Shown here: positions 1-64,000 of the stretch, in pieces
Layout of the letters: each line of letters starts with the position of its first letter
How positions within the stretch are numbered: position 1 is the stretch's first letter
From: a virus
Taxonomy: Duplodnaviria; Heunggongvirae; Uroviricota; Caudoviricetes
Strand: one strand, 5' to 3'
DNA: 64,000 nt
Virus record (IMG/VR): IMGVR_UViG_3300036453_000040
The notes under the pieces: model-generated
Databases searched by the model: none
Seen by the model: the letters and a program-made list of their open reading frames with translations, nothing else
Told to the model about the DNA's origin: nothing
Program-made: the position numbers and the translations under genes

Positions 1-119
1 TTGGCAATGATCGGTACCTCATTGGTCTAAACTGGGCTGAAAAACGACGGTTCTTCAACCCAGAATATCTTCAAGAGCTTATCACCAATAGCTAACTTTT
101 GATAGCTAGCTATTTATTA

Positions 120-167
120 GAGCTTCAGTTAAAGATCTATGTATTCTTTAACTGAAGCTCATTTTTG
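120..167 (+). terminator. Rho-independent terminator-like hairpin (15-bp stem) followed by a T-run
   Basis: Inverted repeat gagcttcagttaaag / ctttaactgaagctc followed by atttttg. Confidence 0.4.
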
Positions 168-222
168 TAAACAATTCAACTTGTAAGCCATAATGGCGCA
201 CATTATATTTAAACATCCAAAA

Positions 223-300
223 AAGTCCCGTGATCTACAATACTTTAACTCTAGCGCTTGTCTAGATGCAAAGTATTGTAGATCACGGGACTTTCATTTT
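223..300. terminator. Bidirectional terminator hairpin with a perfect 24-bp stem
   Basis: aagtcccgtgatctacaatacttt at 223-246 pairs with aaagtattgtagatcacgggactt at 270-293. There are A/T runs on both sides. It lies just downstream of the minus-strand gene ending at 303. Confidence 0.5.
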
Positions 301-302
301 AA

Positions 303-971
303 CTAAAAGTTAAGGTAACTAGTTCGTTCAAACACTAAGTGAGTTTGAATAAAACTGGGTCGAAGTTTTCCATTGGTATCTTGAAATGGTATAGCGTCAG
401 GAAAATCATTCCATGCTTTGAAGGATCGTTCAATCAGCATATGGAGAACATCACTAGGACTCTCATCAAAATCGAAAGACTGGAACAGCGTAACAGGAGT
501 TCCTAGTTCTTTACCATGCCAAGTCCACCTGCTAATAGATAAGCGGCGCATAGCTTGGTCATCTGGTTCTACGTCTACGAATCCTATCGTATCACTGTAA
601 CCCCAACCTCTATCCATTAACTCAAGATAAGCAGAGTAAGAAGAAAGGGAGGAATCTATAGGAGCTACAGGAGATGATTCAGTTTTTTTAGTGTTATTTT
701 CATTGTTATGCGTTTTTCGAAGAGTTATATCACAATCATAGTCACCATGCAAAGATTTTGCTAAAGTTGAGATCTCACCACAGGATTGTTCGATCTGATC
801 TAACGTATCAACATGTGCTGCTGCCTTAAACGTATGTGAGTTTTTATAAAAAGTTGCGTCAAAACGATGCCCTATATAAAACCCCGTCTCGACCATGATT
901 GAAGATACTTCACTGGAAAATCCATCTTCGCAGAGAGTTCTCCGTGCTTTTTCTATGCCAGTAAAATTCAT
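303..971 (-). CDS. hypothetical protein
   Basis: 222-aa ORF. No motif recognised. A terminator hairpin follows it. Confidence 0.5.
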   Translation of the reverse strand: MNFTGIEKARRTLCEDGFSSEVSSIMVETGFYIGHRFDATFYKNSHTFKAAAHVDTLDQIEQSCGEISTLAKSLHGDYDCDITLRKTHNNENNTKKTESSPVAPIDSSLSSYSAYLELMDRGWGYSDTIGFVDVEPDDQAMRRLSISRWTWHGKELGTPVTLFQSFDFDESPSDVLHMLIERSFKAWNDFPDAIPFQDTNGKLRPSFIQTHLVFERTSYLNF

Positions 972-1162
972 TCTATGCGACTTACTTTCTTCAGGTATTA
1001 GGTTAACTATCGGTACATTATATTTAGGTTATAGGATGCACGTTATCTGGGTGTGCTCACAGTGATAGCGCTTTCTAAGGCGTTATGTACGCCTTAGGCG
1101 CACAGGTAAGCGTAATGCCTCTGCAAGGCCTTAGGCGGCGCTACAGAGGCATTACAGAGGGT

Positions 1163-1735
1163 CTAGAAGGATACAGCTGGTGGAACTTGCAAAGCTGGAA
1201 GGTCCTCTACCTCGAAAAATTCTGCTGACTTAAAAGAAAAAGATTTAGCAACTATATTAGAGGGAAACTGTTGTGTTTTAGTATTGTAATCGCGTACAGA
1301 ACCGTTATAGAACCTACGAGAAGCCATGATCTTGTCTTCGGTATCCGTAAGGTCAGCCTGCAACTGTAGGAAGTTCGCACTAGCTTGTAGAACAGGGTAA
1401 TCTTCCGCTACGGCAAACAAAGACTTTAGCGCGCCGTGCATTTCTCCTTCTGCTCGACCGACAGCGGCAGGACCAGAATCAGCTTGGTTAATGGTGTTAG
1501 CACGAGCTTGTGTGACTCTCTCGAAAACACTGCTTTCATGAGTCGCATAGCCTTTAACGGTTGCAATTAAGTTAGGCAGAAGATCTGCGCGCCGCTTAAG
1601 CTGAACAGTTACACCGCTCCATGCTTCCTCCGTCTGAACGCGTGCACCAACAAGTGAGTTGTATAGCCCGACGATAAAAAATCCTACTATTAGAGCTATA
1701 ACTATTAGCACAACTAAAGTAATTACAATTTCCAT
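1163..1735 (-). CDS. lemA: LemA family membrane protein
   Basis: N-terminal TM helix, then a region typical of the LemA family (NSLV..R..V.EAWS.V..QL.RR.DL.PNL). Confidence 0.7.
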   Translation of the reverse strand: MEIVITLVVLIVIALIVGFFIVGLYNSLVGARVQTEEAWSGVTVQLKRRADLLPNLIATVKGYATHESSVFERVTQARANTINQADSGPAAVGRAEGEMHGALKSLFAVAEDYPVLQASANFLQLQADLTDTEDKIMASRRFYNGSVRDYNTKTQQFPSNIVAKSFSFKSAEFFEVEDLPALQVPPAVSF

Positions 1736-1799
1736 AAATTTCTCCTTTAATAAAAGATATCGGATTGAGTTTTAGATTCAATTATATGAGTCACGTATT

Positions 1800-2189
1800 T
1801 TAAGAAAGGCCAAGACCAGTCATATACGACGCAAAACTAGATTCAATTATCGAGTATACATAAGCAGCAGATAAGCACAACCAAACCATAGGGCTGATCA
1901 GGAGGAGAAACAACCCGAACCTTGATGTTGCTGAGTACTCTCTAACAATATCTGTGATGCACCTAACAATTGATCCAGCCCACAAGAATGTAACTCCCGC
2001 TAGAATTAGGAGCATTATTATCCCCTGCATAGAAGCAAGAACTGAGTCCTTCAACATGTCACTACTTAAGATAGCCCCTGCAAGAGGGAAAAGAAGAGGG
2101 GAGAATATACTAGCAACTGCTAGAAATATGCCCGATTGAATCCTAGTTAGTTCAATTTTATTTGTTGCGTCGATTTCGTCAGGTCTCAT
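1800..2189 (-). CDS. hypothetical integral membrane protein
   Basis: 129-aa ORF with 3-4 predicted hydrophobic helices. Confidence 0.45.
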   Translation of the reverse strand: MRPDEIDATNKIELTRIQSGIFLAVASIFSPLLFPLAGAILSSDMLKDSVLASMQGIIMLLILAGVTFLWAGSIVRCITDIVREYSATSRFGLFLLLISPMVWLCLSAAYVYSIIESSFASYMTGLGLS

Positions 2190-2210
2190 TATTTTCCTTT
2201 AGTTAGTTAC

Positions 2211-2684
2211 TTAGTTTTGGCTTCTATTATTCAAGATGGGCGGTGGAACAAGTTTTGAGCTTTTCCTCGTCAAGAAAAAGCAAACAGTAGTTGCATCTAG
2301 GGTTCTGTCTACAAAGAGATTCACGGTTATCATCTGGTTCGCAAAACTGGAAACATCAATTTTTACCCGCTCGCTAGAGTTAACAGTAAAAGGATTACAT
2401 AAAACAAGATAGCTACCCTTACAGAAAAAATCACCCTGATAAATTTGTATCAAATCATAAGACAAGCTAACTTCTTCTTCATATGCCACAAGGACAGTTA
2501 TAGAATCATGCCTTAGCACTGGAACGTCTATGTCCTCAACAAAAACTGCAATCTCGTAAGAGTTTGCATGGTAACCACTGTCGATGTTAACATTGCCCCA
2601 GTTAAGATACTCATCCTTCTCAAGTGAAAGGTTTTTGAGATAAATTTGGTTATATTCAGGTTGAACTCTATGTTTAACTAGCAT
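2211..2684 (-). CDS. hypothetical protein
   Basis: ORF trimmed to an internal Met (MLVKHRV) preceded by AAGG. A longer start would overlap the upstream gene by 70 nt. Confidence 0.4.
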   Translation of the reverse strand: MLVKHRVQPEYNQIYLKNLSLEKDEYLNWGNVNIDSGYHANSYEIAVFVEDIDVPVLRHDSITVLVAYEEEVSLSYDLIQIYQGDFFCKGSYLVLCNPFTVNSSERVKIDVSSFANQMITVNLFVDRTLDATTVCFFLTRKSSKLVPPPILNNRSQN

Positions 2685-3528
2685 TATGGTTTTCAACCTT
2701 TTCAATTCGAAACAAGTTACTTTCGGTAATTTTGTTTTCTTCAAAAAAGCGTTTCAAATCAGCACCAAAACGAATATAATCAAGCAAGGAAGTATCACTT
2801 ATTATGGGATCAATGTCCCAACCCGTAATTCCACGTGGCGGGTACGTCTCAAGGACTCTTCTTCTTCGAGCTATTAGTCTATCTTCACCTGTCGCTCGTT
2901 GAGTTAGCCTGCGAAGAATATAAAGCTTGGCAAACTCATAACTATCAAACTTTAGATTATTCATGTCAGAATAACGGTCAGATGTTTTAAGTAGGTTCAG
3001 TATCTTACTATAAGGAAAATTACGAGGTTTCTCGTTTTTATCGAAAAAAGAAATAGTAGCTAAAACAAGTCGAGCTTCAATATCCGTCAACGACTTTTTT
3101 TCTAATAACTCATGGTTATTCGTACTTGAACCAATAACCATGGGATTATACTGAGACATTTTGCCACGAAATTTGTGCCCTTCTAACGCACAAATCTCAA
3201 CTAGCTTCACATAGTAGTCATTCTCGATATTCATGAGTGCCACTTGTGCAACCACAGAGAAAGAAGTCAACGGGGAACGAAGAACTGAGTCAATACCTTT
3301 TATGAGTTGATCTTTAGGTACATGTGATCGTGGGAAAAGAAACATTAGCAGCTGAATCTCATCCGCTGTTAATCGACCTTTCGTTGTTTTGATTGCTTCA
3401 ACCTTGTCATTAATCAAAAGACTAAGAAGATTTATTTCTTTTTGGTCGTAAAAGTCATCGCTCGCATGCTTAACAACAAGCTTATGCAGAGCGTAAACTT
3501 CTGCTCGAACTTTTTCGTTCTTTTTCAC
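2674..3528 (-). CDS. hypothetical protein
   Basis: 284-aa ORF. No motif recognised. Confidence 0.5.
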   Translation of the reverse strand: MKKNEKVRAEVYALHKLVVKHASDDFYDQKEINLLSLLINDKVEAIKTTKGRLTADEIQLLMFLFPRSHVPKDQLIKGIDSVLRSPLTSFSVVAQVALMNIENDYYVKLVEICALEGHKFRGKMSQYNPMVIGSSTNNHELLEKKSLTDIEARLVLATISFFDKNEKPRNFPYSKILNLLKTSDRYSDMNNLKFDSYEFAKLYILRRLTQRATGEDRLIARRRRVLETYPPRGITGWDIDPIISDTSLLDYIRFGADLKRFFEENKITESNLFRIEKVENHNAS

Positions 3529-3665
3529 AAACCAATCCTACTCCAAGATCCCTTTAACTTATATCGGATGGGGGACAAAAATAACTCGTTAATACCTCTA
3601 AGTTTTTACAACTAGAGGTATTAACGAGTTATTTTCATGAAATAGTCATCAACTGATGCGAAAAG

Positions 3666-4742
3666 CTAGGACCATTCTTTCTTGAACTTTTTTTCGCCTT
3701 TTTCTGCAATGAGAGCAAGCTGTTCCTGCTCGGTACGTCCATACTTGTGAGCTAAAGCTGATATTAGCGTATCAAAGTTACGTTGCTTCATGGCATTACG
3801 ATCAGGGTTATTGTTGTAACCATTATAACGTCCAGCATCAACAGCTTTCTTCTCTGAATAAAGGCTTGTAGCTTCAATCTCCGCCGTACGAGCAGACTTA
3901 ATAACGCTATTGTAAGTATCCTCAAGCCTAAGAGGCTCACCATCTGGAGTGAAAATGCTTTTAACAGCATCTTTCTGCGCTTTAACAGCAGCAGCAGCTT
4001 CCTTCTCAATACGAGCGGCTTTGCGTTCAGGTAGCTCAATGCGAGTCTTACGCTTAAGCACATCTATAGGTGCGGACGGGTAGCATACAGTGCAGGCAGA
4101 TTCTCCAGCGTCGTCAACAATCTTAGATTCATCCGAACCTGAATACTGAGGTAGCCAAGCATGACGTGTTGTAGGATAAGTAGTGGAACACGATGTACGA
4201 CTATGAACGTGGCCATTAGTGTTTTCTACTAAGAAAGCCCTCGTCCATCTACCACGCCGTACATATTCATCTTCAAACGGGACAGCTTTATCAAGTATAG
4301 CGGCTGCTTCAGCTTCAAGAATAACCTTAGCAGCTTGTTGCCTATCGAATCCTTCTTGATTTTGCTTTTTATAATAATCGTTATCACGATAGAAGCGGTC
4401 CTTAGGGTCCATGCGTTTCTCGTAATTTTTCATCATATTATCAACTCGATCAACCTCATTAATTTTGCGGTAATACTCGCCATAAATCTCTGCAAGTTGT
4501 TGATCAACCTCAACTGGTGTTTCATTTGCATGAGGGTGCAATAAGGGTTTGTCAGACATAGAATCTAGTTTTTCAGTGAGCGCCTCAGGAGTAAACGCAT
4601 TTGACTTGTCAAGAGCTTCATACTCTTTACGAAGTTTTAAATATCCCTTCACATCTCCATTTTTTTGAAGCAAAAGATACGCAGCACGCATTTCGTTTCG
4701 TGAGCAAAATTTTCCGAGTCCATCATGATAAGGATTAGCCAT
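3666..4742 (-). CDS. hypothetical protein with a coiled-coil N-half and a Cys/His cluster
   Basis: 358-aa ORF. Segment GHVHSRTSCSTTYPTTRHAW...CTVCYP suggests a metal-binding site. Confidence 0.5.
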   Translation of the reverse strand: MANPYHDGLGKFCSRNEMRAAYLLLQKNGDVKGYLKLRKEYEALDKSNAFTPEALTEKLDSMSDKPLLHPHANETPVEVDQQLAEIYGEYYRKINEVDRVDNMMKNYEKRMDPKDRFYRDNDYYKKQNQEGFDRQQAAKVILEAEAAAILDKAVPFEDEYVRRGRWTRAFLVENTNGHVHSRTSCSTTYPTTRHAWLPQYSGSDESKIVDDAGESACTVCYPSAPIDVLKRKTRIELPERKAARIEKEAAAAVKAQKDAVKSIFTPDGEPLRLEDTYNSVIKSARTAEIEATSLYSEKKAVDAGRYNGYNNNPDRNAMKQRNFDTLISALAHKYGRTEQEQLALIAEKGEKKFKKEWS

Positions 4743-4933
4743 AAAATATATCTAACAAGGCGGCGTTCCACAGATTCAGTTACCATACCCCCAAAAAGCC
4801 CTGTAAGGCCATATAACGCTCCCTATATGGCACTCGAATGTCTGGGCGTAGACGGCCTAGAAACCTTCACAGCGGCTTCCTCGCCTTTATGAGCATGCAA
4901 CCAGTCGTTAAACACAAACGTTAGCCATGTTAC

Positions 4934-5341
4934 CTATTTGCGAGATGTTAAATGCCAACTATTACATGTTGAACAATGATAAGCTCTCGCTTCGTTACGG
5001 CCTTTCTTATGCTTATGCGTGATATGAAGTAACGCTTGAAACGCTTCAGCTTCGCTAAAGTACTCGACCTTACCGCAAGTACCTGCTGCATTGTCAGTAC
5101 TGCCATGGCCATGTGAATGAGTTGCCTGACTTGTAATTTTATCGCCTATTTTCTTGCAAAGCAAACACGTGTTCATTTTATTAGCAGAAGCAGGCAACTC
5201 GCTGGAACCACCTTCCCATCCTCTTTGATGGGCTAGAACCATATTACAAGCGCTAATCTTGCCCTTACGTGAAAAATAGTGCCAGTCCTTGTTACCATAA
5301 GTAATGAAACCGTCTTTAATCCATTTTCCAGTAGTCAACAT
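4934..5341 (-). CDS. hypothetical Cys/His-rich (zinc-binding-like) protein
   Basis: 135-aa ORF with CxxC-like pairs (CLLCKK, HCSTCNSWH). Confidence 0.45.
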   Translation of the reverse strand: MLTTGKWIKDGFITYGNKDWHYFSRKGKISACNMVLAHQRGWEGGSSELPASANKMNTCLLCKKIGDKITSQATHSHGHGSTDNAAGTCGKVEYFSEAEAFQALLHITHKHKKGRNEARAYHCSTCNSWHLTSRK

Positions 5342-5553
5342 GGCTAGCTCCTCTCGTAGATAGTTAAGTCACTCATATAGCTTATTAGTTTTAACTATAT
5401 CAGATGAATAGGTTAACTGCAAATGAAAGCGTCCATCTCGTATATTTACAATCCTACGCCTTGCGTTCTTCCCAAGCAATATTTTTATTGAACTCGTACT
5501 CTACAACGAGAATCAATATTAAGCTATCGTTCCTGTGTTCTCGATCTGAAGCA

Positions 5554-5562
5554 TGGTATAAT
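5554..5562 (+). promoter_or_regulatory. Extended -10 element (TGgTATAAT) 5 nt upstream of the ATG at 5568. The transcript is probably leaderless
   Basis: catggtataatcaagtATG. Confidence 0.4.
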
Positions 5563-5567
5563 CAAGT

Positions 5568-6164
5568 ATGATTGAACCAACAAATATAATCGTTTCATGC
5601 CTAAAAAATGAACAAGGGCAAGTATACCTCCCCGTACGCAAGGTTGATGGGCAAGTTGAATACCTCAAAGTGTTAGTCGAAGGAAGTAACATACAGCTCC
5701 TATCAGATACGCTGAAGAGCAGCATCAAAGAAGATAAGCTGCCATTAGAAAGCAAGCAAGGGCGTTCTCACTCTAAGATAACTCGTAAAGAATTTGAAGA
5801 TAAGAAAATAGAGTACCTTTTTCGTATGGGCTATGTTGGCAAACATCTTGTAGCTGGTGTGTTACATCATGGTTCAGTTAAAACTATCAATGTAGAAATA
5901 TCCCCAAGCGCAAGCTTAAACAGCACGCTCTTATCTTATATTGATACAACTAACCCAGATAACCTTATAACCTATTCAAACCTTGATCATGTCCTCGCTG
6001 AGTATACATTCTCTACCCCTCCATATTCCACCTACGAGCGTTTTAAATCAGTGGAAACAAACATGTCTCTTGCCGAGCTTGCAGAAGTAAACATGCCAGC
6101 AATTGAAGCCAAGCTAAACCAAGAGGGAATTTATGTTATTGACCCACTTAACATCTTGATCTAG
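5568..6164 (+). CDS. hypothetical protein
   Basis: 198-aa ORF immediately after an extended -10 element. Confidence 0.5.
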   Translation: MIEPTNIIVSCLKNEQGQVYLPVRKVDGQVEYLKVLVEGSNIQLLSDTLKSSIKEDKLPLESKQGRSHSKITRKEFEDKKIEYLFRMGYVGKHLVAGVLHHGSVKTINVEISPSASLNSTLLSYIDTTNPDNLITYSNLDHVLAEYTFSTPPYSTYERFKSVETNMSLAELAEVNMPAIEAKLNQEGIYVIDPLNILI

Positions 6165-6189
6165 CTAACGCTATACAGTTACTTAAAAT

Positions 6190-6567
6190 TTAACCTAAAG
6201 TTACAAGAAGTTTCAGCTTCCAAGAAAGCGGTAGGTCAGCTACTTCAACAAGGTTGCAACCATTTTCCGCAAGAGCTTTGTTAACGCGACCTTCTAGCAC
6301 GGTAGGCATTGCCCATTTTAACGTAGTTCGCCCTAGGTCTATGTTATGTTCAAGCAACCATTTAGCGCATGCTATAACAGGAGTTGAAGAGTTAGAAGCC
6401 GCAGCTTTACGTACGGTAGCATTACCATGATTAAGCGTTAAATCTTCAAGTACAGCGGGGCTAGTCGCTGGAGAAAGTGCACGCCACATAGGCTCCACGG
6501 TCGCAGACACATCTGAGCCAAAAAGAGAAAAAGTTTTTAACTCTTCATACATTGTTGACGGGTTCAT
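6190..6567 (-). CDS. Short or truncated member of the tandem-array family. It has an LRV/HEAT-like repeat and the C-terminal DLPLSWKLK tail
   Basis: Ends ...VADLPLSWKLKLLVTLG. Contains the ATSPAVLEDL...VRKAAASNSSTP repeat pattern. Confidence 0.5.
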   Translation of the reverse strand: MNPSTMYEELKTFSLFGSDVSATVEPMWRALSPATSPAVLEDLTLNHGNATVRKAAASNSSTPVIACAKWLLEHNIDLGRTTLKWAMPTVLEGRVNKALAENGCNLVEVADLPLSWKLKLLVTLG

Positions 6568-6702
6568 TTCATGGCTTCCTAACTGCTACTTAATATGTTT
6601 GCTATCCTTCCCATTATACACAAGAAGCATGATAGTTGCAACTTCATGAAGTTAGCAAGTGAATCTTGTTATTCCGCTATATTCTTTTTTCGTTTCTAGT
6701 AC

Positions 6703-7497
6703 TCACTCTACTATTGCCTTGAGCTTCCACATTAAAGGCAGATCCTTCCAAGGTCCCTCACCAAAAACAGTATTTATATACTGATCAAGACGTGGCTCAA
6801 AATTTTGCAAACTGGAAGGTGACCACTTATGAAAGTCAATAGTCGCCAACAAATAGGCAGCAGCCAACGGGACAGGATATTGCGGGTTGTCATATACCGC
6901 AGAGCTAAAATCTACTTTTGAATTTTTCAGGAATGTTATAACTTCAGTTAAGAGAGAAGTAGAGGCATTGATATTTTGACAAATTCCTTCAAAATCTTCA
7001 AGGTCTTCTACCAAAGTGATATCCATTGAGTTCACATCGTAACGAGCATCAGCAAAAATTATCATATGAAAAAGTCTTTTCTCGTATAATTCTGCTCTTT
7101 CTCTAAATTCTTCGGTACCTACTAGAGGGCTTCGCAAAAGAAGAGACAAAGGCTCAGATCGAATACTACTGAAGTCCCAATCCTCTGTACAGATCAAAAG
7201 GTCAAACATCTCGATAACCGTTTTACATTTCTTGAGTTCTCTACTTGTGTTCCAAAACTTTTTCCTGACAATCTTCTGAACTTGCGCAAAAGTAAGCAAA
7301 GGGTTAAGAAACAACCAAGCAGAAGTACCATGTACTATCATATCCTCTATAATATCACTAGGCAGAGAAAAGTTCATAGCTAAAGACCTATTCAGTTCAA
7401 CAGAATCCTCAGCATAAAAGCGATGGAGAAAGCCAGCAGGAGTCAACGGATCACGCGCTGCACGTAACTTGTCCGTTTGATTAGTAGGATACTCCAT
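6703..7497 (-). CDS. Tandem-array family protein (helical-repeat N-half, conserved C-terminal GEGPWKDLPLMWKLK tail)
   Basis: Paralog of the nine upstream ORFs. Its start overlaps the stop of the 7497..8330 gene by 1 nt. Confidence 0.6.
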   Translation of the reverse strand: MEYPTNQTDKLRAARDPLTPAGFLHRFYAEDSVELNRSLAMNFSLPSDIIEDMIVHGTSAWLFLNPLLTFAQVQKIVRKKFWNTSRELKKCKTVIEMFDLLICTEDWDFSSIRSEPLSLLLRSPLVGTEEFRERAELYEKRLFHMIIFADARYDVNSMDITLVEDLEDFEGICQNINASTSLLTEVITFLKNSKVDFSSAVYDNPQYPVPLAAAYLLATIDFHKWSPSSLQNFEPRLDQYINTVFGEGPWKDLPLMWKLKAIVE

Positions 7498-8330
7498 TAC
7501 TCGGCCAGCATCCTAAGTTTCCACGAAAGAGGCAAGTCCTCCCAAGGGCCATCACCAGTAGTAAGTATTAAATGTTCATTAACTTTAGCTTCAAGTCCTA
7601 GCAAATAAGAAGGAGACCACCTATAATCGTCCAACTTCTCAAGATGATAGCTGGCAGAAAGCTCGATAGGGCAGTTCAAGTTACTTAGCCCAATTTTAGG
7701 CTCGCTGCTTCTATTAGCCTTTTTTCGAAGATGGACCAATAACTCAGGAGGAATACTAGGGTTGTGAAGCAACCCACGGCGCGCCCAAGGGTTAGGGTTC
7801 AAAAAATAAGCCCAATTACTCATATCAAGACGTGCATCTGCAAAAAACTGCTCATCATTAAGAACATGGGCATGCAACTTTACTCTAACGTTAAAGTCTT
7901 CCGCGCTAACATGAGGGTTACATAATAAAGCAGACGTAAAAACATACGACTCCTTGTATGCACCTGTTACCATTAACGCATCAAAAATCTCGATAGTAGA
8001 CTCGAACCTGTCCAGAGCGTCCAAATCAACGCTCAAGGCCGCACTCACGAGAGCTTTAACCTGCATAAGAGTAAGTTGAGGATTAAGAATCAATGTTAGG
8101 TCTAAACCGAAAACTTTAGCAGCAAGTAGCTCTTCTAAAATACCTAGAGGCAACGACGGATTAGCAGCTAGATCGCACCATACTTCGCTGTCATTAAGCT
8201 CGTAAAGTTCACGTAATAGAGCTACAGGCGTCAAAGGGTCAGTTGACGCTCTATACCATGCGTCATAGCCCGAGAATTCCTTATCCCACGTAAATTCACT
8301 CATATAAAGAAGCATACCATGTTCACTCAC
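7497..8330 (-). CDS. Tandem-array family protein
   Basis: C-terminal ...GDGPWEDLPLSWKLRMLAE. Has the DPLTPVALLRELYE and ANPSLPLGILEELL repeat motifs. Confidence 0.6.
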   Translation of the reverse strand: MSEHGMLLYMSEFTWDKEFSGYDAWYRASTDPLTPVALLRELYELNDSEVWCDLAANPSLPLGILEELLAAKVFGLDLTLILNPQLTLMQVKALVSAALSVDLDALDRFESTIEIFDALMVTGAYKESYVFTSALLCNPHVSAEDFNVRVKLHAHVLNDEQFFADARLDMSNWAYFLNPNPWARRGLLHNPSIPPELLVHLRKKANRSSEPKIGLSNLNCPIELSASYHLEKLDDYRWSPSYLLGLEAKVNEHLILTTGDGPWEDLPLSWKLRMLAE

Positions 8331-8402
8331 TAATCACAAGACAGAAAAGCGCATGACACAGTTCCCCGTTACCGTCATAAAAAGTATTTCTAAGATTAAG
8401 AG

Positions 8403-9329
8403 CTACCCAGCAATCATCTTAAGTTTCCACGAAAGAGGTAGGTCCTCCCATGGACCCTCACCAGAAATAAGCGTTAAATGCGCCTCAACTTTTGCCTCAA
8501 GCTCAAGTAAATAGGAGGGCCTCCACTTGTAGGTTTCTAAATTATCAAGATGATAACTAGCAGACAATTCAAATGGACAATTTAAATTATCGTACACCGT
8601 CCCCTTAAGATACTTAAACTCCATTATTTTATAAATAGCTTGAGCAAGAACCCCCTGATCAGTATTAGGGTTAACAATAATGCTACGCGCATGCTCAGAA
8701 TGGTAAGGGTTTCTACTATCAATGGAAGCTAAAGCAAAACTATAATCAATAGCAGTAGGGATAAAACGAGGATCACTACACGCAATCATCTGGAGAAGCA
8801 TATGTTTATAACTTCTGTCTCTTACCCTTATCATAAGATCTTCAGCACTAACCATTGGGCTGCATAGAAGGTTAGAAAAGAAAACGCGATGCTTCGCCTG
8901 CCCAGAAATAACCAAAGTATCAAAAAGCTCAATAACAGTTTTGCACTTATCTAATTCCAAAGGGTTAACCCAATGGTTCAAATTGTTAAAATGCTGAGAA
9001 ATACTGATAACCTGCTTAAAAGTCGTTAAAGGGTTAACGAAAAAATAAGAAAGAGCATTTGGATTTGAGGACGCTTGAGTATGAGCAACCCCATACTCCT
9101 TCAACCTATCAAAAAGAGCAATAAAAACACGCGGTGGCAACGAAGGATTAGTCGCAAGATCAGACAAGTGCTCAGGATAAAGACCCCAAATACCTTCTTC
9201 GCTAAAATCATCGTATAGCTTCTCCAAAAGAGCAGGAGGAGAAAGGGGGTCACGAGAAGCATATTCTCGCTCTTCACTCTTTTTAGGCATAGCAAACGTA
9301 TCAACTACTGCCTGTTCCATCATGCTCAT
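8403..9329 (-). CDS. Tandem-array family protein
   Basis: C-terminal ...GEGPWEDLPLSWKLKMIAG. Extended -10-like element ends 6 nt upstream of the ATG. Confidence 0.65.
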   Translation of the reverse strand: MSMMEQAVVDTFAMPKKSEEREYASRDPLSPPALLEKLYDDFSEEGIWGLYPEHLSDLATNPSLPPRVFIALFDRLKEYGVAHTQASSNPNALSYFFVNPLTTFKQVISISQHFNNLNHWVNPLELDKCKTVIELFDTLVISGQAKHRVFFSNLLCSPMVSAEDLMIRVRDRSYKHMLLQMIACSDPRFIPTAIDYSFALASIDSRNPYHSEHARSIIVNPNTDQGVLAQAIYKIMEFKYLKGTVYDNLNCPFELSASYHLDNLETYKWRPSYLLELEAKVEAHLTLISGEGPWEDLPLSWKLKMIAG

Positions 9330-9335
9330 AAAGTT

Positions 9336-9344
9336 ATCATACCA
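9336..9344 (-). promoter_or_regulatory. Extended -10-like element (TGgTATGAT) ending 6 nt upstream of the ATG of the 8403..9329 array gene
   Basis: Coding-strand sequence CATGGTATGATAACTTT-ATG. Confidence 0.4.
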
Positions 9345-9361
9345 TGTAGGCTGAGAATAAG

Positions 9362-10291
9362 CTACTCAGCAATTATCTTAAGCTTCCACGATAGAGGCAA
9401 ATCCTCCCATGGACCCTCACCAGAAATAAGCGTTAAATGTTCATTAACTTTAGCTTCAAGTCCTAGCAAATAGGAAGGCCTCCACTTATAGTTTTCCATA
9501 TTGTCAACATGGAAAACTGCTGATAACTCAAATGGACAATTTAAGTTGGCATAAGCAAGTTCTCTAGCTTTTGAATATCCTCCAGCGGCACCAACAATTT
9601 TTGCCAAAAAAACAGGATTAGCATGAGGGTTTGCAGTTATTGCTGACGCATGCCCAAAACTAGAAGAATCTGTATTATTTATAAAGCTTAAAGCGAAAAA
9701 ATAATCAGACGCATTAGGAACAAACCGAGGGTCAGAACATAGAAGAGCATAAGCAAGTTTCTCTTTAAGTTCAATGTTTCTAACCCTCAGCGTAAATTCT
9801 TTAGAAGTAACCATCGGGCTGCGCAAAAGGTTAGAAAAGAAGCCACGATCACTTTCTTTTGCAAAAATAATGAGATTATCAAAAATTTCTATAACCGTCT
9901 TGCATGTTTTTATCTTCTCCGAGCTAACATTCTGCTGAATCTCGTTAGCTCGGATGACAATACTTAGAACCTGCTCGAAAGTCACTAAAGGATTCAAAAA
10001 AAGGCAAGAAAGAGCATACAGTTTTGAATCTTGACTAGGTATCAAAGATTCATACTCCATCAGCTTAACAAAAAGTGCAGAGAACACATCGGGAGATAAG
10101 GAAGGATTACGGGCAAGGTCAGACAAATTATAGAGGTAACTATTCGGACGACGAACCTCATCAAAATCATCAAAATAAAGCCGAGACAAAAGATCAGGAG
10201 AGGACAAAGGATCACGAGCAGCGAACGTTCGATCATTTGAATTTATAGGCATAGTAATCGTATCAACTGCCGTCTGTTCCAGTATACTCAT
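9362..10291 (-). CDS. Tandem-array family protein
   Basis: C-terminal ...GEGPWEDLPLSWKLKIIAE. Confidence 0.65.
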   Translation of the reverse strand: MSILEQTAVDTITMPINSNDRTFAARDPLSSPDLLSRLYFDDFDEVRRPNSYLYNLSDLARNPSLSPDVFSALFVKLMEYESLIPSQDSKLYALSCLFLNPLVTFEQVLSIVIRANEIQQNVSSEKIKTCKTVIEIFDNLIIFAKESDRGFFSNLLRSPMVTSKEFTLRVRNIELKEKLAYALLCSDPRFVPNASDYFFALSFINNTDSSSFGHASAITANPHANPVFLAKIVGAAGGYSKARELAYANLNCPFELSAVFHVDNMENYKWRPSYLLGLEAKVNEHLTLISGEGPWEDLPLSWKLKIIAE

Positions 10292-10297
10292 AAAGCC

Positions 10298-10306
10298 ATC
10301 ATACCA
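10298..10306 (-). promoter_or_regulatory. Extended -10-like element (TGgTATGAT) ending 6 nt upstream of the ATG of the 9362..10291 array gene
   Basis: Coding-strand sequence CATGGTATGATGGCTTT-ATG. The 32-nt spacer is conserved between array members. Confidence 0.4.
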
Positions 10307-10323
10307 TGTCGCCCGAGAATAAT

Positions 10324-11250
10324 CTACCCAGTAATTATCTTAAGCTTCCACGAGAGAGGCAGGTCCTCCCACGGACCCTCACCAGAAATAAGTGTTAAGC
10401 GTGCCTCAACTTTTGCCTCAAGTTCAAGTAAATAGGAGGGCCTCCACTTATAACTCTCGATGTTTTCAATATGATAACTAGCAGAAAGCTCAAGCGGGCA
10501 ATTCAAATTATCATAAGCAAGTTCTTCAATTTTTATATGTCCTTCAGCGTTCGCAAAAAGTTCAGCAAGAAAAACAGAATCAGCATGTGGGTTCGTCACA
10601 ATTCCCACCGCACGATCAAAATTACGAGCGTTTTCGCTATCTACAAACTTTGAAGCGAAAACATATTCAAAAGCATCAGGAACAAAGCGAGGATCAGCAT
10701 ATACCGTTGAATAAATAAGCTTATTTTGAAAATCCGTATTCCTAACCCTTGAAATAAAATCTTCATCACTAACCATGGGGCTGCATAGAAGGTTAGAAAA
10801 GAAAATACGATGCCTACCCGTTGCAAAAATCATCATCTTATCAAAAATGTCTATAACCGATTTACATGTCTCTAGCTCCTCCACACTAACAAAATGATTC
10901 AACTCGTTAGCATAACGAACAATACTTAAAACCTGCTCAAAAGTCGTAGAAGGGTTAACGAAAAAACAAGAAAGAGCAGCCAAATGTGGAGTCTGCTTCG
11001 GTCCCGAAGATTCATACCCCATTAAATTCGTAAAAAGAGCAGAACAAACTTCAGGAGGTAAAGAAGGATTACGAGCAAGGTTAGACAAATGGTAAAGATA
11101 AGCACCTGAAGTTTCCTCCCCAGCATAATCATAATACAACCTAGACAAAAGAGCAGCAGAAGAAAGCGGATCTAAAGAAGCATAAGCTCGATTAGCTCTA
11201 CTCATAGGCATGATAATATTATCAACTGCCGCTTGTGCCAATATGCTCAT
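10324..11250 (-). CDS. Tandem-array family protein
   Basis: C-terminal ...GEGPWEDLPLSWKLKIITG. Confidence 0.65.
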   Translation of the reverse strand: MSILAQAAVDNIIMPMSRANRAYASLDPLSSAALLSRLYYDYAGEETSGAYLYHLSNLARNPSLPPEVCSALFTNLMGYESSGPKQTPHLAALSCFFVNPSTTFEQVLSIVRYANELNHFVSVEELETCKSVIDIFDKMMIFATGRHRIFFSNLLCSPMVSDEDFISRVRNTDFQNKLIYSTVYADPRFVPDAFEYVFASKFVDSENARNFDRAVGIVTNPHADSVFLAELFANAEGHIKIEELAYDNLNCPLELSASYHIENIESYKWRPSYLLELEAKVEARLTLISGEGPWEDLPLSWKLKIITG

Positions 11251-11256
11251 AAACTC

Positions 11257-11265
11257 ATCATATCA
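11257..11265 (-). promoter_or_regulatory. Extended -10-like element (TGaTATGAT) ending 6 nt upstream of the ATG of the 10324..11250 array gene
   Basis: Coding-strand sequence CATGATATGATGAGTTT-ATG. Confidence 0.4.
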
Positions 11266-11282
11266 TGTTGCCAGATAATAAT

Positions 11283-12191
11283 CTACTCAGCAATTATCTT
11301 AAGCTTCCACGATAGAGGCAAGTCCTCCCAAGGGCCATCACTTTGAATTTTCTTAAGGTACTCATCAGCTTTAAGATTAAAAGCCTGCAAATAGGAGGGC
11401 CTCCACTGATATTCGTCCATATTCTTAAGGATAAAATGAGCGGACAACTCTATAGGACAATTCAAGTTTTCGTATATCCATAGTTCAACGCTTTCCTGCC
11501 CTCCCGCATACCTAATAGCTTCAGCTAAAAACTCAGCACTAGAATGCACGTTCGCAAGAATACTTAGTGCATGGTCAAACTCAGCATAGCTCCCCTGAAC
11601 TAAGGAGTCCAAAGCAGAACTATAATCAGCATCACTGGGAATGAAGCGTGAACTAGAATAAATTGTCCAGTTATCAAGTTTCGCTTTAACCTCCTCATCT
11701 AGAATTCTTAACTGAAAATCTTCATCACTAATCAAAGGACTATACAATAACTTAGAAAGAAAAAGCTTACGTCTAGTCTCCAACAAAGGGACAAGTCCAT
11801 CAAAAATCTCAATAGCCGTGTTGCAAGACCTAAGTTCCTTAACCCCTGCAACATTCTTTAAGTTAGTCGCATTACAAATAAGATCCAGTAACTGCTCAAA
11901 AGTAACCAAAGGACTAGAGAAAAAACTGGAAAGCATCTCCAATGACATATGTTTCTCAGGGAACTTATTCTCAACTTCTTTTAAGCTTACGAGAAGAGGG
12001 ATGAGCATATCAGAAGGCAACGAAGGATTACACGCAAGATTAGACAAATGATAATCATGAAAAACTAAACCATCATGGTTCGCATAATCATAGAACAACC
12101 TCCTAAGCAAAGTAGGCGAAGACAACGGGTCACGAGAAGCATGATCTAAGTCAGTTCTACTAATGGGCATAGCCATGTAATCAGAAGTCAT
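11283..12191 (-). CDS. Tandem-array family protein
   Basis: C-terminal ...SDGPWEDLPLSWKLKIIAE. Its start abuts the stop of the upstream paralog. Confidence 0.65.
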   Translation of the reverse strand: MTSDYMAMPISRTDLDHASRDPLSSPTLLRRLFYDYANHDGLVFHDYHLSNLACNPSLPSDMLIPLLVSLKEVENKFPEKHMSLEMLSSFFSSPLVTFEQLLDLICNATNLKNVAGVKELRSCNTAIEIFDGLVPLLETRRKLFLSKLLYSPLISDEDFQLRILDEEVKAKLDNWTIYSSSRFIPSDADYSSALDSLVQGSYAEFDHALSILANVHSSAEFLAEAIRYAGGQESVELWIYENLNCPIELSAHFILKNMDEYQWRPSYLQAFNLKADEYLKKIQSDGPWEDLPLSWKLKIIAE

Positions 12192-13130
12192 TTACTTACC
12201 ACTCTCATAAGGTCGCACCATCTCAAGCTTCCACGATAAAGGTAAATCACCCCATGGTCCCTCGCCTTGCGTTCTCACAAGGTACTCGTCAACTTTTGCC
12301 TCAAGCCCTACCACGTATGAAAGACGCCACTTATACTCGCGTAATCTTTCGCTATGGTACGAAGCCGAAAGCTCAATAGGGCAAACCAAATTTTCATAAA
12401 CAAAAGCTTTATGCGCTCCCTTATGCTTAAGGACCTTAACTAAAAACTCAGGGCTAGCATTCTTATTCATGAGAACGCCCAATACCCCGCGTTCAAGCTT
12501 ACCCTGCCCGTTTGTTATAAAGCTAAACGCAGCATCATAATCAGCAGCGCTAGGAACGAAACGTGGATTATCTAAAAGATCCCAGTTGTCAAGTTTAGAG
12601 CGAACATCTTTGTCTTCCACTCTAAACTTAAAATCTTCATCACTAACCAGAGGACTGCACAGCAGCTTAGTTAGAAAAGAATTGCTTCTTTTAGGTTTCA
12701 CAACAAGGATAAGCTTGTCAAAGACCTCAACAACTGTTTTGCAAGAGCTTAATTCAGCAGGGCTTTCTAAGTCTTCATCGAATATTTTACTAATACAAAT
12801 TGCACTTAGCTCCTGTTCAAAGGTCGTCAAAGGATTAGAGAAAAAGTAGGAAAAAATCTCCATAGCTAAAGTTTTATCTAGGAACCTGTCTCCAAGTACT
12901 TGCACCTTATCCAAAAGAGAATCAAAAATATCTTGAGGCAAGGCAGGGTTCGAAGAAAGGTCCGACAAGTAAACAGGGAACTCGTCCAAATCCACTAAAT
13001 TGTTACCCATAGCAAAGATCTTCCTCAAAAGGGAAGGATGAGTCAACGGGTCCGCAGCAGCAGCCCTTATATCATAAAACTCGTCAGGGATAGCGATGTT
13101 ATCTACTGCCGTCTCGCTTATCGCTATCAT
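12192..13130 (-). CDS. Tandem-array family protein
   Basis: C-terminal ...GEGPWGDLPLSWKLEMVRPYESGK. Confidence 0.65.
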   Translation of the reverse strand: MIAISETAVDNIAIPDEFYDIRAAAADPLTHPSLLRKIFAMGNNLVDLDEFPVYLSDLSSNPALPQDIFDSLLDKVQVLGDRFLDKTLAMEIFSYFFSNPLTTFEQELSAICISKIFDEDLESPAELSSCKTVVEVFDKLILVVKPKRSNSFLTKLLCSPLVSDEDFKFRVEDKDVRSKLDNWDLLDNPRFVPSAADYDAAFSFITNGQGKLERGVLGVLMNKNASPEFLVKVLKHKGAHKAFVYENLVCPIELSASYHSERLREYKWRLSYVVGLEAKVDEYLVRTQGEGPWGDLPLSWKLEMVRPYESGK

Positions 13131-13136
13131 AAACCC

Positions 13137-13145
13137 ATCATATCA
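13137..13145 (-). promoter_or_regulatory. Extended -10-like element (TGaTATGAT) ending 6 nt upstream of the ATG of the 12192..13130 array gene
   Basis: Same architecture as the other array spacers. Confidence 0.4.
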
Positions 13146-13162
13146 TGTTGCCCGAGAATAAT

Positions 13163-14074
13163 CTACATGGTAATCATCTTAAGCTTCCACGATAGAGGCA
13201 ATTCCTCCCACTGGTCAACACCAGAAATAAGCGTAAGATACTCGTTAGCCTTAAGATTAAGAGTAAGCAAAGCAGAAGGCCTCCACCTATACTCATCTAG
13301 ATTTTCCAGAATAGCATGTGCAGATAACTCAATAGGGCAATTCAAGTTTTCGTATACCCACGCTTCAGCACTCTCCTCCCCCGCTGTATAACTGATAACG
13401 TTAGTTAGAAACTCGATGCTAGAATTCGGGTTAGCTAAAATACTTAACCCATGGTCGAACTCATCAGGCCTAACAGAGACCAGAGATACCAAAGCATCAC
13501 GATAGTCAGCATCACTAGGGACAAAGCGTACGCTAGAACAAATTGTCCATTCGTGAAGCTTAGGCCTAACGTTAACGTCCGCAATCCTCAACTGAAAATC
13601 CTCATCGCTAACAAACGGGCTACATAACAGTCTAGTCAGAAAAACCTTATGATTATAATCAGCTAAAGGAACTAGCCTATCAAAAATCTCAACTACAGTC
13701 CTCGAAGACCTAACCTTACTACCGTCTACGATATTTTTCACATAAGCAGAATTACACACAATATATAGTACCTGCTCAAATGTTGTCAAAGGGTTAAAGA
13801 AAAAGTTAGAAAGCATGCCTGCTGACATAGCCATCATCAAGGGAAACTTCTCCTCCACATCTTTCAACGTCAAAAGCAGACCCGTGAAAACATCAAAAGG
13901 TAAGGAAGGATTACGAGCAAGATCAGACAAATGGTAGTCTTGAAAAGAATAACCACTTTGCTTCTCGTAATCATAAAACAACCTCCTCAGTAAAGCAGGA
14001 GAAGACAACGGGTCAGAAGAAGCATTATTCAAGTCAGTTCTACGAGCAGGCATTACAACGTGATCAGTAATCAT
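13163..14074 (-). CDS. Tandem-array family protein
   Basis: C-terminal ...GVDQWEELPLSWKLKMITM. Very similar to the adjacent 14075..15019 paralog. Confidence 0.65.
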   Translation of the reverse strand: MITDHVVMPARRTDLNNASSDPLSSPALLRRLFYDYEKQSGYSFQDYHLSDLARNPSLPFDVFTGLLLTLKDVEEKFPLMMAMSAGMLSNFFFNPLTTFEQVLYIVCNSAYVKNIVDGSKVRSSRTVVEIFDRLVPLADYNHKVFLTRLLCSPFVSDEDFQLRIADVNVRPKLHEWTICSSVRFVPSDADYRDALVSLVSVRPDEFDHGLSILANPNSSIEFLTNVISYTAGEESAEAWVYENLNCPIELSAHAILENLDEYRWRPSALLTLNLKANEYLTLISGVDQWEELPLSWKLKMITM

Positions 14075-15019
14075 TTACTTGTCACTCTTATAAAATCTTA
14101 CCATTTCAAGTTTCCATAATAGAGGTAAGTCCTCCCAAGGACCCTCACCAGAAATAAGCGTTAAGCGCGCCTCAACTTTCGCCTCAAGCTCGACCAAATA
14201 CGAGGGCCTCCACTTGTACTCGTTTAATCTTTCCATATGATATGAGGCTGAAAGCTCAATAGGGTAATTCAAGTTTTCGTATACCCACATCTCAACACTC
14301 TCCCGCCCCGCCGCATAACCGTGCGCCTGAACTAGAAACTCAGGCGTAGAATTCGGATTCTCCATGATACTCAGTTTATCATCGAAGGTAACCATGTCAA
14401 ACGAAGCCAACGCAGCTAAAGCGCCCTCATAGTCAGCATCACTAGGAGTGAACCGTGCGCTAGAGCAAAGACCCCACTCATGAAGCTTAGGTCTAACATC
14501 ATCATCCATAATCCTCACCTGAAAGTCCTCATTGCTAACCCACGAGCTACACAATAGCCTAGTCAAGAAACCCTTATGGTCATCGTTAGCTAAAGGAACC
14601 AGCCTATCGAAAATCTCAACTACAGTCTTCGAAGACTTGACTTTATCAACGTCTACAATATTTTTCACATGGACAGAGTTAGAAACAACATACAACACCT
14701 GCTCAAATGTTGTCGAAGAGTTCAAAAGAAAATTAGAAAGCAGGTCAATTGACTGCGAGGGAATGGAAGAGGACTTGTCCTCCACCTCTTTCAGCTTCAA
14801 GAGTAGCGCCGTGAAAACATCAGGAGGTAACGCAGGATTCCGCGCAAGATCAGACAAATGTGAATCATGAAAAGTATTTCCGCTATGGTCACTGTAATCA
14901 TAGTACAGTCTCCTCAGAAGAGCGGGAGATGACAACGGATCAGAAGAAGCATTATTCAAGTCAGCTCCACTAATAGGCATCACAACGTGATCGACCGCTA
15001 ACCTATCCTGTGTATGCAT
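14075..15019 (-). CDS. Tandem-array family protein
   Basis: C-terminal ...GEGPWEDLPLLWKLEMVRFYKSDK. Confidence 0.65.
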   Translation of the reverse strand: MHTQDRLAVDHVVMPISGADLNNASSDPLSSPALLRRLYYDYSDHSGNTFHDSHLSDLARNPALPPDVFTALLLKLKEVEDKSSSIPSQSIDLLSNFLLNSSTTFEQVLYVVSNSVHVKNIVDVDKVKSSKTVVEIFDRLVPLANDDHKGFLTRLLCSSWVSNEDFQVRIMDDDVRPKLHEWGLCSSARFTPSDADYEGALAALASFDMVTFDDKLSIMENPNSTPEFLVQAHGYAAGRESVEMWVYENLNYPIELSASYHMERLNEYKWRPSYLVELEAKVEARLTLISGEGPWEDLPLLWKLEMVRFYKSDK

Positions 15020-15025
15020 AAAACA

Positions 15026-15034
15026 ATTATACCA
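15026..15034 (-). promoter_or_regulatory. Canonical extended -10 element (TGGTATAAT) ending 6 nt upstream of the ATG of the 14075..15019 gene
   Basis: Coding-strand sequence CTGGTATAATTGTTTT-ATG. It sits in the 20-nt spacer after the stop of the upstream paralog. Confidence 0.45.
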
Positions 15035-15039
15035 GAAGC

Positions 15040-15984
15040 TTACGCATTGTACAAGCTGGCAACCATCTTAAGTTTCCATGATAGAGGCAGGTCCTCCCAA
15101 GGCCCCTCACCTTGCATGCTTGTAAGATACTCGTCAAGTTTCAACTTAAGGCCAAGCACATAAGAAGGCCTCCACCTATAAGACTCTAAATTCTTAAGAT
15201 GAAAACTAGCAGAAAGCTCAATAGGGCAATTCAAATTCTGATATACCCAATTAGAAAGAACATAACCGTCCTCCGCATGCCCTAATACTTCAACCAAAAA
15301 CGCAGGACTAGCATTTTCATTTAAAATAATACTTCTTACACTATTAGAGAGACTCCCATCAACCAAAGCCTTTAAGAACCGCTCATAATCAACAGGAGTA
15401 GGAATAAAACGCGAGTTTATAACAATATTCCACAAGTCAAGTGTAAGCGGCTGCTCCTTGAAATCAATTCGTGCTCGGAAATCTTCACCACTAACCAGCG
15501 GACTACATAGCAGCATGGACATAAAATACTTATGCCTAAAATCAAGAAGCGGGCGCAGACCATCAAAAAGCTCAACAACAGTTCTAGAAGACCGAAGCTC
15601 TTCAAGACCTACAATATCACGCAAATTCGCAGAATCACAAACAATACTTAACACCTGCTCAAAAGTCGTTAAAGGACTAAGAAAAAAGTTAGACAAAAAA
15701 TCATACGCCATAGGCGGCATAGGAGCGACCGAAAGCATGTCCTCCGCTTGCTTCAGTTTCACTAAAAGAATGCTGAATAAGTCAACTGGCAACGCAGGGT
15801 TAAAGGCAAGCTCCGCCAAACTATAGCACTCCGTCATACCTAAAACATCATGGCTGTTATGATCATCAAAAATCTGCCAAAGTACAGCAGGAGGAGTCAA
15901 CGGGTCATTAGCAGCGCTCATTAAGTCATTGCTACCTGTAGGCATAGCGAAAGCCGCAACCACTGTATTTTCCGCCCTAGTCAT
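15040..15984 (-). CDS. Tandem-array family protein (first, promoter-proximal member)
   Basis: C-terminal ...GEGPWEDLPLSWKLKMVASLYNA. Confidence 0.65.
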   Translation of the reverse strand: MTRAENTVVAAFAMPTGSNDLMSAANDPLTPPAVLWQIFDDHNSHDVLGMTECYSLAELAFNPALPVDLFSILLVKLKQAEDMLSVAPMPPMAYDFLSNFFLSPLTTFEQVLSIVCDSANLRDIVGLEELRSSRTVVELFDGLRPLLDFRHKYFMSMLLCSPLVSGEDFRARIDFKEQPLTLDLWNIVINSRFIPTPVDYERFLKALVDGSLSNSVRSIILNENASPAFLVEVLGHAEDGYVLSNWVYQNLNCPIELSASFHLKNLESYRWRPSYVLGLKLKLDEYLTSMQGEGPWEDLPLSWKLKMVASLYNA

Positions 15985-16128
15985 AAAACAACTCTACCAC
16001 GGAACGAACCCAATATACAAGCCCAATATTCGCTTGCCGTCCGCATGGGTATTACTATCAGAGCACAAGCGAATATGCTGATGAGAGCATATTTAAAGCC
16101 TATTTTCTGCCCTGCATTTGACAAGGTA

Positions 16129-16137
16129 TGGTATAAT
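16129..16137 (+). promoter_or_regulatory. Extended -10 element (TGgTATAAT) upstream of the zinc-ribbon/Vsr-like gene
   Basis: ttgacaaggtatggtataattagaat. The ttgaca is too close (8 nt) to act as a -35, so activity would rely on the extended -10. Confidence 0.4.
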
Positions 16138-16180
16138 TAGAATATGCCTCACCTATACAACCACGGAGCTTGGTAACCAC

Positions 16181-17872
16181 ATGACAACATATCGCGCACC
16201 CAAAGCAGGCATGTCGCTAGCAGAAAAACGCCCCGACCTAGCCGCCATGTGGCACCCCACGGCCAATGGAGACATAACGCCCGCCGACATAGGTGCAAGA
16301 GCAAGACAAGTATTCTGGTGGAGCTGTGACTGCGGGAATGACTTTGAGCGGGATTTATGTCTCCTTGCTAATGCTGCTGTCATATGCGATAACTGCAAGA
16401 AAGCCAGCCCGAAATCTCTACTTAAGGGTAAGAAAGTTTTGGATATACCCCTGTTAGCAAAACATTGGGACCCAGCGAACCCTGACGTAGCCTCCACTAC
16501 AACGGTAGGGTCTCACATAGAATTCTCATGGGTCTGTGACGTTGGCAACAAGTACCCTAGAGCTGTGCACATTGAGTGGGGGTCAGAAGGCAAGTGTCCC
16601 ATATGTACCAATAAAAGGGTACTCGAAGGATTCAACGATCTTGCTAGTCGGCGTCCTGACTTTCTAGCTGAATGGGATTACAACGAGAATGCCCTTATTG
16701 ACCCAACACAAATAACTTATGGTCATACTGAACCTGTGGCTTGGAAATGTAAGCAGGGACATAAGTGGTCCGTGTCCCCTGCTTCTAGAGTTTCTCGAAA
16801 AAGTGGATGCGGAGTATGCTCAAACAAGTTTCTTCTGAGCGGCTTCAACGACCTTAAAACTCAATGGCCTGAAATTGCGAAATATTACGACAATATCAGA
16901 AACCCTAAAGACTCCAGCAATATTGGCCCAGGCAATATGAGGACGGACTTATGGTGGGTCTGCGACCTTAACCATGGCTATACACGTTCCATCGCAGAAC
17001 AAATACGATTTGGCCCAAAATGTGAAATCTGTCGTAATAAGATTTTGTTACGAGGTTTTAACGATCTAGCCACTGTTGACCCGAAGTTAGCTGCTGAATG
17101 GGATGAAGAAAAGAATGGTATAGCAGCAAGTGATTTTATCTATAAGCATCATAACAAAAACTTCTGGTGGAAGTGCGTAGCTGAAGGCCATTCATGGGAA
17201 ACCTACTTTACAAATCGCTGTAGGACAAAACAGCCTACTAATTGCCCTTATTGTTCCAACAAGCTTTTTCTCCCAGAGTTTAATTCCCTCTCAGCTATGC
17301 GCCCTGATATAGCAGAAGAACTAGATGAGCCAGACATTACGGGCTGGGAGATACCTTTCGGTAGCCCTAACAATTATAACTGGAAATGTTCAGAGGGCCA
17401 TATTTGGAATGTAAGCGTTTCTCAGCGTTGCCATAACAACAGCGGCTGTATGCTTTGCTCAAAGTCAAATACTTCTGTAATCGAAACTAGACTTAGAACG
17501 CTAGTTATTGAGGGCGGACTTATGACAAATATCCCAGAAGATGATAACACGCGTATCATGATCCCTTTCGGCAATAGGAAATACATGCGCGTTGATATCG
17601 TGGGGAAAGTAGCTGGCAAAAAGTGCGTGATTGAATATGATAGCTTTCATTGGCATCAAGAAAAGTATGAGATAGATAACAGGAAAACAAACCTCCTGCT
17701 CAATGACGGCTATATTGTAATTCGTATCCGTGAGCAAAAACTATTAACGCTTGAAGATGTACCCGCCTCACCCTCCTACGTTGAGCTATTAGACGTTCAC
17801 CCTAATAGCCATAATGGGATTGCTAGGATTATGGAACGCGTAGAAGAAGCGCTTAAAACCATTATGGCCTAA
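16181..17872 (+). CDS. Protein with about 7 repeated zinc-ribbon modules and a C-terminal Vsr/DUF559-like endonuclease-fold domain
   Basis: Repeated motifs GFNDL...W(D)...C..GH.W...R.....C..C. C-terminal RVDIVGK...CVIEYDSFHWH...DNRKTNLL..GYIVIRIRE matches the DUF559/Vsr-like pattern. Start moved to the Met downstream of the promoter element. Confidence 0.55.
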   Translation: MTTYRAPKAGMSLAEKRPDLAAMWHPTANGDITPADIGARARQVFWWSCDCGNDFERDLCLLANAAVICDNCKKASPKSLLKGKKVLDIPLLAKHWDPANPDVASTTTVGSHIEFSWVCDVGNKYPRAVHIEWGSEGKCPICTNKRVLEGFNDLASRRPDFLAEWDYNENALIDPTQITYGHTEPVAWKCKQGHKWSVSPASRVSRKSGCGVCSNKFLLSGFNDLKTQWPEIAKYYDNIRNPKDSSNIGPGNMRTDLWWVCDLNHGYTRSIAEQIRFGPKCEICRNKILLRGFNDLATVDPKLAAEWDEEKNGIAASDFIYKHHNKNFWWKCVAEGHSWETYFTNRCRTKQPTNCPYCSNKLFLPEFNSLSAMRPDIAEELDEPDITGWEIPFGSPNNYNWKCSEGHIWNVSVSQRCHNNSGCMLCSKSNTSVIETRLRTLVIEGGLMTNIPEDDNTRIMIPFGNRKYMRVDIVGKVAGKKCVIEYDSFHWHQEKYEIDNRKTNLLLNDGYIVIRIREQKLLTLEDVPASPSYVELLDVHPNSHNGIARIMERVEEALKTIMA

Positions 17873-17911
17873 ACTATTTCTAGTTTAGGCCATAATGGCT
17901 TACTTATTTAC

Positions 17912-20164
17912 TTAGAGTGCGCAGCTTACGCATTCCTGTGACTGTAGAGCATCAAGGTTTTCGTTCAAAACACGTACATAGTAGAACGTCTTAATTTCCG
18001 CAATTGGAAATTTAGCGAGAACGGTACCGCGCTCATCGAGAGCCTTGGTTGAAGGCTTGCCCTTTGAGTAGGCATAAAGCATCGTCTGCACGATGGTCTT
18101 TGTGGTAGCGCTAGAAACATACCCTAGAGTAAGAGACAAACCTTGATCTACATAAGACTGAGCAATTGAATATATGTCAATTACTTTCTTTGGGTCAATC
18201 GAGTACATGTCATGGTTCTGGAAGTACTTCTCATTTCCCTCTGCTTCAGGAGTAGGAACATAGATAGTTCCAATCTTGCCTTCTGTGCGCTGTTCAATAA
18301 GTCCACCAGGCGTGGCTACCGCCAGGGCGCTCGGAGTTGAGGCATTAATATATGAAATGGACCCCGTTGGGGGGACAGCCTGAAGGTTCTGGTTGTACAT
18401 TCCGTCCTTCTTTACCTTGGCTGCTAGCTCTGCCCAGTCCGCTGGAGTTGGTACGAAGATATCCTTGAAGATCTCTTTTACCTTGTCTGTGCGAGGCTGG
18501 AAGATAGCAGGGTCTTCAGGGTTAGCGTACTTCTCGAAGAACTCTCCAGAAGCGTACTTTGATCCCTTAAAGCTACCGAAGGTTTCGCCTTTTTCTTTCG
18601 CAATGAGGTTGCTCGCGCGAATTGCATGGTAGGTGATTACTTGGAAGTACATGTTGGTGAGGTCGAGGCTTTCTTCGTCTCCGTAGTACATGTGGTGGAA
18701 TGCGAATGCGCCGTGTAGGTTCATTGCTCCTAGTCCTACTGCGTGTGCGCGTGCGTTACCGTTTTTGACGGTTGGTACTGCGTCGATGCTGGACATGTCG
18801 GATACTTGGGTGAGTACGCGGATTGCGGTTTCTACTGTTTGTCCGAGGTCTTTGGATTGTAGTGCTTTGCGTACGTTTAGTGAGCCTAGGTTACATGAGA
18901 TGTCTTGTCCTAGTTCAGTGTAGATTTGGTCGTCGCCTAGGATGGATGGCAGTTGTGGCTGTAGGATTTCACTGCATAGGTTGGACATGATGATTTTGCC
19001 TGGTACTTGGTTGGCTCGGTTTACGGCGTCTTCGAAGACGATGTATGGGTAGCCTGATTCCATTTGGATTTCTGCAAGGGTGGAGAGGAAGTGACGTGGG
19101 TCAATTTTCTCTTTGCGGATGTTGGGGTTGTCTACTGCTTCGCGGTAGATTTCGCTTACGTTGATCCATGAGAATTGTTTGCCGTAGACTTGTTCTATGT
19201 CGTAGGGGGAGAAGAGGTACATTGGTTCGCCGCTGCGAGCTAGTTCGAATGTTATGTCTGGGATTACTACGCCTAGTGATAGGGTTTTGATTCGTACTGC
19301 GTCGTCGGCGTTTTCTCGTTTGGAGTCGAGGAATTCCATGATATCGAGGTGGTGGGCGTTGAGGTATACTGCGCCTGCTCCTTGGCGTGCTCCTAGTTGG
19401 TTTGCGTATGAGAATGTGTTTTCTAGGATTTTCATGACGGGGATTACGCCTGATGCTTGGTTTTCAATCTTTTTGATTGGGTCGCCTTTGGCGCGAATGT
19501 TGGAGAGGTTTAGTGCTACTCCTCCGCCTCGTTTGGAGAGTTGTCCTGCTGAGTTTACTGCTCGTAGGATTGAGTTGAGGTCATCTTCTACGTTGAGGAG
19601 GAAGCATGATACTAGGTCTCCTCGTTGTGCTTTGGAGGAGTTGAGGAATGTTGGGGTTGCGGGTTGGAAGATTCCGTTGATCATTTCGTCTGCGATTCGC
19701 ATTGCGAATGCTAGGTTACCGTCTGCGATGTAGAGGGCGGTTGCGGCGATGCGGTCTTCGAAGCGTTCTAGGAAGCGTTTGCCGTCGAATGTTTTGAGGG
19801 CGTAGGAGGTGTAGAATTTGTATGCTCCTGCGAAGCTGGGGAAGCGGAATTTTTTGGAGTATACGAATTTGTATACTTTTTTGATTGAGGCCATGGAGTA
19901 TTTGGCCATGTATTCTGCTTCGTAGTATTCTTCTTCTACTAGGAATTTAAGTTTTTCTTCTAGGTCGGTGAACCATTGGGTGTTTGGGTTGACGTGGTTG
20001 AGGAAGTATGCTCGGACTGCTTGGCGGTCTTTGTCATATTGTACTACTTTGTTGCCGTTTTCGTCGGTTTTCCAGAGGTTGAGTTCAGCGTTGAGTTTGA
20101 GGTAGTCTGAGCTGGTACCTGAGTTGACTGATTTTACGTCGTTTGTGTTAGATTGGATTGTCAT
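17912..20164 (-). CDS. nrdE: Class Ib ribonucleoside-diphosphate reductase alpha subunit
   Basis: 750-aa protein. Length and the conserved N-terminal and C-terminal regions (...YYVRVLNENLDALQSQECVSCAL) match NrdE. It lies downstream of nrdH and nrdI. Confidence 0.9.
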   Translation of the reverse strand: MTIQSNTNDVKSVNSGTSSDYLKLNAELNLWKTDENGNKVVQYDKDRQAVRAYFLNHVNPNTQWFTDLEEKLKFLVEEEYYEAEYMAKYSMASIKKVYKFVYSKKFRFPSFAGAYKFYTSYALKTFDGKRFLERFEDRIAATALYIADGNLAFAMRIADEMINGIFQPATPTFLNSSKAQRGDLVSCFLLNVEDDLNSILRAVNSAGQLSKRGGGVALNLSNIRAKGDPIKKIENQASGVIPVMKILENTFSYANQLGARQGAGAVYLNAHHLDIMEFLDSKRENADDAVRIKTLSLGVVIPDITFELARSGEPMYLFSPYDIEQVYGKQFSWINVSEIYREAVDNPNIRKEKIDPRHFLSTLAEIQMESGYPYIVFEDAVNRANQVPGKIIMSNLCSEILQPQLPSILGDDQIYTELGQDISCNLGSLNVRKALQSKDLGQTVETAIRVLTQVSDMSSIDAVPTVKNGNARAHAVGLGAMNLHGAFAFHHMYYGDEESLDLTNMYFQVITYHAIRASNLIAKEKGETFGSFKGSKYASGEFFEKYANPEDPAIFQPRTDKVKEIFKDIFVPTPADWAELAAKVKKDGMYNQNLQAVPPTGSISYINASTPSALAVATPGGLIEQRTEGKIGTIYVPTPEAEGNEKYFQNHDMYSIDPKKVIDIYSIAQSYVDQGLSLTLGYVSSATTKTIVQTMLYAYSKGKPSTKALDERGTVLAKFPIAEIKTFYYVRVLNENLDALQSQECVSCAL

Positions 20165-20193
20165 ATTTTTCTTTCTTTAAACCTTTGAGGCTT

Positions 20194-20619
20194 TTACGTT
20201 GTTTGTGGTGAGGGTTTGTTTTCCGTTTGGCCGAATTCTAAAAGGCCTGTTGTTACTTTTTGTACGTCTTCTGTGTTTCCTGCTAGGTCGAACTTGTAGA
20301 GGAGGGGCACGTTAAGTTTTGCTGCTATCATGTCGCCTGCTATGGCGTATTCTTCTCCGAAGTTTAAACTTCCTGCGCCTATTACTCCTACGCAGAGTGT
20401 GCGGTAGGTTTCGTTGGCTAGGAATTTGCGTACTTGTGGTGGTACGTGCCCATGTCCTGCTTCTCCGTAGGAGGGACATATGAGAACGTATTGGTTGGAG
20501 AGGTGAAGCTCAGCGGTACCTTTAAGTGGTATCCTGTGCACTTCGCCTTTCCAACCGAGTTTTTGTACGAATTTGGTTGTGTTGTTTGAAACGTTTGAGA
20601 AGTAAATTATGTCTAGCAT
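20194..20619 (-). CDS. nrdI: Flavodoxin-like NrdI
   Basis: 141-aa protein starting MLDIIYFSNVSNNTTKFVQKL, sitting between nrdH and nrdE. Confidence 0.85.
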   Translation of the reverse strand: MLDIIYFSNVSNNTTKFVQKLGWKGEVHRIPLKGTAELHLSNQYVLICPSYGEAGHGHVPPQVRKFLANETYRTLCVGVIGAGSLNFGEEYAIAGDMIAAKLNVPLLYKFDLAGNTEDVQKVTTGLLEFGQTENKPSPQTT

Positions 20620-20641
20620 ATGTGATTTATTATATCACGAG

Positions 20642-20866
20642 TTACGCGGTTAGCTCTTTAATTTTGTCTGGGCGAAATCCTGCCCATGATGCTTCTCCTG
20701 CGATTACTACTGGGGCGCTCATGAAGCCTAGTGCTTTTACTTTATCGTATGCTTCTTGGTCTTCGGTAATGTCTACTAGGGTGTAGTTGATTGATAGCGC
20801 GTCGAGTGCTTTTTTGGTTGCGGTGCATTGTACGCAGGAGGGCTTAGTGTATACTGTTACGGTCAT
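20642..20866 (-). CDS. nrdH: Glutaredoxin-like NrdH redoxin
   Basis: 74-aa protein with the CVQC active-site motif and a thioredoxin-fold pattern. Confidence 0.85.
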   Translation of the reverse strand: MTVTVYTKPSCVQCTATKKALDALSINYTLVDITEDQEAYDKVKALGFMSAPVVIAGEASWAGFRPDKIKELTA

Positions 20867-21037
20867 TTTGATGGTTCTTTCTTTGTTTTGGGGTAAAAAA
20901 TAACGCAGAACTATTTTTAAGCCAGTCCAGCGTATCTGTTTGTTGATATGGGTTATAGTGTTCTATCCCTATCGACCTTGATACGGGAAATGGTACTCTT
21001 TTTTGGGGCATGTGAGGGCATTTTGGGACATAAAAAA

Positions 21038-21085
21038 GCTACTCCCCTTTGTTCTAAAGGGGAGTAGCGGGGTAAAAGTTTTTTA
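21038..21085. terminator. Bidirectional terminator hairpin (12-bp GC-rich stem) flanked by A-run and T-run
   Basis: gctactcccctt-tgttcta-aaggggagtagc, with aaaaaa before and ttttt after. Confidence 0.5.
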
Positions 21086-21237
21086 AAGTTTTTTTAACAT
21101 TTTTTTAATAGTTGAGGTTTTTGAAGGTTTTACTATCTAACTGTATACAAGCTGAGAAAAGCTTAATTTTTAGGCCTATTTTACGTGATATTGACGAAAA
21201 ACATTTGTGCAATATTTACGCAAAATTATTAGTATTT

Positions 21238-21870
21238 TTAAAGCCTAGCGAGAAGTTCTTGTTTTTTCAGGTCGTACTCTTCTGGGGTGATGAAACCTTT
21301 TTCTCTCATTTCGCCAAGTTCGTTCAATTGTTTGAGAATAAGGTCTGGTCCTGAGAGCGGTGCGCTCATGTTCTGAACTGGTGGCAGTGGAGGTGCCACG
21401 AGAGGCCCTGTGCTGCCTGCTAAGGGGTTTTGACTTGCAGGTCTGCCCGAGTACCCATCGGGTTGCCTTTGTCGCCCCTTGGCGGCATCAGCGGTCAGTT
21501 GGCGGACAAGCTTAGTAAACTTAGCTCCCGCACTTCTACCAACCCAGTTATAAGAAGTTTCATCACCTTTACCATAAAGAGTGAATACTCCGAAGAAGAT
21601 CTTCGTGCTGAACTCTACTGAGCTAATGGTCTCATATGGGTAGTCTTGGTTTTCTCTAAAAACCCATCCATCATGAATGAAGAGTAAACGCTCGTTGGTT
21701 GCTACGACGATACCTCTGCCCCGCTTGTTGAGTCTGCTACCTGTGATGATACCAAGTACGCTTTCATCATTGTTAAGGTGTTGTCGTAGGCGACGTAATT
21801 CACGGTTTGAACCAAAGTTAAAAGCATTAGCTTTAGCGGCTTTTTTGATTTGTTCATCTAAGTTAGGCAT
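21238..21870 (-). CDS. Bacterial PH-like domain protein with a Pro-rich linker and C-terminal SHOCT domain
   Basis: C-terminal LKQLNELGEMREKGFITPEEYDLKKQELLARL is a SHOCT-type motif. The N-half resembles a bacterial PH (YokE-like) domain. Confidence 0.5.
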   Translation of the reverse strand: MPNLDEQIKKAAKANAFNFGSNRELRRLRQHLNNDESVLGIITGSRLNKRGRGIVVATNERLLFIHDGWVFRENQDYPYETISSVEFSTKIFFGVFTLYGKGDETSYNWVGRSAGAKFTKLVRQLTADAAKGRQRQPDGYSGRPASQNPLAGSTGPLVAPPLPPVQNMSAPLSGPDLILKQLNELGEMREKGFITPEEYDLKKQELLARL

Positions 21871-21983
21871 GTTAATATTCCTATCGGTCTAGCTAGTACT
21901 ATCAGGTGAGGATGAAACTTGGAAGGGGCTAAGAGCCAGAGACTAATCCTCTGGCTCTTAGCCCCTTCCAAGTACTTATTTAC

Positions 21984-24900
21984 TTAGTTGTCAGAATCAA
22001 CAACGGTTGTTCCTTTTTTACGACGCTTGTAAGCTACGCTACCTGCTAGAAGTCCCATACCTAGAAGTAGCACTCCTATGGCACCAGCGGCGGATGCTGA
22101 GCTATCTACTCCCGTGCGGGCGAGCGTTGTAGCTTTGTCCGTTTGCGTTTTCTTAACCTCAGCTGCGGTTGGAGCTACAGCGGTTGGAATAGCGGTCGGG
22201 ATAATGGTTGGGATAATAACGGATGTGTCAGCAACAACGAACTTTCCAGCAACAATAATGTTACCGTTCTTATCCATGATAACTAGCGTGTGATTACCAG
22301 CGTTTAGGTTAGCTCCAGAGATATCAAAGTCGATAACTCCGTTGGCGGGAACCTGAACCCAGCCAAGTCCGAATGGGGTAGAGTATGCGTAACCGTAAAC
22401 CCATGTTCCCGCTTCCATGCCAGTTAAGGTGGTGCTAACAGTGTTAGCGTTCTTCTGGGTAACTACGCCTTCTGGCGCTTCTTCGATTACGGTCTCGCTT
22501 GGAGCTACTGGAGCGTCAGCGGGAGCGGTGAGGAAGATACCAGCAACGTTAGTTGCTACTGATGCGCCCTTAGCGTTGTTTGCTAGAACTGAGAACGTGT
22601 ATGCTGTGTCAGCAGCCAATTCAAGCGTTACGGAAAGAGTATCTCCAGTTACCTCACGAGTTGCCTCGCCTAGTTCGCTCTTCATGGTAACGAGGTAGCT
22701 AGTGATTACGCTTCCACCGTTGTACTTAGGAGCAGTCCATGTGACGGTTACTTCCTGATCTCCTACAGTTTCAGCAGTTGCGGTAGCAGGAGCGTCAGAG
22801 ATAACTGCTTCTACTGTTACCTCGTTTGAGGTTGCAGCGGGAGAGTTACCAGCAGAGTTAGTTGCAGTTACTTTAACAGTGTAGTTTTGGCCACGAGCAA
22901 CATTAGAGAAGGATACTTCCTCAGAAGTTACATTCTTTGTTGCTACGATCTGGTTGTTAGCGTTTACTAGCGTTGCAGTGTAACCTGTTACGGTTGCTCC
23001 ACCATTGGACGTAGGAGCAGTCCATGTTGAGGCTACCGTAGTATCAGAAACAGTTGCTACTAGGTTGTTTACGGCAGAGGAGGCTACAGCATTGGTGGTG
23101 ATTGATTTAGACGCTGCGGTTGAGGTGCCTACGCTGTTGATTGCAGCAACTTCTACCGTGTATTCAGTTACGGGGTTTAGTCCAGCAAATGAAACGGTGA
23201 AAGTGTTAGCATCAGTGTTCTTAGATTCAAGAACGGTAGTACCGTTTAGGATGGTTACCTTGTAACCAGTGATTGCACTTCCTCCGTCAAAGACTGGGGC
23301 GGTCCACTTTGTTACAATGGTGGTTGAACCATCTAGGCTTAGATTAACAGTTGATGGTGCACCTGAAATAATTGCGTCAACGTGAACGGTGTTTGAGCTA
23401 GCTGCAACTGAAACTCCAGCTGAGTTGGTAGCCACTACAACAACCTTGTAGTTCTTTCCACGAGGTACGTTGGAGAACGCTACGTTAGTTGACGTAACAG
23501 TTTTTGTACTGATGTTCATGTTAGTGTCAACGTTTACTAGGGTAGCAGTGTAACCTGTTACGGTTGCTCCGCCATCCTTAGCAGGAGCAGTCCATGTTGC
23601 AGAAACAACGTTAGATGCAGCTGAGGATACAACGTTAACTGGTGCGGATGCTGCGATTGCTTCTGTAGTAATAGTTTTCTCTACAGCAGTGCTTGTTCCA
23701 GCAGAGTTCGTAGCTGTGATGCTAACCGTGTAAGTGGTAACAGGGTTAAGGTTTTCGAAAGTCGTACTGAGGATAGATACTTTACGAGTTTCGATTACGG
23801 TTGCACCATCGAGGAGCGTTACAGTATAACCTGTTACGGTTGCTCCACCGTTGTTAGCAGGAGCAGCCCATGTAGCTACAATTGCCGTTGCTCCTGAAAG
23901 CTTAAGGTTGGCGGACTGTACTACGCTGGGTGCAATAGCTGGAATTGCAACAGTTGCAGACTTGCTGGCAGGGCTGGTTCCTACGGTGTTCTTAGCTGAT
24001 ACAACAACAAAGTAGCTTTGGGCACGGTCTAGACCAGTGAACGAGGCGCTTGTAGTGGTAACGTTTTGAGTTGCTACGGTTGCACCGTTTGCGGCGTTCT
24101 TCAATACAGCAATGTAACCTGTTATGGTTGCACCACCGTTAGATGAGGGAGCAACCCATGTTGAGTTAACAGTGGTTCCGTTAACTGCGGCTTCTACGGT
24201 GCGAGGAGCAGAAGGTGCAACTGCGCTTGTAGTAATGCTGTCAGATACGGTTGCACTTGAACCGATTGCATTTACTGCGCTTACGGTTACAGTGTAAGCA
24301 GTTACAGGGTTTAGGTTAGGAATGGTGATCATAGGAGAGGTTGCCGTAAAGTTCTGGGTACCATCAACACTAGTTAGAACAACATTATAACCAGTGATTG
24401 CACTTCCACCGTTGGACGTAGGAGCGGTCCATGTTGCAGTAATGCTCGTTGAGTTCACAATTGCTAGGTTAAGAGCGGTAACTGCCTGAGGTGCTTCTGC
24501 ATCTGTTTTCACGTTAGCAGACTTAGCCGTGTTACCAGAGGTAAGCGTGGAGAAGGTTTGAACACTTGCAAAGTATACAGTACCAGGGTTTAGGCCAGTA
24601 AAGTTAACAGTAGTTACAGTGCTAGCAACAGTTTTCGTTGAAGCAAGCTTTCCAGTTGCTACGTCATAAACATCTACCTTGTAGGACGCAAGAGGTTTCG
24701 TTCCTTCTGTTAGGGGAGCGGACCATGTTGCAGTGGCGGTACGTGAACCTGTGACTGATAGTACTACGTTCTGTGCGTCAGAGGGAGGCGTAGGAGTTGA
24801 AACCTCGTTGGAAGTTGCTCCGTTGCTTTCAAACTGAGTGTTCTTAGCGAACACGCGAACTGAGTAAACAGTGGAAGTGGCAGCATCAGAGAACATTACG

Positions 24901-26984
24901 TTGGTAGTAGTTACGGTTTTTTCTGCAACAACTACACCACCAGTGATTAGTTCTACACGGTAGCTGGAGATTGCTTTTCCACCATCATCAGAAGGAGCGG
25001 TCCATTCAGCAGTTAGGATACCTGAATCATCGGAGGAAAGAAGAGGAGCGAAAGGAGCGCTGGGCTTCTCTAGAAGAGTAGCAAAGGCAGCGGCAGCGTT
25101 AGCTGAAGTTCCACGAGCGTTAATAGCTGAAACAGTTACCATGTAGTTATTTCCACGGATAAGACCTGCAACAGCAAGGGTTGAAGTTGTTTCGCTAACG
25201 GTTACATTTTTGATGGTACCGTTGTTTGAATCGGTTACGATTACGTTATAACCAGTGATTGCACTTCCACCGTTGTACTCAGGGGCAACCCATGCAATAG
25301 TTGCACTTGTTGAGGTTACGGATGAGGTCTTAACTGCGGTTGGAGCATCAGGAGCGGTAGGCGTGCGAGGCACATCTACTACGGCTGATGCTGAGCTATT
25401 AGCGGAGTTTCCTACACTGTTAACGGCTGCTACCTTGAAGGTGTAGCTTGTCCCAGAGTTAATTTGTGTTGCGGTTAGCGTAGTTGCATTTACAGTGCCA
25501 CCAGCAATTGACTTGGTGAAGGCAGCGGTAGTTGAACCGTTAGCGTAAGCGGACACGAGGTAACCAGTGATTGCAGTTCCACCGTTATCAGTGGGGGTAG
25601 CCCACGTGAGGTCGATAATTTGTTCATCTACTAGGTTAGCAGTAACGTTGGTAGGTGAGTTAGCAACGTTGAGAGCTACAACTAGGTCGCTTGATACAGC
25701 AGCGGGGCCAGTACCAGCAGTGTTCTTAGATACTACTGAAACGCGGTAGGTGGAACCCTTAGCTACGGTGAAAGAAGTTGAGGTACCAGTTACGGCTTTA
25801 GTTGTTACGGTTGCTCCAGTTGAAACATTAATAAGTGAAACATCATAACCAATAACGGTTCCACCACCGTTGTTGGTGGGTGCAAGCCATGTTGAGTTAA
25901 CTGTGGTTGTAGTTCCAGACTGGGTAAGCGTTACGCTGCGAGCAGCAGAAGGCGGTGCGACAGCGGTTTTGAAGCTGAAAGCTGATACAGCTGAGGTTCC
26001 AACTGAGTTGGTAGCTGTAACGGTACCGTTGTAAACGGTTGCTGGAGTCAAACCAGTGTAAGCAGTGCTAGGCGAGGTAACGGTACGGTTTGCCTGAGAG
26101 TTAAGGGTAACCGTCCATGAGGTAATTGCAGCGCCACCGTCAGCACCTGTCCAGTTAACGGTTACACCACTTGAAGTTGGGGTACCAACTGAAACGCTGG
26201 GTGCAGCGGGAGGACCTGCAAGAGTTGACGCGGCAGAAATTTCAGACCATGTGCTGGGGCCAGTTGCGTTCTTCGCTCGAACGTCAACATCATACTGAAC
26301 TCCAGTTGCAAGGCCACTAATGGTAGCACTTGTAGTCGTGGAGCTTACGATGACGGGCGTTCCGCCACCTGTAGGAATAACTCGGAAGTCATATCCTGTT
26401 AGCGGCTGGTTACCCGTGATAGCAGGAGCCGTCCATGAACCAGAGATTGAACCGCTGCCAGCAGTTACGTTAGGAGCAGCGGGAGCCTGTGGGATAGTCT
26501 TAGAGGTGGAATAGTTAGCGAAGTTCTGAGTGAAGTAACCAATACCATCAACGATGAAGTAACCAATACCAATGTCACTGAAGTCCCCGAGAAGGTTGAC
26601 CTTGTGAGTAGGAGAGTTGAACCATGCGTTGGTTACTTCTGAAGGCTGGTAACCAGAGGCAACGTTTTCTCCTGCCCTATACCAGCCAGCAGGAATCTGG
26701 GTAGAATAATTAGGGTTGTGGTACATGGTGCGTTCGTTAGCCTGCTGCTCGGACCATGCCTGAGCTACAGAGTTAATCCCTGAGTTCAAACGCAGTGGCG
26801 GAAGACCAGCTGCGACACGGTAGGCGTTTGTATCAGCAAGAATAATCTGAACAGCTTCAGCGGATTGCTGGGGAGTTGCGGCATAAGCGGGTGCTGCTCC
26901 TAGAACAACTGATCCTGCGACACCTCCAAACATTAGTACTGGTGCTAGTATAAGTGCCAGTGCTTTTTTGGTAATCTTTTTCAA
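21984..26984 (-). CDS. Giant cell-wall-anchored surface protein: signal peptide, CAP/SCP domain, about 14 fibronectin type III repeats, Pro/Thr stalk, and LAxTG sorting signal
   Basis: N-terminal signal peptide. CAP-like region (AAGLPPL..NS..N..AQ.WS...H...Y.EN). About 14 repeats of W.AP...GG..ITGY.V. C-terminal LARTG plus a hydrophobic segment plus KRRKK. Confidence 0.85.
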   Translation of the reverse strand: MKKITKKALALILAPVLMFGGVAGSVVLGAAPAYAATPQQSAEAVQIILADTNAYRVAAGLPPLRLNSGINSVAQAWSEQQANERTMYHNPNYSTQIPAGWYRAGENVASGYQPSEVTNAWFNSPTHKVNLLGDFSDIGIGYFIVDGIGYFTQNFANYSTSKTIPQAPAAPNVTAGSGSISGSWTAPAITGNQPLTGYDFRVIPTGGGTPVIVSSTTTSATISGLATGVQYDVDVRAKNATGPSTWSEISAASTLAGPPAAPSVSVGTPTSSGVTVNWTGADGGAAITSWTVTLNSQANRTVTSPSTAYTGLTPATVYNGTVTATNSVGTSAVSAFSFKTAVAPPSAARSVTLTQSGTTTTVNSTWLAPTNNGGGTVIGYDVSLINVSTGATVTTKAVTGTSTSFTVAKGSTYRVSVVSKNTAGTGPAAVSSDLVVALNVANSPTNVTANLVDEQIIDLTWATPTDNGGTAITGYLVSAYANGSTTAAFTKSIAGGTVNATTLTATQINSGTSYTFKVAAVNSVGNSANSSASAVVDVPRTPTAPDAPTAVKTSSVTSTSATIAWVAPEYNGGSAITGYNVIVTDSNNGTIKNVTVSETTSTLAVAGLIRGNNYMVTVSAINARGTSANAAAAFATLLEKPSAPFAPLLSSDDSGILTAEWTAPSDDGGKAISSYRVELITGGVVVAEKTVTTTNVMFSDAATSTVYSVRVFAKNTQFESNGATSNEVSTPTPPSDAQNVVLSVTGSRTATATWSAPLTEGTKPLASYKVDVYDVATGKLASTKTVASTVTTVNFTGLNPGTVYFASVQTFSTLTSGNTAKSANVKTDAEAPQAVTALNLAIVNSTSITATWTAPTSNGGSAITGYNVVLTSVDGTQNFTATSPMITIPNLNPVTAYTVTVSAVNAIGSSATVSDSITTSAVAPSAPRTVEAAVNGTTVNSTWVAPSSNGGATITGYIAVLKNAANGATVATQNVTTTSASFTGLDRAQSYFVVVSAKNTVGTSPASKSATVAIPAIAPSVVQSANLKLSGATAIVATWAAPANNGGATVTGYTVTLLDGATVIETRKVSILSTTFENLNPVTTYTVSITATNSAGTSTAVEKTITTEAIAASAPVNVVSSAASNVVSATWTAPAKDGGATVTGYTATLVNVDTNMNISTKTVTSTNVAFSNVPRGKNYKVVVVATNSAGVSVAASSNTVHVDAIISGAPSTVNLSLDGSTTIVTKWTAPVFDGGSAITGYKVTILNGTTVLESKNTDANTFTVSFAGLNPVTEYTVEVAAINSVGTSTAASKSITTNAVASSAVNNLVATVSDTTVASTWTAPTSNGGATVTGYTATLVNANNQIVATKNVTSEEVSFSNVARGQNYTVKVTATNSAGNSPAATSNEVTVEAVISDAPATATAETVGDQEVTVTWTAPKYNGGSVITSYLVTMKSELGEATREVTGDTLSVTLELAADTAYTFSVLANNAKGASVATNVAGIFLTAPADAPVAPSETVIEEAPEGVVTQKNANTVSTTLTGMEAGTWVYGYAYSTPFGLGWVQVPANGVIDFDISGANLNAGNHTLVIMDKNGNIIVAGKFVVADTSVIIPTIIPTAIPTAVAPTAAEVKKTQTDKATTLARTGVDSSASAAGAIGVLLLGMGLLAGSVAYKRRKKGTTVVDSDN
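22300..26450 (-). repeat. Intragenic array of about 14 FN3-domain coding repeats
   Basis: Periodic protein repeats of about 90 aa. Related DNA segments recur. Confidence 0.55.
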
Positions 26985-27088
26985 CAGGGTTTCCTTCTCT
27001 AGGGTTTTACTCTACCACTAATATCGTGTCTTAGAGCAGCTATGTACATGATTCTATACTATTTTTTTAAAAAAAGCAAATAAAACTA

Positions 27089-28507
27089 CTAATTATTTTG
27101 CATATTTTTAATTTTTTCTGCTAATTCGTATACTGTGCTCACATATACGACACCTTTTGCACCTTTAATATCGTTTCCTGGTGTGGTGAAGATTTTTGAA
27201 AAAGCAAGACGGGACGCTTCCATGATGCGCTTATCTCTATCTCTGGGGGCGCGTATTTCACCTGTAAGTGATACTTCGCCTAAAAATACTGCGTCAGAAG
27301 GTAAAGCAATTCCTGTTTTGGAAGAGATTATCGCAGCGACCACGGCAAGATCAGTAGCTGGATCTTGTAATCTTAATCCACCTGTTGTAGCGACATATAC
27401 GTCCTGATCAAAAAGTCGAAGTTGAACGTACTTGTCTATTACAGCTTGCAACATTTGCGCACGCCCATGATCAATGCCTTGAGTTATTTTTCTTGGGTTA
27501 GGGAGCTTAGTGGCCGTAACTAATGCTTGGATTTCGGTAGGTAACGCTCGGCGTCCCTCTAAGGTAATTGATACAGCAAAACCATTTGTACCTTCCGCGT
27601 GAGCGTCCACGAAAAACCCTGATGGGTCATCAACTGGAACTAACCCATCGCTCGTGTGTTCGAAGCAACCAATTTCATCAGTTGCACCATAACGGTTTTT
27701 AATAGCTCGAAGGAGACGAAGAGGAGAGTCCTGACTGTCTTCGAAAAAGAGAACAACGTCTACAAGGTGTTCCACAACGCGAGGACCAGCAATAGCTCCA
27801 TCTTTTGTAACATGCCCAATAAGGATAGTAGGAATACCAATTTGTTTAGCGAGGTTAGTGAAGTCAGTGGATACTTCGTTAACTTGCGTTACGCTACCTA
27901 CACGACCTTCACTTTCTTCGGAGAGAAGAGTTTGGATACTATCCACGACAAGAAGGTCAGGACGAATATCGTTAACTTGCACGAGAGCATTCTGAAGGTT
28001 ACCCTCTGCTAGGAGAAATAGAGTATCTCCTAGCGTACCTGCGGTTCCAGATGCTGCGCCAATGCGTACGGCTCTGGATGCTACCTGATTGGCAGTTTCC
28101 TCACCCGAAATATAAAGGACACGTTTCCCTTGTTTAGCTGCTTCTGATGCGACAAGAAGAGCTAGGGTTGATTTTCCAACACCAGGAGATCCCGCCAAAA
28201 GTACAACTCCACCTTCAACTAGTCCTCCACCGAGAACCCTATCGAATTCTTTAATCCCAGATGAGATTCTCTTCATGGTATCTGATTGTTGTGCTATCTC
28301 AGAAACAGGTCGAGCTTTGTTTCCTGTGGCTACTTTTGCCGCTCGGAAACCTTTCGCTGTAGAAGAAGTTTTGCCTACTGCTGCGAATGCTGCTGGAGCA
28401 TCGTATTCTTCTACGGTTCCCCATTCTTTACAGGAGGAACATTGTCCTGCCCATTTTGCTGTAACATTACTACATGCTGTACATTTATATGATTTCTTAA
28501 TAGCCAT
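27089..28507 (-). CDS. radA: DNA repair protein RadA/Sms
   Basis: N-terminal C4 zinc finger. Walker A motif GSPGVGKST. RadA-specific KNRFG-type motif (AIKNRYGATDE). C-terminal Lon-like domain. Confidence 0.9.
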   Translation of the reverse strand: MAIKKSYKCTACSNVTAKWAGQCSSCKEWGTVEEYDAPAAFAAVGKTSSTAKGFRAAKVATGNKARPVSEIAQQSDTMKRISSGIKEFDRVLGGGLVEGGVVLLAGSPGVGKSTLALLVASEAAKQGKRVLYISGEETANQVASRAVRIGAASGTAGTLGDTLFLLAEGNLQNALVQVNDIRPDLLVVDSIQTLLSEESEGRVGSVTQVNEVSTDFTNLAKQIGIPTILIGHVTKDGAIAGPRVVEHLVDVVLFFEDSQDSPLRLLRAIKNRYGATDEIGCFEHTSDGLVPVDDPSGFFVDAHAEGTNGFAVSITLEGRRALPTEIQALVTATKLPNPRKITQGIDHGRAQMLQAVIDKYVQLRLFDQDVYVATTGGLRLQDPATDLAVVAAIISSKTGIALPSDAVFLGEVSLTGEIRAPRDRDKRIMEASRLAFSKIFTTPGNDIKGAKGVVYVSTVYELAEKIKNMQNN

Positions 28508-28515
28508 TTGTATTC

Positions 28516-28524
28516 ATTTTACCA
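28516..28524 (-). promoter_or_regulatory. Extended -10-like element (TGgTAAAAT) 8 nt upstream of the radA ATG
   Basis: Coding-strand sequence CTATGGTAAAATGAATACAA-ATG. Confidence 0.3.
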
Positions 28525-28532
28525 TAGTTAGT

Positions 28533-29573
28533 CTAAAAAGCAGAGATCTGGTCTATTCGCGAGTTAAGTTCTTCAAGATAGTCTGGTTCTAAGCGGGTAG
28601 CCCATTCATTCGGGAAAACGATTCCCGAATGAGCCGCGCCGACGAACGTACCTGCTATTGCTGCCATGCTATCCGAATCACCGCTCGTATAGACAACGCG
28701 ACGTAGAGCTTCTACTGGGTTATCACCATGCGTGTCAGCAATAACAACGGATACTAGTAGCGCTTCTTCAGCTACCCAGCCATCCGACTTAAGCAAAACA
28801 CAAGGGTCCATATTAATAGGTGAGTTAGCAAATTCTTCTACGTGTAACGAGCGTGATGCTAAGAAGTCTTTTAGTTGTATAAGGCCTTCTGTGTATATTG
28901 CGTTAAGTGGAGTTGCACGTTTGTTTTCCATCTCAAGTAGTTGATGAGTTTTTTCTGTTACAAACTTGAAAAGTTCATTGTTGCCTGTTGCTAAGGTAAC
29001 TGTACCGTCAAAGACTGCTTTTGTCGCAAGTGCTGTTAGTACTGCTGAGGATAATGCAAGCGGGTGAGAGTGAGTTACTTCTGCTTGTAGGAGACTTAAT
29101 CGTATAATACTATCTTCTGACAATGGAAGCAGCCCAAACCATGGGTTACGCATGTTAGCGCCGCATCCTTTTGAACTCCTCTGAGAACCTTCAAGGCCTG
29201 TGCGCATTGCGGAGTCTTCTAATTTATATAATGCGGTCATGCATGTATTACCTGGTGCACGATTGTTGCGAGGATCGTTGGACCACTCGATAAACTCATA
29301 AGCGAACATGAGTCGCATGTGGCGGGAAAAGTTCATTTCGTTAGATGAGTCAATAACCATTGTGGATATGATGGTCCAGTTATCTAAAACGGCTTTCATA
29401 GCAGCGAGACCCATTTGAGTATCATCTGTTATGAAAGCCGTTTTAACTGGGAACTCAGGTTTCTGTGCAGAAATGGTAGCAAAGTCTTTGAACTCTTGCC
29501 TGTAACCCCATGCATCGCCGTAAGCGCTACCGAAGATTGCATTGTGTACTTTTCTTGAAGAAACTATATCCAA
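28533..29573 (-). CDS. ADP-ribosylglycohydrolase family protein (DraG/ARH-like)
   Basis: N-terminal FGSAYGDAWGY. Segment TDDTQMGLAAM. C-terminal GDSDSMAAIAGTFVGAAHG. These are three signature segments of the ADP-ribosylglycohydrolase fold. Confidence 0.75.
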   Translation of the reverse strand: MDIVSSRKVHNAIFGSAYGDAWGYRQEFKDFATISAQKPEFPVKTAFITDDTQMGLAAMKAVLDNWTIISTMVIDSSNEMNFSRHMRLMFAYEFIEWSNDPRNNRAPGNTCMTALYKLEDSAMRTGLEGSQRSSKGCGANMRNPWFGLLPLSEDSIIRLSLLQAEVTHSHPLALSSAVLTALATKAVFDGTVTLATGNNELFKFVTEKTHQLLEMENKRATPLNAIYTEGLIQLKDFLASRSLHVEEFANSPINMDPCVLLKSDGWVAEEALLVSVVIADTHGDNPVEALRRVVYTSGDSDSMAAIAGTFVGAAHSGIVFPNEWATRLEPDYLEELNSRIDQISAF

Positions 29574-29583
29574 TTTTTCCTAC

Positions 29584-30354
29584 TTATCTCATATGATCAA
29601 AGAATTTATCGACAGAAAAATCAATCGCTTTATCTAGACCATTAAAAATGTCATCTTGCATTTTTTTAGAAAAACGCTTCATCCATTGGGATGTGTTTTC
29701 AATGTGAGCATGAAGCTGTTTACGTTGTTTATCAATGTAAGCAAGTTCCCTGACCATGATAATTCTTTGCTCTTTAAGGTGTTTAACTTCAGCGTCATCC
29801 CCGTTAGCCTTAGCAACATACATCGCCTCTTGGTTATCTTCAATGTTAGCTTCAATTTCATCACCACGTTCAGTTAAGCTGGTGAGCAATTTTTTTGAGC
29901 GGTTCATGTCGATTTTAGCATGAAGCAGTTTCATCTTATCGTTCATGAGAGGATCTTGTAGAATTTTTGCTAGTTTACGCTGAGCAATCCTGCGGTCCTC
30001 GGCAGCGGCTAACTCAGATGCGGAATTAAACCTTTCTGCATCACTGAGCTTCTCGTCATTAATTTTAGCTTCGAGAGATTCTTTGCCTTTTGCGGTTGCG
30101 TAGAACTCTGTAAGGGAGTCCTCTTTTGCCTCTTCAAGGGTATCGATACTTTTCTGAAGTTTAGCTTGCTCTTCAGAATAGAAACCGTCAATATCGGAAC
30201 CTTTCCAAGTATCTGGGTTTTCTTTCCTATAATTTTCTTGCTCTTGAGAAACGTCCTCTTTTTTCTGCTCTGCAACATGCAACTTGCGAGCAATCTCTCT
30301 GAGCTTATCGCTGGGGTGATTACTGCAATGAAATCCTGGCCATGGTCTACACAC
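29584..30354 (-). CDS. hypothetical acidic coiled-coil protein
   Basis: 256-aa ORF rich in E/K heptad-like sequence. Confidence 0.45.
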   Translation of the reverse strand: MCRPWPGFHCSNHPSDKLREIARKLHVAEQKKEDVSQEQENYRKENPDTWKGSDIDGFYSEEQAKLQKSIDTLEEAKEDSLTEFYATAKGKESLEAKINDEKLSDAERFNSASELAAAEDRRIAQRKLAKILQDPLMNDKMKLLHAKIDMNRSKKLLTSLTERGDEIEANIEDNQEAMYVAKANGDDAEVKHLKEQRIIMVRELAYIDKQRKQLHAHIENTSQWMKRFSKKMQDDIFNGLDKAIDFSVDKFFDHMR

Positions 30355-30394
30355 TAGTTAATTCCTTTCAGGATATAACTATCGGCGGGGCCGT

Positions 30395-30970
30395 CTAAGG
30401 AGTGTTAAGTTTAAGCTCACAAATAAACTTGTATACGTCATCCCACGTGTAAGCACGCAGGCCAGCCATGCCCTGATTGTAGGGTGCGTCAAAAATAATG
30501 ACGGTTCGACCTGCTGCATCAAAATTGAGAATGTTCGAAGGCGAGTCGTCAATGTACACGTCAGCGAACACATCGACCTTATCTCGCACAAACATGATAT
30601 CGCGGTAAGGAATGTCGTTCTTGTCCAGCCACTCAGCAGTGTTAGCTACAACCTTATAGTTCTGACCGTGCTTAACAAAACGAGAAGTGATAACACGAAG
30701 GTGATCGCCTTCACCGTTCAAACGCCATAGGGTTTCGCTTGCACCCTCCATTACGTCCATATCCTTATATAGACCCATAGCTACCGCCTCGGAGTGGTAC
30801 TTAACAAAGTCCTCCGAAACATGGGGCCAGTTAGTGAAATTGTAATCAATTGGCTCGGGGAACATGGTCATGCGGTCAGCTTCTGGAATGCCTAGCTGGT
30901 TGGAGACGAAAGTTCTCAGTACTTCAACGTACTTACCTGTAACGCCGTCAAGATCTACACCAATAATCAT
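30395..30970 (-). CDS. 5'(3')-deoxyribonucleotidase-like HAD phosphatase (NT5C family)
   Basis: N-terminal MIIGVDLDGV (DxDG motif I). Overall pattern of the NT5C-type nucleotidase family. Confidence 0.6.
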   Translation of the reverse strand: MIIGVDLDGVTGKYVEVLRTFVSNQLGIPEADRMTMFPEPIDYNFTNWPHVSEDFVKYHSEAVAMGLYKDMDVMEGASETLWRLNGEGDHLRVITSRFVKHGQNYKVVANTAEWLDKNDIPYRDIMFVRDKVDVFADVYIDDSPSNILNFDAAGRTVIIFDAPYNQGMAGLRAYTWDDVYKFICELKLNTP

Positions 30971-31076
30971 TTATCTAACTTTCCTTGTTGTTTGGACTGT
31001 ACATTCTTATAATAACAGAAAAGGAACGAAACTGCAAATTGCGCAGTTTCGTTCCTTTTCATTGTTCTTTAATACC

Positions 31077-32885
31077 TTATACAGAGTATCCAAGCAAGGC
31101 ACTTACAAGTGGGTAATCACTTAAGAGTGGAGCAGGATCAATACCAGCGTTTCTCAACTTATCCATGTAGCCACTGATTTGCTTAGTGGCTTTAGATACG
31201 TGAGTGTTATTTGCGTAGTTAAGTCCCATTGAATCTAGACGACCAAGCAATGCTTCCATTCCCGCGAGGCGAACATGTGCGGCATTAACTAGTTCACGGC
31301 TTGTTTCGCGAGAGGAAGAACTAATCTTTCCACTTAGCTCTGAAAGGGCGCTTACCGTTTCAGCCATGTTGTTTTCGATTTCAGCTTCTTCAATCTTTGA
31401 CTGTCCGAGAATAACTGGTTCAGCTACAACTTTTTCCTTACGGATGGTTGGAGCTTCGTGAGTCAGGGGAGCAGGAGCGGCAAGTCTAGCTTGCTTTTTC
31501 TCTCTACTCCCCTGAGCTTTTCCCATGGAACTACCAATCGCGTTACCAGTAACGGACCCGTTAATGATAGCCTGAATGTCAATACCAGTAGCATCCTTCA
31601 TGAGGGTAGTCATGCTAGCCATGTTGCTTACAACATCGCCCGTGAGCTTGTTAGCACCATCAGCGCTAACAATCGTAAGGTTATCAATGCCAGAATATGC
31701 AGCAGCGAACTTCTCAGCGATCAAAGGTAGAGTTTCGATCATCTGCTGAGCGAGAACCGCACCAGCTTCCTTCTCAAGAGCAGCAGCACGAGCGCCAATA
31801 GCCTCAGCCTCAGCCTTACCCTTAGCAGAAATAGCGAACGCCTCAGCTTCACCCTCAGCCTTGGTAGCCTCAGCCTGAGCAAGACGGTTGTCACGCTCTG
31901 CTCGTGCGGTTGCTACCTGAGCGTCAGCGTTAGCCTGAGCGGTGGTAGTAATACGGTAAGCTTCCGCGTCAGCTACCTTACGAATGTCAGCGTTAAGAAG
32001 CTGCTCACGAAGACTAGCTTCCTTGGTTGCTGTAATTTCTTCCTGAGCTACAATGCGCTGACGCTGGATTGCATCCTCAAGAGGCTTCGCAGCGTTAGCT
32101 TCAGCTAGAGCCTTATCGGTCTCAGCCTGAACGGCAGCCTTCTGTAGGCTTAGGTCACGGTTCGCGTTAACGATAAGTTTCTCAGCGGAAATGCGAGCTT
32201 CCTCAGAGGCGCGAGTTGCTTCGGTATCAGCTACCTCTGCCATACGGCGAACGTTAGCGGATTCTGGACGGCCTAGGTTGTCAATATAACCTGACTCGTC
32301 ATTAATTTCCTGAACCTGTAGCGTATCTACTACGAGTCCCTGTTTGGTGAGCGCTTCCTCAGCGGCAGCTAGTACAGCTGATGCAAGGGCGGCACGGTCA
32401 CGGATAAGGTCAGTTACTTCAAGCTGACCGATGATTCCACGGAGAGAACCTGAAAGCACTTCCTGAGTGGAGGTCTCAATTTCTTCCTGCTGTGATAGGA
32501 AGCGCTGAGCGGCTGAACGAATCATTTCTTCGCTACCACCTACCTTGATAACGGCTACAGCGCGTGCTGTAATAGTAATGCCGTTTTTGGTCTGAGCTTT
32601 AGTCGTGATGGTTAGGCGACGTGAACGAAGAGAGAGAACAAACGCTTTCTGTACGAATGGGAGAACGAAAATTCCTCCACCAGTTACAACCTTTTGACCA
32701 GATAGGTCTGAGATTTGCTTGCCATCGGAATCTATCTTAATCTTGCCTTTACGGCCTGTGACAATGATTGCTTCGTCAGGTTCAGCAATGCGGTAACGCT
32801 TGATAACGATGAGAGCAACGATAACAAGGGCGAGAACAGCACCTCCAATACCAATAACTAGGGGGTTTGCTAATAGTGTGAACAC
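31077..32885 (-). CDS. Flotillin-like SPFH/band-7 protein
   Basis: N-terminal TM helix and SPFH domain, then a long Ala/Glu-rich coiled coil (AEA.. repeats), and a C-terminal extension. Confidence 0.8.
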   Translation of the reverse strand: MFTLLANPLVIGIGGAVLALVIVALIVIKRYRIAEPDEAIIVTGRKGKIKIDSDGKQISDLSGQKVVTGGGIFVLPFVQKAFVLSLRSRRLTITTKAQTKNGITITARAVAVIKVGGSEEMIRSAAQRFLSQQEEIETSTQEVLSGSLRGIIGQLEVTDLIRDRAALASAVLAAAEEALTKQGLVVDTLQVQEINDESGYIDNLGRPESANVRRMAEVADTEATRASEEARISAEKLIVNANRDLSLQKAAVQAETDKALAEANAAKPLEDAIQRQRIVAQEEITATKEASLREQLLNADIRKVADAEAYRITTTAQANADAQVATARAERDNRLAQAEATKAEGEAEAFAISAKGKAEAEAIGARAAALEKEAGAVLAQQMIETLPLIAEKFAAAYSGIDNLTIVSADGANKLTGDVVSNMASMTTLMKDATGIDIQAIINGSVTGNAIGSSMGKAQGSREKKQARLAAPAPLTHEAPTIRKEKVVAEPVILGQSKIEEAEIENNMAETVSALSELSGKISSSSRETSRELVNAAHVRLAGMEALLGRLDSMGLNYANNTHVSKATKQISGYMDKLRNAGIDPAPLLSDYPLVSALLGYSV

Positions 32886-32936
32886 TATGGTCCTTTCATA
32901 ATTTTTGTTAGTTGTTTTAGGTTAAACGTGTAATTT

Positions 32937-33491
32937 TTAGTTCTCAGAAGATTCTTGCGAATCAGGTACTGCTTCTACCATAACAGACGAATCAGAAATG
33001 GTAGCCAAAATAAGAACTTTTGTACCAACGGAGATAGGTTCCCGTGATAAGGCAGCAAAAGTATGGCGAATCCCGTTATAAGGCAGGCTGATTTCACCAA
33101 AATTATCATTACCAGGAATTCGAAGAATTACAATTCCTTCTTTACCTGCGAGGCCAACCGATTGGATTGAAGCCGTAGAAGACGAGTCTCTAAAGAACTT
33201 AGCGAACCACCAAGCACCTAGGCCTCCAAGTACGCCCGTTAGAGCGCCATATAATGCAGCCATGGGAGGTTCTGCTCCTGCGCCCACTGAAGCGTATCCG
33301 ACGAAGCCAAACACAGCTCCAAAAGCTGACATTGTTGTTAAACTCAATGGGCCGTCACCAAAGTCGAGTGCTTCGAAAATACCACCCAACACAAAAGATA
33401 ACAGAAGCAAAATAACAGCAACGATTCCAATTAGAAGAAACGTACCGCCTGAAGTTACTGTGTTAAACCATTCTAATGCAGCGTCCATCAA
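32937..33491 (-). CDS. NfeD/YqiJ-like membrane protein, the usual partner of flotillin
   Basis: Multi-TM N-half with a soluble OB-like C-half. Sits immediately downstream of flotillin on the same strand. Confidence 0.65.
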   Translation of the reverse strand: MMDAALEWFNTVTSGGTFLLIGIVAVILLLLSFVLGGIFEALDFGDGPLSLTTMSAFGAVFGFVGYASVGAGAEPPMAALYGALTGVLGGLGAWWFAKFFRDSSSTASIQSVGLAGKEGIVILRIPGNDNFGEISLPYNGIRHTFAALSREPISVGTKVLILATISDSSVMVEAVPDSQESSEN

Positions 33492-33619
33492 AGAATGACT
33501 CCTTCTAACAGAAGGTTTTCCATCATACGAGCACTAACTTTCTTGTTGTATTATGTGTTAAGCGTAATATACGTATCTTAGCACATTTGTAGAACAAAAC
33601 CTAATTTAGTTAATTTTTG

Positions 33620-33928
33620 TTAACTTAAAAGTAGGTACGCTACAATAGCGGCAGATAACAAACCTGCACCAAGCTCAAACAATAAATACCAGACAGGTAA
33701 CCTTGTTGAACAGCATTTCGTTTTACCGCCTATAGCTAACCAACCTATTACAGGGATATTCTCGTAATTTTTTAGTTGACGACCGCATGCACAATGGCTT
33801 CGACCCATAATACTTTCATGTTTAGGAACTCTTTCTATCACTACCCCAGCAAAGGAGGCAAGTGCTCCTCCGAAGAAGAAAGCTAGGACAAGAAGCAAAA
33901 TTAGGGAGGCATAGTACATGGTGAACAA
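33620..33928 (-). CDS. Stand-alone N-terminal domain of a type IV prepilin peptidase. The A24 peptidase domain is absent
   Basis: TM helix plus S.CACGRQL...IPVIGWL..GGKTKCCSTRLPVWY matches the Cys-rich N-domain of PilD/TadV peptidases. The ORF is only 102 aa and no peptidase domain follows. Confidence 0.5.
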   Translation of the reverse strand: MFTMYYASLILLLVLAFFFGGALASFAGVVIERVPKHESIMGRSHCACGRQLKNYENIPVIGWLAIGGKTKCCSTRLPVWYLLFELGAGLLSAAIVAYLLLS

Positions 33929-33989
33929 TTTATCGGCTAATGAAGCTATTTAACTAGCGCACATGTATTCATCATGCTAAACTTCAGCT

Positions 33990-34613
33990 ATGACACAGGA
34001 TGAAGTTAATTTTAGCCCCGATAACACAAACGAGGACCTGATGAGGTATGCAATGGCTGAACGGGAACTTGCTGATTTTAACGCCTTAAGCTTGAGCCTA
34101 CCTAAAAGCCCATTAAGCGCAAAACGTCATTCCTCTTTCACTGAGGGGTTAACGCTTTCTCCTCAGTTTAAAAGCGAAGTTATTTTTCCTACTTCACTTA
34201 CTCTTGAAGGCGTCTTCGCTGCTTTAGTAGCTAGAAAACCTTTAGAGATCCAGTTTCAAGAAAGGTTCACTTTTAAAGTAGTTGGAGATGATTGCCACTG
34301 GACTAATGGAGGTAAAGAAATTGGTTTTAACGGTATGCTTCCTAGCTCGAATGAAGATGGAACGCATAGTCGTAAGCTCTTAATTGAAATGTCAGAAATG
34401 GCTCGCACCATTCAGCTAACGCCACTGAGCATTTTCCTTCGACCTGAAGATGCAACTTATGCACAAAAACACGCGGGTCAAGAATTTGTTCCATGGTCTT
34501 TCGATGGGGCAGTCAGTTATGGTGGGTACAGCGACATGCGTGCTGAACACTCATACCGCATTATGGTAGATGAACTTACTGCATATTGTACCCAGTTAAG
34601 TAGTTCCGACTAA
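33990..34613 (+). CDS. hypothetical protein
   Basis: 207-aa ORF followed by a strong terminator hairpin. Confidence 0.5.
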   Translation: MTQDEVNFSPDNTNEDLMRYAMAERELADFNALSLSLPKSPLSAKRHSSFTEGLTLSPQFKSEVIFPTSLTLEGVFAALVARKPLEIQFQERFTFKVVGDDCHWTNGGKEIGFNGMLPSSNEDGTHSRKLLIEMSEMARTIQLTPLSIFLRPEDATYAQKHAGQEFVPWSFDGAVSYGGYSDMRAEHSYRIMVDELTAYCTQLSSSD

Positions 34614-34650
34614 AGAAAAGAAGTTTCATTGTAGGAACTCACAAAGTTCT

Positions 34651-34705
34651 AAAATCCCCCAAAAACCCTTGATTTTACGCGGTTTTTGGGGGATTTTATT
34701 TCTAG
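34651..34705 (+). terminator. Rho-independent terminator (17-bp stem)
   Basis: aaaatcccccaaaaacc / ggtttttgggggatttt followed by atttct. Confidence 0.55.
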
Positions 34706-34731
34706 GTTTGCTTGTATGATAAGCACATTGC

Positions 34732-34740
34732 TGCTATACT
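34732..34740 (+). promoter_or_regulatory. Extended -10 element (TGcTATACT) upstream of the small secreted-peptide gene
   Basis: ttgctgctatactttt lies 45 nt before the ATG. An AGGAGA ribosome-binding site follows. Confidence 0.35.
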
Positions 34741-34785
34741 TTTAATAACAACGACACACAATAACAACAACATTAGGAGAACATC

Positions 34786-34938
34786 ATGGGTATCAAGGCC
34801 AAGATCATCACAGTCATCACGCTCACCAGCATTTTCGGTTTCGTATCGCCTGCTCAGGCAGCAGAAGCCCCCAGCACACCCGCTGTAATTCAGATTGCTT
34901 CGGTCAGTGGTGCCGCTGGATCACTCGCAGGTCAGTAA
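34786..34938 (+). CDS. Small secreted peptide precursor: a 25-aa signal peptide ending AQA, then a 25-aa Ala/Ser/Gly-rich mature peptide
   Basis: MGIKAKIITVITLTSIFGFVSPAQA|AEAPSTPAVIQIASVSGAAGSLAGQ. Ribosome-binding site AGGAGA lies 5 nt upstream. A terminator follows directly. Not in the ORF track because it is under 60 aa. Confidence 0.4.
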   Translation: MGIKAKIITVITLTSIFGFVSPAQAAEAPSTPAVIQIASVSGAAGSLAGQ

Positions 34939-34958
34939 CTAATTTTTAGAGGATTCCC

Positions 34959-35000
34959 CACCCCCTATACCTACTATGGTATAGGGGGTGCCTTGTTTTT
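34959..35000 (+). terminator. Rho-independent terminator (13-bp GC-rich stem plus T-run)
   Basis: caccccctatacc-tactat-ggtatagggggtg ccttgttttt. Confidence 0.55.
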
Positions 35001-36465
35001 AGCTGATGTTTTTGCTGATCCATTTAACGCCATCCGCTTGCGTTCTAAATGAATCAGAGTATTGAGCCTTGCGAGCTTTAGTTAAAGCTTCTTTCATCCA
35101 TGGGCCAGGCTTTCGAGTAGGGAATGCTGCCATCATGTTTTCGCCATTTACTAAGTCTTTCTCAGCAGAGTCAGCAATTCCCAGTTTTTCAGCTTTAGCT
35201 AAGATACGGCTCCCCTGCTTAGCGTCACCAGTTGCCATCTCATACAAAGCCCAATCTCGGATGCTTGTGTTATTGGGCATGTCATGAGACCAATTACGCA
35301 AAGAGGTTTTGCCTTGCTTTTGTGGAACTTTGAGTTCTGTAATATTAAAAGCATTATTTTTTTCTTTATCTCCCACGGTTGTAGTGGTAAGAAACTTACG
35401 CCTGTTCTTTGGGTTTAAGCGCTGAGAGATAGTCGCAGAAAGCAAAGCTACCCTCTTGTTCTGTGGTACTGAGCCATTGTCAATAAGTTTTTGCATGCGA
35501 CGAACATTACGGTACAATTTGGAATCGTTTATTTCTGTCAAACCATCAAAGTTTTGATCCCATTCTGTTTCTTTCAAAAGACGAAGGGCTTTATCTGTAC
35601 GCTTCCCCTTTTCGTACAATTTCTGGAATTCCATTTGTACTCGCTCAGTTGCAAGATCTGCAAACGCTGGTCGGAGTGATTTAGCTTTTTCAACAGTATC
35701 AGGGTGTAAGTCCATGCCGAAACGTGAAGCCATTTGTACTCCCCTGAGTACACGCAGCGGGTCCTCATCAAAAGCATCTGAAACATGACGTAGTTGTTTA
35801 GCTTCGATATCCTTAAGCCCACTATGCTTGTCAATGATAAAACCTAACTTATGAGAGTACATAAGAGCATTAATTGTGTAATCACGTCGAGCGGTTGCCT
35901 CTTCCAATGATAGGTCAGGGTTCACTTCTACAGCGAATCCTTTATGACCGTCGCCTATTTTGCTATCAGTGCGAGGTAAGGAAACATCAAAGTCTTCATC
36001 ATCAATACGAATTTTGAGTACTCCGAAAGATTTTCCTACCTCATCCACATGTCCAAGCTTACGGAGTGACTTAATAATAGAATCTGCCTGTCCGCCATAA
36101 ACCTCAATGTCGATATCCTTTGACGGCAAGCCTAGAAGTGCATCTCTAACGCTACCACCGACAATGTAAGGCGAGAAACCATCGTTTTCAAGCTGACGTA
36201 AGACTGCTACAGTATGAGGCGTTAGATCCATTACATAGGTTCTGACATTGCCTAGATCTTTTTTCTCATCATTGAGTGACTCAATTTTTGAAGTAGCATC
36301 TAAAAGCGCTGACTCACTTTTCTTACGTTGTTTATCTGTTAGCCCTTGGCCCAGCAGTCGAGCAGCATGATACTGCTTCTGAGCCTGTAGGTTTCGTTTC
36401 ATAACCCCATACGGGTTATTTTCGTTACAGCGATGACGGCCTTCATTATCAATTGCTCTACACAT
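34999..36465 (-). CDS. cca: Class II tRNA nucleotidyltransferase (CCA-adding enzyme or poly(A) polymerase family)
   Basis: Head-domain motifs YIVGGSVRDALLG...DIDIE, RRDYTINA and DPLRVLRGVQMASRFG. There is an 80-aa N-terminal extension. Confidence 0.75.
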   Translation of the reverse strand: MCRAIDNEGRHRCNENNPYGVMKRNLQAQKQYHAARLLGQGLTDKQRKKSESALLDATSKIESLNDEKKDLGNVRTYVMDLTPHTVAVLRQLENDGFSPYIVGGSVRDALLGLPSKDIDIEVYGGQADSIIKSLRKLGHVDEVGKSFGVLKIRIDDEDFDVSLPRTDSKIGDGHKGFAVEVNPDLSLEEATARRDYTINALMYSHKLGFIIDKHSGLKDIEAKQLRHVSDAFDEDPLRVLRGVQMASRFGMDLHPDTVEKAKSLRPAFADLATERVQMEFQKLYEKGKRTDKALRLLKETEWDQNFDGLTEINDSKLYRNVRRMQKLIDNGSVPQNKRVALLSATISQRLNPKNRRKFLTTTTVGDKEKNNAFNITELKVPQKQGKTSLRNWSHDMPNNTSIRDWALYEMATGDAKQGSRILAKAEKLGIADSAEKDLVNGENMMAAFPTRKPGPWMKEALTKARKAQYSDSFRTQADGVKWISKNIS

Positions 36466-36513
36466 TTTCTATGTCCCTAAGTTTAGTCTTGGTATATTAC
36501 TATCGAAGACTAA

Positions 36514-37317
36514 CTAGTTTGCAGCTTTTAAACGCACTAAAGTTGCATGTTTTTTACTGATAGCTTCGTGGCTATTCTTATTAGGGTTATTCAATAACTG
36601 GTTTGGTACTACTTCTAAGATGACAAATCTCATATTACGAGGCAATAAGTGCTCTTGCTCTTTGTGAGCATTAGCATGCCCGAAGCTGGACAAGGGGGCA
36701 CCGCTAGACGTTTCGATCTCATAAACAATGTTTGAAAGACCAGAATCCTTACCATTCAAAAGCTCTAAGTATTGCTCACGATTCTTAATTCCGAACGTTC
36801 CCGTAGACGGAGGAAGATCCTCATACGATTCGGGCAAAAAATCAAATAACGCTTCAGGGTTAGTTGTCGTTGACATGTAGCCTTCAATTGTTAGCTCTTG
36901 CCCAACTTTAAACTTGTTGCTTACAAAATCAGCAGATTCATCTGGAGTTGCGAAGTTGTTATCAAATAATTTAGTTGCCCTATAAACAATCTTGCTCTTT
37001 GTGCCTTCTATTTTTTTATGTTTTGCTAATGCTGTATCAATTTTTGTCATCATCGTTTTAACGTCATGGCTTTGAACACCGTAAAGATGCTCCCCAATTT
37101 GGGTATAGGACTGGTTCGCATAAGAAGCTAGCGCTTCTTTTTCTGCATCAGTTAGCAAAAGAGAATAGTTCTGTGAGTCTCTAAGAGTTTTGTTGATATC
37201 ATTTGCAGGGTTAAAATTAAACGTACCTGTTTTTAAATCTAATGTACTTGCAAAATTAACTCCATGCACACGACAAATAGCAGGGATATTAGCTCGACAT
37301 GCAATGGGTTTAATCAT
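36514..37317 (-). CDS. C3-like (R-S-E class) mono-ADP-ribosyltransferase domain protein
   Basis: KIVYRATK provides the catalytic Arg. GYMSTTT is the STS motif. EQEHLLPRN is the Q/E-x-E motif followed by LLPR, as in C3 exoenzyme. There is no signal peptide. Confidence 0.6.
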   Translation of the reverse strand: MIKPIACRANIPAICRVHGVNFASTLDLKTGTFNFNPANDINKTLRDSQNYSLLLTDAEKEALASYANQSYTQIGEHLYGVQSHDVKTMMTKIDTALAKHKKIEGTKSKIVYRATKLFDNNFATPDESADFVSNKFKVGQELTIEGYMSTTTNPEALFDFLPESYEDLPPSTGTFGIKNREQYLELLNGKDSGLSNIVYEIETSSGAPLSSFGHANAHKEQEHLLPRNMRFVILEVVPNQLLNNPNKNSHEAISKKHATLVRLKAAN

Positions 37318-37370
37318 AACTAATATATATCAAACCAGCGGTAAGGATAATTGTTTTTTATGTTAGTTCA

Positions 37371-37379
37371 TGGTATAAT
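37371..37379 (+). promoter_or_regulatory. Extended -10 element (TGGTATAAT) in the divergent intergenic region
   Basis: ttcatggtataattgat lies 35 nt upstream of the ATG at 37414. Confidence 0.4.
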
Positions 37380-37413
37380 TGATATAAGATTAAACCAAAA
37401 GAAATGATATGCC

Positions 37414-37752
37414 ATGACAGATGACAAGACTGCCGCTAAGAAACCACGGGTAAAAAAAGAACCACCTAAGCATACAGATTTTCTTGGTACAGCTCTTGAC
37501 GTTGACGACATGGTTGCCTTCTCACAGGGAAGCTCCTCTACGATGGCTCTTGGCCGCGTGACGGGATTCACTGCTAAATCAGTACGCGTTGAACCTATAA
37601 GAGTGTCTAATACTAATATTGCAATAGGTTACGCTTATCGCGGGGACGGAACCCCTATTACTCGCTCCCCGAATCAGGTAGTTAAACTACCTAGCAACAT
37701 CCAAGAATTTAACTACTTGCCTCGTGACTGGATCACTCACGTATTCGAGTAG
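37414..37752 (+). CDS. hypothetical protein
   Basis: 112-aa ORF downstream of the promoter element. Basic N-terminus. Confidence 0.45.
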   Translation: MTDDKTAAKKPRVKKEPPKHTDFLGTALDVDDMVAFSQGSSSTMALGRVTGFTAKSVRVEPIRVSNTNIAIGYAYRGDGTPITRSPNQVVKLPSNIQEFNYLPRDWITHVFE

Positions 37753-37758
37753 CTATCC

Positions 37759-38289
37759 TTAGCGGTTCGCCATCACAAGCGATATGCTTTCATTTGGCAA
37801 GTTTTGCCTTCTTAGAAGCAAGTAATAGGAAGTAGGGACTACTCGTCCTCTAAAATGAATCTTATATCCTGATGCTTCGTCAGGAGGCAAAGCGAGAAGT
37901 GTTTTCACTCCTTCATACCATGTCCAGTCTGGATCGTCCTCGTGAGATGCGTGAACATTGAGCTGATCGAAAATACGATCTGCGTATCGTTTTAAAATTT
38001 GAGGAAGATAACGACCTTCTAATTCGTAAAAACTTAAAAACTCAACCTCGTCAACTTCAAGGTTATTTTGTAACGGTTTATAGTTCCAAGCTGGGTTATT
38101 GTAACGTTCTCTCAGAACAATTAGACAGGACTCTGCAAGAAGATCGTCTGTGGAAGCATTAAATACTCTTTCATTGTTTTCTTCTTTGAAGACAATACTA
38201 CGCGAGAATCTATATGACATGTGTGAAATTTCGCAATCTGTTTCATTTGGCGTTGTTATCGGTTTATACGACAAAAGAGGCCTAGCCAA
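37759..38289 (-). CDS. hypothetical protein
   Basis: 176-aa ORF. Confidence 0.45.
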   Translation of the reverse strand: MARPLLSYKPITTPNETDCEISHMSYRFSRSIVFKEENNERVFNASTDDLLAESCLIVLRERYNNPAWNYKPLQNNLEVDEVEFLSFYELEGRYLPQILKRYADRIFDQLNVHASHEDDPDWTWYEGVKTLLALPPDEASGYKIHFRGRVVPTSYYLLLRRQNLPNESISLVMANR

Positions 38290-38482
38290 ATCGGGAGCAA
38301 CCGAACGCCCTTAAACACAACCACGAGATGATCTGACTAGACCTCTTACACTTATATCGACATACTACCCCCGAATTAGGGTCTTTTCAGTAAACTCTAA
38401 GATAAAAATATTTTGTTGCATCGGAATAGGTAGCGTTTAAAACACCTAAGAGTCGTTGGTGAGCTTAAGTTTCCAGCATGTA

Positions 38483-40015
38483 TTAAAACAACAAATAATT
38501 ATCTCGTAGCATCTTTACTGTTTTTTGAAGCTGTTTTATATGACGCAATGTAAATGGGATCAATGGTTTAAAGAATTTGCGCTCATCTTTGGCTGGTTCA
38601 ATAAGTTGAGTCTCGTAATACGCTAGAGAACCTCGTAGTGGAGTGTGAAATTTTCCGTCAGCCCATTCTCCAGAGATTAAAGCTTTAACTCTTTTAGCAG
38701 TTACTTCTTTGGAAATACCAGCTTCGTTAGTAGTAACAAGAACGCAAGAACGGTTACCTTTATCTAAAGAATTAAGCTGCGCTACAGCGTGTGCCGTCGA
38801 GCCAGACCCAGCAAAAAAGTCCATAATTAGTGGCGGAGATTCTGTATCATCTTTGCGATGTTGCGGGATTACATATTCAATCCATTCCGCTAAAGTGTTA
38901 TGGTCTTTAGGGTAACTAAACTTACCTCGCCCAATTTGTTTAGCGAGCAGCTTATTAGCAAAGTCCCTGTCTTTTTGGATTACATCCTTCAAAACAACTG
39001 ATAGGTTATCTTTCAAGTATCTTTTAAACGAGGGGACCCCTTCGCCATTCCACAATATTTGGTCAGCGTCAATTTTCTCTTGAAAAGTGTCCATACTATG
39101 AACCCATCCTCTTTTAGGAATAGCAACTACTGTTCCAGTGTGAGGGTTTACAATTGCATAAGTTCCACCATGGCCACTAGGTGAAGATAAATCGCTCGCA
39201 CGATACAACCGTCCCTCATTATCAATCGCATTGTACATTTTCAAACCTGGTTCAATTTGAAATATTTCCTTAGCTTCATCAGAGATATAAAAACGTCTCA
39301 GGTTTTTAGTAGCTTTCTGGGAATCATGGCCGACCTCAACCCAGATTGTCTCTGCAATCTCTAGTAGTTGCTCCGCTCCGTGTTTTTGAGCGCGCCACTT
39401 CGCACTTACGGCTTTCGTGGCATCAATATTTTTAGCATAGATAAGCATATAGTCACTGCTCGTTGAAACGAAACGTGCATTATTAATGGAGGAGCCGCTC
39501 CATGTAATATTAGCAATAAAGTTCTCCTCACCAAATAAGGTATCCATAAGCAACTTCAACCTGCTTAGCTCTTCAACCCCAATTGCGCACATAATGATTC
39601 CAGTTTCTTGCAAAAGTTCACGAGCAAGAAACAACCTGCGTTCCATGAATGAAACCCAGCGAGAGTGCTTATCTAACCGAGATTTATATGAATCCGAGTA
39701 AGTATAGACATCTTTACCCGTGTTATACGGAGGGTCAATATAAATCACATCAGCAGAATTAGCATACTTGTCTTGAAACGCAACCAAAGCAGGTAGGTTG
39801 TCTCCTTCAACGAGAACAATAGAAGGTTCCCCTTGTTTATGGAAAGACAATTTCTCGTTTTTTACAAATACTGGAACTTTACCCGCAAGTAAATCCAAAT
39901 ATGCGTTATCTCGTTCTGGTTTACGCTGGAAAAAAGTGCTTTTGTCTGCTCGTAGTGCTTCGTTTTCGGCGCGCAAAACAGCAAGGTCTCTAAGCAAGTC
40001 ATTTTTAGTAGTCAT
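38483..40015 (-). CDS. Beta-class N6-adenine or N4-cytosine DNA methyltransferase (Type III Mod-like or orphan)
   Basis: DPPY motif (VIYIDPPYNTG) precedes the FxGxG AdoMet motif (MDFFAGSGSTAHA). N-terminal coiled coil. Confidence 0.8.
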   Translation of the reverse strand: MTTKNDLLRDLAVLRAENEALRADKSTFFQRKPERDNAYLDLLAGKVPVFVKNEKLSFHKQGEPSIVLVEGDNLPALVAFQDKYANSADVIYIDPPYNTGKDVYTYSDSYKSRLDKHSRWVSFMERRLFLARELLQETGIIMCAIGVEELSRLKLLMDTLFGEENFIANITWSGSSINNARFVSTSSDYMLIYAKNIDATKAVSAKWRAQKHGAEQLLEIAETIWVEVGHDSQKATKNLRRFYISDEAKEIFQIEPGLKMYNAIDNEGRLYRASDLSSPSGHGGTYAIVNPHTGTVVAIPKRGWVHSMDTFQEKIDADQILWNGEGVPSFKRYLKDNLSVVLKDVIQKDRDFANKLLAKQIGRGKFSYPKDHNTLAEWIEYVIPQHRKDDTESPPLIMDFFAGSGSTAHAVAQLNSLDKGNRSCVLVTTNEAGISKEVTAKRVKALISGEWADGKFHTPLRGSLAYYETQLIEPAKDERKFFKPLIPFTLRHIKQLQKTVKMLRDNYLLF

Positions 40016-40080
40016 TTTATCCTTTGCCTATCATAGCATTATATTAGTTGTTTGCCTAGATATGGTATGATTGAATTATA

Positions 40081-40374
40081 ATGACCAACTATAACGCTCC
40101 TAAGCCAATTAAACCTTGCATTGCTTGCAAGAAAGAGCTTACTTCGGTTTTTCCTTCAACCACTGAAGCTCTCTCCAGTGAATACGTGCAACCTGACAGT
40201 GGAGTTAGTTTTTCAGGATATGGTGGATATGGTTCTGTTTTCGATGACATAGATAATGACTGTGAGTATGTCGTAAATATATGCGACGAATGTCTTACCA
40301 GTGCGATTAAAAACAACGAAGTTTTGTTACGTACGACTGTAAAGGTTGATACGTATACTGAAGCTACAAGCTGA
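40081..40374 (+). CDS. hypothetical small zinc-ribbon protein
   Basis: CIAC ... CDEC pairs. Confidence 0.4.
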   Translation: MTNYNAPKPIKPCIACKKELTSVFPSTTEALSSEYVQPDSGVSFSGYGGYGSVFDDIDNDCEYVVNICDECLTSAIKNNEVLLRTTVKVDTYTEATS

Positions 40375-40487
40375 TTAAACTAGAAACATTTTTCTGAGAC
40401 ACGAAATAATTTCAAGTATGACGATAATAATCATATAAGGTTAAACAATCTTTATCTTTCCAAAGATGCAAGGATTCCCGCATCTAA

Positions 40488-40811
40488 ATGAAAGAAGTTG
40501 ACACTATGTATTCAATGCCCACTAACGAAGAACTTAAAGAGTTCTTTCTCTGCGGACTTCGCACTGGTTACTCCAGCAAAAAAGAAGCCCTCCGTTATAG
40601 CTCCAGCTCGGGGCACGCCTATGATTGTATTTATTGTGCTGGATGGCATAAAGTCCCTGAAACCAGCAATGAAGCAGAACTGATTAAGCAAGCGAAAACA
40701 AAATTCGACTTACACATAAGCAGAAATCAGTATACTCCTCATATCTCTAACCCACCAACAGTCCCCATGGGCGTTTTAACTTCATCGATCATAATCCTTG
40801 GAAGAGAGTAA
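40488..40811 (+). CDS. hypothetical small protein
   Basis: 107-aa ORF followed by a strong terminator. Confidence 0.4.
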   Translation: MKEVDTMYSMPTNEELKEFFLCGLRTGYSSKKEALRYSSSSGHAYDCIYCAGWHKVPETSNEAELIKQAKTKFDLHISRNQYTPHISNPPTVPMGVLTSSIIILGRE

Positions 40812-40829
40812 CCATAGTTCTCTACCGTT

Positions 40830-40895
40830 AAACTAAGAAACTCACGCGACTAATATTTTAGTCGCGTGAGTTTCTTAGTTTAATCGAAAGCGTTT
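40830..40895 (+). terminator. Terminator hairpin with a perfect 22-bp stem
   Basis: aaactaagaaactcacgcgact-aatatttt-agtcgcgtgagtttcttagttt. Confidence 0.5.
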
Positions 40896-41026
40896 TGTTG
40901 TTTAGGAATTAAACTTTCAAAAAAGTTAAATGCATCGTCTACATGTGTAACATCACTAGAGAACCATGCAAACACAAGAACGAAAACAACTCCAGCAATA
41001 ATCGCTTTAAAATGCATTCTCAGCAT
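40880..41026 (-). CDS. Possible 48-aa single-TM membrane peptide
   Basis: MLRMHFKAIIAGVVFVLVFAWF... preceded by AAGGAG. Not in the ORF track. Confidence 0.25.
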   Translation of the reverse strand: MLRMHFKAIIAGVVFVLVFAWFSSDVTHVDDAFNFFESLIPKQQNAFD

Positions 41027-41093
41027 AATTATTTTCTCCTTTTAAACATATCACATTGTATATAGGAAGAAAGCAATCCCCGATAGGAGAGGT

Positions 41094-41663
41094 ATGGAAG
41101 AAAAAATTACCTCAAAAATTTTGTTGATCGCTTTACGAGCTAAGTTACCAAAAGCTGCTGTCCTAGGTGAAGTCACAATGGAAGACGAAGAGGAATCTCA
41201 TCGTATACGGACTGGATATGCAAAACGTTACCCAGCATGGAGAAAAAGTTATGACAAAAAAGGTTTAAGTTATGATGCAGTACTTCCTGAGGGCTATGAT
41301 TTCAGAAAAGCTGTTTCTATCCGTAGAATCGATGCTCTAATTTTCGAGGGTGATAAGAAAACTGCTATCGAGATCAAGATCTCCAGAGCTGACTTTTTTC
41401 GGGATACGCTAGAAAAGCGCTATGCATGGATGAAGCATACACATAGGTTTATATACTTGACACCTAAAGGGCTTATCAAAGTGGAAGAAGTTCCAGACGG
41501 GTGCGGCTTATGGGAGTATGAGAACGGCGTAATTACATCCGTTAAAAATGCTCGTGGCAATAAGAATATCCAAGATTTCCCTATATCAATGTATAAGTAT
41601 TTTGTTTGGCGAGCTTTCATTGCAGAACAAAAGCTAGCTAAACAACCATATAAAAGAAGGTAA
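41094..41663 (+). CDS. PD-(D/E)xK nuclease-fold protein, MmcB-like
   Basis: RIDALIF...AIEIKISRADFFRD gives D / E-x-K catalytic-like residues in the right spacing. Confidence 0.45.
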   Translation: MEEKITSKILLIALRAKLPKAAVLGEVTMEDEEESHRIRTGYAKRYPAWRKSYDKKGLSYDAVLPEGYDFRKAVSIRRIDALIFEGDKKTAIEIKISRADFFRDTLEKRYAWMKHTHRFIYLTPKGLIKVEEVPDGCGLWEYENGVITSVKNARGNKNIQDFPISMYKYFVWRAFIAEQKLAKQPYKRR

Positions 41664-41688
41664 TTTAGCTAGCTTTATGTGTTCTTGT

Positions 41689-42762
41689 TTAATCTTTAAT
41701 TGTAGCATCCCATGGTGCATTCAACAGCGCCTTAGAGAAGACTGATAATTTGTCCCTAAGTAGCGTGGTATACGCACGGTCGTAAACTGCTATATCTGCT
41801 TTTTTCTCTTTGCTATCACGATTAAAAAAGCTAGATATTTTTTCCAAAGCGCCTTTACTTTCTTGCGCTCGGTAAGAACTTAACCCGTTTCTAACGAGGT
41901 CGTTACGCATAGATTTAACGAGTGCTTCTTTTTCGCTATCTGTATAATCAGGGTTATTAACAAGGCGACCAATTGCGTTGTTATACTTACCTACGCTAAT
42001 ACCACTGTTACCCACGGCAAAATCAGTATCCAATTCATTATAATCAAGCCCGTCAAGATGAACCGTTTTATCTTCCCAGTGAGCTATATCTTCTTTTTGA
42101 AGAAAAAATGCATTTCTGCTTCTAGTAGCTAAAGCAACAGCATTATCTACTTTAGTATGAAATTCGTCATAATTAGCTTGTAATCGAGTAACGTTATCTT
42201 GAGTTTTAGCGTAATCTAACGCTGAAGTTGCACGTGCTTCTTCTTCAGTTGCGCCTTTACCTTCATAAGTTCCATTCTTCCATTGCTCTTCAAAAACTTG
42301 AGGGCTGTTATAGCTATGCGCTTCTTTGGCGAAATCAAGCATTTGTTTGCTATCTTCATATTTAGCTAAAAGTTGCTCTTGGCCTAAAGCTCTATTGTAG
42401 TTTTTACGTATTGCTCCTAAAGAACTTGCGCTTGGATGTTTAGTGCTCTCTAAAAGATCTGGTTTCATCCTATTTGAGATATTTAACTCATGACCAAAAG
42501 AGGGAGTACTTGAGTCAACAGCTGCGGGGTCCACCTTGTTAAAAACTGAATCAGCTATCTCCTTGCTCAGGGCCGCGCGTTCTACCGCGTCAATTTTGCC
42601 ATCAGCGGATGCAAGATCAATGGAAGCTTGATGACGTTCTAAGCTTTTAGTCGTTTCACCTATCCTATGGTTACTTGCACCGACATATTTACACGCTCTT
42701 TTAGTAGCTTTGCAGGGTTTCCATCCCGTAGGAGTATTATGCTGTAGTTGTTTAGTTGCCAT
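41689..42762 (-). CDS. hypothetical protein
   Basis: 357-aa ORF. Confidence 0.5.
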   Translation of the reverse strand: MATKQLQHNTPTGWKPCKATKRACKYVGASNHRIGETTKSLERHQASIDLASADGKIDAVERAALSKEIADSVFNKVDPAAVDSSTPSFGHELNISNRMKPDLLESTKHPSASSLGAIRKNYNRALGQEQLLAKYEDSKQMLDFAKEAHSYNSPQVFEEQWKNGTYEGKGATEEEARATSALDYAKTQDNVTRLQANYDEFHTKVDNAVALATRSRNAFFLQKEDIAHWEDKTVHLDGLDYNELDTDFAVGNSGISVGKYNNAIGRLVNNPDYTDSEKEALVKSMRNDLVRNGLSSYRAQESKGALEKISSFFNRDSKEKKADIAVYDRAYTTLLRDKLSVFSKALLNAPWDATIKD

Positions 42763-42828
42763 GCGTTATATCTATCAGTTTCAATGGGGACCATTACATA
42801 TTAGCAACAGAACGAACACTTTGGGAGT

Positions 42829-43491
42829 TTAGCTTAAAAGAGAAGTGAACCCGTTTAAAGCGAAGTCATCTCGTCCTCGCCATGATGCGCTCGTTTGAAC
42901 GTGGTTAGCTCGTACAAATTTTGCAACATGTTGTCCAAACTCGCTATATGGAATCATGCCCGCATCACGCAACACGAACCCTTCTGAGACTGTGGAGTCT
43001 AAGACCTTGCCCCATGCTTGGGTAGCTTCCTTATAGCTTGTACCGCGATACAGTGTTGGTACAACGGGCAGTCCCAGCATGCTAGCGAACTCACTCATGT
43101 CATCGAAAGAGAGCAAGTTGTTGTTCTCATCCCAAATCCCGAATACATATAAAGGCCCCTCAAGTGAATCGTAAGCTACTGACCTGCGAGCTTGAAGTGA
43201 CTCTCCTGTTACTCGCCAACCCGTAGGAATATCAAAGCGTACCTGACTCCAGATTCGCTTCGCTAACGTATCCCAAGCGTGAGTGCCAGAATCAAGAGAG
43301 CGAGCATGGAAATAATCAGGGTAAAGGGAGACGTTTCCGCCGTCAAGTTTCTCAGTTACTACAAGTTCAATGCCGCTCTCTAAATAAGCAAGGGCAGAAG
43401 CTGAAGCCATCTTGTCATCACTGGTCATGCCTTCAGAAAAGGGCAAGTGTGGCGTACGAGGATATTTATAACGCATAGTTGATTCACTCAT
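42829..43491 (-). CDS. ATP-dependent RNA ligase family protein (KxDG nucleotidyltransferase, minimal Rnl type)
   Basis: KYPRTPHLP. Motif I TEKLDGGN. Motif IV-like EGFVLRD. Motif V-like AKFVRANH. Confidence 0.6.
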   Translation of the reverse strand: MSESTMRYKYPRTPHLPFSEGMTSDDKMASASALAYLESGIELVVTEKLDGGNVSLYPDYFHARSLDSGTHAWDTLAKRIWSQVRFDIPTGWRVTGESLQARRSVAYDSLEGPLYVFGIWDENNNLLSFDDMSEFASMLGLPVVPTLYRGTSYKEATQAWGKVLDSTVSEGFVLRDAGMIPYSEFGQHVAKFVRANHVQTSASWRGRDDFALNGFTSLLS

Positions 43492-43699
43492 GAACTTACC
43501 CTTTCTTATGGCTGGTTTGTATTAAATAACCATACCATACGAATGGTTGGTTTACAACAGGCAGTTAACTTCATTTTGCAAGTTGAGCTTTTTAGTTGAA
43601 CACTTCAATTAATCAGAGCTTAAAATCTTTCACTCCCATATTTCTGTAGCCCCTCCAGAAATATGGGAGGGGCTACAGAAATACAGCGAATTAAACTAC

Positions 43700-45193
43700 C
43701 TACTTCACTAGTGGAAATAAGACAGTATCCCTGATTCCCTTGTTAGAAAGAATCATAATTAAACGGTCAATTCCCATGCCAATACCTCCAGTTGGAGGCA
43801 TTCCGTATTCTAATGCTTGCAGGAAGGACTCATCTAGAGCCATGGCTTCATCGTCACCACGCCCAGCAAATCTAGCTTGTTCAACTAGACGCTCGCGTTG
43901 GATAACAGGGTCAACAAGTTCTGAGTACCCTGTTGCTACTTCCATACCAGCAATGTAAAGGTCCCACTTTTCTACTACTCCAGCGATAGAACGATGATTA
44001 GCAACTAGCGGCGAGCTATCAACAGGGTAATCGAAGACAAAAGTAGGCAAGGTAAGGTTAGGCTTAACGTAAGATTCCCACAGTTCTTCAACTAGCTTTC
44101 CTCTTGTTGGAGCTTGAATCTTGATATTGCGAAGATCAGCAAGGCTTACAATTTCGCTAAGCGGAGTTAGAGGAGTAATTTCAACCCCAGAGGCTTCACT
44201 CAAAGACTCATACAAAGAAATGCGCTGCCACGGGTCGTTTAAGCTCCCGAGGTTCTTCTTGACTTCAGCTAGGGTTTCAGCTGTAACATATCTACCAATA
44301 TCATGGGCAGACTCCTTGATAACGGCCTCTACACGATCTGCCATCCTATTGTAATCAGAGTAAACTTCATAAGCTTCAAGCATAGTAAACTCAGGAGAGT
44401 GAGTTGAATCCATTCCCTCGTTACGGAAGTTCTTGTTAATTTCAAATACTCGGTCCATGCCGCCAACAACAGCTCTCTTCAAAAAAAGCTCTGGAGCAAT
44501 ACGTAGGTAAAGGTCTTCGTCAATAGCATTGCTATGGGTTACGAACGGGCGTGCAGAAGCGCCCCCATGGAGAGTTTGCAAGATAGGGGTTTCGACTTCA
44601 AGGTAGTCATCCTCCTCGAACATTCTACGAATTCTTGAAATAACCTTTGAACGAAGAATTGCTTGGTTGCGAGCTTCACTACTGAGAATCAGGTCAAGGT
44701 AACGTTGACGAGCGCGAGTTTCATCATTCAAGTCAGAATGCTGGTTGGGCAGAGGCCGAATAGCCTTAGAAATCACACCCCAAGTAACCACAAAGATAGA
44801 CAGTTCACCTGTCTTAGAGGTGGAAACAAGGCCCGTAACAGTTACATGGTCACCAAGGTCAACCTTCTGCCTCCAAACAAGGTGTGACTCATCGCCAATT
44901 TCAGCACGAGAGATCAAAAGTTGCATTTGATCTCCACGGCCAGATTGAATAACAGCAAAAGAAATGCGACCTGCGTTGCGAATACTCATAAGTCGGCCAG
45001 CAATAGTGACAGTATCTTCAGTCTTGGTATCAGCTTCAAGGTCAGTATAGTCCATACGGATCTTCGCGATGCTATCAACAGCTTCCGCAAAGTTAACAGG
45101 ATAGGGGTTATGCCCCATCTCAATTAGGTTCGCTCGCTTCTCCAGCCTTACAAGCATCTGGTCTGACGTGTCGGGAGCGCGTGTTGAACTCAT
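43700..45193 (-). CDS. lysS: Lysyl-tRNA synthetase, class II
   Basis: N-terminal OB anticodon-binding domain. Class II motifs. C-terminal GGIGMGIDRLIMIL. Confidence 0.9.
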   Translation of the reverse strand: MSSTRAPDTSDQMLVRLEKRANLIEMGHNPYPVNFAEAVDSIAKIRMDYTDLEADTKTEDTVTIAGRLMSIRNAGRISFAVIQSGRGDQMQLLISRAEIGDESHLVWRQKVDLGDHVTVTGLVSTSKTGELSIFVVTWGVISKAIRPLPNQHSDLNDETRARQRYLDLILSSEARNQAILRSKVISRIRRMFEEDDYLEVETPILQTLHGGASARPFVTHSNAIDEDLYLRIAPELFLKRAVVGGMDRVFEINKNFRNEGMDSTHSPEFTMLEAYEVYSDYNRMADRVEAVIKESAHDIGRYVTAETLAEVKKNLGSLNDPWQRISLYESLSEASGVEITPLTPLSEIVSLADLRNIKIQAPTRGKLVEELWESYVKPNLTLPTFVFDYPVDSSPLVANHRSIAGVVEKWDLYIAGMEVATGYSELVDPVIQRERLVEQARFAGRGDDEAMALDESFLQALEYGMPPTGGIGMGIDRLIMILSNKGIRDTVLFPLVK

Positions 45194-45203
45194 TTTATAC
45201 CTT

Positions 45204-45249
45204 TCAAAAAAATATGGTTACATCCCATTATAGCGGATGTAACCATATT
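45204..45249 (-). terminator. Terminator hairpin (15-bp stem) with a T-run on the minus strand, between the Nudix gene and the lysS start
   Basis: aatatggttacatcc-cattatagc-ggatgtaaccatatt preceded on the plus strand by aaaaaaa. Confidence 0.45.
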
Positions 45250-45276
45250 TTGCAAGCTTGCTATTTTAGTGTTAAT

Positions 45277-45813
45277 TTAAAGAAAAGTTTTTGTAGCTAC
45301 TTTTTCCCAGCTTAGGATACCTTCAGTGATTAGCCATTCCGCAATATGTTTAGTATCAAAACCAATCTCATCACTTTTCAAATTGCTAATTTCTTCTAAG
45401 TCAAGCCAGCGAATATCAGTCGATTCACCTTCTACAGGAAGACCACGAGGAAGTTGGTCAGTTACAAAACCATACCCAAGGTCAGTATGCATGTGTTTGC
45501 CTTCTGCGTCAACTTTATGCGTGTTATGAAGAATAGGAATCGGGTGAATTGTTACGCTGGGGAGGAACTTAATGCGATGATATGGTTGAAGAATCTCAAG
45601 CTGATTAATATCATAGCCTGTTTCCTCAAGCAGTTCATGCGTAATAGCTTCCCATGGCGTCTCGTTTAGTTCAATATGGCCACCTGCTTGTAGAAGTTTG
45701 TGGAATTTTTTATGCATATGCAGAAAAAGTTTAGGTTTCGTATCACCTGTGTAAACGATGAAAGCGCTAGTAGTATGGTCGTGTTGTCCGTCTAAGTCAT
45801 GAATATGTGCCAT
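45277..45813 (-). CDS. Nudix hydrolase
   Basis: Nudix box GGHIELNETPWEAITHELLEETGY. Confidence 0.8.
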   Translation of the reverse strand: MAHIHDLDGQHDHTTSAFIVYTGDTKPKLFLHMHKKFHKLLQAGGHIELNETPWEAITHELLEETGYDINQLEILQPYHRIKFLPSVTIHPIPILHNTHKVDAEGKHMHTDLGYGFVTDQLPRGLPVEGESTDIRWLDLEEISNLKSDEIGFDTKHIAEWLITEGILSWEKVATKTFL

Positions 45814-45921
45814 TATAAACTAATTATAGCAGACAATAGTTAACTTCAAGTACATTAATAGCTTTGTAAAGCGATTAGTCATGGTAAGATAGTAACCTAA
45901 CTAATTATTTTGGAAGAACTT

Positions 45922-46452
45922 ATGTTTAAAACAACTCTTTACCTTGATTTTGACGGCGTACTTAACGCAAAAAAGCCCGCGCATGCTTTAATTTCCAAAT
46001 TTGCAATTGCAATCAAAGACAGTTTGCATCTTGCTTCCATTAACCATATTACTTTCAGTCCCTACGTAATCCAAGATCTAGATAAGTTACGCGTGCAGTA
46101 TCAACTTGAGCTGGTTTGGTTAACCACGTGGAACGAGAAAGATAATGTTCTCAAGTTGTCGGAACCACTTGGTGGCTTACGTAACGGACGGGTACTTGCG
46201 GCTAATCTTAATCAAAAAGCGTTAAACAAGAAAGAATGGACTCAGTGGAAAGCTGACGCAATCATTGCTGACCAGCGGGCCACTCCTCGGCCATTTGTTT
46301 GGGTTGATGATAATGCTCACCAGTTTCATAGCGAAGTTGTTAACGCTGAAACGAAAATAGTTCCTAGTCTTTTCCTCACTCCAGTAAGTTTAACTGGTTT
46401 AACTGTCAGGAATTTAGAGGAGCTAAAAGATTTTCTTAAGTCAATCGGTTAA
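45922..46452 (+). CDS. HAD-superfamily phosphatase-like protein
   Basis: LYLDFDGVLNA contains the DxDG motif. Start moved from the TTG in the ORF track to the ATG preceded by GGAAGAA. Confidence 0.45.
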   Translation: MFKTTLYLDFDGVLNAKKPAHALISKFAIAIKDSLHLASINHITFSPYVIQDLDKLRVQYQLELVWLTTWNEKDNVLKLSEPLGGLRNGRVLAANLNQKALNKKEWTQWKADAIIADQRATPRPFVWVDDNAHQFHSEVVNAETKIVPSLFLTPVSLTGLTVRNLEELKDFLKSIG

Positions 46453-46631
46453 AGCTGATTTGAGGTAAGGTAAGCCACTGCAAACATGGAAGCAGCAAAA
46501 GATAGATAAGCCATTATTATTACAGCACGAGGTTTAGTTTTTTTCAGATTTAAAGCTTGTACTAAAAACAGTATAACAATTAAAATAGCAATGAATCCAA
46601 TAAGCAAACTAAGGATGGAAAGAACAACCAT
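46449..46631 (-). CDS. Small two-TM membrane protein
   Basis: 60-aa hydrophobic ORF. Confidence 0.3.
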   Translation of the reverse strand: MVVLSILSLLIGFIAILIVILFLVQALNLKKTKPRAVIIMAYLSFAASMFAVAYLTSNQL

Positions 46632-46921
46632 TATTCTTCTATGTCCCTCTGCTTTAACTCATAACCAAGTTCTTCAAGACGTTCTATAATCTCTGAAAAT
46701 GTTAGCGGTCGCTCATAAAGAAGCCCGTTCCGCGCTATAACCGAAATAAGAGCCTCAGAATCAGCTAGCTCTTCCTCACTACGTTGAAATATAGTCTCTA
46801 GGACTTTAGGGTATGAGTTTGGGTCATTGCTTGCGTTTTCAGCAAACTCAGCTCTCTCTACGGGTGCGCCAAAAGAGACCGCTAGTTCTTTTGCTATATT
46901 CAGCTTTGTCATTGTATTCAT
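46631..46921 (-). CDS. hypothetical protein
   Basis: 96-aa ORF. Confidence 0.4.
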   Translation of the reverse strand: MNTMTKLNIAKELAVSFGAPVERAEFAENASNDPNSYPKVLETIFQRSEEELADSEALISVIARNGLLYERPLTFSEIIERLEELGYELKQRDIEE

Positions 46922-47043
46922 TACTAAGTAAGTTTATCATAAATAGTATTTTATGCCGCGAGAATTCAATCTTCTTAAGATTTGACTTTTCAACTATGAG
47001 GAGTTATACTAAAACTAAGAGACCAGAGAGAGAAACCCACATC

Positions 47044-47487
47044 ATGAGCATTACCATTAGCGAGAAGTGCGATACCACCCGTGGTTCATACGCAACTAAG
47101 CATGGTATTGTCGTTCTACCTGCCAAAAATATTGGCCTCTCGAAGAAGGAACGTGCTTTTCTTGACCTTGCCTTTAAGATGGCTGAGAGCAGTGAAGTTG
47201 AAAACCGCCACGGCGCAGTGGTAGTTAAGAACGGACGCGTTCTCTCTCTTGGTATCAACAAGTGGCGCAACAAGGGCCTCGAATGTGGCCGTGAAGAATA
47301 TCAGGCAGTGTTGACCACTCACGCTGAGATTGATGCCCTGAGCCGTGTAGCAAACCCTGCTGGCGCGGTACTCTATATCGCACGGGTTGGTGTCGGTGGA
47401 GAAGAACGCATCTCCCGTCCCTGCGTGCGTTGCATGGCTGTTATCGAGAAGCTTGGTATCAAGCGCATCATTTATACTGTCGATTAA
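47044..47487 (+). CDS. Cytidine/deoxycytidylate deaminase family protein (dCMP deaminase or TadA-like)
   Basis: Zinc-binding motifs HAEIDAL and PCVRCMAVI. Start chosen at the ATG inside the longer track ORF. Confidence 0.7.
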   Translation: MSITISEKCDTTRGSYATKHGIVVLPAKNIGLSKKERAFLDLAFKMAESSEVENRHGAVVVKNGRVLSLGINKWRNKGLECGREEYQAVLTTHAEIDALSRVANPAGAVLYIARVGVGGEERISRPCVRCMAVIEKLGIKRIIYTVD

Positions 47488-47736
47488 CCAACAGATCAAC
47501 AAGATGCTAATAAGCATTTGAAGAATCAGTCCTATGGTTCTGGCTCCAAAGATCGCAACCTATTCAGCACTTGAACAGGTTGCGATCTTTGCGTTCCCAG
47601 CATGGATCTCCTCAGTTATTCTAGCGACCCATGCATTCGCAAACATCTTCCATGGCAGCGGTTCGCTTGCTTCGAAGCAGGAACGCTATCTCAGGACCTC
47701 GCGTTACCCCACCGTTAGCTGCTCTTTTTATGCTCG

Positions 47737-48783
47737 CTATTCTTTAGCGATGTATTTGTAGTACCATGTTGAGGGCAGAGTAATCCATAGTTCATGAAGT
47801 GCATCAATGTGTTCAATGTTGGATATTGGCACTTCGTTAACTTGAAGAGAATACAGGAACGCGCTATCCCAGCCCTTACGCATGAAAATATTCACCAGTT
47901 CACGATATGAGATAGCTAAGCCATCATGGAAACAATGGCCTTCGTCTTCTAACGCTATCTTGATCCTATTCGTCAGAAGCATGAATGCCCCGTCCGCCCT
48001 TAAGATGCAAGAATAATCAATGTACGCGGCAATATTTTCTTCGGTTGTATCGAACCCATCCTCTTTGAGATGTGATAAAACAAGTTCCCTCATGGAGAGT
48101 AGCGTACCGATAAACGCACGAGCGGGGATGCTGCTTGTGTCTCTTGATTCGATGATCGCGCTTGAATTCATCATATCAATGGCAGCGCGAGCTAACGGGG
48201 TATCATTGTTTTCAAGAAGAAATCGCGTAATTTTTAATGAATCTTTCACTTCTCCAAGCTGCTTATCGTAAGTGAAAAGGGACAGCATATTTTGAGCTTG
48301 ACCGAGCGAGTATTCCTCGCTGTACTCTCCCTGTAGAAACTCAGATCGTATATCCGAGGATGCTGCTGAATACGCTTCAGCTATGACTTGCCTACGGTCA
48401 GTTTTAACTGTATGGACATATATGTCACTATTAGATACGGGGAGATAGAGGTACCTTGCAAAAGTGCTCGTATCTTGCATATGAAGCTTAGTCCTGTCAT
48501 GTTCAACACGTATGTTAGCCAGCGAATAATACTTTGACAAACCGAGGTCATCTAACGCTTCATAGATAAGAAGAAGCTGCTCTGCTGAGCTAACGATTGC
48601 CTCATCAGTAAGCTCTTGCCTGCGTAAACGGATCAGAGCTACTCTTCGTACTGACATAGCAAAGGTCTCGTTAAGCTGGCATTCTTTAACACTGGGGTTG
48701 AAAGGGGAAACTAAAATCGTAGGGGCAATGGCCGAGCCTATCGTGTCCTTTCTCATGTTCACTTTCTTTGTGTTAGAAACCAT
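47737..48783 (-). CDS. hypothetical protein, paralog of the 48815..49696 gene
   Basis: C-terminal regions are alignable between the two neighbouring genes (IFMRKGWDSAFLYSL...IEHIDALHELW versus IFVKNGWSPQFVFAL...IEMLEALFSIY). Confidence 0.5.
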   Translation of the reverse strand: MVSNTKKVNMRKDTIGSAIAPTILVSPFNPSVKECQLNETFAMSVRRVALIRLRRQELTDEAIVSSAEQLLLIYEALDDLGLSKYYSLANIRVEHDRTKLHMQDTSTFARYLYLPVSNSDIYVHTVKTDRRQVIAEAYSAASSDIRSEFLQGEYSEEYSLGQAQNMLSLFTYDKQLGEVKDSLKITRFLLENNDTPLARAAIDMMNSSAIIESRDTSSIPARAFIGTLLSMRELVLSHLKEDGFDTTEENIAAYIDYSCILRADGAFMLLTNRIKIALEDEGHCFHDGLAISYRELVNIFMRKGWDSAFLYSLQVNEVPISNIEHIDALHELWITLPSTWYYKYIAKE

Positions 48784-48814
48784 ATTCTCATATTACAGTA
48801 GTGAAACGTTAAAG

Positions 48815-49696
48815 TCAAACTTGCTCCGAGATATGCGCATGAAACCATGCATAAGGTGCAGAGTTATAGATCGAAAATAATGCTTCCAGCATTTCGATAG
48901 AACTAATCTCAGTACGCGAGAGATAAAGCGCAAAAACAAATTGTGGTGACCATCCATTTTTTACGAAAATGCAATATAGTTCTTCGGTTATGTCAACCGC
49001 TAGCTTTTTCTGTATTTCCTGTATAAGGGTATAACCGTTAAGTTCACTCCCATGAACGAGGCAAGCAAAGTCTACATATTGGCTTAAGTTTTCAGGCGTG
49101 ACTTCTACATCATAAGAGGCCATGGTCACTTCTGCTTTGCTTACTGCTCCCGCAAAATGCTGGAGGAAAAGCGATCTCGCCATTCTTAACGCACCCATAG
49201 GAATAACCATACCGCTTTGAGAGGGAGCTAAGGTAAAAAGGTGCCGCGTTTGTTCATCGTTGCTACTCACGTCAGCTAGGGCCAAGGTATCAAAAGCTAT
49301 GAAAGACAACAAACCTGCGCTTAATCTTACTGTTTCGCATTTCTCATCAAATTGAAATAACGAAAAAATCAAGCTCGAAGAAGTCCAGTTTTCGTCATCA
49401 ATGTAAACGTTGTTCTCTTCAGAAGTATAAGGTCTCAGTACTGAATGGGTATCGCTTATTTGAGTTGTTTCTAAATACATGTTAACAACTTGCATTCGAT
49501 CTGAAGCGATAAACGGCTTCAAGTAACCATCGTACTCGTCAACATACATTTCATCTACGCCGAATGAAGCTATCTTAACCATTTCCTGAAAATTAAAATA
49601 ACCAATAAGGCCATCTGCCGCGAAAGCATTTAGAAGACAAGTATAGTTTGTGATTGAAGCTTCTTCCGTTACGGGTGTTGCATCTAAATATGCCAT
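48815..49696 (-). CDS. hypothetical protein, paralog of the 47737..48783 gene
   Basis: See above. Confidence 0.5.
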   Translation of the reverse strand: MAYLDATPVTEEASITNYTCLLNAFAADGLIGYFNFQEMVKIASFGVDEMYVDEYDGYLKPFIASDRMQVVNMYLETTQISDTHSVLRPYTSEENNVYIDDENWTSSSLIFSLFQFDEKCETVRLSAGLLSFIAFDTLALADVSSNDEQTRHLFTLAPSQSGMVIPMGALRMARSLFLQHFAGAVSKAEVTMASYDVEVTPENLSQYVDFACLVHGSELNGYTLIQEIQKKLAVDITEELYCIFVKNGWSPQFVFALYLSRTEISSIEMLEALFSIYNSAPYAWFHAHISEQV

Positions 49697-49867
49697 ATGA
49701 TATATCGTACCTTATATGAGCAAGTTACTCCCTTAATTAGGAGTTGGACAGATATATTTGGGCAAAAAAATTGGCAGTAGGGAGGTCACGTCCCTACTGC
49801 CAAAACTTTGGGGTTCTTTCTGCCTAGCGATTAAAAGCTGACCCGCTAGGCAGAAAGTTTGTTATCG

Positions 49868-50992
49868 CTAGAAGCGAAGCTTAGCTTCCTTTAGGTAAGG
49901 AGCGTACTCGCGGAGTACGGAACCAATGAGTAGAGCGGCCTCAGACTTGGACTCAGACGAGGTGCGAACCTTGTCCATGAGCGGGAAGGCAAGAGCCGTG
50001 CAAACATCGGCTTTCTCACCGATTTTAGCAGCAGCGCCGAAGACCTGCGCGCTAGCCTTGACGTTCTCGCTGTTCATACGACCGAGAATCATGGAAAGAA
50101 TGACATAAACCTCACTAGAGGAACGTGATTTCCAGTCAACCTTTTCGGGGTTAGCAAGAACATCATCATAGTTAGGGAGGTTCAAGCTCTGCTCAAACAC
50201 GGAGAACTGCTGTGCGGCCTTTTCGCCTACGGCACCACGAGTAGCAATAGCACGCGGCGAGCTACCTTCAAGGTACTGTAGCATGGAAACGAGGTTATCC
50301 CAAGAACGGTACGAGGGCCATGCCTTACCTGCTTCTTCGGCATTCTTAGGCATCGAGTTAATGAGAGTCGGGTAAGCCTTAAGGAACGCGACAACCTTAG
50401 CTCGTTCAACGCTTTCACGTTCGCTTACTACGTTGCCCCAAGCAACGGTCATTCCTTCAAGGAAGTCGTTGTTGTCAGGCTCGAAGTGAATGTGAATGAA
50501 ACGGTTAGCCATGGGAGCGGCAAGCGTCCAGCCGTCAGCGGCATCAGAAGCTTCGTTAGCTGCGGCGATCATCCAAACATCATCAGAAAGCGTGTGCTTA
50601 CCAATCATGCGACCCTGGAAAAGCGAAAGGCCAGCAGCCTGCATGGACGGCACAGCGTTAGAAATCTCGTCAAAGAAAATAATTCCCTTGCCAGTACGCA
50701 GAAGTTCTTCCGCCCAGAAGTTGAGAGTGTTATCAGTGATGGTAATTTCGGTACCATCGGGCAGGATTACCTGCTTAAGAGCAGGCAGACCCTGCAAGTC
50801 GGTGCTGTCCATAGTGGACAGAAGCAGAACGTAGAGGGGGAGGTCATACTTTGCTGCAAGAGCGCGAACTAGCGCGGTCTTGCCAACACCTGGAGCACCC
50901 CAGAGAATTGTAGGAACTCCAGACTTGCGACCCGCATCAAGTACGGAAATCGTGTTCTGCATGTTTTTCGAGCGACCAATGTAAGTACCCAT
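49868..50992 (-). CDS. MoxR-like AAA+ ATPase
   Basis: Walker A motif GAPGVGKTAL. Walker B motif IIFFDEIS. Size and organisation of MoxR/AAA_5 ATPases. Confidence 0.75.
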   Translation of the reverse strand: MGTYIGRSKNMQNTISVLDAGRKSGVPTILWGAPGVGKTALVRALAAKYDLPLYVLLLSTMDSTDLQGLPALKQVILPDGTEITITDNTLNFWAEELLRTGKGIIFFDEISNAVPSMQAAGLSLFQGRMIGKHTLSDDVWMIAAANEASDAADGWTLAAPMANRFIHIHFEPDNNDFLEGMTVAWGNVVSERESVERAKVVAFLKAYPTLINSMPKNAEEAGKAWPSYRSWDNLVSMLQYLEGSSPRAIATRGAVGEKAAQQFSVFEQSLNLPNYDDVLANPEKVDWKSRSSSEVYVILSMILGRMNSENVKASAQVFGAAAKIGEKADVCTALAFPLMDKVRTSSESKSEAALLIGSVLREYAPYLKEAKLRF

Positions 50993-51096
50993 TAAATTCG
51001 TGACCTTTCGTTTGGGTTTTTCTTCTTACCTTAAGTATATAGTAAGAGTATGCCCAATGTCAAGCTGAAACGAGTTTTAGTTTAAACTTTTTTAAA

Positions 51097-51516
51097 TCAC
51101 TCACTACTTGAGGTTTTGCCTGTTGCACTATCACGAGTCAGAGTAATATCTAGCTTGCTATCCGTTATAGTAATCACATAATTATTCCAACCACCTACTA
51201 CAGTGATCTTGCTCGTATCGTAGGTAGGAGGAGTTATTGGAACTACAGACAAGTCTTCAGCTATAACATCCTCCACAAGATATGTTTGAATTTCAATGTT
51301 TGCTACGCTTAGGTCACTATTCAGTGTTGCAATTTTTGCTTCTTCCGCAGGTGTTCGACTCTGCTGCACATTAACTTCTTGCACGATAGGCGTAACGTTA
51401 GAACATCCAGATAATGTTACAGCGCTTGCGCTTATCATTATGAAAGCTACTACATGCATGATCTTTTTCTTCATATTAGAAGTATCGGGCAAATCACGAT
51501 AAAGCGCGCGGGTCAA
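51097..51516 (-). CDS. Lipoprotein. Paralog of 51574..52278 with one copy of a beta-rich module
   Basis: Signal peptide plus lipobox LSGC. Module DLSVVPITPPTYDTSKITVVGGWNNYVITITD. Confidence 0.55.
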   Translation of the reverse strand: MTRALYRDLPDTSNMKKKIMHVVAFIMISASAVTLSGCSNVTPIVQEVNVQQSRTPAEEAKIATLNSDLSVANIEIQTYLVEDVIAEDLSVVPITPPTYDTSKITVVGGWNNYVITITDSKLDITLTRDSATGKTSSSE

Positions 51517-51573
51517 TAATCAAAATGCTTAGGTGACGTTTTGATTATTGACCCGCACTAAATGTGAACCAGC

Positions 51574-52278
51574 TTATAGCTTTATCTCCAGAATCCTACC
51601 AGTCTCACTATCATACGTAGAAGAAAGGCCTAACTCTGTATCAGTTATCGTGATTGTATAATCCATCCATCCTCCCTCTACGACAACAACACTAGTATCA
51701 TACGTAGGCGAGGTTACGGGGACTGCTGAAAGGTCATTAGCAATAGGATCATTAACGAGATAGGTAGCCAGATCTATGTGGACATTTTTGAGGTCAGAAG
51801 TTAAAACTTTGGCTTGGTCTAGCTCTGCGTCAACTTCTTCAACGGCGCTCTCTTCTATTTCTGCTAGTGCTGGCTCCTCTGCTTGTTTTTCTGCGGGTTC
51901 TCCCACTCGTTCGCTAGTAGTTATACCGTTTTCGGTGATCGTCAGCATGCCGTCATTCCAAACTACCAGAATGTCATTGTCCTTATCCTCCAACGTAATC
52001 GTATATTTTTCCCAGTTACCTTCCACAGTGATGAAGCTAGTAATAAATGTTGGCCGAGAAATATCAACCATGGATAGGTCTTCTGCTCTCGGATTTTCAG
52101 CGAGATATGCAAGGACTTCTTGATTAGCATGGAGAACATCTTGTTGAATTGAAACCATACCTGTTGGTTCTGTTAATTGTATTGTTTCAGGTGTCGTTGT
52201 GTTAGAACAACCTGAAAGAGTTATGGCGCTTGCGCCTATCATTATTGCAGTTACTACATGTATAATTTTTTTCTTCAT
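51574..52278 (-). CDS. Lipoprotein with two copies of the same module
   Basis: Near-identical signal peptide and lipobox. Modules DLSMVDISRPTFITSFITVEGNWEKYTITLED and DLSAVPVTSPTYDTSVVVVEGGWMDYTITITD. Confidence 0.55.
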   Translation of the reverse strand: MKKKIIHVVTAIMIGASAITLSGCSNTTTPETIQLTEPTGMVSIQQDVLHANQEVLAYLAENPRAEDLSMVDISRPTFITSFITVEGNWEKYTITLEDKDNDILVVWNDGMLTITENGITTSERVGEPAEKQAEEPALAEIEESAVEEVDAELDQAKVLTSDLKNVHIDLATYLVNDPIANDLSAVPVTSPTYDTSVVVVEGGWMDYTITITDTELGLSSTYDSETGRILEIKL

Positions 52279-52427
52279 ATTAGAGGTATCGGTTTAATCG
52301 CAACAAGGAGCTAAGCAAAAACCAAAATACTTTGTATCTATTACCATGTTAAAATAGTCAGTATCTAGAGCATCAAATTAGGGGTATGGAGTGACAGCAT
52401 TATGCTGTCACTCCATACCCCTAATAA

Positions 52428-54707
52428 TTATTCAGCTACAAGGTTGATATAGTTGATAATCTGACGAAGTTTTGCTTCCACCAGATGATCTCCCGCTTCT
52501 GATGTAGTAATAAGGAAGAAACTCTCTGCAACTTCAGCCATGCTGGAAGCTTTTTCAGTAAGAACCTCGTTAAGATCAGCATCGTTGTGCTTGACATAGC
52601 CAGCCCAATAAGACAGGTTAGCCTTACGCTCTTCAACCTTAATGAACTCTGCAATTTCTTCAGGAGTAGCATCCTTCGCATGAGAAGCATCCGCTGATTT
52701 TTTTAGGTTAATCCATTCCCTGACCTGCAAGAACTTTTGATTGTGGACTTCCGCTAGAAGACCCCTTTCTTCAAGAGTTTTATAGTGGAGAATTAGGCGA
52801 TCCACACGGCTGCGCATAGTGTAGCTACCTTGAAGCTTAGTCATTACTTCGTTGAAAGTATAGTTAGACTCAGGTTCATAATGCTCAAGTGCATAAGCGC
52901 GTACAAGTGGTTCAATTTCTTGAGCCGAGGGATACTCAGTGGTAAACTTCTCGATTGAGACGCGCGAATTGAGAAGGAAAATTGGCGTATCTCCAATTAT
53001 CTTTCGAGCGAACCCAAACATTCCACGGGCATTATCACGCTGAGTAATAGTGTAAATATCGTTATCGTCGTCGTGTGAGAACCATGGAAAACTTGAACGT
53101 GAACGATCCTGCTTCATGTAATAAACAGTCTTGTTTTTATTTAGTTCAGCAAGGCGCTCATCCTTCGCATAAATGCGCTCGATCTCACGAGTGCCATCAT
53201 CTTTTGAAGTCAAGAAGTAAGCTACAACTTTTTTAGCAGCAGGAGCTTTATCAAGAACACCGTTCTCCTCTTTGATTCGCTTGCGTTCGTTCTTTGCATA
53301 GACCTTGACAACTTCAATCAGCTTAGAAACAGTCGGGTACTCTTCATTGTGAGCAAAAGCAAACCAATCGTTATCATAGTCTTTTTTGGAGACAATGATA
53401 ACTCGTTCTTTGCCTGTCATTTCACGAATCATTCGAGCATGACGACGAGCAAGCACAGAATTTTCTCTTAGCAGACCATCGTTAAGAACAATCAGGTCGT
53501 AAGTATCCCCTTGGAAATAGTTACGATATGCATAAGTGTAGTTAGAGAAGTAACTTGCCGTGTTTTTAGTAGCCCCACGATAGTTTGACGAGGAAACTAG
53601 CACAGATTGATCCGCTGTCACAAAGTCCTCAGGAATGATTTTACCTCTCCACTTAAGGCCATCGCTCTGCCAGTAACCCATGTCCCTAATAGCAAGGTTC
53701 ATTTCAACAGCTTCACGGGGAGTCTTAGCACGGTTAACGTTAGCAGTGAAATGAACTTCAATTGCTTCAACAAAGTTACGAAGAGCGATCTCAAGAATGT
53801 TCTTCGTTTTATCGCTGTAGAGAAGCTCTTCACGACTCGGGGTAAGGTCAACGGAGCCAATTGGAATGTTCAAGAAAATACGGTGAGCAAACTGAGCTAT
53901 ATGATTGAACTTTGACTTGTTGATCCAAGTATCCTGAATTACATACTTTACTCCACCAATAACAGCGAGGAGGTTGGTTTCGTTATAATTACCCCGCGAG
54001 CGCTGGGAAGCAATCTCGTACCAACCAGCATTATCCTCGTTTGTCATGCCCATAATAGGCGTAAACTTTTCTTCGTTATTCAACGCCGTAGTACTGATAA
54101 CTCCGTTGATACGTAGGGTGCCGCTGGGGAATCCAACGAAAAAGTCGTTTACAAATGCAGTATCAAAAGTATAGTCTGCGTAAGGAATAGTTACTTCCAC
54201 TCCGCTGGGTTCAGTGGTTGCTTCTTCCGAAACGAAATAAAGCAAACCTGCACCTTGGATGTTTTTCTCTACATAAAAATCAAGGCGAAGGCCATCTTTA
54301 ATAGAAACTACGTCGAAACGTGAGGCAATAGCAAGGGCTGACTTTGCGCCAAGTCCAAAGCCGCCAATTTCATCGTTATTATCGCGCTTAGTTGAAGTTC
54401 CATAACGAGAGTAAACATTCGTAATGTCTTCCTTGCTCATACCTGCGCCATAGTCACGAACTACAAGGAAACGTGAACCATAGGTAGGGAGCGTAATGTC
54501 AATAGGAGTATTAATCTTGCTCTTCGTGTGAGAGTCAATAGCGTTGGAAACGTACTCACGCAGGATTGCAGTGTGAGGCTGGGAATATAGGTTCGTCAGA
54601 ACACCCATGATATGCACGAGGGCGCTAGAGTCAATAGACAGGGCAATTGACTCATGGGCCGAAGTATTCTCTAGGGCCTTCTTATCAGTTCTGGATACAG
54701 TCTTCAT
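52428..54707 (-). CDS. Hsp90-like GHKL (Bergerat-fold) ATPase with a large uncharacterised C-terminal region
   Basis: NLYSQPHTAILREYVSNAIDS resembles the Hsp90 N-box. DYGAGM is like the G1 box. IGGFGLGAKSA is like the G2 box. Confidence 0.55.
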   Translation of the reverse strand: MKTVSRTDKKALENTSAHESIALSIDSSALVHIMGVLTNLYSQPHTAILREYVSNAIDSHTKSKINTPIDITLPTYGSRFLVVRDYGAGMSKEDITNVYSRYGTSTKRDNNDEIGGFGLGAKSALAIASRFDVVSIKDGLRLDFYVEKNIQGAGLLYFVSEEATTEPSGVEVTIPYADYTFDTAFVNDFFVGFPSGTLRINGVISTTALNNEEKFTPIMGMTNEDNAGWYEIASQRSRGNYNETNLLAVIGGVKYVIQDTWINKSKFNHIAQFAHRIFLNIPIGSVDLTPSREELLYSDKTKNILEIALRNFVEAIEVHFTANVNRAKTPREAVEMNLAIRDMGYWQSDGLKWRGKIIPEDFVTADQSVLVSSSNYRGATKNTASYFSNYTYAYRNYFQGDTYDLIVLNDGLLRENSVLARRHARMIREMTGKERVIIVSKKDYDNDWFAFAHNEEYPTVSKLIEVVKVYAKNERKRIKEENGVLDKAPAAKKVVAYFLTSKDDGTREIERIYAKDERLAELNKNKTVYYMKQDRSRSSFPWFSHDDDNDIYTITQRDNARGMFGFARKIIGDTPIFLLNSRVSIEKFTTEYPSAQEIEPLVRAYALEHYEPESNYTFNEVMTKLQGSYTMRSRVDRLILHYKTLEERGLLAEVHNQKFLQVREWINLKKSADASHAKDATPEEIAEFIKVEERKANLSYWAGYVKHNDADLNEVLTEKASSMAEVAESFFLITTSEAGDHLVEAKLRQIINYINLVAE

Positions 54708-54863
54708 TCGTATTTCTCCTTGTTTCTCTCTACTTATATTATACGATAGAACCTAGCGTTTGTCAAGCGCAAACTAAAACTAAAGAGTTTATGAACTACG
54801 TTTGACTCTATGAAGTTCTTGTGCTATGATTAACGTAGAGAAGATAAAGAAAAGAGAAACAAC

Positions 54864-56543
54864 ATGACTCGCGGAACAACTAAGCTTACCGAAGAACAGC
54901 AGAAGTTTTATCGCACGCTCCTTATTCGTGCTACGTCTCCCGACCTTGGACAGCCCTACATTGCATATGCTCTGTTCGAGCTAATCCCTGTTTCAGCGCC
55001 TGGGCTTAAGACAATGGCAGTGGATAAGAACTGGCGCGTTTACATTGACTTCGAGTACATGAAAGAAAAGGGCGTTGAATACGCCGCTGGAGTCCTCAAC
55101 CACGAACCTTGGCACCTTCTGCGTGACCACATGCGTCGTTTTGACTCGCTTGATATTCTTGAGAACGGCAGACAGCATAACCATAAGGCATGGAACATTG
55201 CTGGCGACCTCACCATCAACGGTGACATTCCCAAGCTCGTTCCCGAAGATGGTTGCTTCCCTGAAAAGGGACCATTCGTTGATTACCGTCTGAATACTTC
55301 CGCTGAGGACTACTACTCTCAGCTTATGACGGATGAAAAATTCAATCCTCCTGCCTGCCCCGATTGTGGCAAGCCTGAAAATAAGGACAAAGACAAGTCT
55401 GACAAGGGCGAAAACAAGGACAAAGACAAGTCTGACAAGGGCGAAAAGTCTGACGAGTCGGGCGACGGCGAGAAGTCTGACAAGGGCGAAAAGTCTGACG
55501 AGTCGGGCGACGGCGAAAATGAGGGTGACGGCGACGGTGAGGGCGAAGGCTCTGGTGAGGGCGAAGGCTCTGGTGAGGGCGAAGGCTCTGGTGAGGGCGA
55601 AGGCTCTGGTGAGGGCGAAGGCTCTGGCTCTGGCAAGTGCAACACTTGTGGAGAAGAAAATGGTTCTGGTTCTGGTTCTGGTGAGGGTGAGGGCGAAGGC
55701 AGTGGCCTTGGTGGAGTTCCTCAGCCCATGTGCGGTAGTGGTGCTGGAAACAAGATAGGAGATTATGAGCTTAGCGAGGATGAAGCTAAGAGCGTAGATG
55801 CCGAGCGCGGGGACCAGATTCGTCAGGCTGTTGCAACGGACATGAAACAGTATGAAGCTTCTAACCCTGGCAAACTTCCTGGTGGCCTTAAAATTTGGGC
55901 TGATAACGAACTAAAGGCTGAACCTATTGACTGGCGACAGCTTCTTCGAGGACAGATCAAGAAAGCAATCTCCTCGTGGACTAAGGGCAAGATGGATTAC
56001 CGTCGCTCTAAGCCTAACCGTCGCCAGCCTAGCCGTGACTTCATCTTCCCTGCAATGCAGGCTCCTAAGCCGCGACTCGCAGTAGCGATTGACACGTCAG
56101 GTTCACATCTTCACAAGCTTCCCGTAGTAATTGACCAGATTGTCGAACTTACTAAGCAGGTCGGTGTTCGTGGCCGTGATCTACTTGCGTTCGGTGTTGA
56201 TGTTCAGATTACTGACGTGAAGCCCGTTAACGACCCTCGCAAGGTACTCGATGACATGGTAGGCGGTGGAGGTACTGATATGTGTGTTGGTATCGAGCAG
56301 CTTGCAGAACTTGGTCGCAAAAACAAGGCCGACATTGGTATCATGCTTACTGACCTCCAAACGGGTTGGCCTACAGAACGTCCTCAAGGTCCTATGCGTT
56401 ACATTGTCTGCGGCATCGTAGATTCTAGCCAAGAGTGGGAAATGCAATGGGTTGAAAAAGCACGCGAGGCAATCGGTGACTGGGCAGAAATTGTCGTTAT
56501 TGATGTGGACGCAGCTAACGTAGCCGCGAAAAAGCGCCGCTAG
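54864..56543 (+). CDS. Metallopeptidase-like N-domain (HEPWH) plus a VWA-like domain (DUF2201 type), with an acidic KD/GE-rich low-complexity insert
   Basis: HExxH-like [13 protein letters not shown]-like [10 protein letters not shown]. Transcribed divergently from the MoxR-containing operon. Confidence 0.65.
55383..55700 (+). repeat. In-frame short tandem DNA repeats encoding an acidic low-complexity tract
   Basis: ggtgagggcgaaggctct x5 (55536-55625). A 33-nt unit x2 (55383-55448). Repeated gaaaagtctgacgagtcgggcgacggcga units. Confidence 0.7.
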
Positions 56544-56549
56544 CATTAA

Positions 56550-56601
56550 GTTTTAGAGAACAACTCCCTATCCTTCTCTATAGGGAGTTGTTCCCTAAAA
56601 C
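56550..56601 (+). terminator. Long hairpin (about 21-bp stem, one mismatch) downstream of the VWA gene
   Basis: gttttagagaacaactccctat / atagggagttgttccctaaaac. Confidence 0.35.
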
Positions 56602-56625
56602 TTAGCTCCCGTTGTATGATTTATA

Positions 56626-56670
56626 GAAACGCTCTTGTGAACAAATATTGCTTGTTCACAAGAGCGTTTC
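56626..56670. promoter_or_regulatory. Perfect 19-bp inverted repeat (gaaacgctcttgtgaacaa-N7-ttgttcacaagagcgtttc). Either a terminator or an operator
   Basis: Seen directly. Located between the VWA gene and the downstream membrane-protein gene. Confidence 0.35.
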
Positions 56671-56755
56671 TCGTGTCAACGATGATATATACAGTTTCTT
56701 AGAAAGAATATATTACTGAAAGTCGCTCATCTTTGTCATTTAAGCCGATAACTCC

Positions 56756-57454
56756 ATGAGAGCCTTATGGAGAGGGACACCAATGAATGAAGATATCGTT
56801 TTAGATATTACGACAGTTATAGAAAAGCAAAAAGAGTCAAAAGGAAAACGGTTCCGTCTTTCAGTTTTGGCTATTGGTGTACTCGTGCTAGCGGTACTCG
56901 TTATAGCAGCCCTTAATAACACCTATAACACAATTTTTCTTATAGCCATTGGTATTGTTACTGTTCTTGCGGCAATCACATATAGCTTGCCGTCCAGAGC
57001 AGAAAATAAATTTCTCACCCCGTACATTGCGGATATCACAAGCGAACTCAAAGCACGTGGTTACAAGTTCGCAGATTCAAAATCTAAAGCAAATTTCAGG
57101 CCATGGTTTTCTAGTCAGTCAGCGTTTCTTTACGGAGATGGACTAGTAATCAATAAAAGCATGGACAAAGGAGTTAAAATGCGTAAGATTAACTTTGAGC
57201 ATAAAACAGGAAAAGTAGGATTGTCAGTAGAACGAATAATGACAAAAAAGCAAATTCTTATTCGTGTTATTGGAATAAACAAGAAGCCACTCGCTCCCAT
57301 ACTTAACCCAAACGAGCCACTATTAAAAACGCTTCCACCCATTCAGTTTGTCTCTAAAGATGGCAAAAATGTAACGTTTGACGAACTACACAAAAAGCCC
57401 AAAATCGAAGCACAAGAAACGACAACTGAATGGGATAAAAACTCTTTAACCTAA
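56756..57454 (+). CDS. hypothetical membrane protein (two TM helices)
   Basis: 232-aa ORF with a hydrophobic N-half. A terminator follows. Confidence 0.5.
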   Translation: MRALWRGTPMNEDIVLDITTVIEKQKESKGKRFRLSVLAIGVLVLAVLVIAALNNTYNTIFLIAIGIVTVLAAITYSLPSRAENKFLTPYIADITSELKARGYKFADSKSKANFRPWFSSQSAFLYGDGLVINKSMDKGVKMRKINFEHKTGKVGLSVERIMTKKQILIRVIGINKKPLAPILNPNEPLLKTLPPIQFVSKDGKNVTFDELHKKPKIEAQETTTEWDKNSLT

Positions 57455-57475
57455 TTTTTGACCGTAATAGATAGC

Positions 57476-57535
57476 AAATACTAGCTCTCCTCGTAACCAA
57501 TACGTTATTGCGAGGAGAGCTAGTATTTTTATATT
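57476..57535 (+). terminator. Rho-independent terminator (18-bp stem plus T-run)
   Basis: aaatactagctctcctcg ... cgaggagagctagtattt ttatatt. Confidence 0.55.
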
Positions 57536-58101
57536 CTGGCACGCTATTTCAGTTTTCGTTGAAGCAAGAACATCGCCAAATTAACGTAGGTAAAGTGCAG
57601 AGATCACACAGGAGCAAAAGCGCTGAAGCCCCCTACAAGCCATTCTTTCTTTAACATGGAACTGTGCCTGCTCAAGTATAAAAAAGCGCTCAGTAGCTCA
57701 CACAGGGCCTTTTTAAGTAACCTCAGGGGCTAACTTACGAGTGGTTGCTAGATTCGCAGAAGTATGCGCTTTAAGTGAACGTCCAAGCGTACTCATCTCA
57801 GAGCTACTAATGCTTGTAGCATTAAGATGAGGAAATATAACCAAGTTTTTAAAATACCAGAGGTACAGCGAAGATACATGCTAAAATTGTTATACAACCA
57901 ATTAGTATCGCGAAAGGATACATAATTCCTATTATAGACAGCTCCGTAAACACCTCTTATAATCGTGAAAGCGATTACGAAATGATTGACTTAGGAGAAG
58001 GCATATCAGTTGATCCCAGAAATGGCCGTATAGGTTTCCGCGCTTAAATTTAAACCTTTGATTTTGAATTTAAGCGTAAAGAATGTGATAGACTTACGAC
58101 C

Positions 58102-58806
58102 ATGCTAGAAAAATATAAAAACATTCAACTTCCTGCTTTTGTTTCGTTCCCAGAAGCACCAACCGTTTACTTCATTAAAGATAACGGTACAAACTTTTAT
58201 GTTGAAGGAATTCCATCACAAGAGTTCAACCTAGTGTCAGAAGTTGAAGAATATATTCTTAAAACATTGGAAGGCGAAGTTTCGTTCAACTCTGCCGAAT
58301 TAAGCAGGGGAGAACCTCAGATCTCAGGAGATCAAGCTGTTGAGGGTTTCATTTTTGAGAAAGCTACCAACCGCATGATAGTTTCTTATACATCTCAAGA
58401 TACTATCAATAGCCTAAAAGCTGATTATTACGATTTTCTGGAACTTGATAGGGAATATAGCGAAAACCCTGAAGATTGGGCTATTGCTTACAACTGGGTA
58501 GCTAGCCATCCTGCGTTTTATCATCGCAATAGTTCCAATGCAACCTTTTGGGATTTTTGTAACGGATGGGATTCTAAGTGGGAGGCTGTTTATAAATTGG
58601 AAGAAGGTGGAAATTTAATTCTCATTGAGCATGGACCTTTTATAGGTACAGACCGAGTTCAAAGCACGCATGATCCTCGCCTTGACTCATCAGGCGAGAA
58701 TTTCGAAGAAGCTTATATTAAATTTGCTAAACTCGTGAGCAAACACTATGATATTCTCGGAGAAGATCGTAAACTTGCAAAAGAAGACGCTCCAGAGTTA
58801 TTCTAA
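58102..58806 (+). CDS. hypothetical acidic protein immediately upstream of the second ADP-ribosyltransferase
   Basis: 234-aa ORF. Confidence 0.5.
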   Translation: MLEKYKNIQLPAFVSFPEAPTVYFIKDNGTNFYVEGIPSQEFNLVSEVEEYILKTLEGEVSFNSAELSRGEPQISGDQAVEGFIFEKATNRMIVSYTSQDTINSLKADYYDFLELDREYSENPEDWAIAYNWVASHPAFYHRNSSNATFWDFCNGWDSKWEAVYKLEEGGNLILIEHGPFIGTDRVQSTHDPRLDSSGENFEEAYIKFAKLVSKHYDILGEDRKLAKEDAPELF

Positions 58807-58869
58807 ACCGTTTCAACTAAGTGATGGTTTGTAACCCGTTACCCTTTGATCGGTTAGTTATAAACGGAT

Positions 58870-59655
58870 ATGACTACTACCTTCCCCCCACATGCAGATG
58901 GTTCACGATGCTGGACTCATGATTGTTCTTTAAGGCATGGTTCTAACCTGCAAACTGCAATCAAAAATAACGATTCTAGCGGATACCTAAAAGCACGAGA
59001 AGCAGCAGATCAGAAAGCTAAAACTTCTTCCGCTCAAACTGTTACATATCCCATGCTTGAATACGGTAGCACCAACTATAAGCTTTTCATGGAAAAATCC
59101 GAAGAACTTATGTACCAGTTAGACGGTAAAGAATCAAAAGCCGTCATGGAATACACGGGTTGGTCCTACCAGCAATATTACGAATACCTTGAAGATTCCA
59201 ACAATCAGAACATGACTGATGAGCTTAAACAATCTCTTAGTGAAGGTACTGGGCATCTTGATTCTGTCATCAAAAAAGCAGGCAAGTTAGATAAACATGT
59301 AACTGCATTCAGAGGCGAAAAAGTACCTCAAGGTACTAGTATTGAATCTCACCTTGCTGCGAAATTTCCTGTAGGTCAAGATGTTAACGTAAAACGCTAC
59401 ATGTCTACAAGTATGGACTCAAAAGTTGCATCAGATATCCTTGGCGACAGTGACACCTCCTCCTCTTACGTTCTTGCAATCAAAACTAAAGAAGGAGCCA
59501 TGCTGGGAGAATACCTAAGTGAGCAAGGCCTACGGGAAAAAGAAATACTACTTCCTCGTGACCGCACCTACCGTGTCGAGTCTATTACTTCTGCCGTCAT
59601 CTCATGGGGTGTATCTAAAAAACGCCACACGGTAGTAAACCTCACTCTATTATAG
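58870..59655 (+). CDS. C3-like (R-S-E class) mono-ADP-ribosyltransferase domain protein. Paralog of 36514..37317
   Basis: AFRGE provides the Arg. YMSTSM is the STS motif. EKEILLPRD is the ExE motif followed by LLPR. Confidence 0.6.
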   Translation: MTTTFPPHADGSRCWTHDCSLRHGSNLQTAIKNNDSSGYLKAREAADQKAKTSSAQTVTYPMLEYGSTNYKLFMEKSEELMYQLDGKESKAVMEYTGWSYQQYYEYLEDSNNQNMTDELKQSLSEGTGHLDSVIKKAGKLDKHVTAFRGEKVPQGTSIESHLAAKFPVGQDVNVKRYMSTSMDSKVASDILGDSDTSSSYVLAIKTKEGAMLGEYLSEQGLREKEILLPRDRTYRVESITSAVISWGVSKKRHTVVNLTLL

Positions 59656-59718
59656 CTTTAAACTAATAGGAATGGCCACGCTAATTTAGCGTGGCCATTC
59701 CTATTATATGACTACCTA

Positions 59719-60549
59719 TTAAAGAAAGGGAGCCATGAGATCCTGAAAAAAATCTGATAAGCCGAACGATGCAAAACTCACGATACCAACCATCACAACA
59801 AAGACCGTGGCAAGTATGGCGTTTACAGAATCATCTAAGAACTCCGAGACTTTTCCTAATTTCTTTGTTACGATTTCTACAGGTGTGGGAACCCAAGGAG
59901 CTTCACCGTTTGCTGTTTCTACTGCAATAGGCGGAAACTTAGCGAGGAGCGGCTGACTACTGATAGCCGCGCTTACATCTTCAAACGAGAGTCGGTTTCT
60001 ACTTTGAATTACAGAATGATACAAACACGAGGGAGTCATGTCATCAGTGTATGAAAACGACGGGGGTTTTAGGAAAAGCACCGCCTGTGACGTGCAAACT
60101 GGAGAACCGCATTTATCTACCACGATTTTTGTTACCCTCTGATGCGCGTAGCGAAAACCCTTCTTATGTTGCATAAATTTTCCCGAAATTGCAACTTCAA
60201 GTAGTACCGAACCTTTCGACTCCTGTGGATGTTCTTCAGCGGCAGCACGCGAAGGGTAAGCATAAAAACCACAGGTACAATGAGCGCCTACAAGCTTGTG
60301 GTGTTTCTTGAACGTTTTTACAAAAAAACCATTCTGCTGAGCAGGAGACCAACTATCTAAATCTGCGATTGTGTAACAGATTGCTTCGCTGTTGAGACCT
60401 GACTGAATACCAACAGCAAGTGCTTTAACTTGGATATAACCATTTGGGGTACGAGTCAGATAATTACGTTTCCACCCAAGGATAGCTTTAGACTCTTCCT
60501 TTGTGTTCGTGGTACGCGTAACGTGTCCTATGAATTGGTTCCAGAGCAT
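59719..60549 (-). CDS. hypothetical protein (Cys/His-containing, C-terminal TM helix)
   Basis: Start set at MLWNQ, which is preceded by AAGGGAA. The longer track ORF begins 16 codons upstream. Confidence 0.45.
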   Translation of the reverse strand: MLWNQFIGHVTRTTNTKEESKAILGWKRNYLTRTPNGYIQVKALAVGIQSGLNSEAICYTIADLDSWSPAQQNGFFVKTFKKHHKLVGAHCTCGFYAYPSRAAAEEHPQESKGSVLLEVAISGKFMQHKKGFRYAHQRVTKIVVDKCGSPVCTSQAVLFLKPPSFSYTDDMTPSCLYHSVIQSRNRLSFEDVSAAISSQPLLAKFPPIAVETANGEAPWVPTPVEIVTKKLGKVSEFLDDSVNAILATVFVVMVGIVSFASFGLSDFFQDLMAPFL

Positions 60550-60910
60550 ACGTTCCCTTACTTGTAATATGTATACTCGTATCCTACCATAATACAAGAC
60601 CTTGTGTCAAGATAAGTTCAAGTTAAAAAGTAATGGCAGCGGCCTTCATAATTTAGGTTTATGAAGGCCGCTGCCATTACTCTAAAGTTAGTTTTAAGAC
60701 CAGTCAGAATCATCCACCCATGATTTTACAGGAACGTTTTCTTCTTCTTTTGTCTTCATTTTGCTATCAGTCATTGTACTTTTTCTCTTAAGGGACATTA
60801 TTATAACTATCAACTAGTTGCTTAAAAACAAGATAAGTGATAAGGTAAGAACATAAGGATTTTAATATTCATTACCCTTACCTAAAACAGCAAAAATAGA
60901 GGACAATTCA

Positions 60911-61636
60911 ATGGGAAGTCGCATTCATAAAATCATGGGCTACGGGCTTGATGACTTAGAAACCGCAAAAAGAGGAAAAATCATTGACCCTAGAATTAAC
61001 ACCACATCAATTCTTCTAGATGAGGACGCTTTCGATAAAAAATACAATACGGTTAGGGAAGCCTTAGAAGACTATAAAGAATTCCTTAAGAATAACAAGG
61101 AGAGAAACGGTCTGGATTCTTCTCGCGAAGTTGATAAGTTTGAAGATTCTAACTTTTTTAACATGGTAACTCATGTGTCAGAAGGGGGTCTTAAAAGCGT
61201 ATTATGCATTACGCCTCTTAGCTCCCTAAGCACATACGGTTGGCGTAGAGTTGATGACTCTATGGACTATGCTGAGGCCAGTCTACTTAGAAATCCGCTT
61301 AAGCCTACCGTGAAAACTTTTACAAGCGGGTTCTATCCCTTTAACGCCAGTTATAGCGACAAACGCACAGGAGCATCCTTAGAATCATATACTGCAATTT
61401 CTTTAATTCGAGCAGCCAACCGTATTAAGAGCGCAAGGAAAGAGGAAGATCGTGATCCATATATGTTTGACTATTTTGCAAAAGAGCTAGGCTTTGCTTC
61501 ATCTAAAGAAGCGACTGACTTTATGGTCCCACGCCCACCAGCAGATATCATATCTTTAGCAACATGGGGAGAACTTTTCACTGCGCCACTCCATGCGTTC
61601 GACCTTAAGCCTATGATTTACACTTACTGGAGCTAG
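60911..61636 (+). CDS. hypothetical protein
   Basis: 241-aa ORF. Confidence 0.5.
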   Translation: MGSRIHKIMGYGLDDLETAKRGKIIDPRINTTSILLDEDAFDKKYNTVREALEDYKEFLKNNKERNGLDSSREVDKFEDSNFFNMVTHVSEGGLKSVLCITPLSSLSTYGWRRVDDSMDYAEASLLRNPLKPTVKTFTSGFYPFNASYSDKRTGASLESYTAISLIRAANRIKSARKEEDRDPYMFDYFAKELGFASSKEATDFMVPRPPADIISLATWGELFTAPLHAFDLKPMIYTYWS

Positions 61637-61662
61637 TAGCACCCAGATATAGAACGGAACCT

Positions 61663-61890
61663 ATGAACCACGTACCATCAGAAAGAGTTTACAAAGCGTT
61701 CGTTGCAGCGAAAAAACGCGCACCACGAGACGATGAAGGTCGGATCAATATTCGGGAAGTAAAGCTTGAAATTGCAGAGAAGTTTAATATCTCTTTACAG
61801 GAGTTAAGCATAACTATTGAACTCGAAAGAGGACAAGCGATCACTAGAAATGAAGACCGTAAAACTAAGGCTAAAAAACTCAAAAAATAG
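61663..61890 (+). CDS. hypothetical small basic protein
   Basis: 75-aa ORF with a K-rich C-terminus. Confidence 0.35.
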   Translation: MNHVPSERVYKAFVAAKKRAPRDDEGRINIREVKLEIAEKFNISLQELSITIELERGQAITRNEDRKTKAKKLKK

Positions 61891-61930
61891 AGAAGGTCAC
61901 AACATATAATATGTTGTGACCTTCTCTATT

Positions 61931-62470
61931 TTAATCCCACCATCCTTTGTGAAAATGAGTGCGAGTGTAAAGATCGGTTTCTTCGAAGTTTTCATCTTCG
62001 TCCATCCCTGCGTTCCAGTAATTTACGAGTTTCGTTAGAGCGATTCCCTCGTTGGAGCGAGCGCTACTGTGGAAATCTTTTTTCTCGTGTCTGCGAGGAC
62101 GATTGTGATAGTCCCATCTTAGGCTGTAGGAGCAAGGTGTGAGCCTCCAGTACTTCATCTCGGTGTGACTGTGGTTATCGTCTTCATCAATGGTGCAATG
62201 GTCTGCAATTGTACCCATAAGGTAGGTTTCGCGCACCGCATATCGCGAGAGGCGATGCTCTTCGTAGTACTCAAGTGCACGAGTGTTTTCGTTGATTCTC
62301 CAACCTCCGTATAAAACTGTTGCGAAAATGATCTCACCGTTTTCATCGGTTTTACGTCTTGTGCTGTAGATCTCTTTTCCTAGGGAGAGATGATTGTGGG
62401 TTTCGTAGCGCTCTTCGCGAGGGTCCCTAGCGCGTACACGATAGGGACGGTCCTTGTAAGTGCGGGACAT
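61931..62470 (-). CDS. hypothetical protein
   Basis: 179-aa ORF, His/Arg-rich. Confidence 0.45.
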   Translation of the reverse strand: MSRTYKDRPYRVRARDPREERYETHNHLSLGKEIYSTRRKTDENGEIIFATVLYGGWRINENTRALEYYEEHRLSRYAVRETYLMGTIADHCTIDEDDNHSHTEMKYWRLTPCSYSLRWDYHNRPRRHEKKDFHSSARSNEGIALTKLVNYWNAGMDEDENFEETDLYTRTHFHKGWWD

Positions 62471-62863
62471 GTTTTTACTCGATTCTGAAATTACTCATTT
62501 GCTAACGTTGTGTTAGCAGGCGGTAATTTACTTACGTTTCCGTAATAAACATTATGAACCTTTCTTAATCTATAGTATATGCAGAGTTTTTAACTGCATA
62601 TACTATATTAGCATGGAACAAATAAAAATGCCAGTTAAAACAACCTTAACTGGCAAAACTCATATGATTCGAGCGCTTTCACATGATATGGTATATGTCA
62701 CATACCTAACCTATACCATGATTTCCTAAGGAATACAAAAGCTTCGAAAACCAATAAGGCCATAAAGTGAAGTTCAGATGAATCTCACTTTATGGCCTCC
62801 ACTTAGCGGAACGCCGCAGATTAATTAAACGCTTAGAGCTTAAGTCATGGGGTTGAGCGGACA

Positions 62864-63016
62864 TTAGAACTCCCAGTTATGCTTTGCGTAGCGCTTAATA
62901 TGATCTTCTTCAAAAAAGTCATTTGGCATAGTGTACGGTTTTGTATCTACATCGAGATACTCAGGGGTTTTTTCTTCTAGAACGTCCGCTTCAGGTGTTG
63001 CAGTTTGTATTTCCAT
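62864..63016 (-). CDS. Possible 50-aa acidic small protein
   Basis: MEIQTATPEADVLEEK... preceded by a strong Shine-Dalgarno AAGGAGG with 6-nt spacing. Not in the ORF track. Confidence 0.3.
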   Translation of the reverse strand: MEIQTATPEADVLEEKTPEYLDVDTKPYTMPNDFFEEDHIKRYAKHNWEF

Positions 63017-63123
63017 GGTGCTACCTCCTTATTGTAATATGTTTTCCCTATGGAGAACAGTTGATGCAATAATTATAAGGTATAACTGTAATTTAGCTAA
63101 GAAATGATGAATTTATTTCATTT

Positions 63124-63645
63124 TTAGTCAATTGGCGTTCCATCTGCACTAAAACGCTTGCCATTATTATCCAGATGCAGGATCTTGTTAAGCTGGAAAT
63201 CGGTTATGATAGTACTGTCTACGATCCCATTTCGCGAGAGAAGAATATCCTCCCATGTTACGCGGTCAGTAATGAAAGCTGCAACAGTAGGAAAGTCGAA
63301 CTCTGCTGGAACATGAAGAATTGAACCCATAATTTGCCTTGCCACAACTAGATCGTCATGAATAACAAGGATCAAAGCTTTAGATGAACCTTCGAAATCT
63401 TCCGCCATTGACGGGAATAACTTATGAGCTAGATCATGAAACATTTCTACGTGTTCCTCATTGAACTCTTTATGATCTAAGAAAAAGTTAAAGCTCTGGA
63501 TTGCTGTACTATTTTCTAAATTCTCGTCAGTGAATAAGCACATTGCTATCCTGTGCTGGTATTGCCCGTCAAGGCTTATTTCTACGTTTTTAATCCAGCC
63601 ATTAGGGTCTGGAACTAGTAACAAATCATCATTTATATTAACCAC
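63124..63645 (-). CDS. hypothetical protein
   Basis: 173-aa ORF. Confidence 0.45.
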   Translation of the reverse strand: MVNINDDLLLVPDPNGWIKNVEISLDGQYQHRIAMCLFTDENLENSTAIQSFNFFLDHKEFNEEHVEMFHDLAHKLFPSMAEDFEGSSKALILVIHDDLVVARQIMGSILHVPAEFDFPTVAAFITDRVTWEDILLSRNGIVDSTIITDFQLNKILHLDNNGKRFSADGTPID

Positions 63646-64000
63646 GTTGTAATCCTAACACGTTACAAATATTTCCCCCATTATGGGACACAAAATGGGG
63701 GAAATAACTTGCTAGAAAGTACCCAGTTCAAAAAGCTTATGCATGCGTTTGCAATGAAAAAGAAAATATGATATTGAGGTCATGCTCTCATCCTTAAGAA
63801 GCGAAAGCATGTTCTTCTGCGTAAGCGTCTAGCTTAGCGTAGGTAAACTCCAACGAAAAGAGCTACCCCGTTTACAGAAGTAGGCCTGTCATCCTTCGAT
63901 GTAAGCATATCATCGCCTGTAGAACCATCAGCTAGTGCTTCCCAAAACCAGTTAGTTTTAATCGTGGCTTTAGCAAGGTCAAGACTTTCAATAAACTGAA

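Follow-up and report, generated by a model that had tools for sequence, protein, structure and literature searches.

Leucine-rich repeat variant (LRV) proteins, whose prototype is the LRV protein of Azotobacter vinelandii, are built from a regular repeat of about 24 residues and form a right-handed superhelix of alternating α- and 3-10 helices. Viral multigene families in tandem arrays are represented by the ankyrin-repeat/PRANC (F-box-like) host-range proteins of poxviruses and by MGF360/505 of ASFV. In Bacillus phage G, a zinc-ribbon family has expanded to about 35 copies (PMC7824862), and phage anti-defence loci undergo segmental amplification driven by the homing endonuclease SegB of T6 (PMC13096335). 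In the putative phage genome described here, eleven adjoining genes, about 10 kb in all, encode copies of a helical-repeat protein that has not been described before, with a fixed tail and a diverging remainder. We tentatively regard this array as a clade-specific multigene family of LRV-type α-solenoid proteins in a large phage, probably of Actinobacteria.

In the window, i.e. the whole stretch of 64,000 nucleotides that was analysed, eleven ORFs on the minus strand fill positions 6190-15984 (Table 1), and 355 of these 9,795 nt (3.6%) are non-coding. The ORFs are real genes. All eleven proteins could be aligned (alignment A1, mean column identity 49%) and were matched by the family HMM (E = 4e-27 to 6e-143), so that paralogy is far above chance; the preliminary description of a tandem array of diverged paralogs with hardly any non-coding DNA was thus correct. 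For paralog 9, the gene call of JGI comprises 272 aa and begins at an internal ATG, which may be the true start. As had also been noted before, neither a signal peptide nor a TM-like segment was found in a Kyte-Doolittle 19-mer scan of the array proteins (maximum values 0.96-1.62, with P, N or a charged residue always inside the segment). With net charges of -1 to -19, the proteins are predicted to be soluble, acidic and cytoplasmic.

Table 1. Positions of the paralogs, predicted promoters and the divergent neighbour in the window.
Feature	Position	Strand	Remarks
Paralog 1, 'long' subfamily	15040..15984	-	314 aa; ortholog absent from related phage L003 (<=52% identity)
Paralog 2, first gene of a two-gene unit	14075..15019	-	314 aa; L003 2559-3503 at 93% identity
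Paralog 3	13163..14074	-	303 aa; ATG abuts TAA of paralog 2; spacer, promoter and SD all absent
Paralog 4, opens second two-gene unit	12192..13130	-	312 aa; ortholog L003 5402-6340 (73%)
Paralog 5	11283..12191	-	302 aa; ATG abuts TAA of paralog 4
Paralog 6	10324..11250	-	308 aa; ortholog L003 9239-10165 (87%)
Paralog 7	9362..10291	-	309 aa; ortholog L003 10198-11127 (90%)
Paralog 8	8403..9329	-	308 aa; ortholog L003 11209-12138 (77%); protein modelled with AF2
Paralog 9, 'compact' subfamily	7497..8330	-	277 aa; subfamily common to the L003, L004 and L006 lineages
Paralog 10, compact subfamily	6703..7497	-	264 aa; 1-nt overlap with paralog 9
Paralog 11, stand-alone C-terminal module	6190..6567	-	125 aa; last two repeats and LPLSWKLK helix
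Extended -10 of paralog 1 (TGGTAGAGT)	15991..15999	-	6 nt upstream of ATG; leaderless-type promoter
Extended -10 of paralog 2 (TGGTATAAT)	15026..15034	-	6 nt upstream of ATG
Extended -10 of paralog 4 (TGATATGAT)	13137..13145	-	6 nt upstream of ATG
Extended -10 of paralog 6	11257-11265	-	pattern TGnTAnnnT-N6-ATG
Extended -10 of paralog 7	10298-10306	-	pattern TGnTAnnnT-N6-ATG
Extended -10 of paralog 8	9336-9344	-	pattern TGnTAnnnT-N6-ATG
Divergent neighbour	16118..17872	+	six DUF4379 treble-clef zinc fingers and a DUF559 (Vsr/REase-like) domain

Six array genes possess their own predicted extended -10 promoter at the spacing of leaderless transcripts. The pattern TGnTAnnnT-N6-ATG was observed ten times in comparison to 2.5 expected occurrences, a number reached in none of 100 shuffles, and six of the ten sites lie at start codons of the array. 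The same pattern recurs in related arrays, and the site upstream of paralog 2 was additionally scored as sigma-70-like with TGTACA at -35. Judged by the shape of these promoters, the array may be expressed early.

The N-terminal motifs A.DPL[ST].P.LL..LY and LA.NP[SA]LP.D, which had been ascribed to all members, occur in the ten full-length genes and are missing from the 125-aa gene. An AF2 model of paralog 8 (pLDDT 89.6) showed an all-α solenoid of 21 helices, arranged as stacked helical hairpins with significant structural matches to HEAT/ARM proteins. With E = 8e-18 to 1e-10, the family profile (A2) matched proteins with multiple repeats, and eight of ten profile-matched proteins that were checked (E down to 2e-10) pass the Pfam threshold for LRV and/or LRV_2. 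In an hhalign comparison with P0061, three repeats aligned in register (probability 56%, E = 1.1e-4). The best matches in BFVD were 'Leucine rich repeat variant' proteins of uncultured Caudovirales, at a low structural similarity (TM ~0.3). Together, the model, the LRV profile matches, hhalign and BFVD confirm the suggested LRV or HEAT-like α-solenoid, and the repeat unit (N/D-P-x-T/S-P-x-x-x-L) is, judged by these profile comparisons, homologous to bona fide LRV repeats. None of the array members reached the gathering score of Pfam LRV (PF01816) or LRV_2 (PF25591); only paralog 9 came near the threshold (LRV_2, 19.1 bits, cut-off 27), and the remaining members scored <=13 bits or gave no match. 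Precomputed 'faint' LRV matches exist for two relatives. The curated thresholds of Pfam, PHROGs, NCBIfam and PADLOC were likewise passed by no array member, in agreement with the earlier remark that the family was not recognised as a described one. The profile searches returned no housekeeping family either, so that this check does not refute the reading as an accessory function.

The most constrained part of the proteins comprises the last ~95 residues, which consist of two repeats, a long helix and a terminal L-P-L-x-W-K-L helix. Only this heptad pattern is identical in all eleven members; the block 'GEGPWEDLPLSWKLK', previously regarded as strictly invariant, varies in the genes starting at 13163 (GVDQWEE), 12192 (GEGPWGD), 6703 (GEGPWKD) and 6190 (NLVEVAD). 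The invariant residues are encoded by several synonymous codons, and selection at the conserved tail acts on the protein. The motif persists even in the most distant relatives (P0052, P0056, P0108), whose remaining sequence can hardly be aligned. Furthermore, the 125-aa form is conserved at the array end in several related phages as an orthologous subfamily (41-62% identity), and it folds by itself when modelled alone (pLDDT 86.3). As this conserved gene encodes just the module, the module is argued to have a function of its own. An exhaustive search found the module joined only to LRV-type bodies, unlike the portable F-box/PRANC adaptor domains, which speaks against the adaptor reading given below.

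The pairwise identity among the eleven paralogs ranges from 21 to 64%, and DNA repeats with a period of 906-962 bp across the array confirm tandem duplication, which included the duplication of a two-gene unit. Orthology, DNA repeats and the tree agree with repeated duplication and subsequent diversification, as proposed in the preliminary description; the ~300-aa 'long' subfamily, originally a single copy, has reached 8-10 members in this lineage. Two of the formerly proposed groups are real, namely 11283/13163/14075 (50-64% identity) and 8403/9362/10324 (52-58%). The genes at 12192 and 15040 do not form a group, since the identity between them is 45%, and 15040 has a closer match in 11283 (48%), in whose clade it was placed in the tree. 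Also, the presumed recent duplication of 13163 and 14075 has to be dismissed: at 64% identity and a dS of 0.82, its age roughly equals that of the divergence from the related phage L003 (flank dS 0.85). In total, paralog dS values were 0.7-1.5.

The array is under purifying selection, with dN/dS ratios of 0.14-0.46 for orthologs and paralogs. The central solenoid (residues ~181-240) is least constrained, and pN/pS reaches its minimum at residues 241-308. The assumed diversifying function is weakly suggested by dN/dS values that exceed the value of the flank gene by a factor of 2-3 and yet are always below 1. A dN/dS > 1, i.e. positive selection, was detected in no 30-codon window of the array, so that these values do not demonstrate an arms race.

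Among 1.8 billion proteins, the family has about 30 representatives, which stem without exception from a few metagenomes, and it was found neither in 185,579 GTDB species genomes nor in IMG/VR or GenBank phages. Related phage contigs carry an array at the same locus with partial orthology, and the copy numbers across related genomes were 11, 14, at least 7 and at least 9. Copy number and content differ, as is expected for accessory dynamics, and they turn over much faster than the flanking genes change: the best matches of array proteins were 27-51% identical where the flanks showed 56-76% or 68-93%. Distinct subfamilies are nevertheless retained as orthologs across phages. Ortholog dS values of 0.07-0.72, compared to 0.85 for the flank, indicate mosaic exchange.

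The rIIA protein encoded on the contig matched phrog_612 (E = 2.7e-76, residues 7-661), and its best tblastn matches were from Streptomyces phages. An ORF at 3666-4742 (358 aa) gave tblastn matches only to phages of Actinobacteria. Additional PHROG matches in the window were phrog_15500, phrog_2433, phrog_1297 and phrog_5429; the contig also carries cargo typical of huge phages. The array is surrounded by genes of nucleotide metabolism and host interaction, and no capsid, terminase, tail or other structural phage gene was found within the 64-kb window. Cell-like genes (MFS transporter, VIT1, HSP20) occur in relatives. Based on the non-structural hallmarks, the case for a large uncultivated phage, which the preliminary description had not recognised, is strong but not proven, because of the window's lack of structural genes and the cell-like genes of the relatives. 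The host probably belongs to the Actinobacteria, as judged by rIIA, the actinophage-only ORFs, the LysX-type LysRS of the contig and the leaderless promoters. Synteny of the divergent DUF4379 and DUF559 neighbour with the array was seen in three lineages (identities of 82% and 68%); this neighbour is a putative nuclease and may be part of the array system.

With regard to function, we infer with some reserve that the array may encode a repertoire of binder or adaptor proteins, which are expressed early, act in the cytoplasm and serve host takeover or counter-defence. Each unit would be transcribed by the host RNA polymerase directly after infection, yielding a set of such proteins. Individual paralogs would differ in their targets owing to the variable central solenoid, and a common function would reside in the conserved C-terminal module: either all members could dock to the same host or phage partner, or the paralogs and the short form could associate with one another. 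Such a repertoire could track host variation, and the amplification of counter-defence loci has a precedent in phages (PMC13096335). At E <= 0.01, no PADLOC model and no known anti-defence family was matched by the DUF4379 neighbour or by the four array members that were searched, which speaks against this reading.

A different explanation is a dosage or redundancy family, in which all copies fulfil one function, e.g. the sequestration of one abundant host factor; we consider this unlikely. The same low probability is given to its evolutionary part, a past 'accordion' amplification followed by drift, in which the C-terminal module is functional and the body a tolerant scaffold. A dN/dS below 1 throughout without any positively selected window, the similar promoters that the copies keep, the syntenic putative nuclease and the experimental precedent of phage loci amplified segmentally under defence pressure (PMC13096335) are consistent with dosage. 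However, the copies are old, strongly diverged and still all under purifying selection, and their subfamilies are kept as orthologs, whereas pure dosage arrays normally collapse or remain near-identical. It is rather improbable that the invariant tail is a structural C-terminal cap only, with paralogs of independent, unrelated functions and no common partner. Compared to internal repeats, the capping elements of repeat proteins generally show a higher conservation, and the terminal motif was predicted as a well-packed helix in both models (pLDDT > 90), so that the invariance could be purely structural and not that of a docking site; the maintenance of the module as a stand-alone gene and the survival of the motif in barely alignable relatives argue against this.

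In large phiKZ-like phages and giant myoviruses, inner-body or head-internal proteins form families of tandem paralogs, and the array proteins might also be virion-associated or ejected, with the module as incorporation signal or common assembly interface. Their acidic and soluble character and the combination of a constant module with a variable body, which suits a shared packaging determinant, would fit. This is nevertheless decidedly improbable, since the array is not located among structural genes, the host-type leaderless promoters suggest non-late expression, and neither a structural PHROG match nor a recognisable protease-processing motif was found. Immunity loci are typically tandem arrays of diverged cytoplasmic paralogs, and an immunity-protein array had been among the options named earlier. 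A bacterial or plasmid contig encoding immunity proteins for polymorphic toxins would agree with the cell-like genes in relatives, but it is extremely improbable: the window harbours rIIA, actinophage-specific ORFs and huge-phage cargo, the family is missing from the GTDB genomes, and neither a toxin gene nor an orphan toxin module is present within or beside the array. Given the phage genome, the absence of an adjacent toxin and the lack of any PADLOC match, this reading is ruled out in its usual sense.

If the binder or adaptor repertoire is compared to known systems, LRV proteins share the short helical repeats with an N/D-P-x-[ST]-[PL]-x-x-x-L core and the α-solenoid. However, the repeats of the array appear to be irregularly spaced, with about 28-63 residues between the cores instead of the regular 24-residue unit, the array family has no Fe-S domain, and its C-terminal LPLxWKL module is missing from ordinary LRV proteins.

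The ankyrin/PRANC and MGF families resemble the locus in tandem arrays, a variable helical-repeat body, a conserved C-terminal element and copy-number turnover. This likeness is an architectural analogy only and not homology: the repeats are LRV and not ankyrin, the host is bacterial, and the module has no relation to F-box/PRANC. Pfam searches with the array proteins gave neither an F-box nor a PRANC domain, which excludes homology to these adaptors. It is very doubtful, by this analogy, that the array is the phage counterpart of the poxvirus host-range repertoire. In that case, the LPLxWKL module would plug the paralogs into one host machine, e.g. a protease of the Clp or Pup-proteasome type or some other actinobacterial hub, each LRV solenoid would bind its own defence or housekeeping protein of the host so that this is destroyed or sequestered, and the 125-aa module on its own would act as a regulator of the hub or as a competitor for it. 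Turnover of the array would then set the host range.

As in the SegB-driven amplification in T6, a tandem repeat expansion adjoins a putative nuclease gene. The SegB repeats are recent, near-identical and lab-selected, whereas the array is ancient and diverged, and the gene beside it does not encode a Seg enzyme of the GIY-YIG type. With Bacillus phage G, the locus has in common a large lineage-specific expansion of a small non-enzymatic family in a big phage genome; it differs in fold and family, and its copies are strictly tandem, possess their own predicted promoters and belong to an expansion that can be traced across related genomes.

It is well supported that the eleven minus-strand ORFs at 6190-15984 form a fast-turnover multigene family of a phage, that they encode LRV-type solenoid proteins whose C-terminal module is constrained and autonomous, and that individual genes have leaderless promoters in front of them. 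The encoded proteins comprise 314, 314, 303, 312, 302, 308, 309, 308, 277, 264 and 125 aa (from gene 15040 down to gene 6190; genes are named by their lower coordinate). They are separated by gaps of 20, 0, 32, 0, 32, 32, 32, 72, -1 and 135 nt, and therefore only 3.6% of the array is non-coding. The tandem array of paralogs proposed in the preliminary description was borne out, since all eleven proteins could be aligned (mean column identity 49%; pairwise identity 21-64%) and matched the family HMM (E = 4e-27 to 6e-143), and since DNA repeat families with a period of 906-962 bp occur throughout the array. One of these (D9, spacing 1883 bp) crosses gene junctions, which indicates duplication of a two-gene unit (14075+13163 versus 12192+11283). 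Two proposed relationships did not hold: genes 12192 and 15040, which had been placed in one group, share 45% identity and are also separated in the tree, and the pair 13163/14075, regarded as a recent duplication, shows a dS of 0.82 and is therefore not recent.

An assembly artefact as the origin of the array was rejected because the copies are diverged and because two independent assemblies (contigs L001 and L003) contain the same related array. All array proteins are acidic. As had been stated before, neither signal peptides nor TM segments were found in them, and a membrane or secreted location was therefore rejected. Plus-strand ORFs of 87-122 aa located antisense to array genes are almost certainly not genes; they appear 'conserved' in L001 and L003 only because they overlie conserved array coding sequence.

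The array members, their C-terminal module, the stand-alone module gene and the phage array of 11-14 genes matched no family above threshold in Pfam, PHROGs, NCBIfam or PADLOC; the best curated score was obtained with LRV_2 (19.1 bits, cut-off 27). A PDB sequence profile search with the family also gave no match. A HMMER search of 1.84 billion representatives yielded about 30 full-length relatives (E ≤ 1.6e-21), below which the weaker matches covered, in several stretches, the repeat units only. Eight of ten repeat-matching proteins checked contained LRV and/or LRV_2 (Pfam) above threshold (profile E down to 2e-10), and hhalign against one repeat-matching protein placed three repeats in register (probability 56%, E = 1.1e-4). 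Due to these repeat-unit matches and the register, the array proteins are divergent LRV-type solenoids with irregular spacing and six cores of the type N/D-P-x-x-x-x-x-x-L. The N-terminal motifs previously ascribed to all members occur in all ten full-length genes and are missing in the 125-aa gene at the array end, which consists of the C-terminal module alone. Neither the fold class nor the idea of multigene families of viral repeat proteins is new; a full-text literature search for 'leucine rich repeat variant' in combination with phage yielded no paper.

The C-terminal module is specific to the array family and was not found on any non-LRV body in the HMMER search of the 1.84 billion representatives. 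Its ~95 residues form two repeats (NPNxSxEFL and NLNCPIELSA), a Trp-containing turn (YKWRPSYLL), a long helix (LEAKV...) and a terminal helix (D-L-P-L-S-W-K-L-K). The tail had been described as strictly conserved, which applies to L-P-L-x-W-K-L (identical in 11 of 11 proteins) and not to the GEGPWED part, which differs in four genes. The terminal motif persists even in the remotest relatives, the bodies of which are barely alignable ('DLPLSWKL' in proteins P0052 and P0056; 'IPLLYKLK' in P0108). Decay was rejected as the origin of the 125-aa gene because orthologs of 123-135 aa (41-62% identity) occupy the corresponding position in related contigs. The fold of the lone 125-aa protein was predicted with confidence (pLDDT 86.3, pTM 0.74).

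P0108, the most distant relative (tail 'IPLLYKLKLVAE'), is encoded on contig L023 from a different sample (JGI 3300006059) and is preceded by an LRV-like ORF without the tail; this pair hints that tandem LRV genes form a broader set with greater divergence. A 96-aa ORF elsewhere in the window matched the family HMM weakly (E = 7.7e-6), by means of the LRV-like repeat 'ASNDPNSYPKVLETIF'. The LPLxWKL tail is missing, and the product may be a small LRV-like protein unrelated to the array family.

The dN/dS ratios (pairwise Nei-Gojobori) were 0.14-0.46 for eight ortholog pairs of the window and L003 and 0.28-0.46 between the closest array paralogs, and therefore every array copy is kept by purifying selection. 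Since omega of the flanking DUF4379 gene is 0.15, constraint on the array is 2-3 times weaker than on this neighbour. The least constrained part is residues ~181-240 (pN/pS 0.43-0.64), and the most constrained parts are residues 136-180 and the final ~70. No positive selection was detected in the array by pairwise or sliding-window Nei-Gojobori analysis, in which no 30-codon window exceeded 1. The invariant residues of the tail are encoded by several synonymous codons (Leu by CTG, TTA, TTG and CTA; Lys by AAA and AAG), and paralogs show a dS of ~0.8-0.95 in their C-terminal part. It is therefore the protein sequence of the tail that is conserved, and homogenisation by gene conversion was rejected.

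Family members are rare: 31 were found among 5.8 billion proteins, all of them metagenomic. The 185,579 GTDB species genomes and IMG/VR gave pattern matches only and no relatives, megablast and tblastn gave no match in 50,697 GenBank phage records, and a metagenome scan contributed extra contigs from only two further JGI datasets. All longer related contigs have a tandem array, and its locus is the same in each. The distal five genes of the window are collinear orthologs of L003 genes (75-90% identity). The proximal part was turned over: gene 15040 has no ortholog in L003, which in turn possesses extra copies. In the tree, compact subfamilies of 264-284 aa are common to all lineages, and a 'long' clade (~300-318 aa) is a lineage-specific expansion from one copy to 8-10: L006 has a single member, the window eight and L003 ten. 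Best-hit identities were 27-51% for the array in comparison to 56-76% (L004) or 68-93% (L006) for the flanks. Between the array of the window (6190-15984) and that of L003 (2559-14412), ortholog dS was 0.07-0.72, and up to 2.1 for a doubtful pair, in comparison to 0.85 for the adjacent DUF4379 gene. These values indicate recent exchange of array segments between phages, and the array can therefore be described as a mosaic whose segments have differing histories.

Six array genes without a Shine-Dalgarno (SD) sequence possess the motif TGnTAnnnT exactly 6 nt before the ATG, which is the geometry of an extended -10 promoter with a transcript starting at the start codon. The strict pattern TGnTAnnnT-N6-ATG was observed ten times in the window (2.5 expected; ten reached in 0 of 100 shuffles), six times at array start codons and once at ORF 33990. 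Related arrays also contain such promoter-gene units (7 of 13 genes in L003, three in L006, one in L004), and the host polymerase may transcribe the units early in infection. No spacer separates the ATGs of 13163 and 11283 from the TAA of the gene before, and the overlap of 6703 with 7497 is 1 nt; this suggests coupled translation. Terminators were not enriched in the window (7 found, 9 expected). Several non-array genes (starts at 5568, 33990 and 58102, as well as 20194, 27089 and 45277) likewise have an extended -10 box at leaderless or near-leaderless spacing, and SD-like sequences were found in about 20 of the 62 window ORFs. Leaderless mRNAs are frequent in Actinobacteria, and these bacteria and their phages typically use both leaderless and SD starts.

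The genome carrying the array encodes an rIIA homolog (phrog_612, E = 2.7e-76, residues 7-661), the best tblastn matches of which are from Streptomyces BE-cluster phages (~30% identity); no rIIB was recognised. A further ORF (phrog_15500 and phrog_2433) gave tblastn matches only in phages of Mycobacterium, Microbacterium, Arthrobacter, Gordonia, Rhodococcus and Streptomyces. Because of rIIA and such actinophage-only ORFs, a low-GC actinobacterial chromosome was rejected as the source. The MoxR-like ATPase matched phrog_1297 (2e-55) and another ORF phrog_5429. The recognisable remaining genes are cargo of the kind typical of huge phages: NrdE/NrdI, dCMP deaminase, NT5C, NUDIX, DNA methylase and a RadA-like protein, as well as RNA ligase, CCA-adding enzyme, HAD_SAK_2, two ADP-ribosyltransferases, an ADP-ribosylglycohydrolase, flotillin, LemA and the CAP-Fn3 protein; about half of the ORFs are orphans. 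These matches and the cargo argue for a large uncultivated phage (contig at least 110 kb), known from the non-structural genes in the window. A related contig (L024) encodes VIT1, an MFS sugar-transporter-like protein, FeS_assembly_P and HSP20; the MFS transporter, VIT1 and HSP20 are a caveat to this assignment, and so is the result that none of the genes in the 64-kb window is structural. The window LysRS scored highest with the LysRS half of actinobacterial LysX (620 bits), and tRNA and Rfam scans of the 64 kb gave no match. Together with the RNA ligase, the CCA-adding enzyme and the HAD_SAK_2 domain protein, the LysRS makes up a cargo for translation and RNA repair. RadA failed as an organism marker, with ~45% identity to scattered recovered GTDB matches, mainly Actinobacteria (Williamsia, Streptosporangiales) and Chloroflexi (Chloroflexia, Dehalococcoidia). 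From the affinities of rIIA, the ORFs and LysRS and from the promoter architecture we infer that the host probably belongs to the Actinobacteria.

In three phage lineages the DUF4379-DUF559 gene is the neighbour of the array (82% and 68% identity), and its product had no match in PADLOC or NCBIfam. It could be a candidate nuclease in array rearrangement, or this could be plain synteny. The ADP-ribosyltransferases and the glycohydrolase could form a writer/eraser set for ADP-ribosylation of host or phage proteins, and the CAP-Fn3 protein, of an architecture unusual for a phage, could be a fibre or decoration protein.

Features of the window and of related metagenomic contigs (L numbers); window positions unless a contig is named
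Feature	Position (strand)	Remarks
Arrays of L001, L003		13 full-length genes and short one; adjoin DUF4379 gene (82% identity to that of window)
Array of L006		at least 7 genes; adjoins NrdE (93% over 91-aa fragment) and DUF4379 (68%)
Array of L004/L024		at least 7 genes, short form and two outliers; then downstream genes of window (56-76% identity)
Array of L015		at least 6 genes
Antisense ORFs	12586-12849, 13038-13391, 14532-14870, 15458-15826 (+)	
P0108 and preceding ORF	L023 2-550 and 564-1451	
96-aa ORF	46631-46921 (-)	
DUF4379-DUF559 protein	16118-17872 (+); L003 3-1772; L006 320-2044	six DUF4379 treble-clef zinc fingers, C-terminal DUF559 (Vsr/REase-like)
rIIA homolog	52428-54707 (-)	
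MoxR-like AAA ATPase	49868-50992 (-)	flanks rIIA
DUF2201 VWA/metallopeptidase protein	54864-56543 (+)	flanks rIIA
ORF with actinophage matches	3666-4742	
LysRS	43700-45193 (-)	
RNA ligase	42829-43491 (-)	
CCA-adding enzyme	34999-36465 (-)	
HAD_SAK_2 domain protein	45910-46452 (+)	
ADP-ribosyltransferases	36514-37317 (-), 58870-59655 (+)	ADPrib_exo_Tox
ADP-ribosylglycohydrolase	28533-29573 (-)	
CAP-Fn3 protein	21984-26984 (-)	1666 aa; N-terminal CAP (cysteine-rich secretory protein), then ~14 fibronectin type III
Flotillin/SPFH	31077-32885 (-)	membrane-associated
LemA	1163-1735 (-)	membrane-associated
bPH_3-SHOCT	21238-21870 (-)	membrane-associated
VIT1, MFS, FeS_assembly_P, HSP20	L024 8817-13661	

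Tentatively, the array may be a repertoire of cytoplasmic binders or adaptors for host takeover or counter-defence. The basis of this reading, which we prefer to its rivals at somewhat less than even odds, is the architecture, the genomic dynamics, the analogy to the poxvirus ANK/PRANC and ASFV MGF families, and the amplification of counter-defence loci, which has been demonstrated in phages (PMC13096335). The variable solenoid would choose the target, and the constant C-terminal module would supply a shared interaction, either with a common host or phage partner or by association of the paralogs and the short form with each other.

Against such a repertoire counts that PADLOC revealed no link of the array to a known anti-defence family. 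The absent signal of positive selection counts against it as well, and a dosage or redundancy family is a rival explanation. The terminal helix may also be a simple cap, and the array proteins would then share a purely structural element and have unrelated functions. Virion-internal proteins are a further rival. A cellular immunity array is very unlikely.

The array is a clean case: ~10 kb of a phage genome are given to an undescribed family, and its orthologs, lineage-specific expansion, mosaic exchange and promoters of individual genes can all be followed in a few related metagenomic phages. Should the paralogs recognise different host targets via a common module, they would represent a new class of host-takeover or counter-defence proteins for Actinobacteria, and also a scaffold library of small helical binders supplied by nature. 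Should they turn out to be redundant or structural, the array would still document the growth of large phages by tandem duplication. To our knowledge, hardly any repertoire of a comparable, traceable kind has been documented in phages. Characteristic of large eukaryotic DNA viruses are repeat-protein multigene families whose adaptor end is constant and which set host range and immune evasion, and it is the poxvirus and ASFV families that are taken here as analogues of the array.

Follow-up and report, generated by a model that had tools for sequence, protein, structure and literature searches.

Phage ADP-ribosyltransferases (ARTs) are central tools of host takeover and, to our knowledge, have been studied almost exclusively in T4. 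The T4 enzymes Alt, ModA and ModB are R-S-E ARTs with RNA polymerase, EF-Tu, S1 and MazF among their targets (PMC8120803), and among the enzymes of polyvalent proteins packaged in virions, ARTs are reported to be the commonest (PMC9503650). Other R-S/T-E ARTs, such as TreThr and ScARP, act on tRNA, RNA or DNA (PMC13617354, PMC8120803). CCA-adding enzymes, for their part, have been reported in several jumbo phages, with a role in tRNA repair (PMC7824862). A pairing of an ART with a CCA-adding enzyme, which the earlier note on this DNA had called undescribed, is indeed not described in PMC5512222, PMC9503650 or PMC7824862. The word 'CCA' is absent from PMC5512222, and the accessible part of its section on Pol-beta nucleotidyltransferases (NTases) deals with domains related to NTox45 and with minimal NTases.

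We analysed a stretch of 64 kb, hereafter the window, in which an ART gene (ART1) lies directly upstream of a gene for a class II CCA-adding enzyme. The gene pair and the features around it are listed here.

34959–34990, no strand assigned: GC-rich 13-bp hairpin just past the CCA stop, likely the end of the transcription unit (terminator scan and sequence)
34999–36465, minus strand: class II CCA-adding enzyme homolog, 488 aa, head/neck/body/tail plus N-terminal extension (Pfam, PHROG, 1MIV and AF2)
36253–36414, minus strand: helical hairpin, residues 18–71, the bulk of the CCA N-terminal extension (AF2; no counterpart in 1MIV)
36427–36462, minus strand: N-terminal Cys tag of the CCA enzyme, M-C2-R-A-x8-R-C13 (homolog alignment)
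36466–36513, minus strand: 48-nt ART1–CCA spacer with conserved ribosome-binding segment GGGACATAGAAAATG (scan and alignment of relatives)
36514–37317, minus strand: ART1, R-S-E (ExE) mono-ADP-ribosyltransferase of the ADPrib_exo_Tox family, 267 aa (Pfam, PHROG, motifs and AF2/Foldseek)
37264–37299, minus strand: N-terminal Cys tag of ART1, C7-R-A-x5-C15-R-V-H18-G (family alignment)
37414–37752, plus strand: DUF7205 gene, divergent from ART1 and kept in the synteny block (PHROG 2251)

The window belongs to a huge uncultured phage rather than to a cell. Its phage-type genes include RIIA, ribonucleotide reductase, HNH endonucleases, NT5C and other genes of deoxynucleotide metabolism, and its relatives encode endonuclease VII and an M15 peptidase and have tRNA arrays (a match to SAM-lyase was weak). 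A small cellular (CPR-like) genome had been considered as the source, prompted by relatives on contigs of 0.5–1.0 Mb and by the presence of a lysyl-tRNA synthetase (LysRS), RadA and the CCA enzyme; it was ruled out by the phage-like gene content, by the absence of any close relative of the lineage among 185,579 GTDB species genomes and by the dense tRNA arrays of the relatives, which include a suppressor tRNA. A 472-aa 'DnaB-like' ORF, considered as a sign of replication, is actually RadA/Sms. Because the replicon is a huge phage, the question of whether the nucleotidyltransferase gene is a cell's sole cca does not apply. Searches of 50,697 phage records with the nucleotide sequence of the 4.5-kb region, and by tblastn with ART1 and the second ART of the window (ART2), returned no match, which points to a phage whose close relatives have not been sequenced. 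Neither ARAGORN nor Rfam detected an RNA gene in the window. ART and CCA genes are both ordinary phage accessories as gene types, and the window encodes several further genes that bear on their interpretation.

28533–29573, minus strand: ADP-ribosylglycohydrolase (ARH; DraG/ARH1-like), candidate eraser of Arg-ADP-ribose (PF03747, 1e-39; PHROG 6572)
29584–30354, minus strand: 256-aa protein with N-terminal tag MCRPWPGFHCSNHP; 10 nt separate its gene from the ARH gene downstream
41689–42762, minus strand: 357-aa protein with tag CKATKRACKYVGASNH; the RNA ligase gene lies just upstream
42829–43491, minus strand: RNA ligase, of the tRNA/RNA repair set (PF09414, 2.6e-23)
43700–45193, minus strand: LysRS, class II (PF00152, 9e-83; NCBIfam lysS above curated cut-offs)
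45277–45813, minus strand: NUDIX hydrolase, possibly acting on ADP-ribose/NAD or NAD caps (PF00293, 1.2e-11)
58870–59655, plus strand: ART2, second ExE ART, 261 aa, with tag variant RCWTHDCSLRHG (PF03496, 2.8e-17)

By profile and modelled fold, ART1 is an intact ART of the R-S-E clade, and catalysis is predicted. The protein matched Pfam PF03496 (ADPrib_exo_Tox) over residues 49–246 (E=1.3e-12; 47.9 bits, above the gathering threshold of 23.4 bits) and, weakly, PHROG 802, 'Alt-like ADP-ribosyltransferase' (2.4e-5). Its AlphaFold (AF2) model (pLDDT 83, pTM 0.83) gave best PDB matches in Foldseek to C2-I, Vip2, Certhrax, iota/CDTa and C3, with E-values of 4e-10 to 1e-7 and a Foldseek probability of 1.00 for C2-I, Vip2, iota, CDTa and C3. 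The profile and structure searches thus bear out the ART fold, a split beta-sheet core plus N-terminal helices, and the placement in the ART superfamily that had been proposed from the letters of the sequence. So does the order of the R-S-E hallmarks, VYR (R113), GYMSTT (S149-T150-T151), EQE (E220, E222) and LLPR (224–227), of which R113, STT, E220-x-E222 and LLPR are all invariant in an alignment of nine family members. ART2, which shares 24% identity with ART1 (E 3e-8), has FRG, STS and EKE-ILLPR, as read from its sequence.

The earlier note had described ART1 as C3-like. This description holds for the shared family, the structural match to C3 and the LLPR that follows the catalytic Glu in both, but not for the catalytic motif: ART1 has ExE, the arginine type of Vip2, iota toxin and T4 Alt/Mod, and not the Q-x-E of C3 exoenzyme, which goes with asparagine specificity. 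An E-x-E motif is typical of arginine-modifying ARTs (PMC8120803); it leaves a protein target for ART1 unproven because R-S/T-E ARTs also modify tRNA, RNA or DNA. A role as a KptA/Tpt1-like RNA 2'-phosphotransferase was set aside because ART1 bears the R-S-E signature and not that of KptA (PMC9503650, PMC8120803).

Like the ARTs of binary-toxin and C3 type (Vip2, C2-I, iota Ia, CDTa and C3), in which it finds its best structural matches, ART1 belongs to PF03496 and has the R/STT/[QE]xE order. Unlike them, it is encoded by a phage and not in a toxin locus, has no second, adaptor ART-like domain and is probably not secreted; its N-terminus (MIKPIACRANIPAICRVHGVN), judged by eye, has no hydrophobic segment resembling a signal peptide. 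With T4 Alt, ModA and ModB it shares phage origin, the R-S-E signature, the ExE motif and the presence of several paralogs (two in the window), whereas its similarity to them is at profile level only and it carries an insert of ~35 residues after the STT motif. In size it is presumably nearer to ModA and ModB than to Alt, and we know of no T4 enzyme with the N-terminal Cys tag of ART1.

The class II nucleotidyltransferase that had been noted 48 nt downstream of the ART is confirmed by Pfam (PF01743, 4e-21; PF12627; PF13735) and by PHROG 2244, 'tRNA nucleotidyltransferase' (3e-58). Like the enzyme of Geobacillus stearothermophilus (1MIV), it has the full-length architecture of Pol-beta head, neck, body and tail, the last three serving to bind tRNA, with the motifs GGxVRD...DxD, RRD and EDxxR. 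Its residues 86–470 aligned to residues 9–379 of B. stearothermophilus 1MIV (phmmer 2e-25; Foldseek 2e-16, target-normalised TM 0.76), and the AF2 model has a pLDDT of 90. The motifs are G103-G104-S-V-R107-D108, D117-I-D119, R193-R194-D195 and E234-D235-P-L-R238; GGSVRD...DID, RRD and EDPLR are invariant in the alignment of CCA homologs. The protein differs from bacterial class II CCA-adding enzymes in having an extension of ~85 residues and an NCBIfam score below cut-off: it scored 163.9 bits against the best equivalog model, PRK13299, with a cut-off of 290. A changed specificity is therefore possible, and the protein is a divergent class II member for which CCA, CC, A or poly(A) specificity could all be envisaged.

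The N-terminal extension, previously put at 80 residues and called unusual, is real because the 1MIV match begins only at residue 86, but it is usual within the clade, being common to all full-length homologs listed. It consists of a Cys tag and a helical hairpin, with AF2 helices at residues 18–38 and 44–71 and a pLDDT of ~63 at residues 11–20 that rises above 90 from residue 21.

Both genes lie on the minus strand, and the CCA ORF begins 48 nt past the ART1 stop. A terminator scan found no terminator-like site between them, and the hairpin in the spacer was no better than in shuffled sequences (z = -0.65). The ribosome-binding segment in the 3' part of the spacer, which precedes the CCA start, does not vary among four relatives. 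The hairpin past the CCA stop has a T-run only on the plus strand. A promoter scan was uninformative because shuffled sequences gave more sites (8.6) than the window did (6). Taken with the absence of a terminator and the conserved ribosome-binding segment, the compact layout makes the operon suggested in the earlier note plausible, and the two genes are probably co-transcribed.

ART1 and the CCA enzyme also start with the same Cys...Cys(-His) tag. In the ART1 family its consensus is CRAxxxAxCRxHG; for the CCA enzyme, the alignment shows no variation at M1, C2, G9, R12 and C13. The tag was present on 89 of the 145 representative ARTs, and MC opens at least 104 of the 120 CCA homologs listed. 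Model confidence is low in this segment, with a pLDDT of 50–61 in ART1 and below 50 for residues 1–15 of the CCA enzyme. Three further window proteins start with the tag, namely the 256-aa protein, the 357-aa protein and, as a variant, ART2. The tag is N-terminal in 4/74 window ORFs, compared with 1/516 internal windows; for the loci of the lineage, the corresponding counts were 14/101 and 1/641. It can be aligned across ARTs, CCA enzymes, a YqaJ nuclease and proteins without assigned function, it also occurs on an HD protein and a GNAT, and it is through the tag that an ART profile picks up CCA proteins. Two forms can be distinguished: MC[RQ]xxxxGG[RK]RCxxH ahead of a basic helix, and a longer YHIxxxGxxxxCRAxxxxCPxGG...HF..EEA. 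The tag resembles a small metal knuckle that leads into an Arg-rich helix. None of the Pfam, NCBIfam or PHROG models covers it, and querying 5.8 billion proteins with a tag-only alignment was unproductive (12 candidates, 1 match). An apparently undescribed tag is borne by many enzymes of this phage group.

The 256-aa tagged protein had no Pfam, PHROG or PDB match. It was considered as a cryptic ART and rejected, given an hhalign probability of 0.1% and the lack of a PDB match. The 357-aa tagged protein likewise had no family match.

Adjacency of ART1 and the CCA gene is kept in close relatives and lost in more distant ones. Every locus with the exact arrangement also retains the synteny of methylase, DUF7205, ART, CCA and NT5C genes; DUF7205 homologs were found via PF23835 in loci L001, L003 and L007. 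Loci L071 and L004 have ART homologs and no CCA gene within 10 kb, L007, L011 and L013–L021 have CCA homologs and no ART, and in L009 the two genes are separated by two genes on the opposite strand. ExE ARTs nevertheless stand next to CCA genes, in unrelated surroundings, in a further two phage lineages (L022 and L049). The ART and CCA ORFs of L022 overlap by 8 nt and both start MTKYHI...CRA...C, and L049 has ARTs on both sides of a CCA domain that is itself fused to ART-PolyVal and NUDIX. Around CCA genes in 55 IMG/VR loci, only three ADPrib_exo_Tox genes were detected, all within 1–2 genes of CCA.

In L071 and L004 the ART1 homologs have tRNA genes on all sides, and the CCA genes in L013 and L022 lie inside tRNA arrays in which most tRNA genes have no encoded CCA. 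In L011 an RNA ligase gene directly precedes the CCA gene, and a homolog of the NUDIX gene adjoins a short ART in L004. CCA domains also occur in CCA-kinase fusions (P0106) and at the N-terminus of giant proteins with GNAT and peptidase domains (L045, L046 and L055). Genomes of this lineage carry several ART paralogs. The recurrent proximity of ART genes to CCA and tRNA genes hints at more than co-expression, and a direct ART–tRNA link is possible.

We consider it fairly probable that the pair comprises two phage accessory effectors, probably co-transcribed, with ART1 modifying host proteins and the CCA enzyme maintaining tRNA 3' ends. [quoted passage not shown] The CCA enzyme would most likely add or restore the 3'-terminal CCA of tRNAs, and since the window also has an RNA ligase and LysRS, its gene suits a phage toolkit that matures and repairs tRNAs. 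We infer that the two proteins are co-deployed, united by shared regulation, targeting or delivery, and we do not think of them as a toxin–antidote pair or as two steps in one pathway. The phage's own ARH and NUDIX proteins would be likelier modulators of ADP-ribosylation than the CCA enzyme. The best PDB matches of the ARH are the ADP-ribosylarginine hydrolase ARH1 (7e-7) and DraG; an IMG/VR scan with the ARH protein gave no match. As in DraT-DraG and Tre1-Tri1, one genome has both an ExE ART and a hydrolase of the DraG/ARH1 type, although here the ART1 and ARH genes are 7 kb apart and not adjacent.

The tag is found on kinds of enzyme (ART, nuclease, HD and GNAT) that are fused, in other phages, into 'polyvalent' proteins for injection. 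The domains are those of the polyvalent proteins described by Iyer et al. 2017 (PMC5512222), namely ART, GNAT, nucleotidyltransferase, NUDIX, peptidase and nuclease; unlike in those proteins, ART1 (267 aa) and the CCA enzyme (488 aa) are separate, each with a short common tag. A role of the tag as a delivery or targeting signal is speculative. In its broadest form, which we hold to be unlikely, the tag would be a new, widespread metal- or nucleic-acid-binding module that gathers the stand-alone effectors of huge phages at the virion, for injection, or at RNA or DNA, and ART1 and the CCA enzyme would then act jointly on the tRNA pool or the translation apparatus. The effectors concerned would be the ARTs, the CCA-adding enzyme, the nuclease, the HD hydrolase and the GNAT.

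Likewise improbable is a purely accidental juxtaposition of ART1 and the CCA gene within a variable accessory region, without common regulation or function, their adjacency in close relatives reflecting shared ancestry only. The exact arrangement always comes with the surrounding synteny, and distant relatives split the genes or have only one of them. With two ARTs among the ~70 genes of the window, adjacency by chance would arise at a few percent per lineage. What this reading explains poorly is the 48-nt spacer, which has no terminator and a conserved ribosome-binding segment, the recurrence of ART–CCA adjacency or fusion in unrelated surroundings in L022 and L049, and the N-terminal tag common to both proteins.

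Improbable too is an RNA-directed module in which ART1 ADP-ribosylates tRNA or a tRNA-bound protein and the tag brings both enzymes to the same RNA, the phage marking or inactivating host tRNAs while its own tRNAs mature. Such a module would fit the ExE ARTs that abut CCA genes in three lineages (the window clade, L022 and L049), the finding that three of three ADPrib_exo_Tox genes detected in the 55 IMG/VR loci are near CCA, the ART1 homologs amid tRNA genes in L071 and L004, the knuckle-like tag with its Arg-rich helix and the existence of tRNA-modifying R-S/T-E ARTs (PMC13617354; ScARP in PMC8120803). An electropositive surface has, however, been reported for ARTs that target RNA or DNA (PMC12340436), and none is suggested for ART1 because the overall charge of its family is near-neutral (pI 5.7–8.8; 6.8 for the window protein). 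Nor is the tag specific to tRNA enzymes, because the YqaJ nuclease, the HD protein and the GNAT carry it too, as do proteins without an assigned function. Adjacency is lost in L071, L007 and L011, several ART paralogs per genome raise the odds of accidental adjacency, and tRNA arrays commonly lie in accessory-gene regions anyway.

The earlier suggestion of a toxin–antitoxin or toxin–immunity pair, with ART1 as toxin and the nucleotidyltransferase as its antagonist, draws on a two-gene layout with the potentially toxic ART first and on nucleotidyltransferase antitoxins and toxins known elsewhere (MenT; minimal NTases with HEPN), but is very improbable because adjacency breaks in more distant relatives, the partners occurring independently (ART without CCA in L071 and L004, CCA without ART in L007, L011 and L013–L021) or apart (L009) rather than as an obligate pair, and it also has against it that the second gene encodes a full-length homolog of CCA-adding enzymes and not a minimal NTase, that this lytic-type huge phage has its own ARH, the usual ART antagonist (Tre1-Tri1, DraT-DraG; PMC8120803), and that the best PDB matches of ART1 include 8za7, an ART–ARH toxin–immunity pair.

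The locus shows a divergent, apparently active subfamily of ARTs, expanded in uncultured huge phages, whose genes lie repeatedly near tRNA-maintenance genes. If the tag served as a signal for delivery or targeting, it would account for the way in which very large phages deploy many small effectors without polyvalent fusion, and its sequence would make such effectors easy to look for in metagenomes. If both enzymes were gathered through it, the pair would be an unfused counterpart of polyvalent proteins in which a phage ART is physically coupled to tRNA 3'-end repair. If the tag is not such a signal, the pair would be a clean case of ordinary phage accessory genes and not a toxin–antitoxin system.

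The window encodes two ADP-ribosyltransferases (ARTs), an ADP-ribosylglycohydrolase (ARH) and a homolog of class II CCA-adding enzymes (hereafter the CCA enzyme), located as follows.

ADP-ribosylation and CCA-enzyme genes of the window
36514-37317, minus strand: ART1, R-S-E mono-ADP-ribosyltransferase, 267 aa in the ORF list
34999-36465, minus strand: CCA enzyme, 488 aa, starting 48 nt after the ART1 stop
58870-59655, plus strand: ART2, ExE ADP-ribosyltransferase (PF03496, 2.8e-17)
28533-29573, minus strand: ARH, DraG/ARH1-like ADP-ribosylglycohydrolase

The earlier note had read ART1 as a C3-like transferase from three motifs, and these are present as it described: VYR (R113), GYMSTT (S149-T-T) and EQE (E220 and E222) followed by LLPR, with no variation across the nine members of the family alignment. 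Placement in the ART superfamily was borne out by a match above threshold to Pfam ADPrib_exo_Tox (E 1.3e-12), by a match to the PHROG family 'Alt-like RNA polymerase ADP-ribosyltransferase' and by a confident AlphaFold model built from the family alignment (pLDDT 83), whose best PDB matches were binary-toxin enzymatic components (C2-I, Vip2, iota and CDTa), Certhrax and C3. The label 'C3-like' held for fold and size and failed at the specificity-determining residue, as the C3 catalytic motif is Q-x-E, whereas ART1 has E-x-E. The latter, which ART1 has in common with T4 Alt, ModA and ModB, is the hallmark of arginine-modifying ARTs, including those three (PMC8120803). The ART1 subfamily is rare: a word-indexed search of 5.8 billion proteins returned only nine, and profile matches among 1.84 billion representatives numbered 11 at E<=1e-30, rising to 541 at E<=1e-3.

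ART1 would probably ADP-ribosylate arginines of host proteins, a role for which T4 Alt offers a precedent, with RNA polymerase, EF-Tu and the MazF endoribonuclease among its targets (PMC8120803). The main rival reading, that ART1 targets tRNA or tRNA-bound factors, is possible, as tRNA is by now an established substrate of some R-S/T-E ARTs (PMC13617354); the near-neutral charge of the ART1 family is weak evidence, giving a nucleic-acid substrate no support. An RNA- or tRNA-modifying module, one of two ideas in the earlier note, is likewise possible. As for modification by the ARTs themselves, its more plausible regulators are the phage's ARH and the NUDIX hydrolase also encoded in the window. 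In this phage the two ARTs (ART2 is 24% identical to ART1) are the writers, the ARH is a candidate eraser and the NUDIX enzyme a candidate ADP-ribose/NAD hydrolase; all are components that have been surveyed for phages (PMC9503650). The ARH gene lies in an operon-like run on the minus strand (28533-30970) comprising NT5C, a 256-aa protein, ARH and then RadA/Sms; the 256-aa protein, whose gene precedes that of the ARH by 10 nt, has no detectable family.

The gene downstream of ART1 was confirmed to encode a full-length CCA-type nucleotidyltransferase. We found Pfam matches to the poly(A)-polymerase/CCA head, RNA-binding and tail domains, a match to PHROG 'tRNA nucleotidyltransferase' (3e-58) and, in both sequence and fold, a match to the Geobacillus stearothermophilus CCA-adding enzyme along its whole length, with the catalytic motifs GGxVRD...DxD, RRD and EDxxR all kept. 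The canonical enzyme is preceded by an extension of ~85 residues; in the model (pLDDT 90), confidence is low for residues 1-15, and a helical hairpin spans residues 18-71. The protein is a divergent member that scores below the NCBIfam equivalog cut-offs, so its exact specificity may be altered.

Jumbo phages are known to carry CCA-adding enzymes as accessory genes, which have been tied to tRNA repair (PMC7824862). The likely role here is to mature and repair tRNA 3' ends, and it fits several features of gene content: RNA ligase and lysyl-tRNA synthetase genes lie 5-8 kb from the CCA gene in the window, an RNA ligase gene is directly upstream of the CCA gene at one homologous locus (L011), a P-loop kinase is found at the C-terminus of some CCA homologs (P0106), and arrays of 16-44 tRNA genes surround the CCA gene in two IMG/VR lineages. 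Most of the phage tRNA genes close to CCA or ART genes do not encode their 3' CCA: it is encoded by 9 of the 44 in L013, 1 of 16 in L022 and 0 of 6 in L071. L022 also has a tmRNA gene (20133-20483).

Co-transcription of ART1 and the CCA gene, which the earlier note had proposed as an operon, is predicted, with support from a short spacer without a terminator, a conserved ribosome-binding segment and a hairpin past the CCA stop. The exact layout of the pair is kept in homologous loci down to 47% ART identity (L001, L002, L003/L069 and L068), and its shared ancestry is indicated by the surrounding synteny, which is also kept wherever flanking DNA exists. At 38-39% ART identity (L009, L010 and L072), the pair is split by two opposite-strand genes, and on the 879-kb contig of L071 (ART identity 42%) there is no CCA gene within 10 kb. 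In L004 the short ART adjoins a NUDIX gene instead, and no such ART is near the CCA homologs of L007, L011 and L013-L021. That the genes occur apart or singly in these relatives argues against the toxin with its antagonist that the earlier note had also suggested. At L007, where the R-S-E ART is missing from that position, a WGR-PARP gene (3268-4581) precedes the CCA gene by 3.4 kb.

The association recurs in other settings. At L022, a 309-kb IMG/VR contig with unrelated surroundings, the start of the CCA gene lies 8 nt inside an ExE ART gene. L049 encodes a 1693-aa polyvalent-type protein (9797-14878) that combines a CCA-type nucleotidyltransferase with HD, ART-PolyVal (PF18760) and NUDIX domains, flanked on either side by ADPrib_exo_Tox ART genes (8718-9425 and 14904-15626). 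Among 55 IMG/VR loci centered on CCA genes, only three ADPrib_exo_Tox genes were detected, each at most a gene or two from CCA. The ART1 homologs of L071 and L004 sit amid tRNA genes. These observations are suggestive of an association beyond chance; caution comes from the several ART paralogs per genome, with two in the window and at least two each on 885-kb and 512-kb contigs. In other phages an N-terminal CCA domain is fused to GNAT, DUF192 or metallopeptidase domains (L045, L046 and L055), and L026 and L031 encode giant CCA-N-terminal proteins with no Pfam domain beyond HD.

ART1 and the CCA enzyme also carry a common N-terminal tag, CRANIPAICRVHG (residues 7-19) in ART1 and MCRAIDNEGRHRC (residues 1-13) in the CCA enzyme, which occurs at five sites in the window.

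Tag sites in the window
37264-37299, minus strand: ART1
36427-36462, minus strand: CCA enzyme
30313-30354, minus strand: the 256-aa protein upstream of ARH (29584-30354)
42670-42714, minus strand: a 357-aa protein (41689-42762)
58906-58941, plus strand: ART2, a variant at the N-terminus

The pattern is C-[RQK]-A-x(3-8)-C-x2-H, often MCRxxxxGGRRC; many tags read MCRxxxxGGRRCPxHxDP and are followed by an Arg-rich helix, and in others the alignment gives a longer form, YHIxxxGxxxxCRAxxxxCPxGG...HF..EEA. Many proteins unrelated to one another start with the tag, in the window and at L007, L009, L011, L022 and L072; in relatives these are a YqaJ nuclease, an HD-domain protein and a GNAT, along with several others to which no function is assigned. 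The tag is concentrated at N-termini, at 4 of 74 ORF N-termini versus 1 of 516 internal windows in the window, and at 14 of 101 versus 1 of 641 in the lineage loci. It is carried by 89 of 145 ART representatives, and at least 104 of the 120 CCA homologs listed begin with MC. An ART-derived profile picks up the CCA proteins of the lineage through the tag segment, and at L022 the ART and CCA enzyme have their first six residues, MTKYHI, in common. The tag matched no Pfam, NCBIfam or PHROG model and was modelled by AlphaFold with low confidence. The conserved Cys, Cys and His (often plus Asp), followed by a basic helix, suggest that it may be a small metal-binding knuckle, perhaps nucleic-acid-binding. 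The kinds of enzyme that bear it are fused into virion-delivered polyvalent proteins in other phages (PMC5512222, PMC9503650), which suggests that the tag could have a common targeting or delivery role.

By gene content, the replicon is a very large phage. The window encodes phage-type proteins (an RIIA-like protein, ribonucleotide reductase and two HNH endonucleases), a 1666-aa protein that repeatedly matches a 'minor tail protein' PHROG family, a DNA methylase, NT5C, NUDIX, RNA ligase, dCMP deaminase, lysyl-tRNA synthetase and RadA; most remaining ORFs had no family match, and no nucleotide-level relatives were found among GenBank phages. The contig on record for the ART1 protein is 110,710 bp long, and close homologs of the CCA protein are on contigs of 0.5-1.0 Mb in phage-like neighborhoods (methylases, DUF7205, NT5C, YqaJ nuclease and gyrase). 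Among loci with ART1 homologs, L004 has genes for endonuclease VII and an M15 peptidase together with a weak match to SAM-lyase, and both L004 and L071 have tRNA genes that include a suppressor. In 185,579 bacterial and archaeal species, one genome each, the CCA relatives detected were all distant (30-50% identity) and mostly partial, and neither the ART nor a tagged CCA gene was present in 1.24 Mb of flanks around them. The window gene is therefore not the cca of any catalogued cellular lineage, so asking for another canonical cca elsewhere in the genome, as the earlier note did, does not apply in that form. Close relatives of the lineage were likewise not found in GTDB species genomes.

The contigs of L007, L009, L012 and L071 measure 532, 696, 880 and 879 kb and have phage-like content, with misassembly or concatemers possible; further contigs with close homologs of window proteins reach 1.0 Mb. 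To our knowledge, contigs of 0.5-1.0 Mb, if single phage genomes, would be at or beyond the largest known phage sizes. Among the tRNA genes around the ART1 homolog of L071 is an amber suppressor with anticodon CTA (7184-7256, minus strand; labelled Pyl by ARAGORN), which may hint at stop-codon reassignment in L071. Elsewhere in the window, eight tandem paralogous genes (8403-15984, minus strand) encode proteins of 302-314 aa, of which one was tested and had no Pfam or PHROG match; their N-terminal motif resembles (A/S)xDPL(S/T)xPxLLxxL(Y/F), and two more genes, at 6703-8330, carry a motif like it. A translation/RNA cluster (41689-45813, minus strand) comprises NUDIX, lysyl-tRNA synthetase (bona fide, above NCBIfam cut-offs), RNA ligase (PF09414) and the tagged 357-aa protein, which is of unknown function. 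Two neighboring paralogous ORFs at 51097-52278 (minus strand) have lipoprotein-like N-termini (...LSGCSN).

Both R-S-E ARTs and CCA-adding enzymes are already known from phages; what appears to be new is, foremost, the common N-terminal tag, along with the divergent ART1 subfamily and its recurrent siting beside CCA and tRNA genes. We conclude that ART1 and the CCA enzyme would act as two co-expressed phage effectors: the CCA enzyme would probably keep host and phage tRNAs chargeable, and an ART able to disarm host RNases would complement such tRNA repair.

What the first reader, a model, noticed from the sequence alone, without database searches (positions are those of the whole stretch)
42829..47487. 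RNA ligase, Nudix hydrolase, HAD phosphatase and CDA-fold deaminase clustered around lysS
A minimal KxDG RNA ligase lies immediately downstream of lysS. A Nudix hydrolase lies immediately upstream, separated only by a terminator hairpin that abuts the lysS start. A DxDG HAD phosphatase and a cytidine/deoxycytidylate-deaminase-fold protein follow within 2 kb. The class-II CCA enzyme is 7 kb away. Ligase plus end-healing phosphatase plus CCA enzyme is the classical toolkit for repairing tRNAs cleaved by anticodon nucleases. The T4 Pnkp/Rnl1 system repairs tRNA-Lys cleaved by PrrC. Co-location with lysyl-tRNA synthetase is therefore suggestive of a tRNA-Lys surveillance and repair neighbourhood.
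Basis: inference. Interest (0 to 1): 0.55.

Follow-up and report, generated by a model that had tools for sequence, protein, structure and literature searches.

The report
RNA ligase neighbourhood; lysS link coincidental
The genes are real and the small ligase belongs to a family tied to RNA-break repair in other bacteria, but it sits next to the lysyl-tRNA synthetase gene only in a few very close relatives, so nothing points to a dedicated tRNA-Lys repair system.

Summary
The hairpin in front of lysS is also real.

The ligase is intact. It is a member of a large family of mostly stand-alone ~215-aa adenylyltransferase domains. Elsewhere these are fused to, or overlapped by, polynucleotide-kinase, HD and metallophosphoesterase end-healing enzymes. 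A role in RNA repair is therefore plausible.

The link to lysS is not supported:
- lysS lies next to the ligase only in relatives with 88% and 79% ligase identity, and in the 79% relative a 3-kb insert already separates them.
- In 20 further dereplicated lineages with at least 5 kb on each side, lysS is never within reach.
- lysS orthologues at 70% and 63% identity have unrelated neighbours.
- lysS is bracketed by two strong hairpins, so it is probably its own transcription unit.
- The window contains no 5'-kinase, anticodon nuclease or tRNA gene.
- The deaminase resembles dCMP deaminases, not TadA.

Only HAD (5/20) and Nudix (2/20) recur loosely near the ligase. Verdict: ordinary, a new member of a known kind.

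The parts
42829..43491 (-). Stand-alone ATP-dependent RNA-ligase-type adenylyltransferase, 220 aa (nucleotidyltransferase domain only)
   Evidence: PF09414 83.5 bits; phrog_24030 'RNA ligase' 1.2e-50; motifs I-V invariant; AF2 pLDDT 82.8; Foldseek best matches T4 Rnl2, Naegleria Rnl5 and archaeal Rnl3 at E about 1e-6
43636..43686 (-). 21-bp GC-rich hairpin directly after the lysS stop, with no U tract; separates lysS from the ligase
   Evidence: Fold of 43492-43699: -66.9 kcal/mol, z = -5.8. A 22-bp hairpin of different sequence occupies the same place in L091
43700..45193 (-). Class II lysyl-tRNA synthetase (lysS), 497 aa
   Evidence: PF00152 278 bits plus PF01336; passes the TIGR00499 and NF001756 cut-offs; nearest named relatives are Microbacteriaceae LysRS at 57-60% identity
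45209..45251 (-). Terminator-like hairpin plus U7 between Nudix and lysS, overlapped by a sigma-70-like TTGCAA-17-TATAAT site
   Evidence: -25.3 kcal/mol, z = -4.9; two compensatory pair changes in L091; promoter-like site 45255-45227 matches 10 of 12 positions
45277..45813 (-). Nudix hydrolase, 178 aa; substrate unknown; His replaces Arg in the Nudix box
   Evidence: PF00293 45.2 bits; best PDB match is the uncharacterised 3f6a; no NCBIfam model reached its cut-off; family sequences
45922..46452 (+). HAD-superfamily phosphatase, 176 aa from the ATG (180 aa from the TTG at 45910), transcribed divergently from Nudix
   Evidence: PF18143 HAD_SAK_2 42.8 bits against 27.5; catalytic DxD, T, K and DD invariant in 9 homologues
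47041..47487 (+). CDA-fold deaminase, 148 aa, dCMP-deaminase-like
   Evidence: PF00383 42.9 bits; phrog_174 dCMP deaminase 2.4e-20; PDB T4 dCMP deaminase 8e-4; no TadA model matched
41094..41663 (+). 189-aa protein that is the tightest recurrent neighbour of the ligase (35-79 nt away in relatives); possible PD-(D/E)xK nuclease
   Evidence: phrog_5429 'DNA repair protein' 4.3e-29; adjacent to the ligase in L002-4, L009, L089 and L091-93 in two orientations; the D80...E93-I-K95 motif is invariant. The nuclease reading is inference
41689..42762 (-). 357-aa ORF of unknown function, a window-specific insertion between the ligase and the 189-aa gene
   Evidence: No Pfam, PHROG, NCBIfam or PADLOC hit; absent from L089 and L091
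38483..40015 (-). Orphan Type III Mod-like N6/N4 DNA methyltransferase, recurrent 1.7-3.5 kb from the ligase in four lineages
   Evidence: PF01555 84.9 bits; PADLOC MTase_III 1e-69; distances
36514..37317 (-). ADP-ribosyltransferase (exoenzyme type), 49 nt upstream of the CCA-type gene; relatives carry a WGR-PARP in this position
   Evidence: PF03496 47.9 bits; PARP in L002, L005-7, L036 and L038
34999..36465 (-). Class II CCA-adding / poly(A) polymerase family nucleotidyltransferase, 488 aa
   Evidence: PF01743 76 bits plus PF12627 and PF13735. The best NCBIfam match is CCA tRNA nucleotidyltransferase, but below its cut-off (163.9 against 290). Homologues form a continuous gradient in small genomes

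Best explanation
This is a stretch of the chromosome of a small-genome bacterium; relatives carry the same genes on contigs of 0.68-1.0 Mb. A Patescibacteria/Saccharibacteria-like identity is my inference and was not verified.

A conserved, stand-alone RNA-ligase-type adenylyltransferase sits in a variable, insertion-prone neighbourhood. By family-level evidence, the ligase most likely reacts with ATP to form ligase-AMP at K48 and seals 3'-OH/5'-phosphate breaks in RNA. Sealing has not been demonstrated for any member of this family.

The HAD phosphatase (RNA-repair-type family) and the Nudix hydrolase recur loosely on the same side of the ligase in several lineages. They may prepare ends: the HAD by removing a 3'-phosphate, the Nudix by trimming a 5'-triphosphate or a capped end to a 5'-monophosphate. 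That step is inference.

lysS is an ordinary lysyl-tRNA synthetase gene. It is transcribed as its own unit between two hairpins, and it lies between Nudix/HAD and the ligase only in this narrow clade. The space between Nudix/HAD and the ligase holds different, unrelated genes in other lineages. The juxtaposition with lysS is therefore an accident of gene order, not a sign of tRNA-Lys specificity. The deaminase (dCMP-deaminase-like) and the CCA-type enzyme are most simply housekeeping genes.
For: Ligase identity and integrity; model and fold.

Family-level link of the ligase to end healing:
- Homologues at 29-30% identity (L075-L088) and the Enhygromyxa homologue at 44% (L008) are followed within 33 nt, or overlapped, by an HD + AAA_33 protein. 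This matches the Runella ligase/HD-Pnk cluster described in PMC6097658.
- The homologue in L055 is overlapped by a metallophosphoesterase gene.
- Five family members are fused to AAA_33/tRNA-ligase-type kinase domains.

HAD: assigned to PF18143 with catalytic residues invariant.

Synteny, in 20 dereplicated lineages with at least 5 kb on both sides: lysS 0, HAD 5, Nudix 2.
- L019 has Nudix-Nudix-HAD co-directional, 4.4 kb upstream of the ligase.
- The genes between HAD/Nudix and the ligase are mostly unique to each locus.
- In L091 lysS is separated from the ligase by a PFL-like gene and its activase.
- lysS orthologues in L094 and L095 have other neighbours.

Hairpins on both sides of lysS.

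lysS meets the curated lysS cut-offs and has the genome's typical GC3 of 0.40.
Against: - The window clade does keep Nudix-lysS-ligase together, so a lineage-specific functional link cannot be excluded from sequence alone.
- No 5'-kinase was found in the window. The classical heal-and-seal pathway is therefore incomplete here, and the ligase may act on something else.
- According to PMC6097658, the Runella ligase-like protein of the HD-Pnk cluster formed ligase-AMP but sealed none of the tested 3'-OH/5'-PO4 substrates. I did not test directly that it belongs to this family.
- The HAD/Nudix recurrences come from related genomes and could be inherited gene order rather than selection for linkage. 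HAD is never closer than 2.4 kb to the ligase.
- Nudix, HAD and the deaminase could equally be nucleotide-pool enzymes.
Confidence: 0.6

Rival explanations
1. The ligase, the HAD phosphatase and the CCA enzyme form a tRNA repair toolkit functionally coupled to lysS, repairing tRNA-Lys cut by an anticodon nuclease, as T4 Pnkp/Rnl1 does against PrrC.
For: The ligase and HAD families are of RNA-repair type. The order Nudix-lysS-ligase is kept in L089, and approximately in L091. The CCA-type gene stays 6-7 kb from the ligase in L036, L089 and L091.
Against: - lysS is near the ligase in 0 of 20 other lineages.
- lysS orthologues lie elsewhere in L094 and L095.
- Hairpins insulate lysS on both sides.
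- No kinase, tRNA gene or PrrC/RloC-like protein was found in the window.
- The ligase is closer in fold to Rnl2/Rnl5/Rnl3 (E about 1e-6) than to Rnl1 (E about 1e-3).
- An aminoacyl-tRNA synthetase plays no part in any known tRNA repair pathway (background knowledge).
Confidence: 0.05
2. Nucleotide-pool and salvage reading. Nudix, HAD and the deaminase are small-molecule enzymes: an NTP/NDP-X pyrophosphatase, a nucleotidase and a dCMP deaminase. They serve a bacterium that depends on salvage, and they have nothing to do with the ligase.
For: - The deaminase is closest to dCMP deaminases.
- The window also encodes an NT5C deoxynucleotidase, a class Ib ribonucleotide reductase and NrdI.
- The Nudix protein matches no RNA-specific model above its cut-off.
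- Nudix and HAD are direct neighbours in the window clade and in L019, whereas the ligase is kilobases away.
Against: - The HAD falls in PF18143, a family defined from predicted RNA-repair proteins, rather than in a nucleotidase family.
- HAD lies within 10 kb of the ligase in 5 of 20 lineages, against about 0.5 expected for a single-copy gene in a 0.8-Mb genome (the expectation is my estimate).
- In L012/L017 the HAD gene is next to a metallophosphoesterase of the same cluster as the one that overlaps the ligase in L055.
Confidence: 0.25
3. NAD+/ADP-ribose-linked strand-break response island. The ligase works with the adjacent 189-aa nuclease-like protein, the orphan methyltransferase and a PARP/ADP-ribosyltransferase. 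ADP-ribosylglycohydrolase and Nudix would clear ADP-ribose products. The substrate could be DNA or RNA.
For: - The 189-aa gene is the tightest neighbour of the ligase, in two different orientations.
- The methyltransferase lies 1.7-3.5 kb away in four lineages, and WGR-PARP 3.3-9.1 kb away in five.
- The window has two ADP-ribosyltransferases and one ADP-ribosylglycohydrolase.
- The Runella cluster likewise joins a ligase to a methyltransferase and to the NAD+-dependent Tpt1.
Against: - All these links are loose and come from related genomes.
- The methyltransferase looks like an ordinary DNA Mod subunit.
- The transferase in the window is of the exoenzyme (toxin) type, not PARP or Tpt1.
- The nuclease assignment of the 189-aa protein rests on one PHROG label and a motif, with no Pfam or PDB support.
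Confidence: 0.1

Closest known systems
Runella slithyformis ligase / HD-Pnk / Tpt1 / MTase-HIT candidate RNA repair cluster (PMC6097658)
   Same: A small ATP-dependent ligase-like protein. Homologues of the window's ligase (L008, L075-L088) are followed or overlapped by an HD + P-loop kinase gene, exactly as described for Runella. A methyltransferase and an NAD+-using transferase lie nearby in both.
   Different: The window has no HD-Pnk or any kinase. Its methyltransferase is a DNA Mod type and its transferase is of the exoenzyme type, not Tpt1. I could not compare the Runella ligase sequence directly.
T4 Pnkp / Rnl1 repair of tRNA-Lys cut by PrrC
   Same: An ATP-dependent KxDG ligase and a DxD HAD-type phosphatase are encoded in the same region.
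   Different: The phosphatase and the ligase are separate genes on opposite strands, 2.4 kb apart. There is no 5'-kinase domain and no anticodon nuclease. The ligase fold is closer to Rnl2/Rnl5/Rnl3 than to Rnl1. The only connection to lysine is the neighbouring lysS, and that is not conserved.
T4 Rnl2 and Naegleria gruberi NgrRnl (Rnl5) nick-sealing RNA ligases
   Same: They share the nucleotidyltransferase fold and motifs I, Ia, III, IIIa, IV and V. They are the best structural matches (E 5e-7 to 4e-6, 14-18% identity) and belong to the same Pfam family, PF09414.
   Different: The window protein is the bare catalytic domain. It lacks the C-terminal domain of Rnl2 and the N-terminal OB domain of Rnl5. 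TM-score is only about 0.5. It has family-specific conserved ends (YPRTPHL near the N terminus, WRxRDDF near the C terminus). No PDB entry matches by sequence.
'Swiss Army Knife' RNA repair proteins (source of Pfam PF18143, HAD_SAK_2)
   Same: The HAD protein passes the PF18143 gathering score and keeps all four HAD catalytic motifs.
   Different: Here the HAD is a stand-alone 176-aa protein, not a domain of a multidomain repair protein. Its activity is untested. The original paper was not in the library.

Membership tests
ATP-dependent RNA ligases (covalent nucleotidyltransferase superfamily; Pfam PF09414) | Motif I KxDG with the adenylylated lysine | tested here: met
   E-K48-L-D50-G-G-N; K48, D50 and G51 are invariant in 20 homologues
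ATP-dependent RNA ligases (covalent nucleotidyltransferase superfamily; Pfam PF09414) | Motifs Ia, III, IIIa, IV and V, and a score above the family threshold | tested here: met
   R64-S65, E97-S98, F117-G118-W120, E170-G-F-V-R175 and K191-x-V-R194 are invariant or nearly so; PF09414 83.5 bits against 27
ATP-dependent RNA ligases (covalent nucleotidyltransferase superfamily; Pfam PF09414) | Nucleotidyltransferase fold | tested here: met
   AF2 model pLDDT 82.8; the top 38 Foldseek PDB matches are RNA ligases, apart from an Aquifex 'putative DNA ligase' entry and the ASFV DNA ligase, at E 5e-7 to 9e-4
ATP-dependent RNA ligases (covalent nucleotidyltransferase superfamily; Pfam PF09414) | Accessory nucleic-acid-binding domain (Rnl2 C-domain, Rnl5 N-terminal OB, Rnl1/Rnl3 C-domains) | tested here: not met
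   At 220 aa the Pfam domain covers residues 42-193. Most relatives are 206-230 aa; some carry an N-terminal extension of about 130 aa that this protein lacks
ATP-dependent RNA ligases (covalent nucleotidyltransferase superfamily; Pfam PF09414) | Strand-sealing activity on 3'-OH/5'-PO4 RNA | not testable with these tools
   Needs biochemistry. The Runella ligase-like protein of the HD-Pnk cluster self-adenylylated but sealed none of the tested substrates (PMC6097658)
T4-type tRNA-Lys heal-and-seal system (Pnkp + Rnl1 against PrrC) | 5'-OH polynucleotide kinase | tested here: not met
   No AAA_33/Pnk-type hit among the ORFs of at least 100 aa scanned with Pfam; eight of the ten tandem paralogues at 6703-15984 and ORFs overlapping longer genes were not scanned. 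tblastn with an HD-Pnk sequence found nothing. The rest of the genome was not seen
T4-type tRNA-Lys heal-and-seal system (Pnkp + Rnl1 against PrrC) | Anticodon nuclease (PrrC/RloC) as the damaging partner | tested here: inconclusive
   No PADLOC hit of that kind among 10 local proteins, but only 64 kb of the genome is available
T4-type tRNA-Lys heal-and-seal system (Pnkp + Rnl1 against PrrC) | Rnl1-type ligase | tested here: not met
   Rnl1 structures match at E about 1e-3, against about 1e-6 for Rnl2, Rnl5 and Rnl3
Proposed 'tRNA-Lys repair neighbourhood' (ligase functionally linked to lysS) | Ligase-lysS linkage conserved across related genomes | tested here: not met
   Present only in L089 and, with a 3-kb insert, in L091. 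Found in 0 of 20 other dereplicated lineages. lysS orthologues in L094 and L095 have other neighbours
HD-Pnk / ligase RNA repair cassette | HD-Pnk gene adjacent to the ligase | tested here: not met
   Present beside distant homologues (L008, L075-L088). Absent from the window and from all 20 close-subfamily lineages
HAD-superfamily phosphatases, Pfam PF18143 (HAD_SAK_2) | Motif I DxD nucleophile, motif II T/S, motif III K, motif IV DD, and a score above the family threshold | tested here: met
   D9-F-D11, T69, K110 and D129-D130 are invariant in 9 homologues; 42.8 bits against 27.5. Fold not confirmed: the single-sequence model failed with pLDDT 35
Bacterial class II lysyl-tRNA synthetase | Curated equivalog score; anticodon-binding OB domain plus class II core | tested here: met
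   TIGR00499 487.7 against 427.6; NF001756 596.1 against 468; PF01336 plus PF00152
tRNA adenosine deaminase TadA (the tRNA-related reading of the deaminase) | Match to curated TadA models | tested here: not met
   The only NCBIfam hit is ComEB (dCMP deaminase type) at 17.8 bits. PHROG and PDB neighbours are dCMP deaminases

The most novel reading that the evidence does not exclude
In this small-genome lineage the bare ligase domain, the PF18143 HAD phosphatase and the His-variant Nudix hydrolase could form a kinase-independent heal-and-seal pathway. The Nudix enzyme would generate the 5'-monophosphate from triphosphate, NAD-capped or ADP-ribosylated ends, and the HAD enzyme would clear the 3'-phosphate. 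The pathway would be tied to the ADP-ribosyltransferase/PARP genes that recur nearby. The slot between these genes would act as an insertion hot spot that has captured an actinobacterial-like lysS.
Probability: 0.1. Interest if true: 0.5.

Novelty: new member of a known kind. Interest (0 to 1): 0.2.

Why it matters
As proposed, a tRNA-Lys repair module wired to lysS would have been a new kind of translational quality control. The comparative evidence does not support it. What remains is a well-conserved member of a large ligase family: about 2,500 clusters at 50% identity, whose close subfamily is 57-70% identical across related small genomes. No sealing substrate has been demonstrated for this family. 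Its conservation in genomes of about 0.7-1 Mb suggests it does something these organisms need. The recurrent fusions to polynucleotide kinases give a clear biochemical starting point. That is of moderate interest to RNA-repair specialists, but it is not a discovery specific to this window.

Tried and rejected
- Phage origin: rejected. There is no DNA match in the phage collection beyond a short lysS stretch. The window carries bacterial housekeeping genes: RadA, class Ib RNR plus NrdI, LemA and flotillin.
- tRNA genes and Rfam families, including T-box and lysine leaders: none in the window.
- Sequence searches of the PDB with the ligase, its profile, the HAD protein, its profile and the 189-aa protein profile found nothing significant.
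- The one genome-contig scan was run with the single ligase sequence and returned only Enhygromyxa salina. The organism of the window therefore could not be named. Cluster look-ups gave no names either, and the CCA search reached a named organism only at 35% identity.
The single-sequence model was unusable (pLDDT 35), so no fold search was run.
- Recent transfer of lysS from Actinobacteria: considered because the nearest named relatives are Microbacteriaceae. However, lysS has the genome's normal GC3. In a neighbour-joining tree the low-GC sequences form a basal grade rather than nesting inside the actinobacterial clade. Timing and direction are therefore unresolved, and I make no claim.
- Defence-system models (PADLOC) on 10 local proteins: only the methyltransferase matched convincingly.
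- The 2016 paper that defined the Swiss Army Knife proteins is not held in the library.

Full report
WHAT IS IN THE SEQUENCE

On the minus strand the order is:
- Nudix (45813 to 45277);
- lysS (45193 to 43700);
- RNA ligase (43491 to 42829);
- an unknown 357-aa ORF (42762 to 41689).

A HAD phosphatase gene (45910/45922-46452) is transcribed divergently from Nudix. A CDA-fold deaminase gene follows on the plus strand.

Pfam assigns these genes as follows:
- ligase: PF09414, 83.5 bits against a cut-off of 27;
- lysS: PF00152 plus PF01336;
- Nudix: PF00293;
- HAD: PF18143 (HAD_SAK_2, "HAD domain in Swiss Army Knife RNA repair proteins"), 42.8 bits against 27.5;
- deaminase: PF00383.

The deaminase ORF listed from 46813 overlaps the gene on the other strand. 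The ATG at 47041 gives 148 aa, close to the 146-aa orthologue in a relative. The CCA-type class II nucleotidyltransferase is at 34999-36465, 6.4 kb from the ligase.

The hairpin between Nudix and lysS is real. It spans 45209-45251, has 17-18 bp, folds at -25.3 kcal/mol (z = -4.9) and is followed by seven U. A relative keeps it through two compensatory base-pair changes. A sigma-70-like TTGCAA-17-TATAAT site overlaps it, with the -10 hexamer in the loop.

A 22-bp hairpin of unrelated sequence occupies the same position in relative L091. lysS is thus bracketed by stem-loops and is probably its own transcription unit.

WHAT GENOME THIS IS

The window is not from a known phage. It encodes bacterial housekeeping genes:
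- RadA, a flotillin, a MoxR ATPase and a Type III-like methyltransferase;
- LemA and a class Ib ribonucleotide reductase with NrdI;
- a 1666-aa CAP/Fn3 surface protein, an NT5C nucleotidase and an ADP-ribosylglycohydrolase.

It has no tRNA gene and no Rfam match. Homologues of its ligase, CCA enzyme and LysRS sit on contigs of 0.57-1.0 Mb. This suggests a small-genome bacterium. A Patescibacteria/Saccharibacteria-like identity is my inference; I could not obtain a name.

THE LIGASE

It is intact and belongs to a large family. There are 930 homologues in the 5.8-billion-protein set, and the best 120 are 212-243 aa long and 57-92% identical. A profile search finds 2,479 cluster representatives at 50% identity.

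All nucleotidyltransferase motifs are invariant in 20 homologues: K48xDG, RS, GES, FGxW, EGFVxR and KxVR. So are family-specific ends, YPRTPHL near the N terminus and WRxRDDF near the C terminus.

The AlphaFold model is confident (pLDDT 82.8). Its best PDB matches are as follows:
- T4 Rnl2, Naegleria Rnl5, archaeal Rnl3 and fungal Trl1 ligase domains at E about 1e-6 to 1e-4;
- T4 Rnl1 at about 1e-3;
- DNA ligases at 2e-4 (ASFV) or weaker.

It consists of the catalytic domain alone, without the accessory domains of the characterised families.

Family-level context points to RNA end repair:
- Homologues at 29-30% identity (L075-L088) and the Enhygromyxa salina homologue at 44% (L008) are followed within 33 nt, or overlapped, by an HD + AAA_33 kinase gene. 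This is the arrangement described for the Runella slithyformis ligase/HD-Pnk/Tpt1 cluster (PMC6097658).
- One homologue (L055) is overlapped by a metallophosphoesterase gene.
- Five family members are fused to AAA_33 or tRNA-ligase-type kinase domains.
- One caution: the Runella paper reports that its ligase-like protein formed ligase-AMP but sealed none of the tested substrates. I did not compare that sequence with the window's ligase.

THE OTHER GENES

HAD. The four catalytic HAD motifs are invariant in nine homologues. Its fold could not be modelled.

Nudix. This protein belongs to a distinct small family with His in place of the Nudix-box Arg. Its nearest solved structures are uncharacterised, and no curated model reached its cut-off. 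Its substrate is unknown.

Deaminase. It is closest to dCMP deaminases and does not match TadA models.

CCA-type enzyme. Its homologues form a smooth identity gradient in related small genomes, as expected of a vertically inherited housekeeping gene. It scores below the curated CCA cut-off, so CCA-adding and related activities are not distinguished.

lysS. It passes the curated lysS cut-offs.

THE SYNTENY TEST

I collected 105 loci around ligase and lysS homologues. I searched 87 of them with 35 window proteins, and all of them with HMMs for HAD, Nudix and the ligase.

Close relatives:
- L089 (ligase 88% identical) has the same gene order as the window.
- L091 (79%) has deaminase-HAD-Nudix-lysS, then a PFL-like gene and its radical-SAM activase, then the ligase.

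Other lineages. I dereplicated at 95% ligase identity and required at least 5 kb on both sides, which left 20 lineages with ligases 50-68% identical to the window's. Within reach of the ligase there was:
- lysS in 0 of 20;
- HAD in 5 of 20, always on the 5' side, 3.8-8.5 kb away, with a second copy 5.2 kb downstream in L046;
- Nudix in 2 of 20, plus two shorter contigs, often as a tandem pair.

From the lysS side, orthologues at 70% (L095) and 63% (L094, on a 683-kb contig) have entirely different neighbours.

No gene is a constant partner of the ligase. The tightest is a 189-aa protein (phrog_5429 "DNA repair protein", with a D...ExK motif). It lies 35-79 nt from the ligase, in two orientations, in one sub-clade. 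A Type III-like methyltransferase and a WGR-PARP (an exoenzyme-type ADP-ribosyltransferase in the window) recur a few kilobases away in four to five lineages.

The genes lying between HAD/Nudix and the ligase are mostly unique to each locus. That interval behaves as an insertion-prone slot. In the window it holds lysS, and in L091 it holds lysS plus the PFL pair.

MOST LIKELY EXPLANATION (confidence about 0.6)

lysS is an ordinary synthetase gene whose position beside the ligase is a lineage-specific accident of gene order.

The ligase is a general nucleic-acid (most likely RNA) break-sealing enzyme of a family associated elsewhere with end-healing kinases and phosphoesterases. HAD and Nudix may be its loose end-healing partners here; this step is inferred, not shown.

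Nothing indicates tRNA-Lys specificity. The window has no kinase, no anticodon-nuclease-like hit and no tRNA gene.

RIVALS

- Nudix, HAD and the deaminase are nucleotide-pool enzymes unrelated to the ligase: about 0.25. This fits the NT5C, RNR and dCMP-deaminase-like genes nearby.
- An NAD+/ADP-ribose-linked break-response island comprising the ligase, the 189-aa nuclease-like protein, the methyltransferase, PARP/ART, ARH and Nudix: about 0.1.

COMPARISON WITH KNOWN SYSTEMS

The ligase meets the motif, score and fold criteria of the RNA ligase superfamily. It lacks the accessory domains that define Rnl1, Rnl2, Rnl3 and Rnl5.

The locus fails the defining features of a T4-type tRNA-Lys repair system: there is no kinase, no nuclease and no conserved link to lysS. 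It also fails those of the HD-Pnk cassette, because there is no HD-Pnk gene.

It is best filed as a new member of a known kind: a stand-alone PF09414 ligase with a PF18143 HAD nearby.

SIDE OBSERVATION ON lysS

Its nearest named relatives are Microbacteriaceae LysRS at 57-60% identity. Only about 11 of the top 120 hits have a low-GC amino-acid composition like the window's.

The gene's GC3 is typical of the window. In a rooted neighbour-joining tree the low-GC sequences form a basal grade to the actinobacterial clade. An old exchange with Actinomycetota is possible, but its direction and timing are unresolved.

SCORING

Interest is 0.2.

The most novel reading still open is a kinase-independent Nudix/HAD/ligase heal-and-seal pathway linked to ADP-ribosylation. 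I give it about 0.1 probability and 0.5 interest if true.

Noticed in passing
window 6703-15984 (-): Ten tandem paralogous genes of about 264-314 aa, 26-64% identical to each other, with no Pfam match for the three tested. This is a large local gene-family expansion of unknown function.
   Followed up: partly
window 43700-45193 (-): The nearest named relatives of this LysRS are Microbacteriaceae (Actinomycetota) enzymes at 57-60% identity. Only about 11 of the top 120 hits have a low-GC composition like the window's. GC3 is genome-typical, and the tree places the low-GC sequences as a basal grade. An old exchange with Actinomycetota is possible; the direction is unresolved.
   Followed up: partly
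window 43636-43686 (-) and 45209-45251 (-): lysS is bracketed by two strong hairpins. The upstream one carries a promoter-like -10 hexamer in its loop. The downstream one has no U tract, and in L091 a hairpin of different sequence takes its place.
   Followed up: partly
window 28533-29573, 36514-37317, 58870-59655: One ADP-ribosylglycohydrolase and two exoenzyme-type ADP-ribosyltransferases lie within 31 kb. One transferase is 49 nt upstream of the CCA-type gene on the same strand. Relatives carry a WGR-PARP next to the methyltransferase instead.
   Followed up: partly
window 47737-56543: Two distantly paralogous unknown genes (348 and 293 aa; E 3e-13) precede a MoxR AAA ATPase, a 759-aa HATPase_c_3 protein and a DUF2201 metallopeptidase/VWA protein. 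The same MoxR/HATPase/DUF2201 trio lies beside the ligase in L005-7/L015 and L036.
   Followed up: partly
L005:10100-10669 (also L006, L007, L015): A 189-aa ORF 1.4 kb from the ligase matches only the catalytic-core part of class II Asp/Lys/Asn tRNA synthetases (PF00152 28.8 bits against 25). It is a mini aaRS-like protein of unknown role, and it has no detectable similarity to the window's LysRS by tblastn.
   Followed up: partly
proteins P0337, P0345, P0347 (relatives of window 34999-36465): Relatives of the CCA-type enzyme at 37-38% identity are fused to an AAA_33/Zeta-toxin-type P-loop kinase (640-646 aa). This is an RNA-repair-like architecture not present in the window.
   Followed up: no
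window 41689-42762 (-): This 357-aa ORF has no match in any library. It lies between the ligase and the 189-aa gene only in the window; L089 and L091 lack it. It is a very recent insertion.
   Followed up: partly
window 16118-17872 (+): A 584-aa protein with four DUF4379 treble-clef zinc-finger repeats sits next to the class Ib ribonucleotide reductase genes.
   Followed up: no
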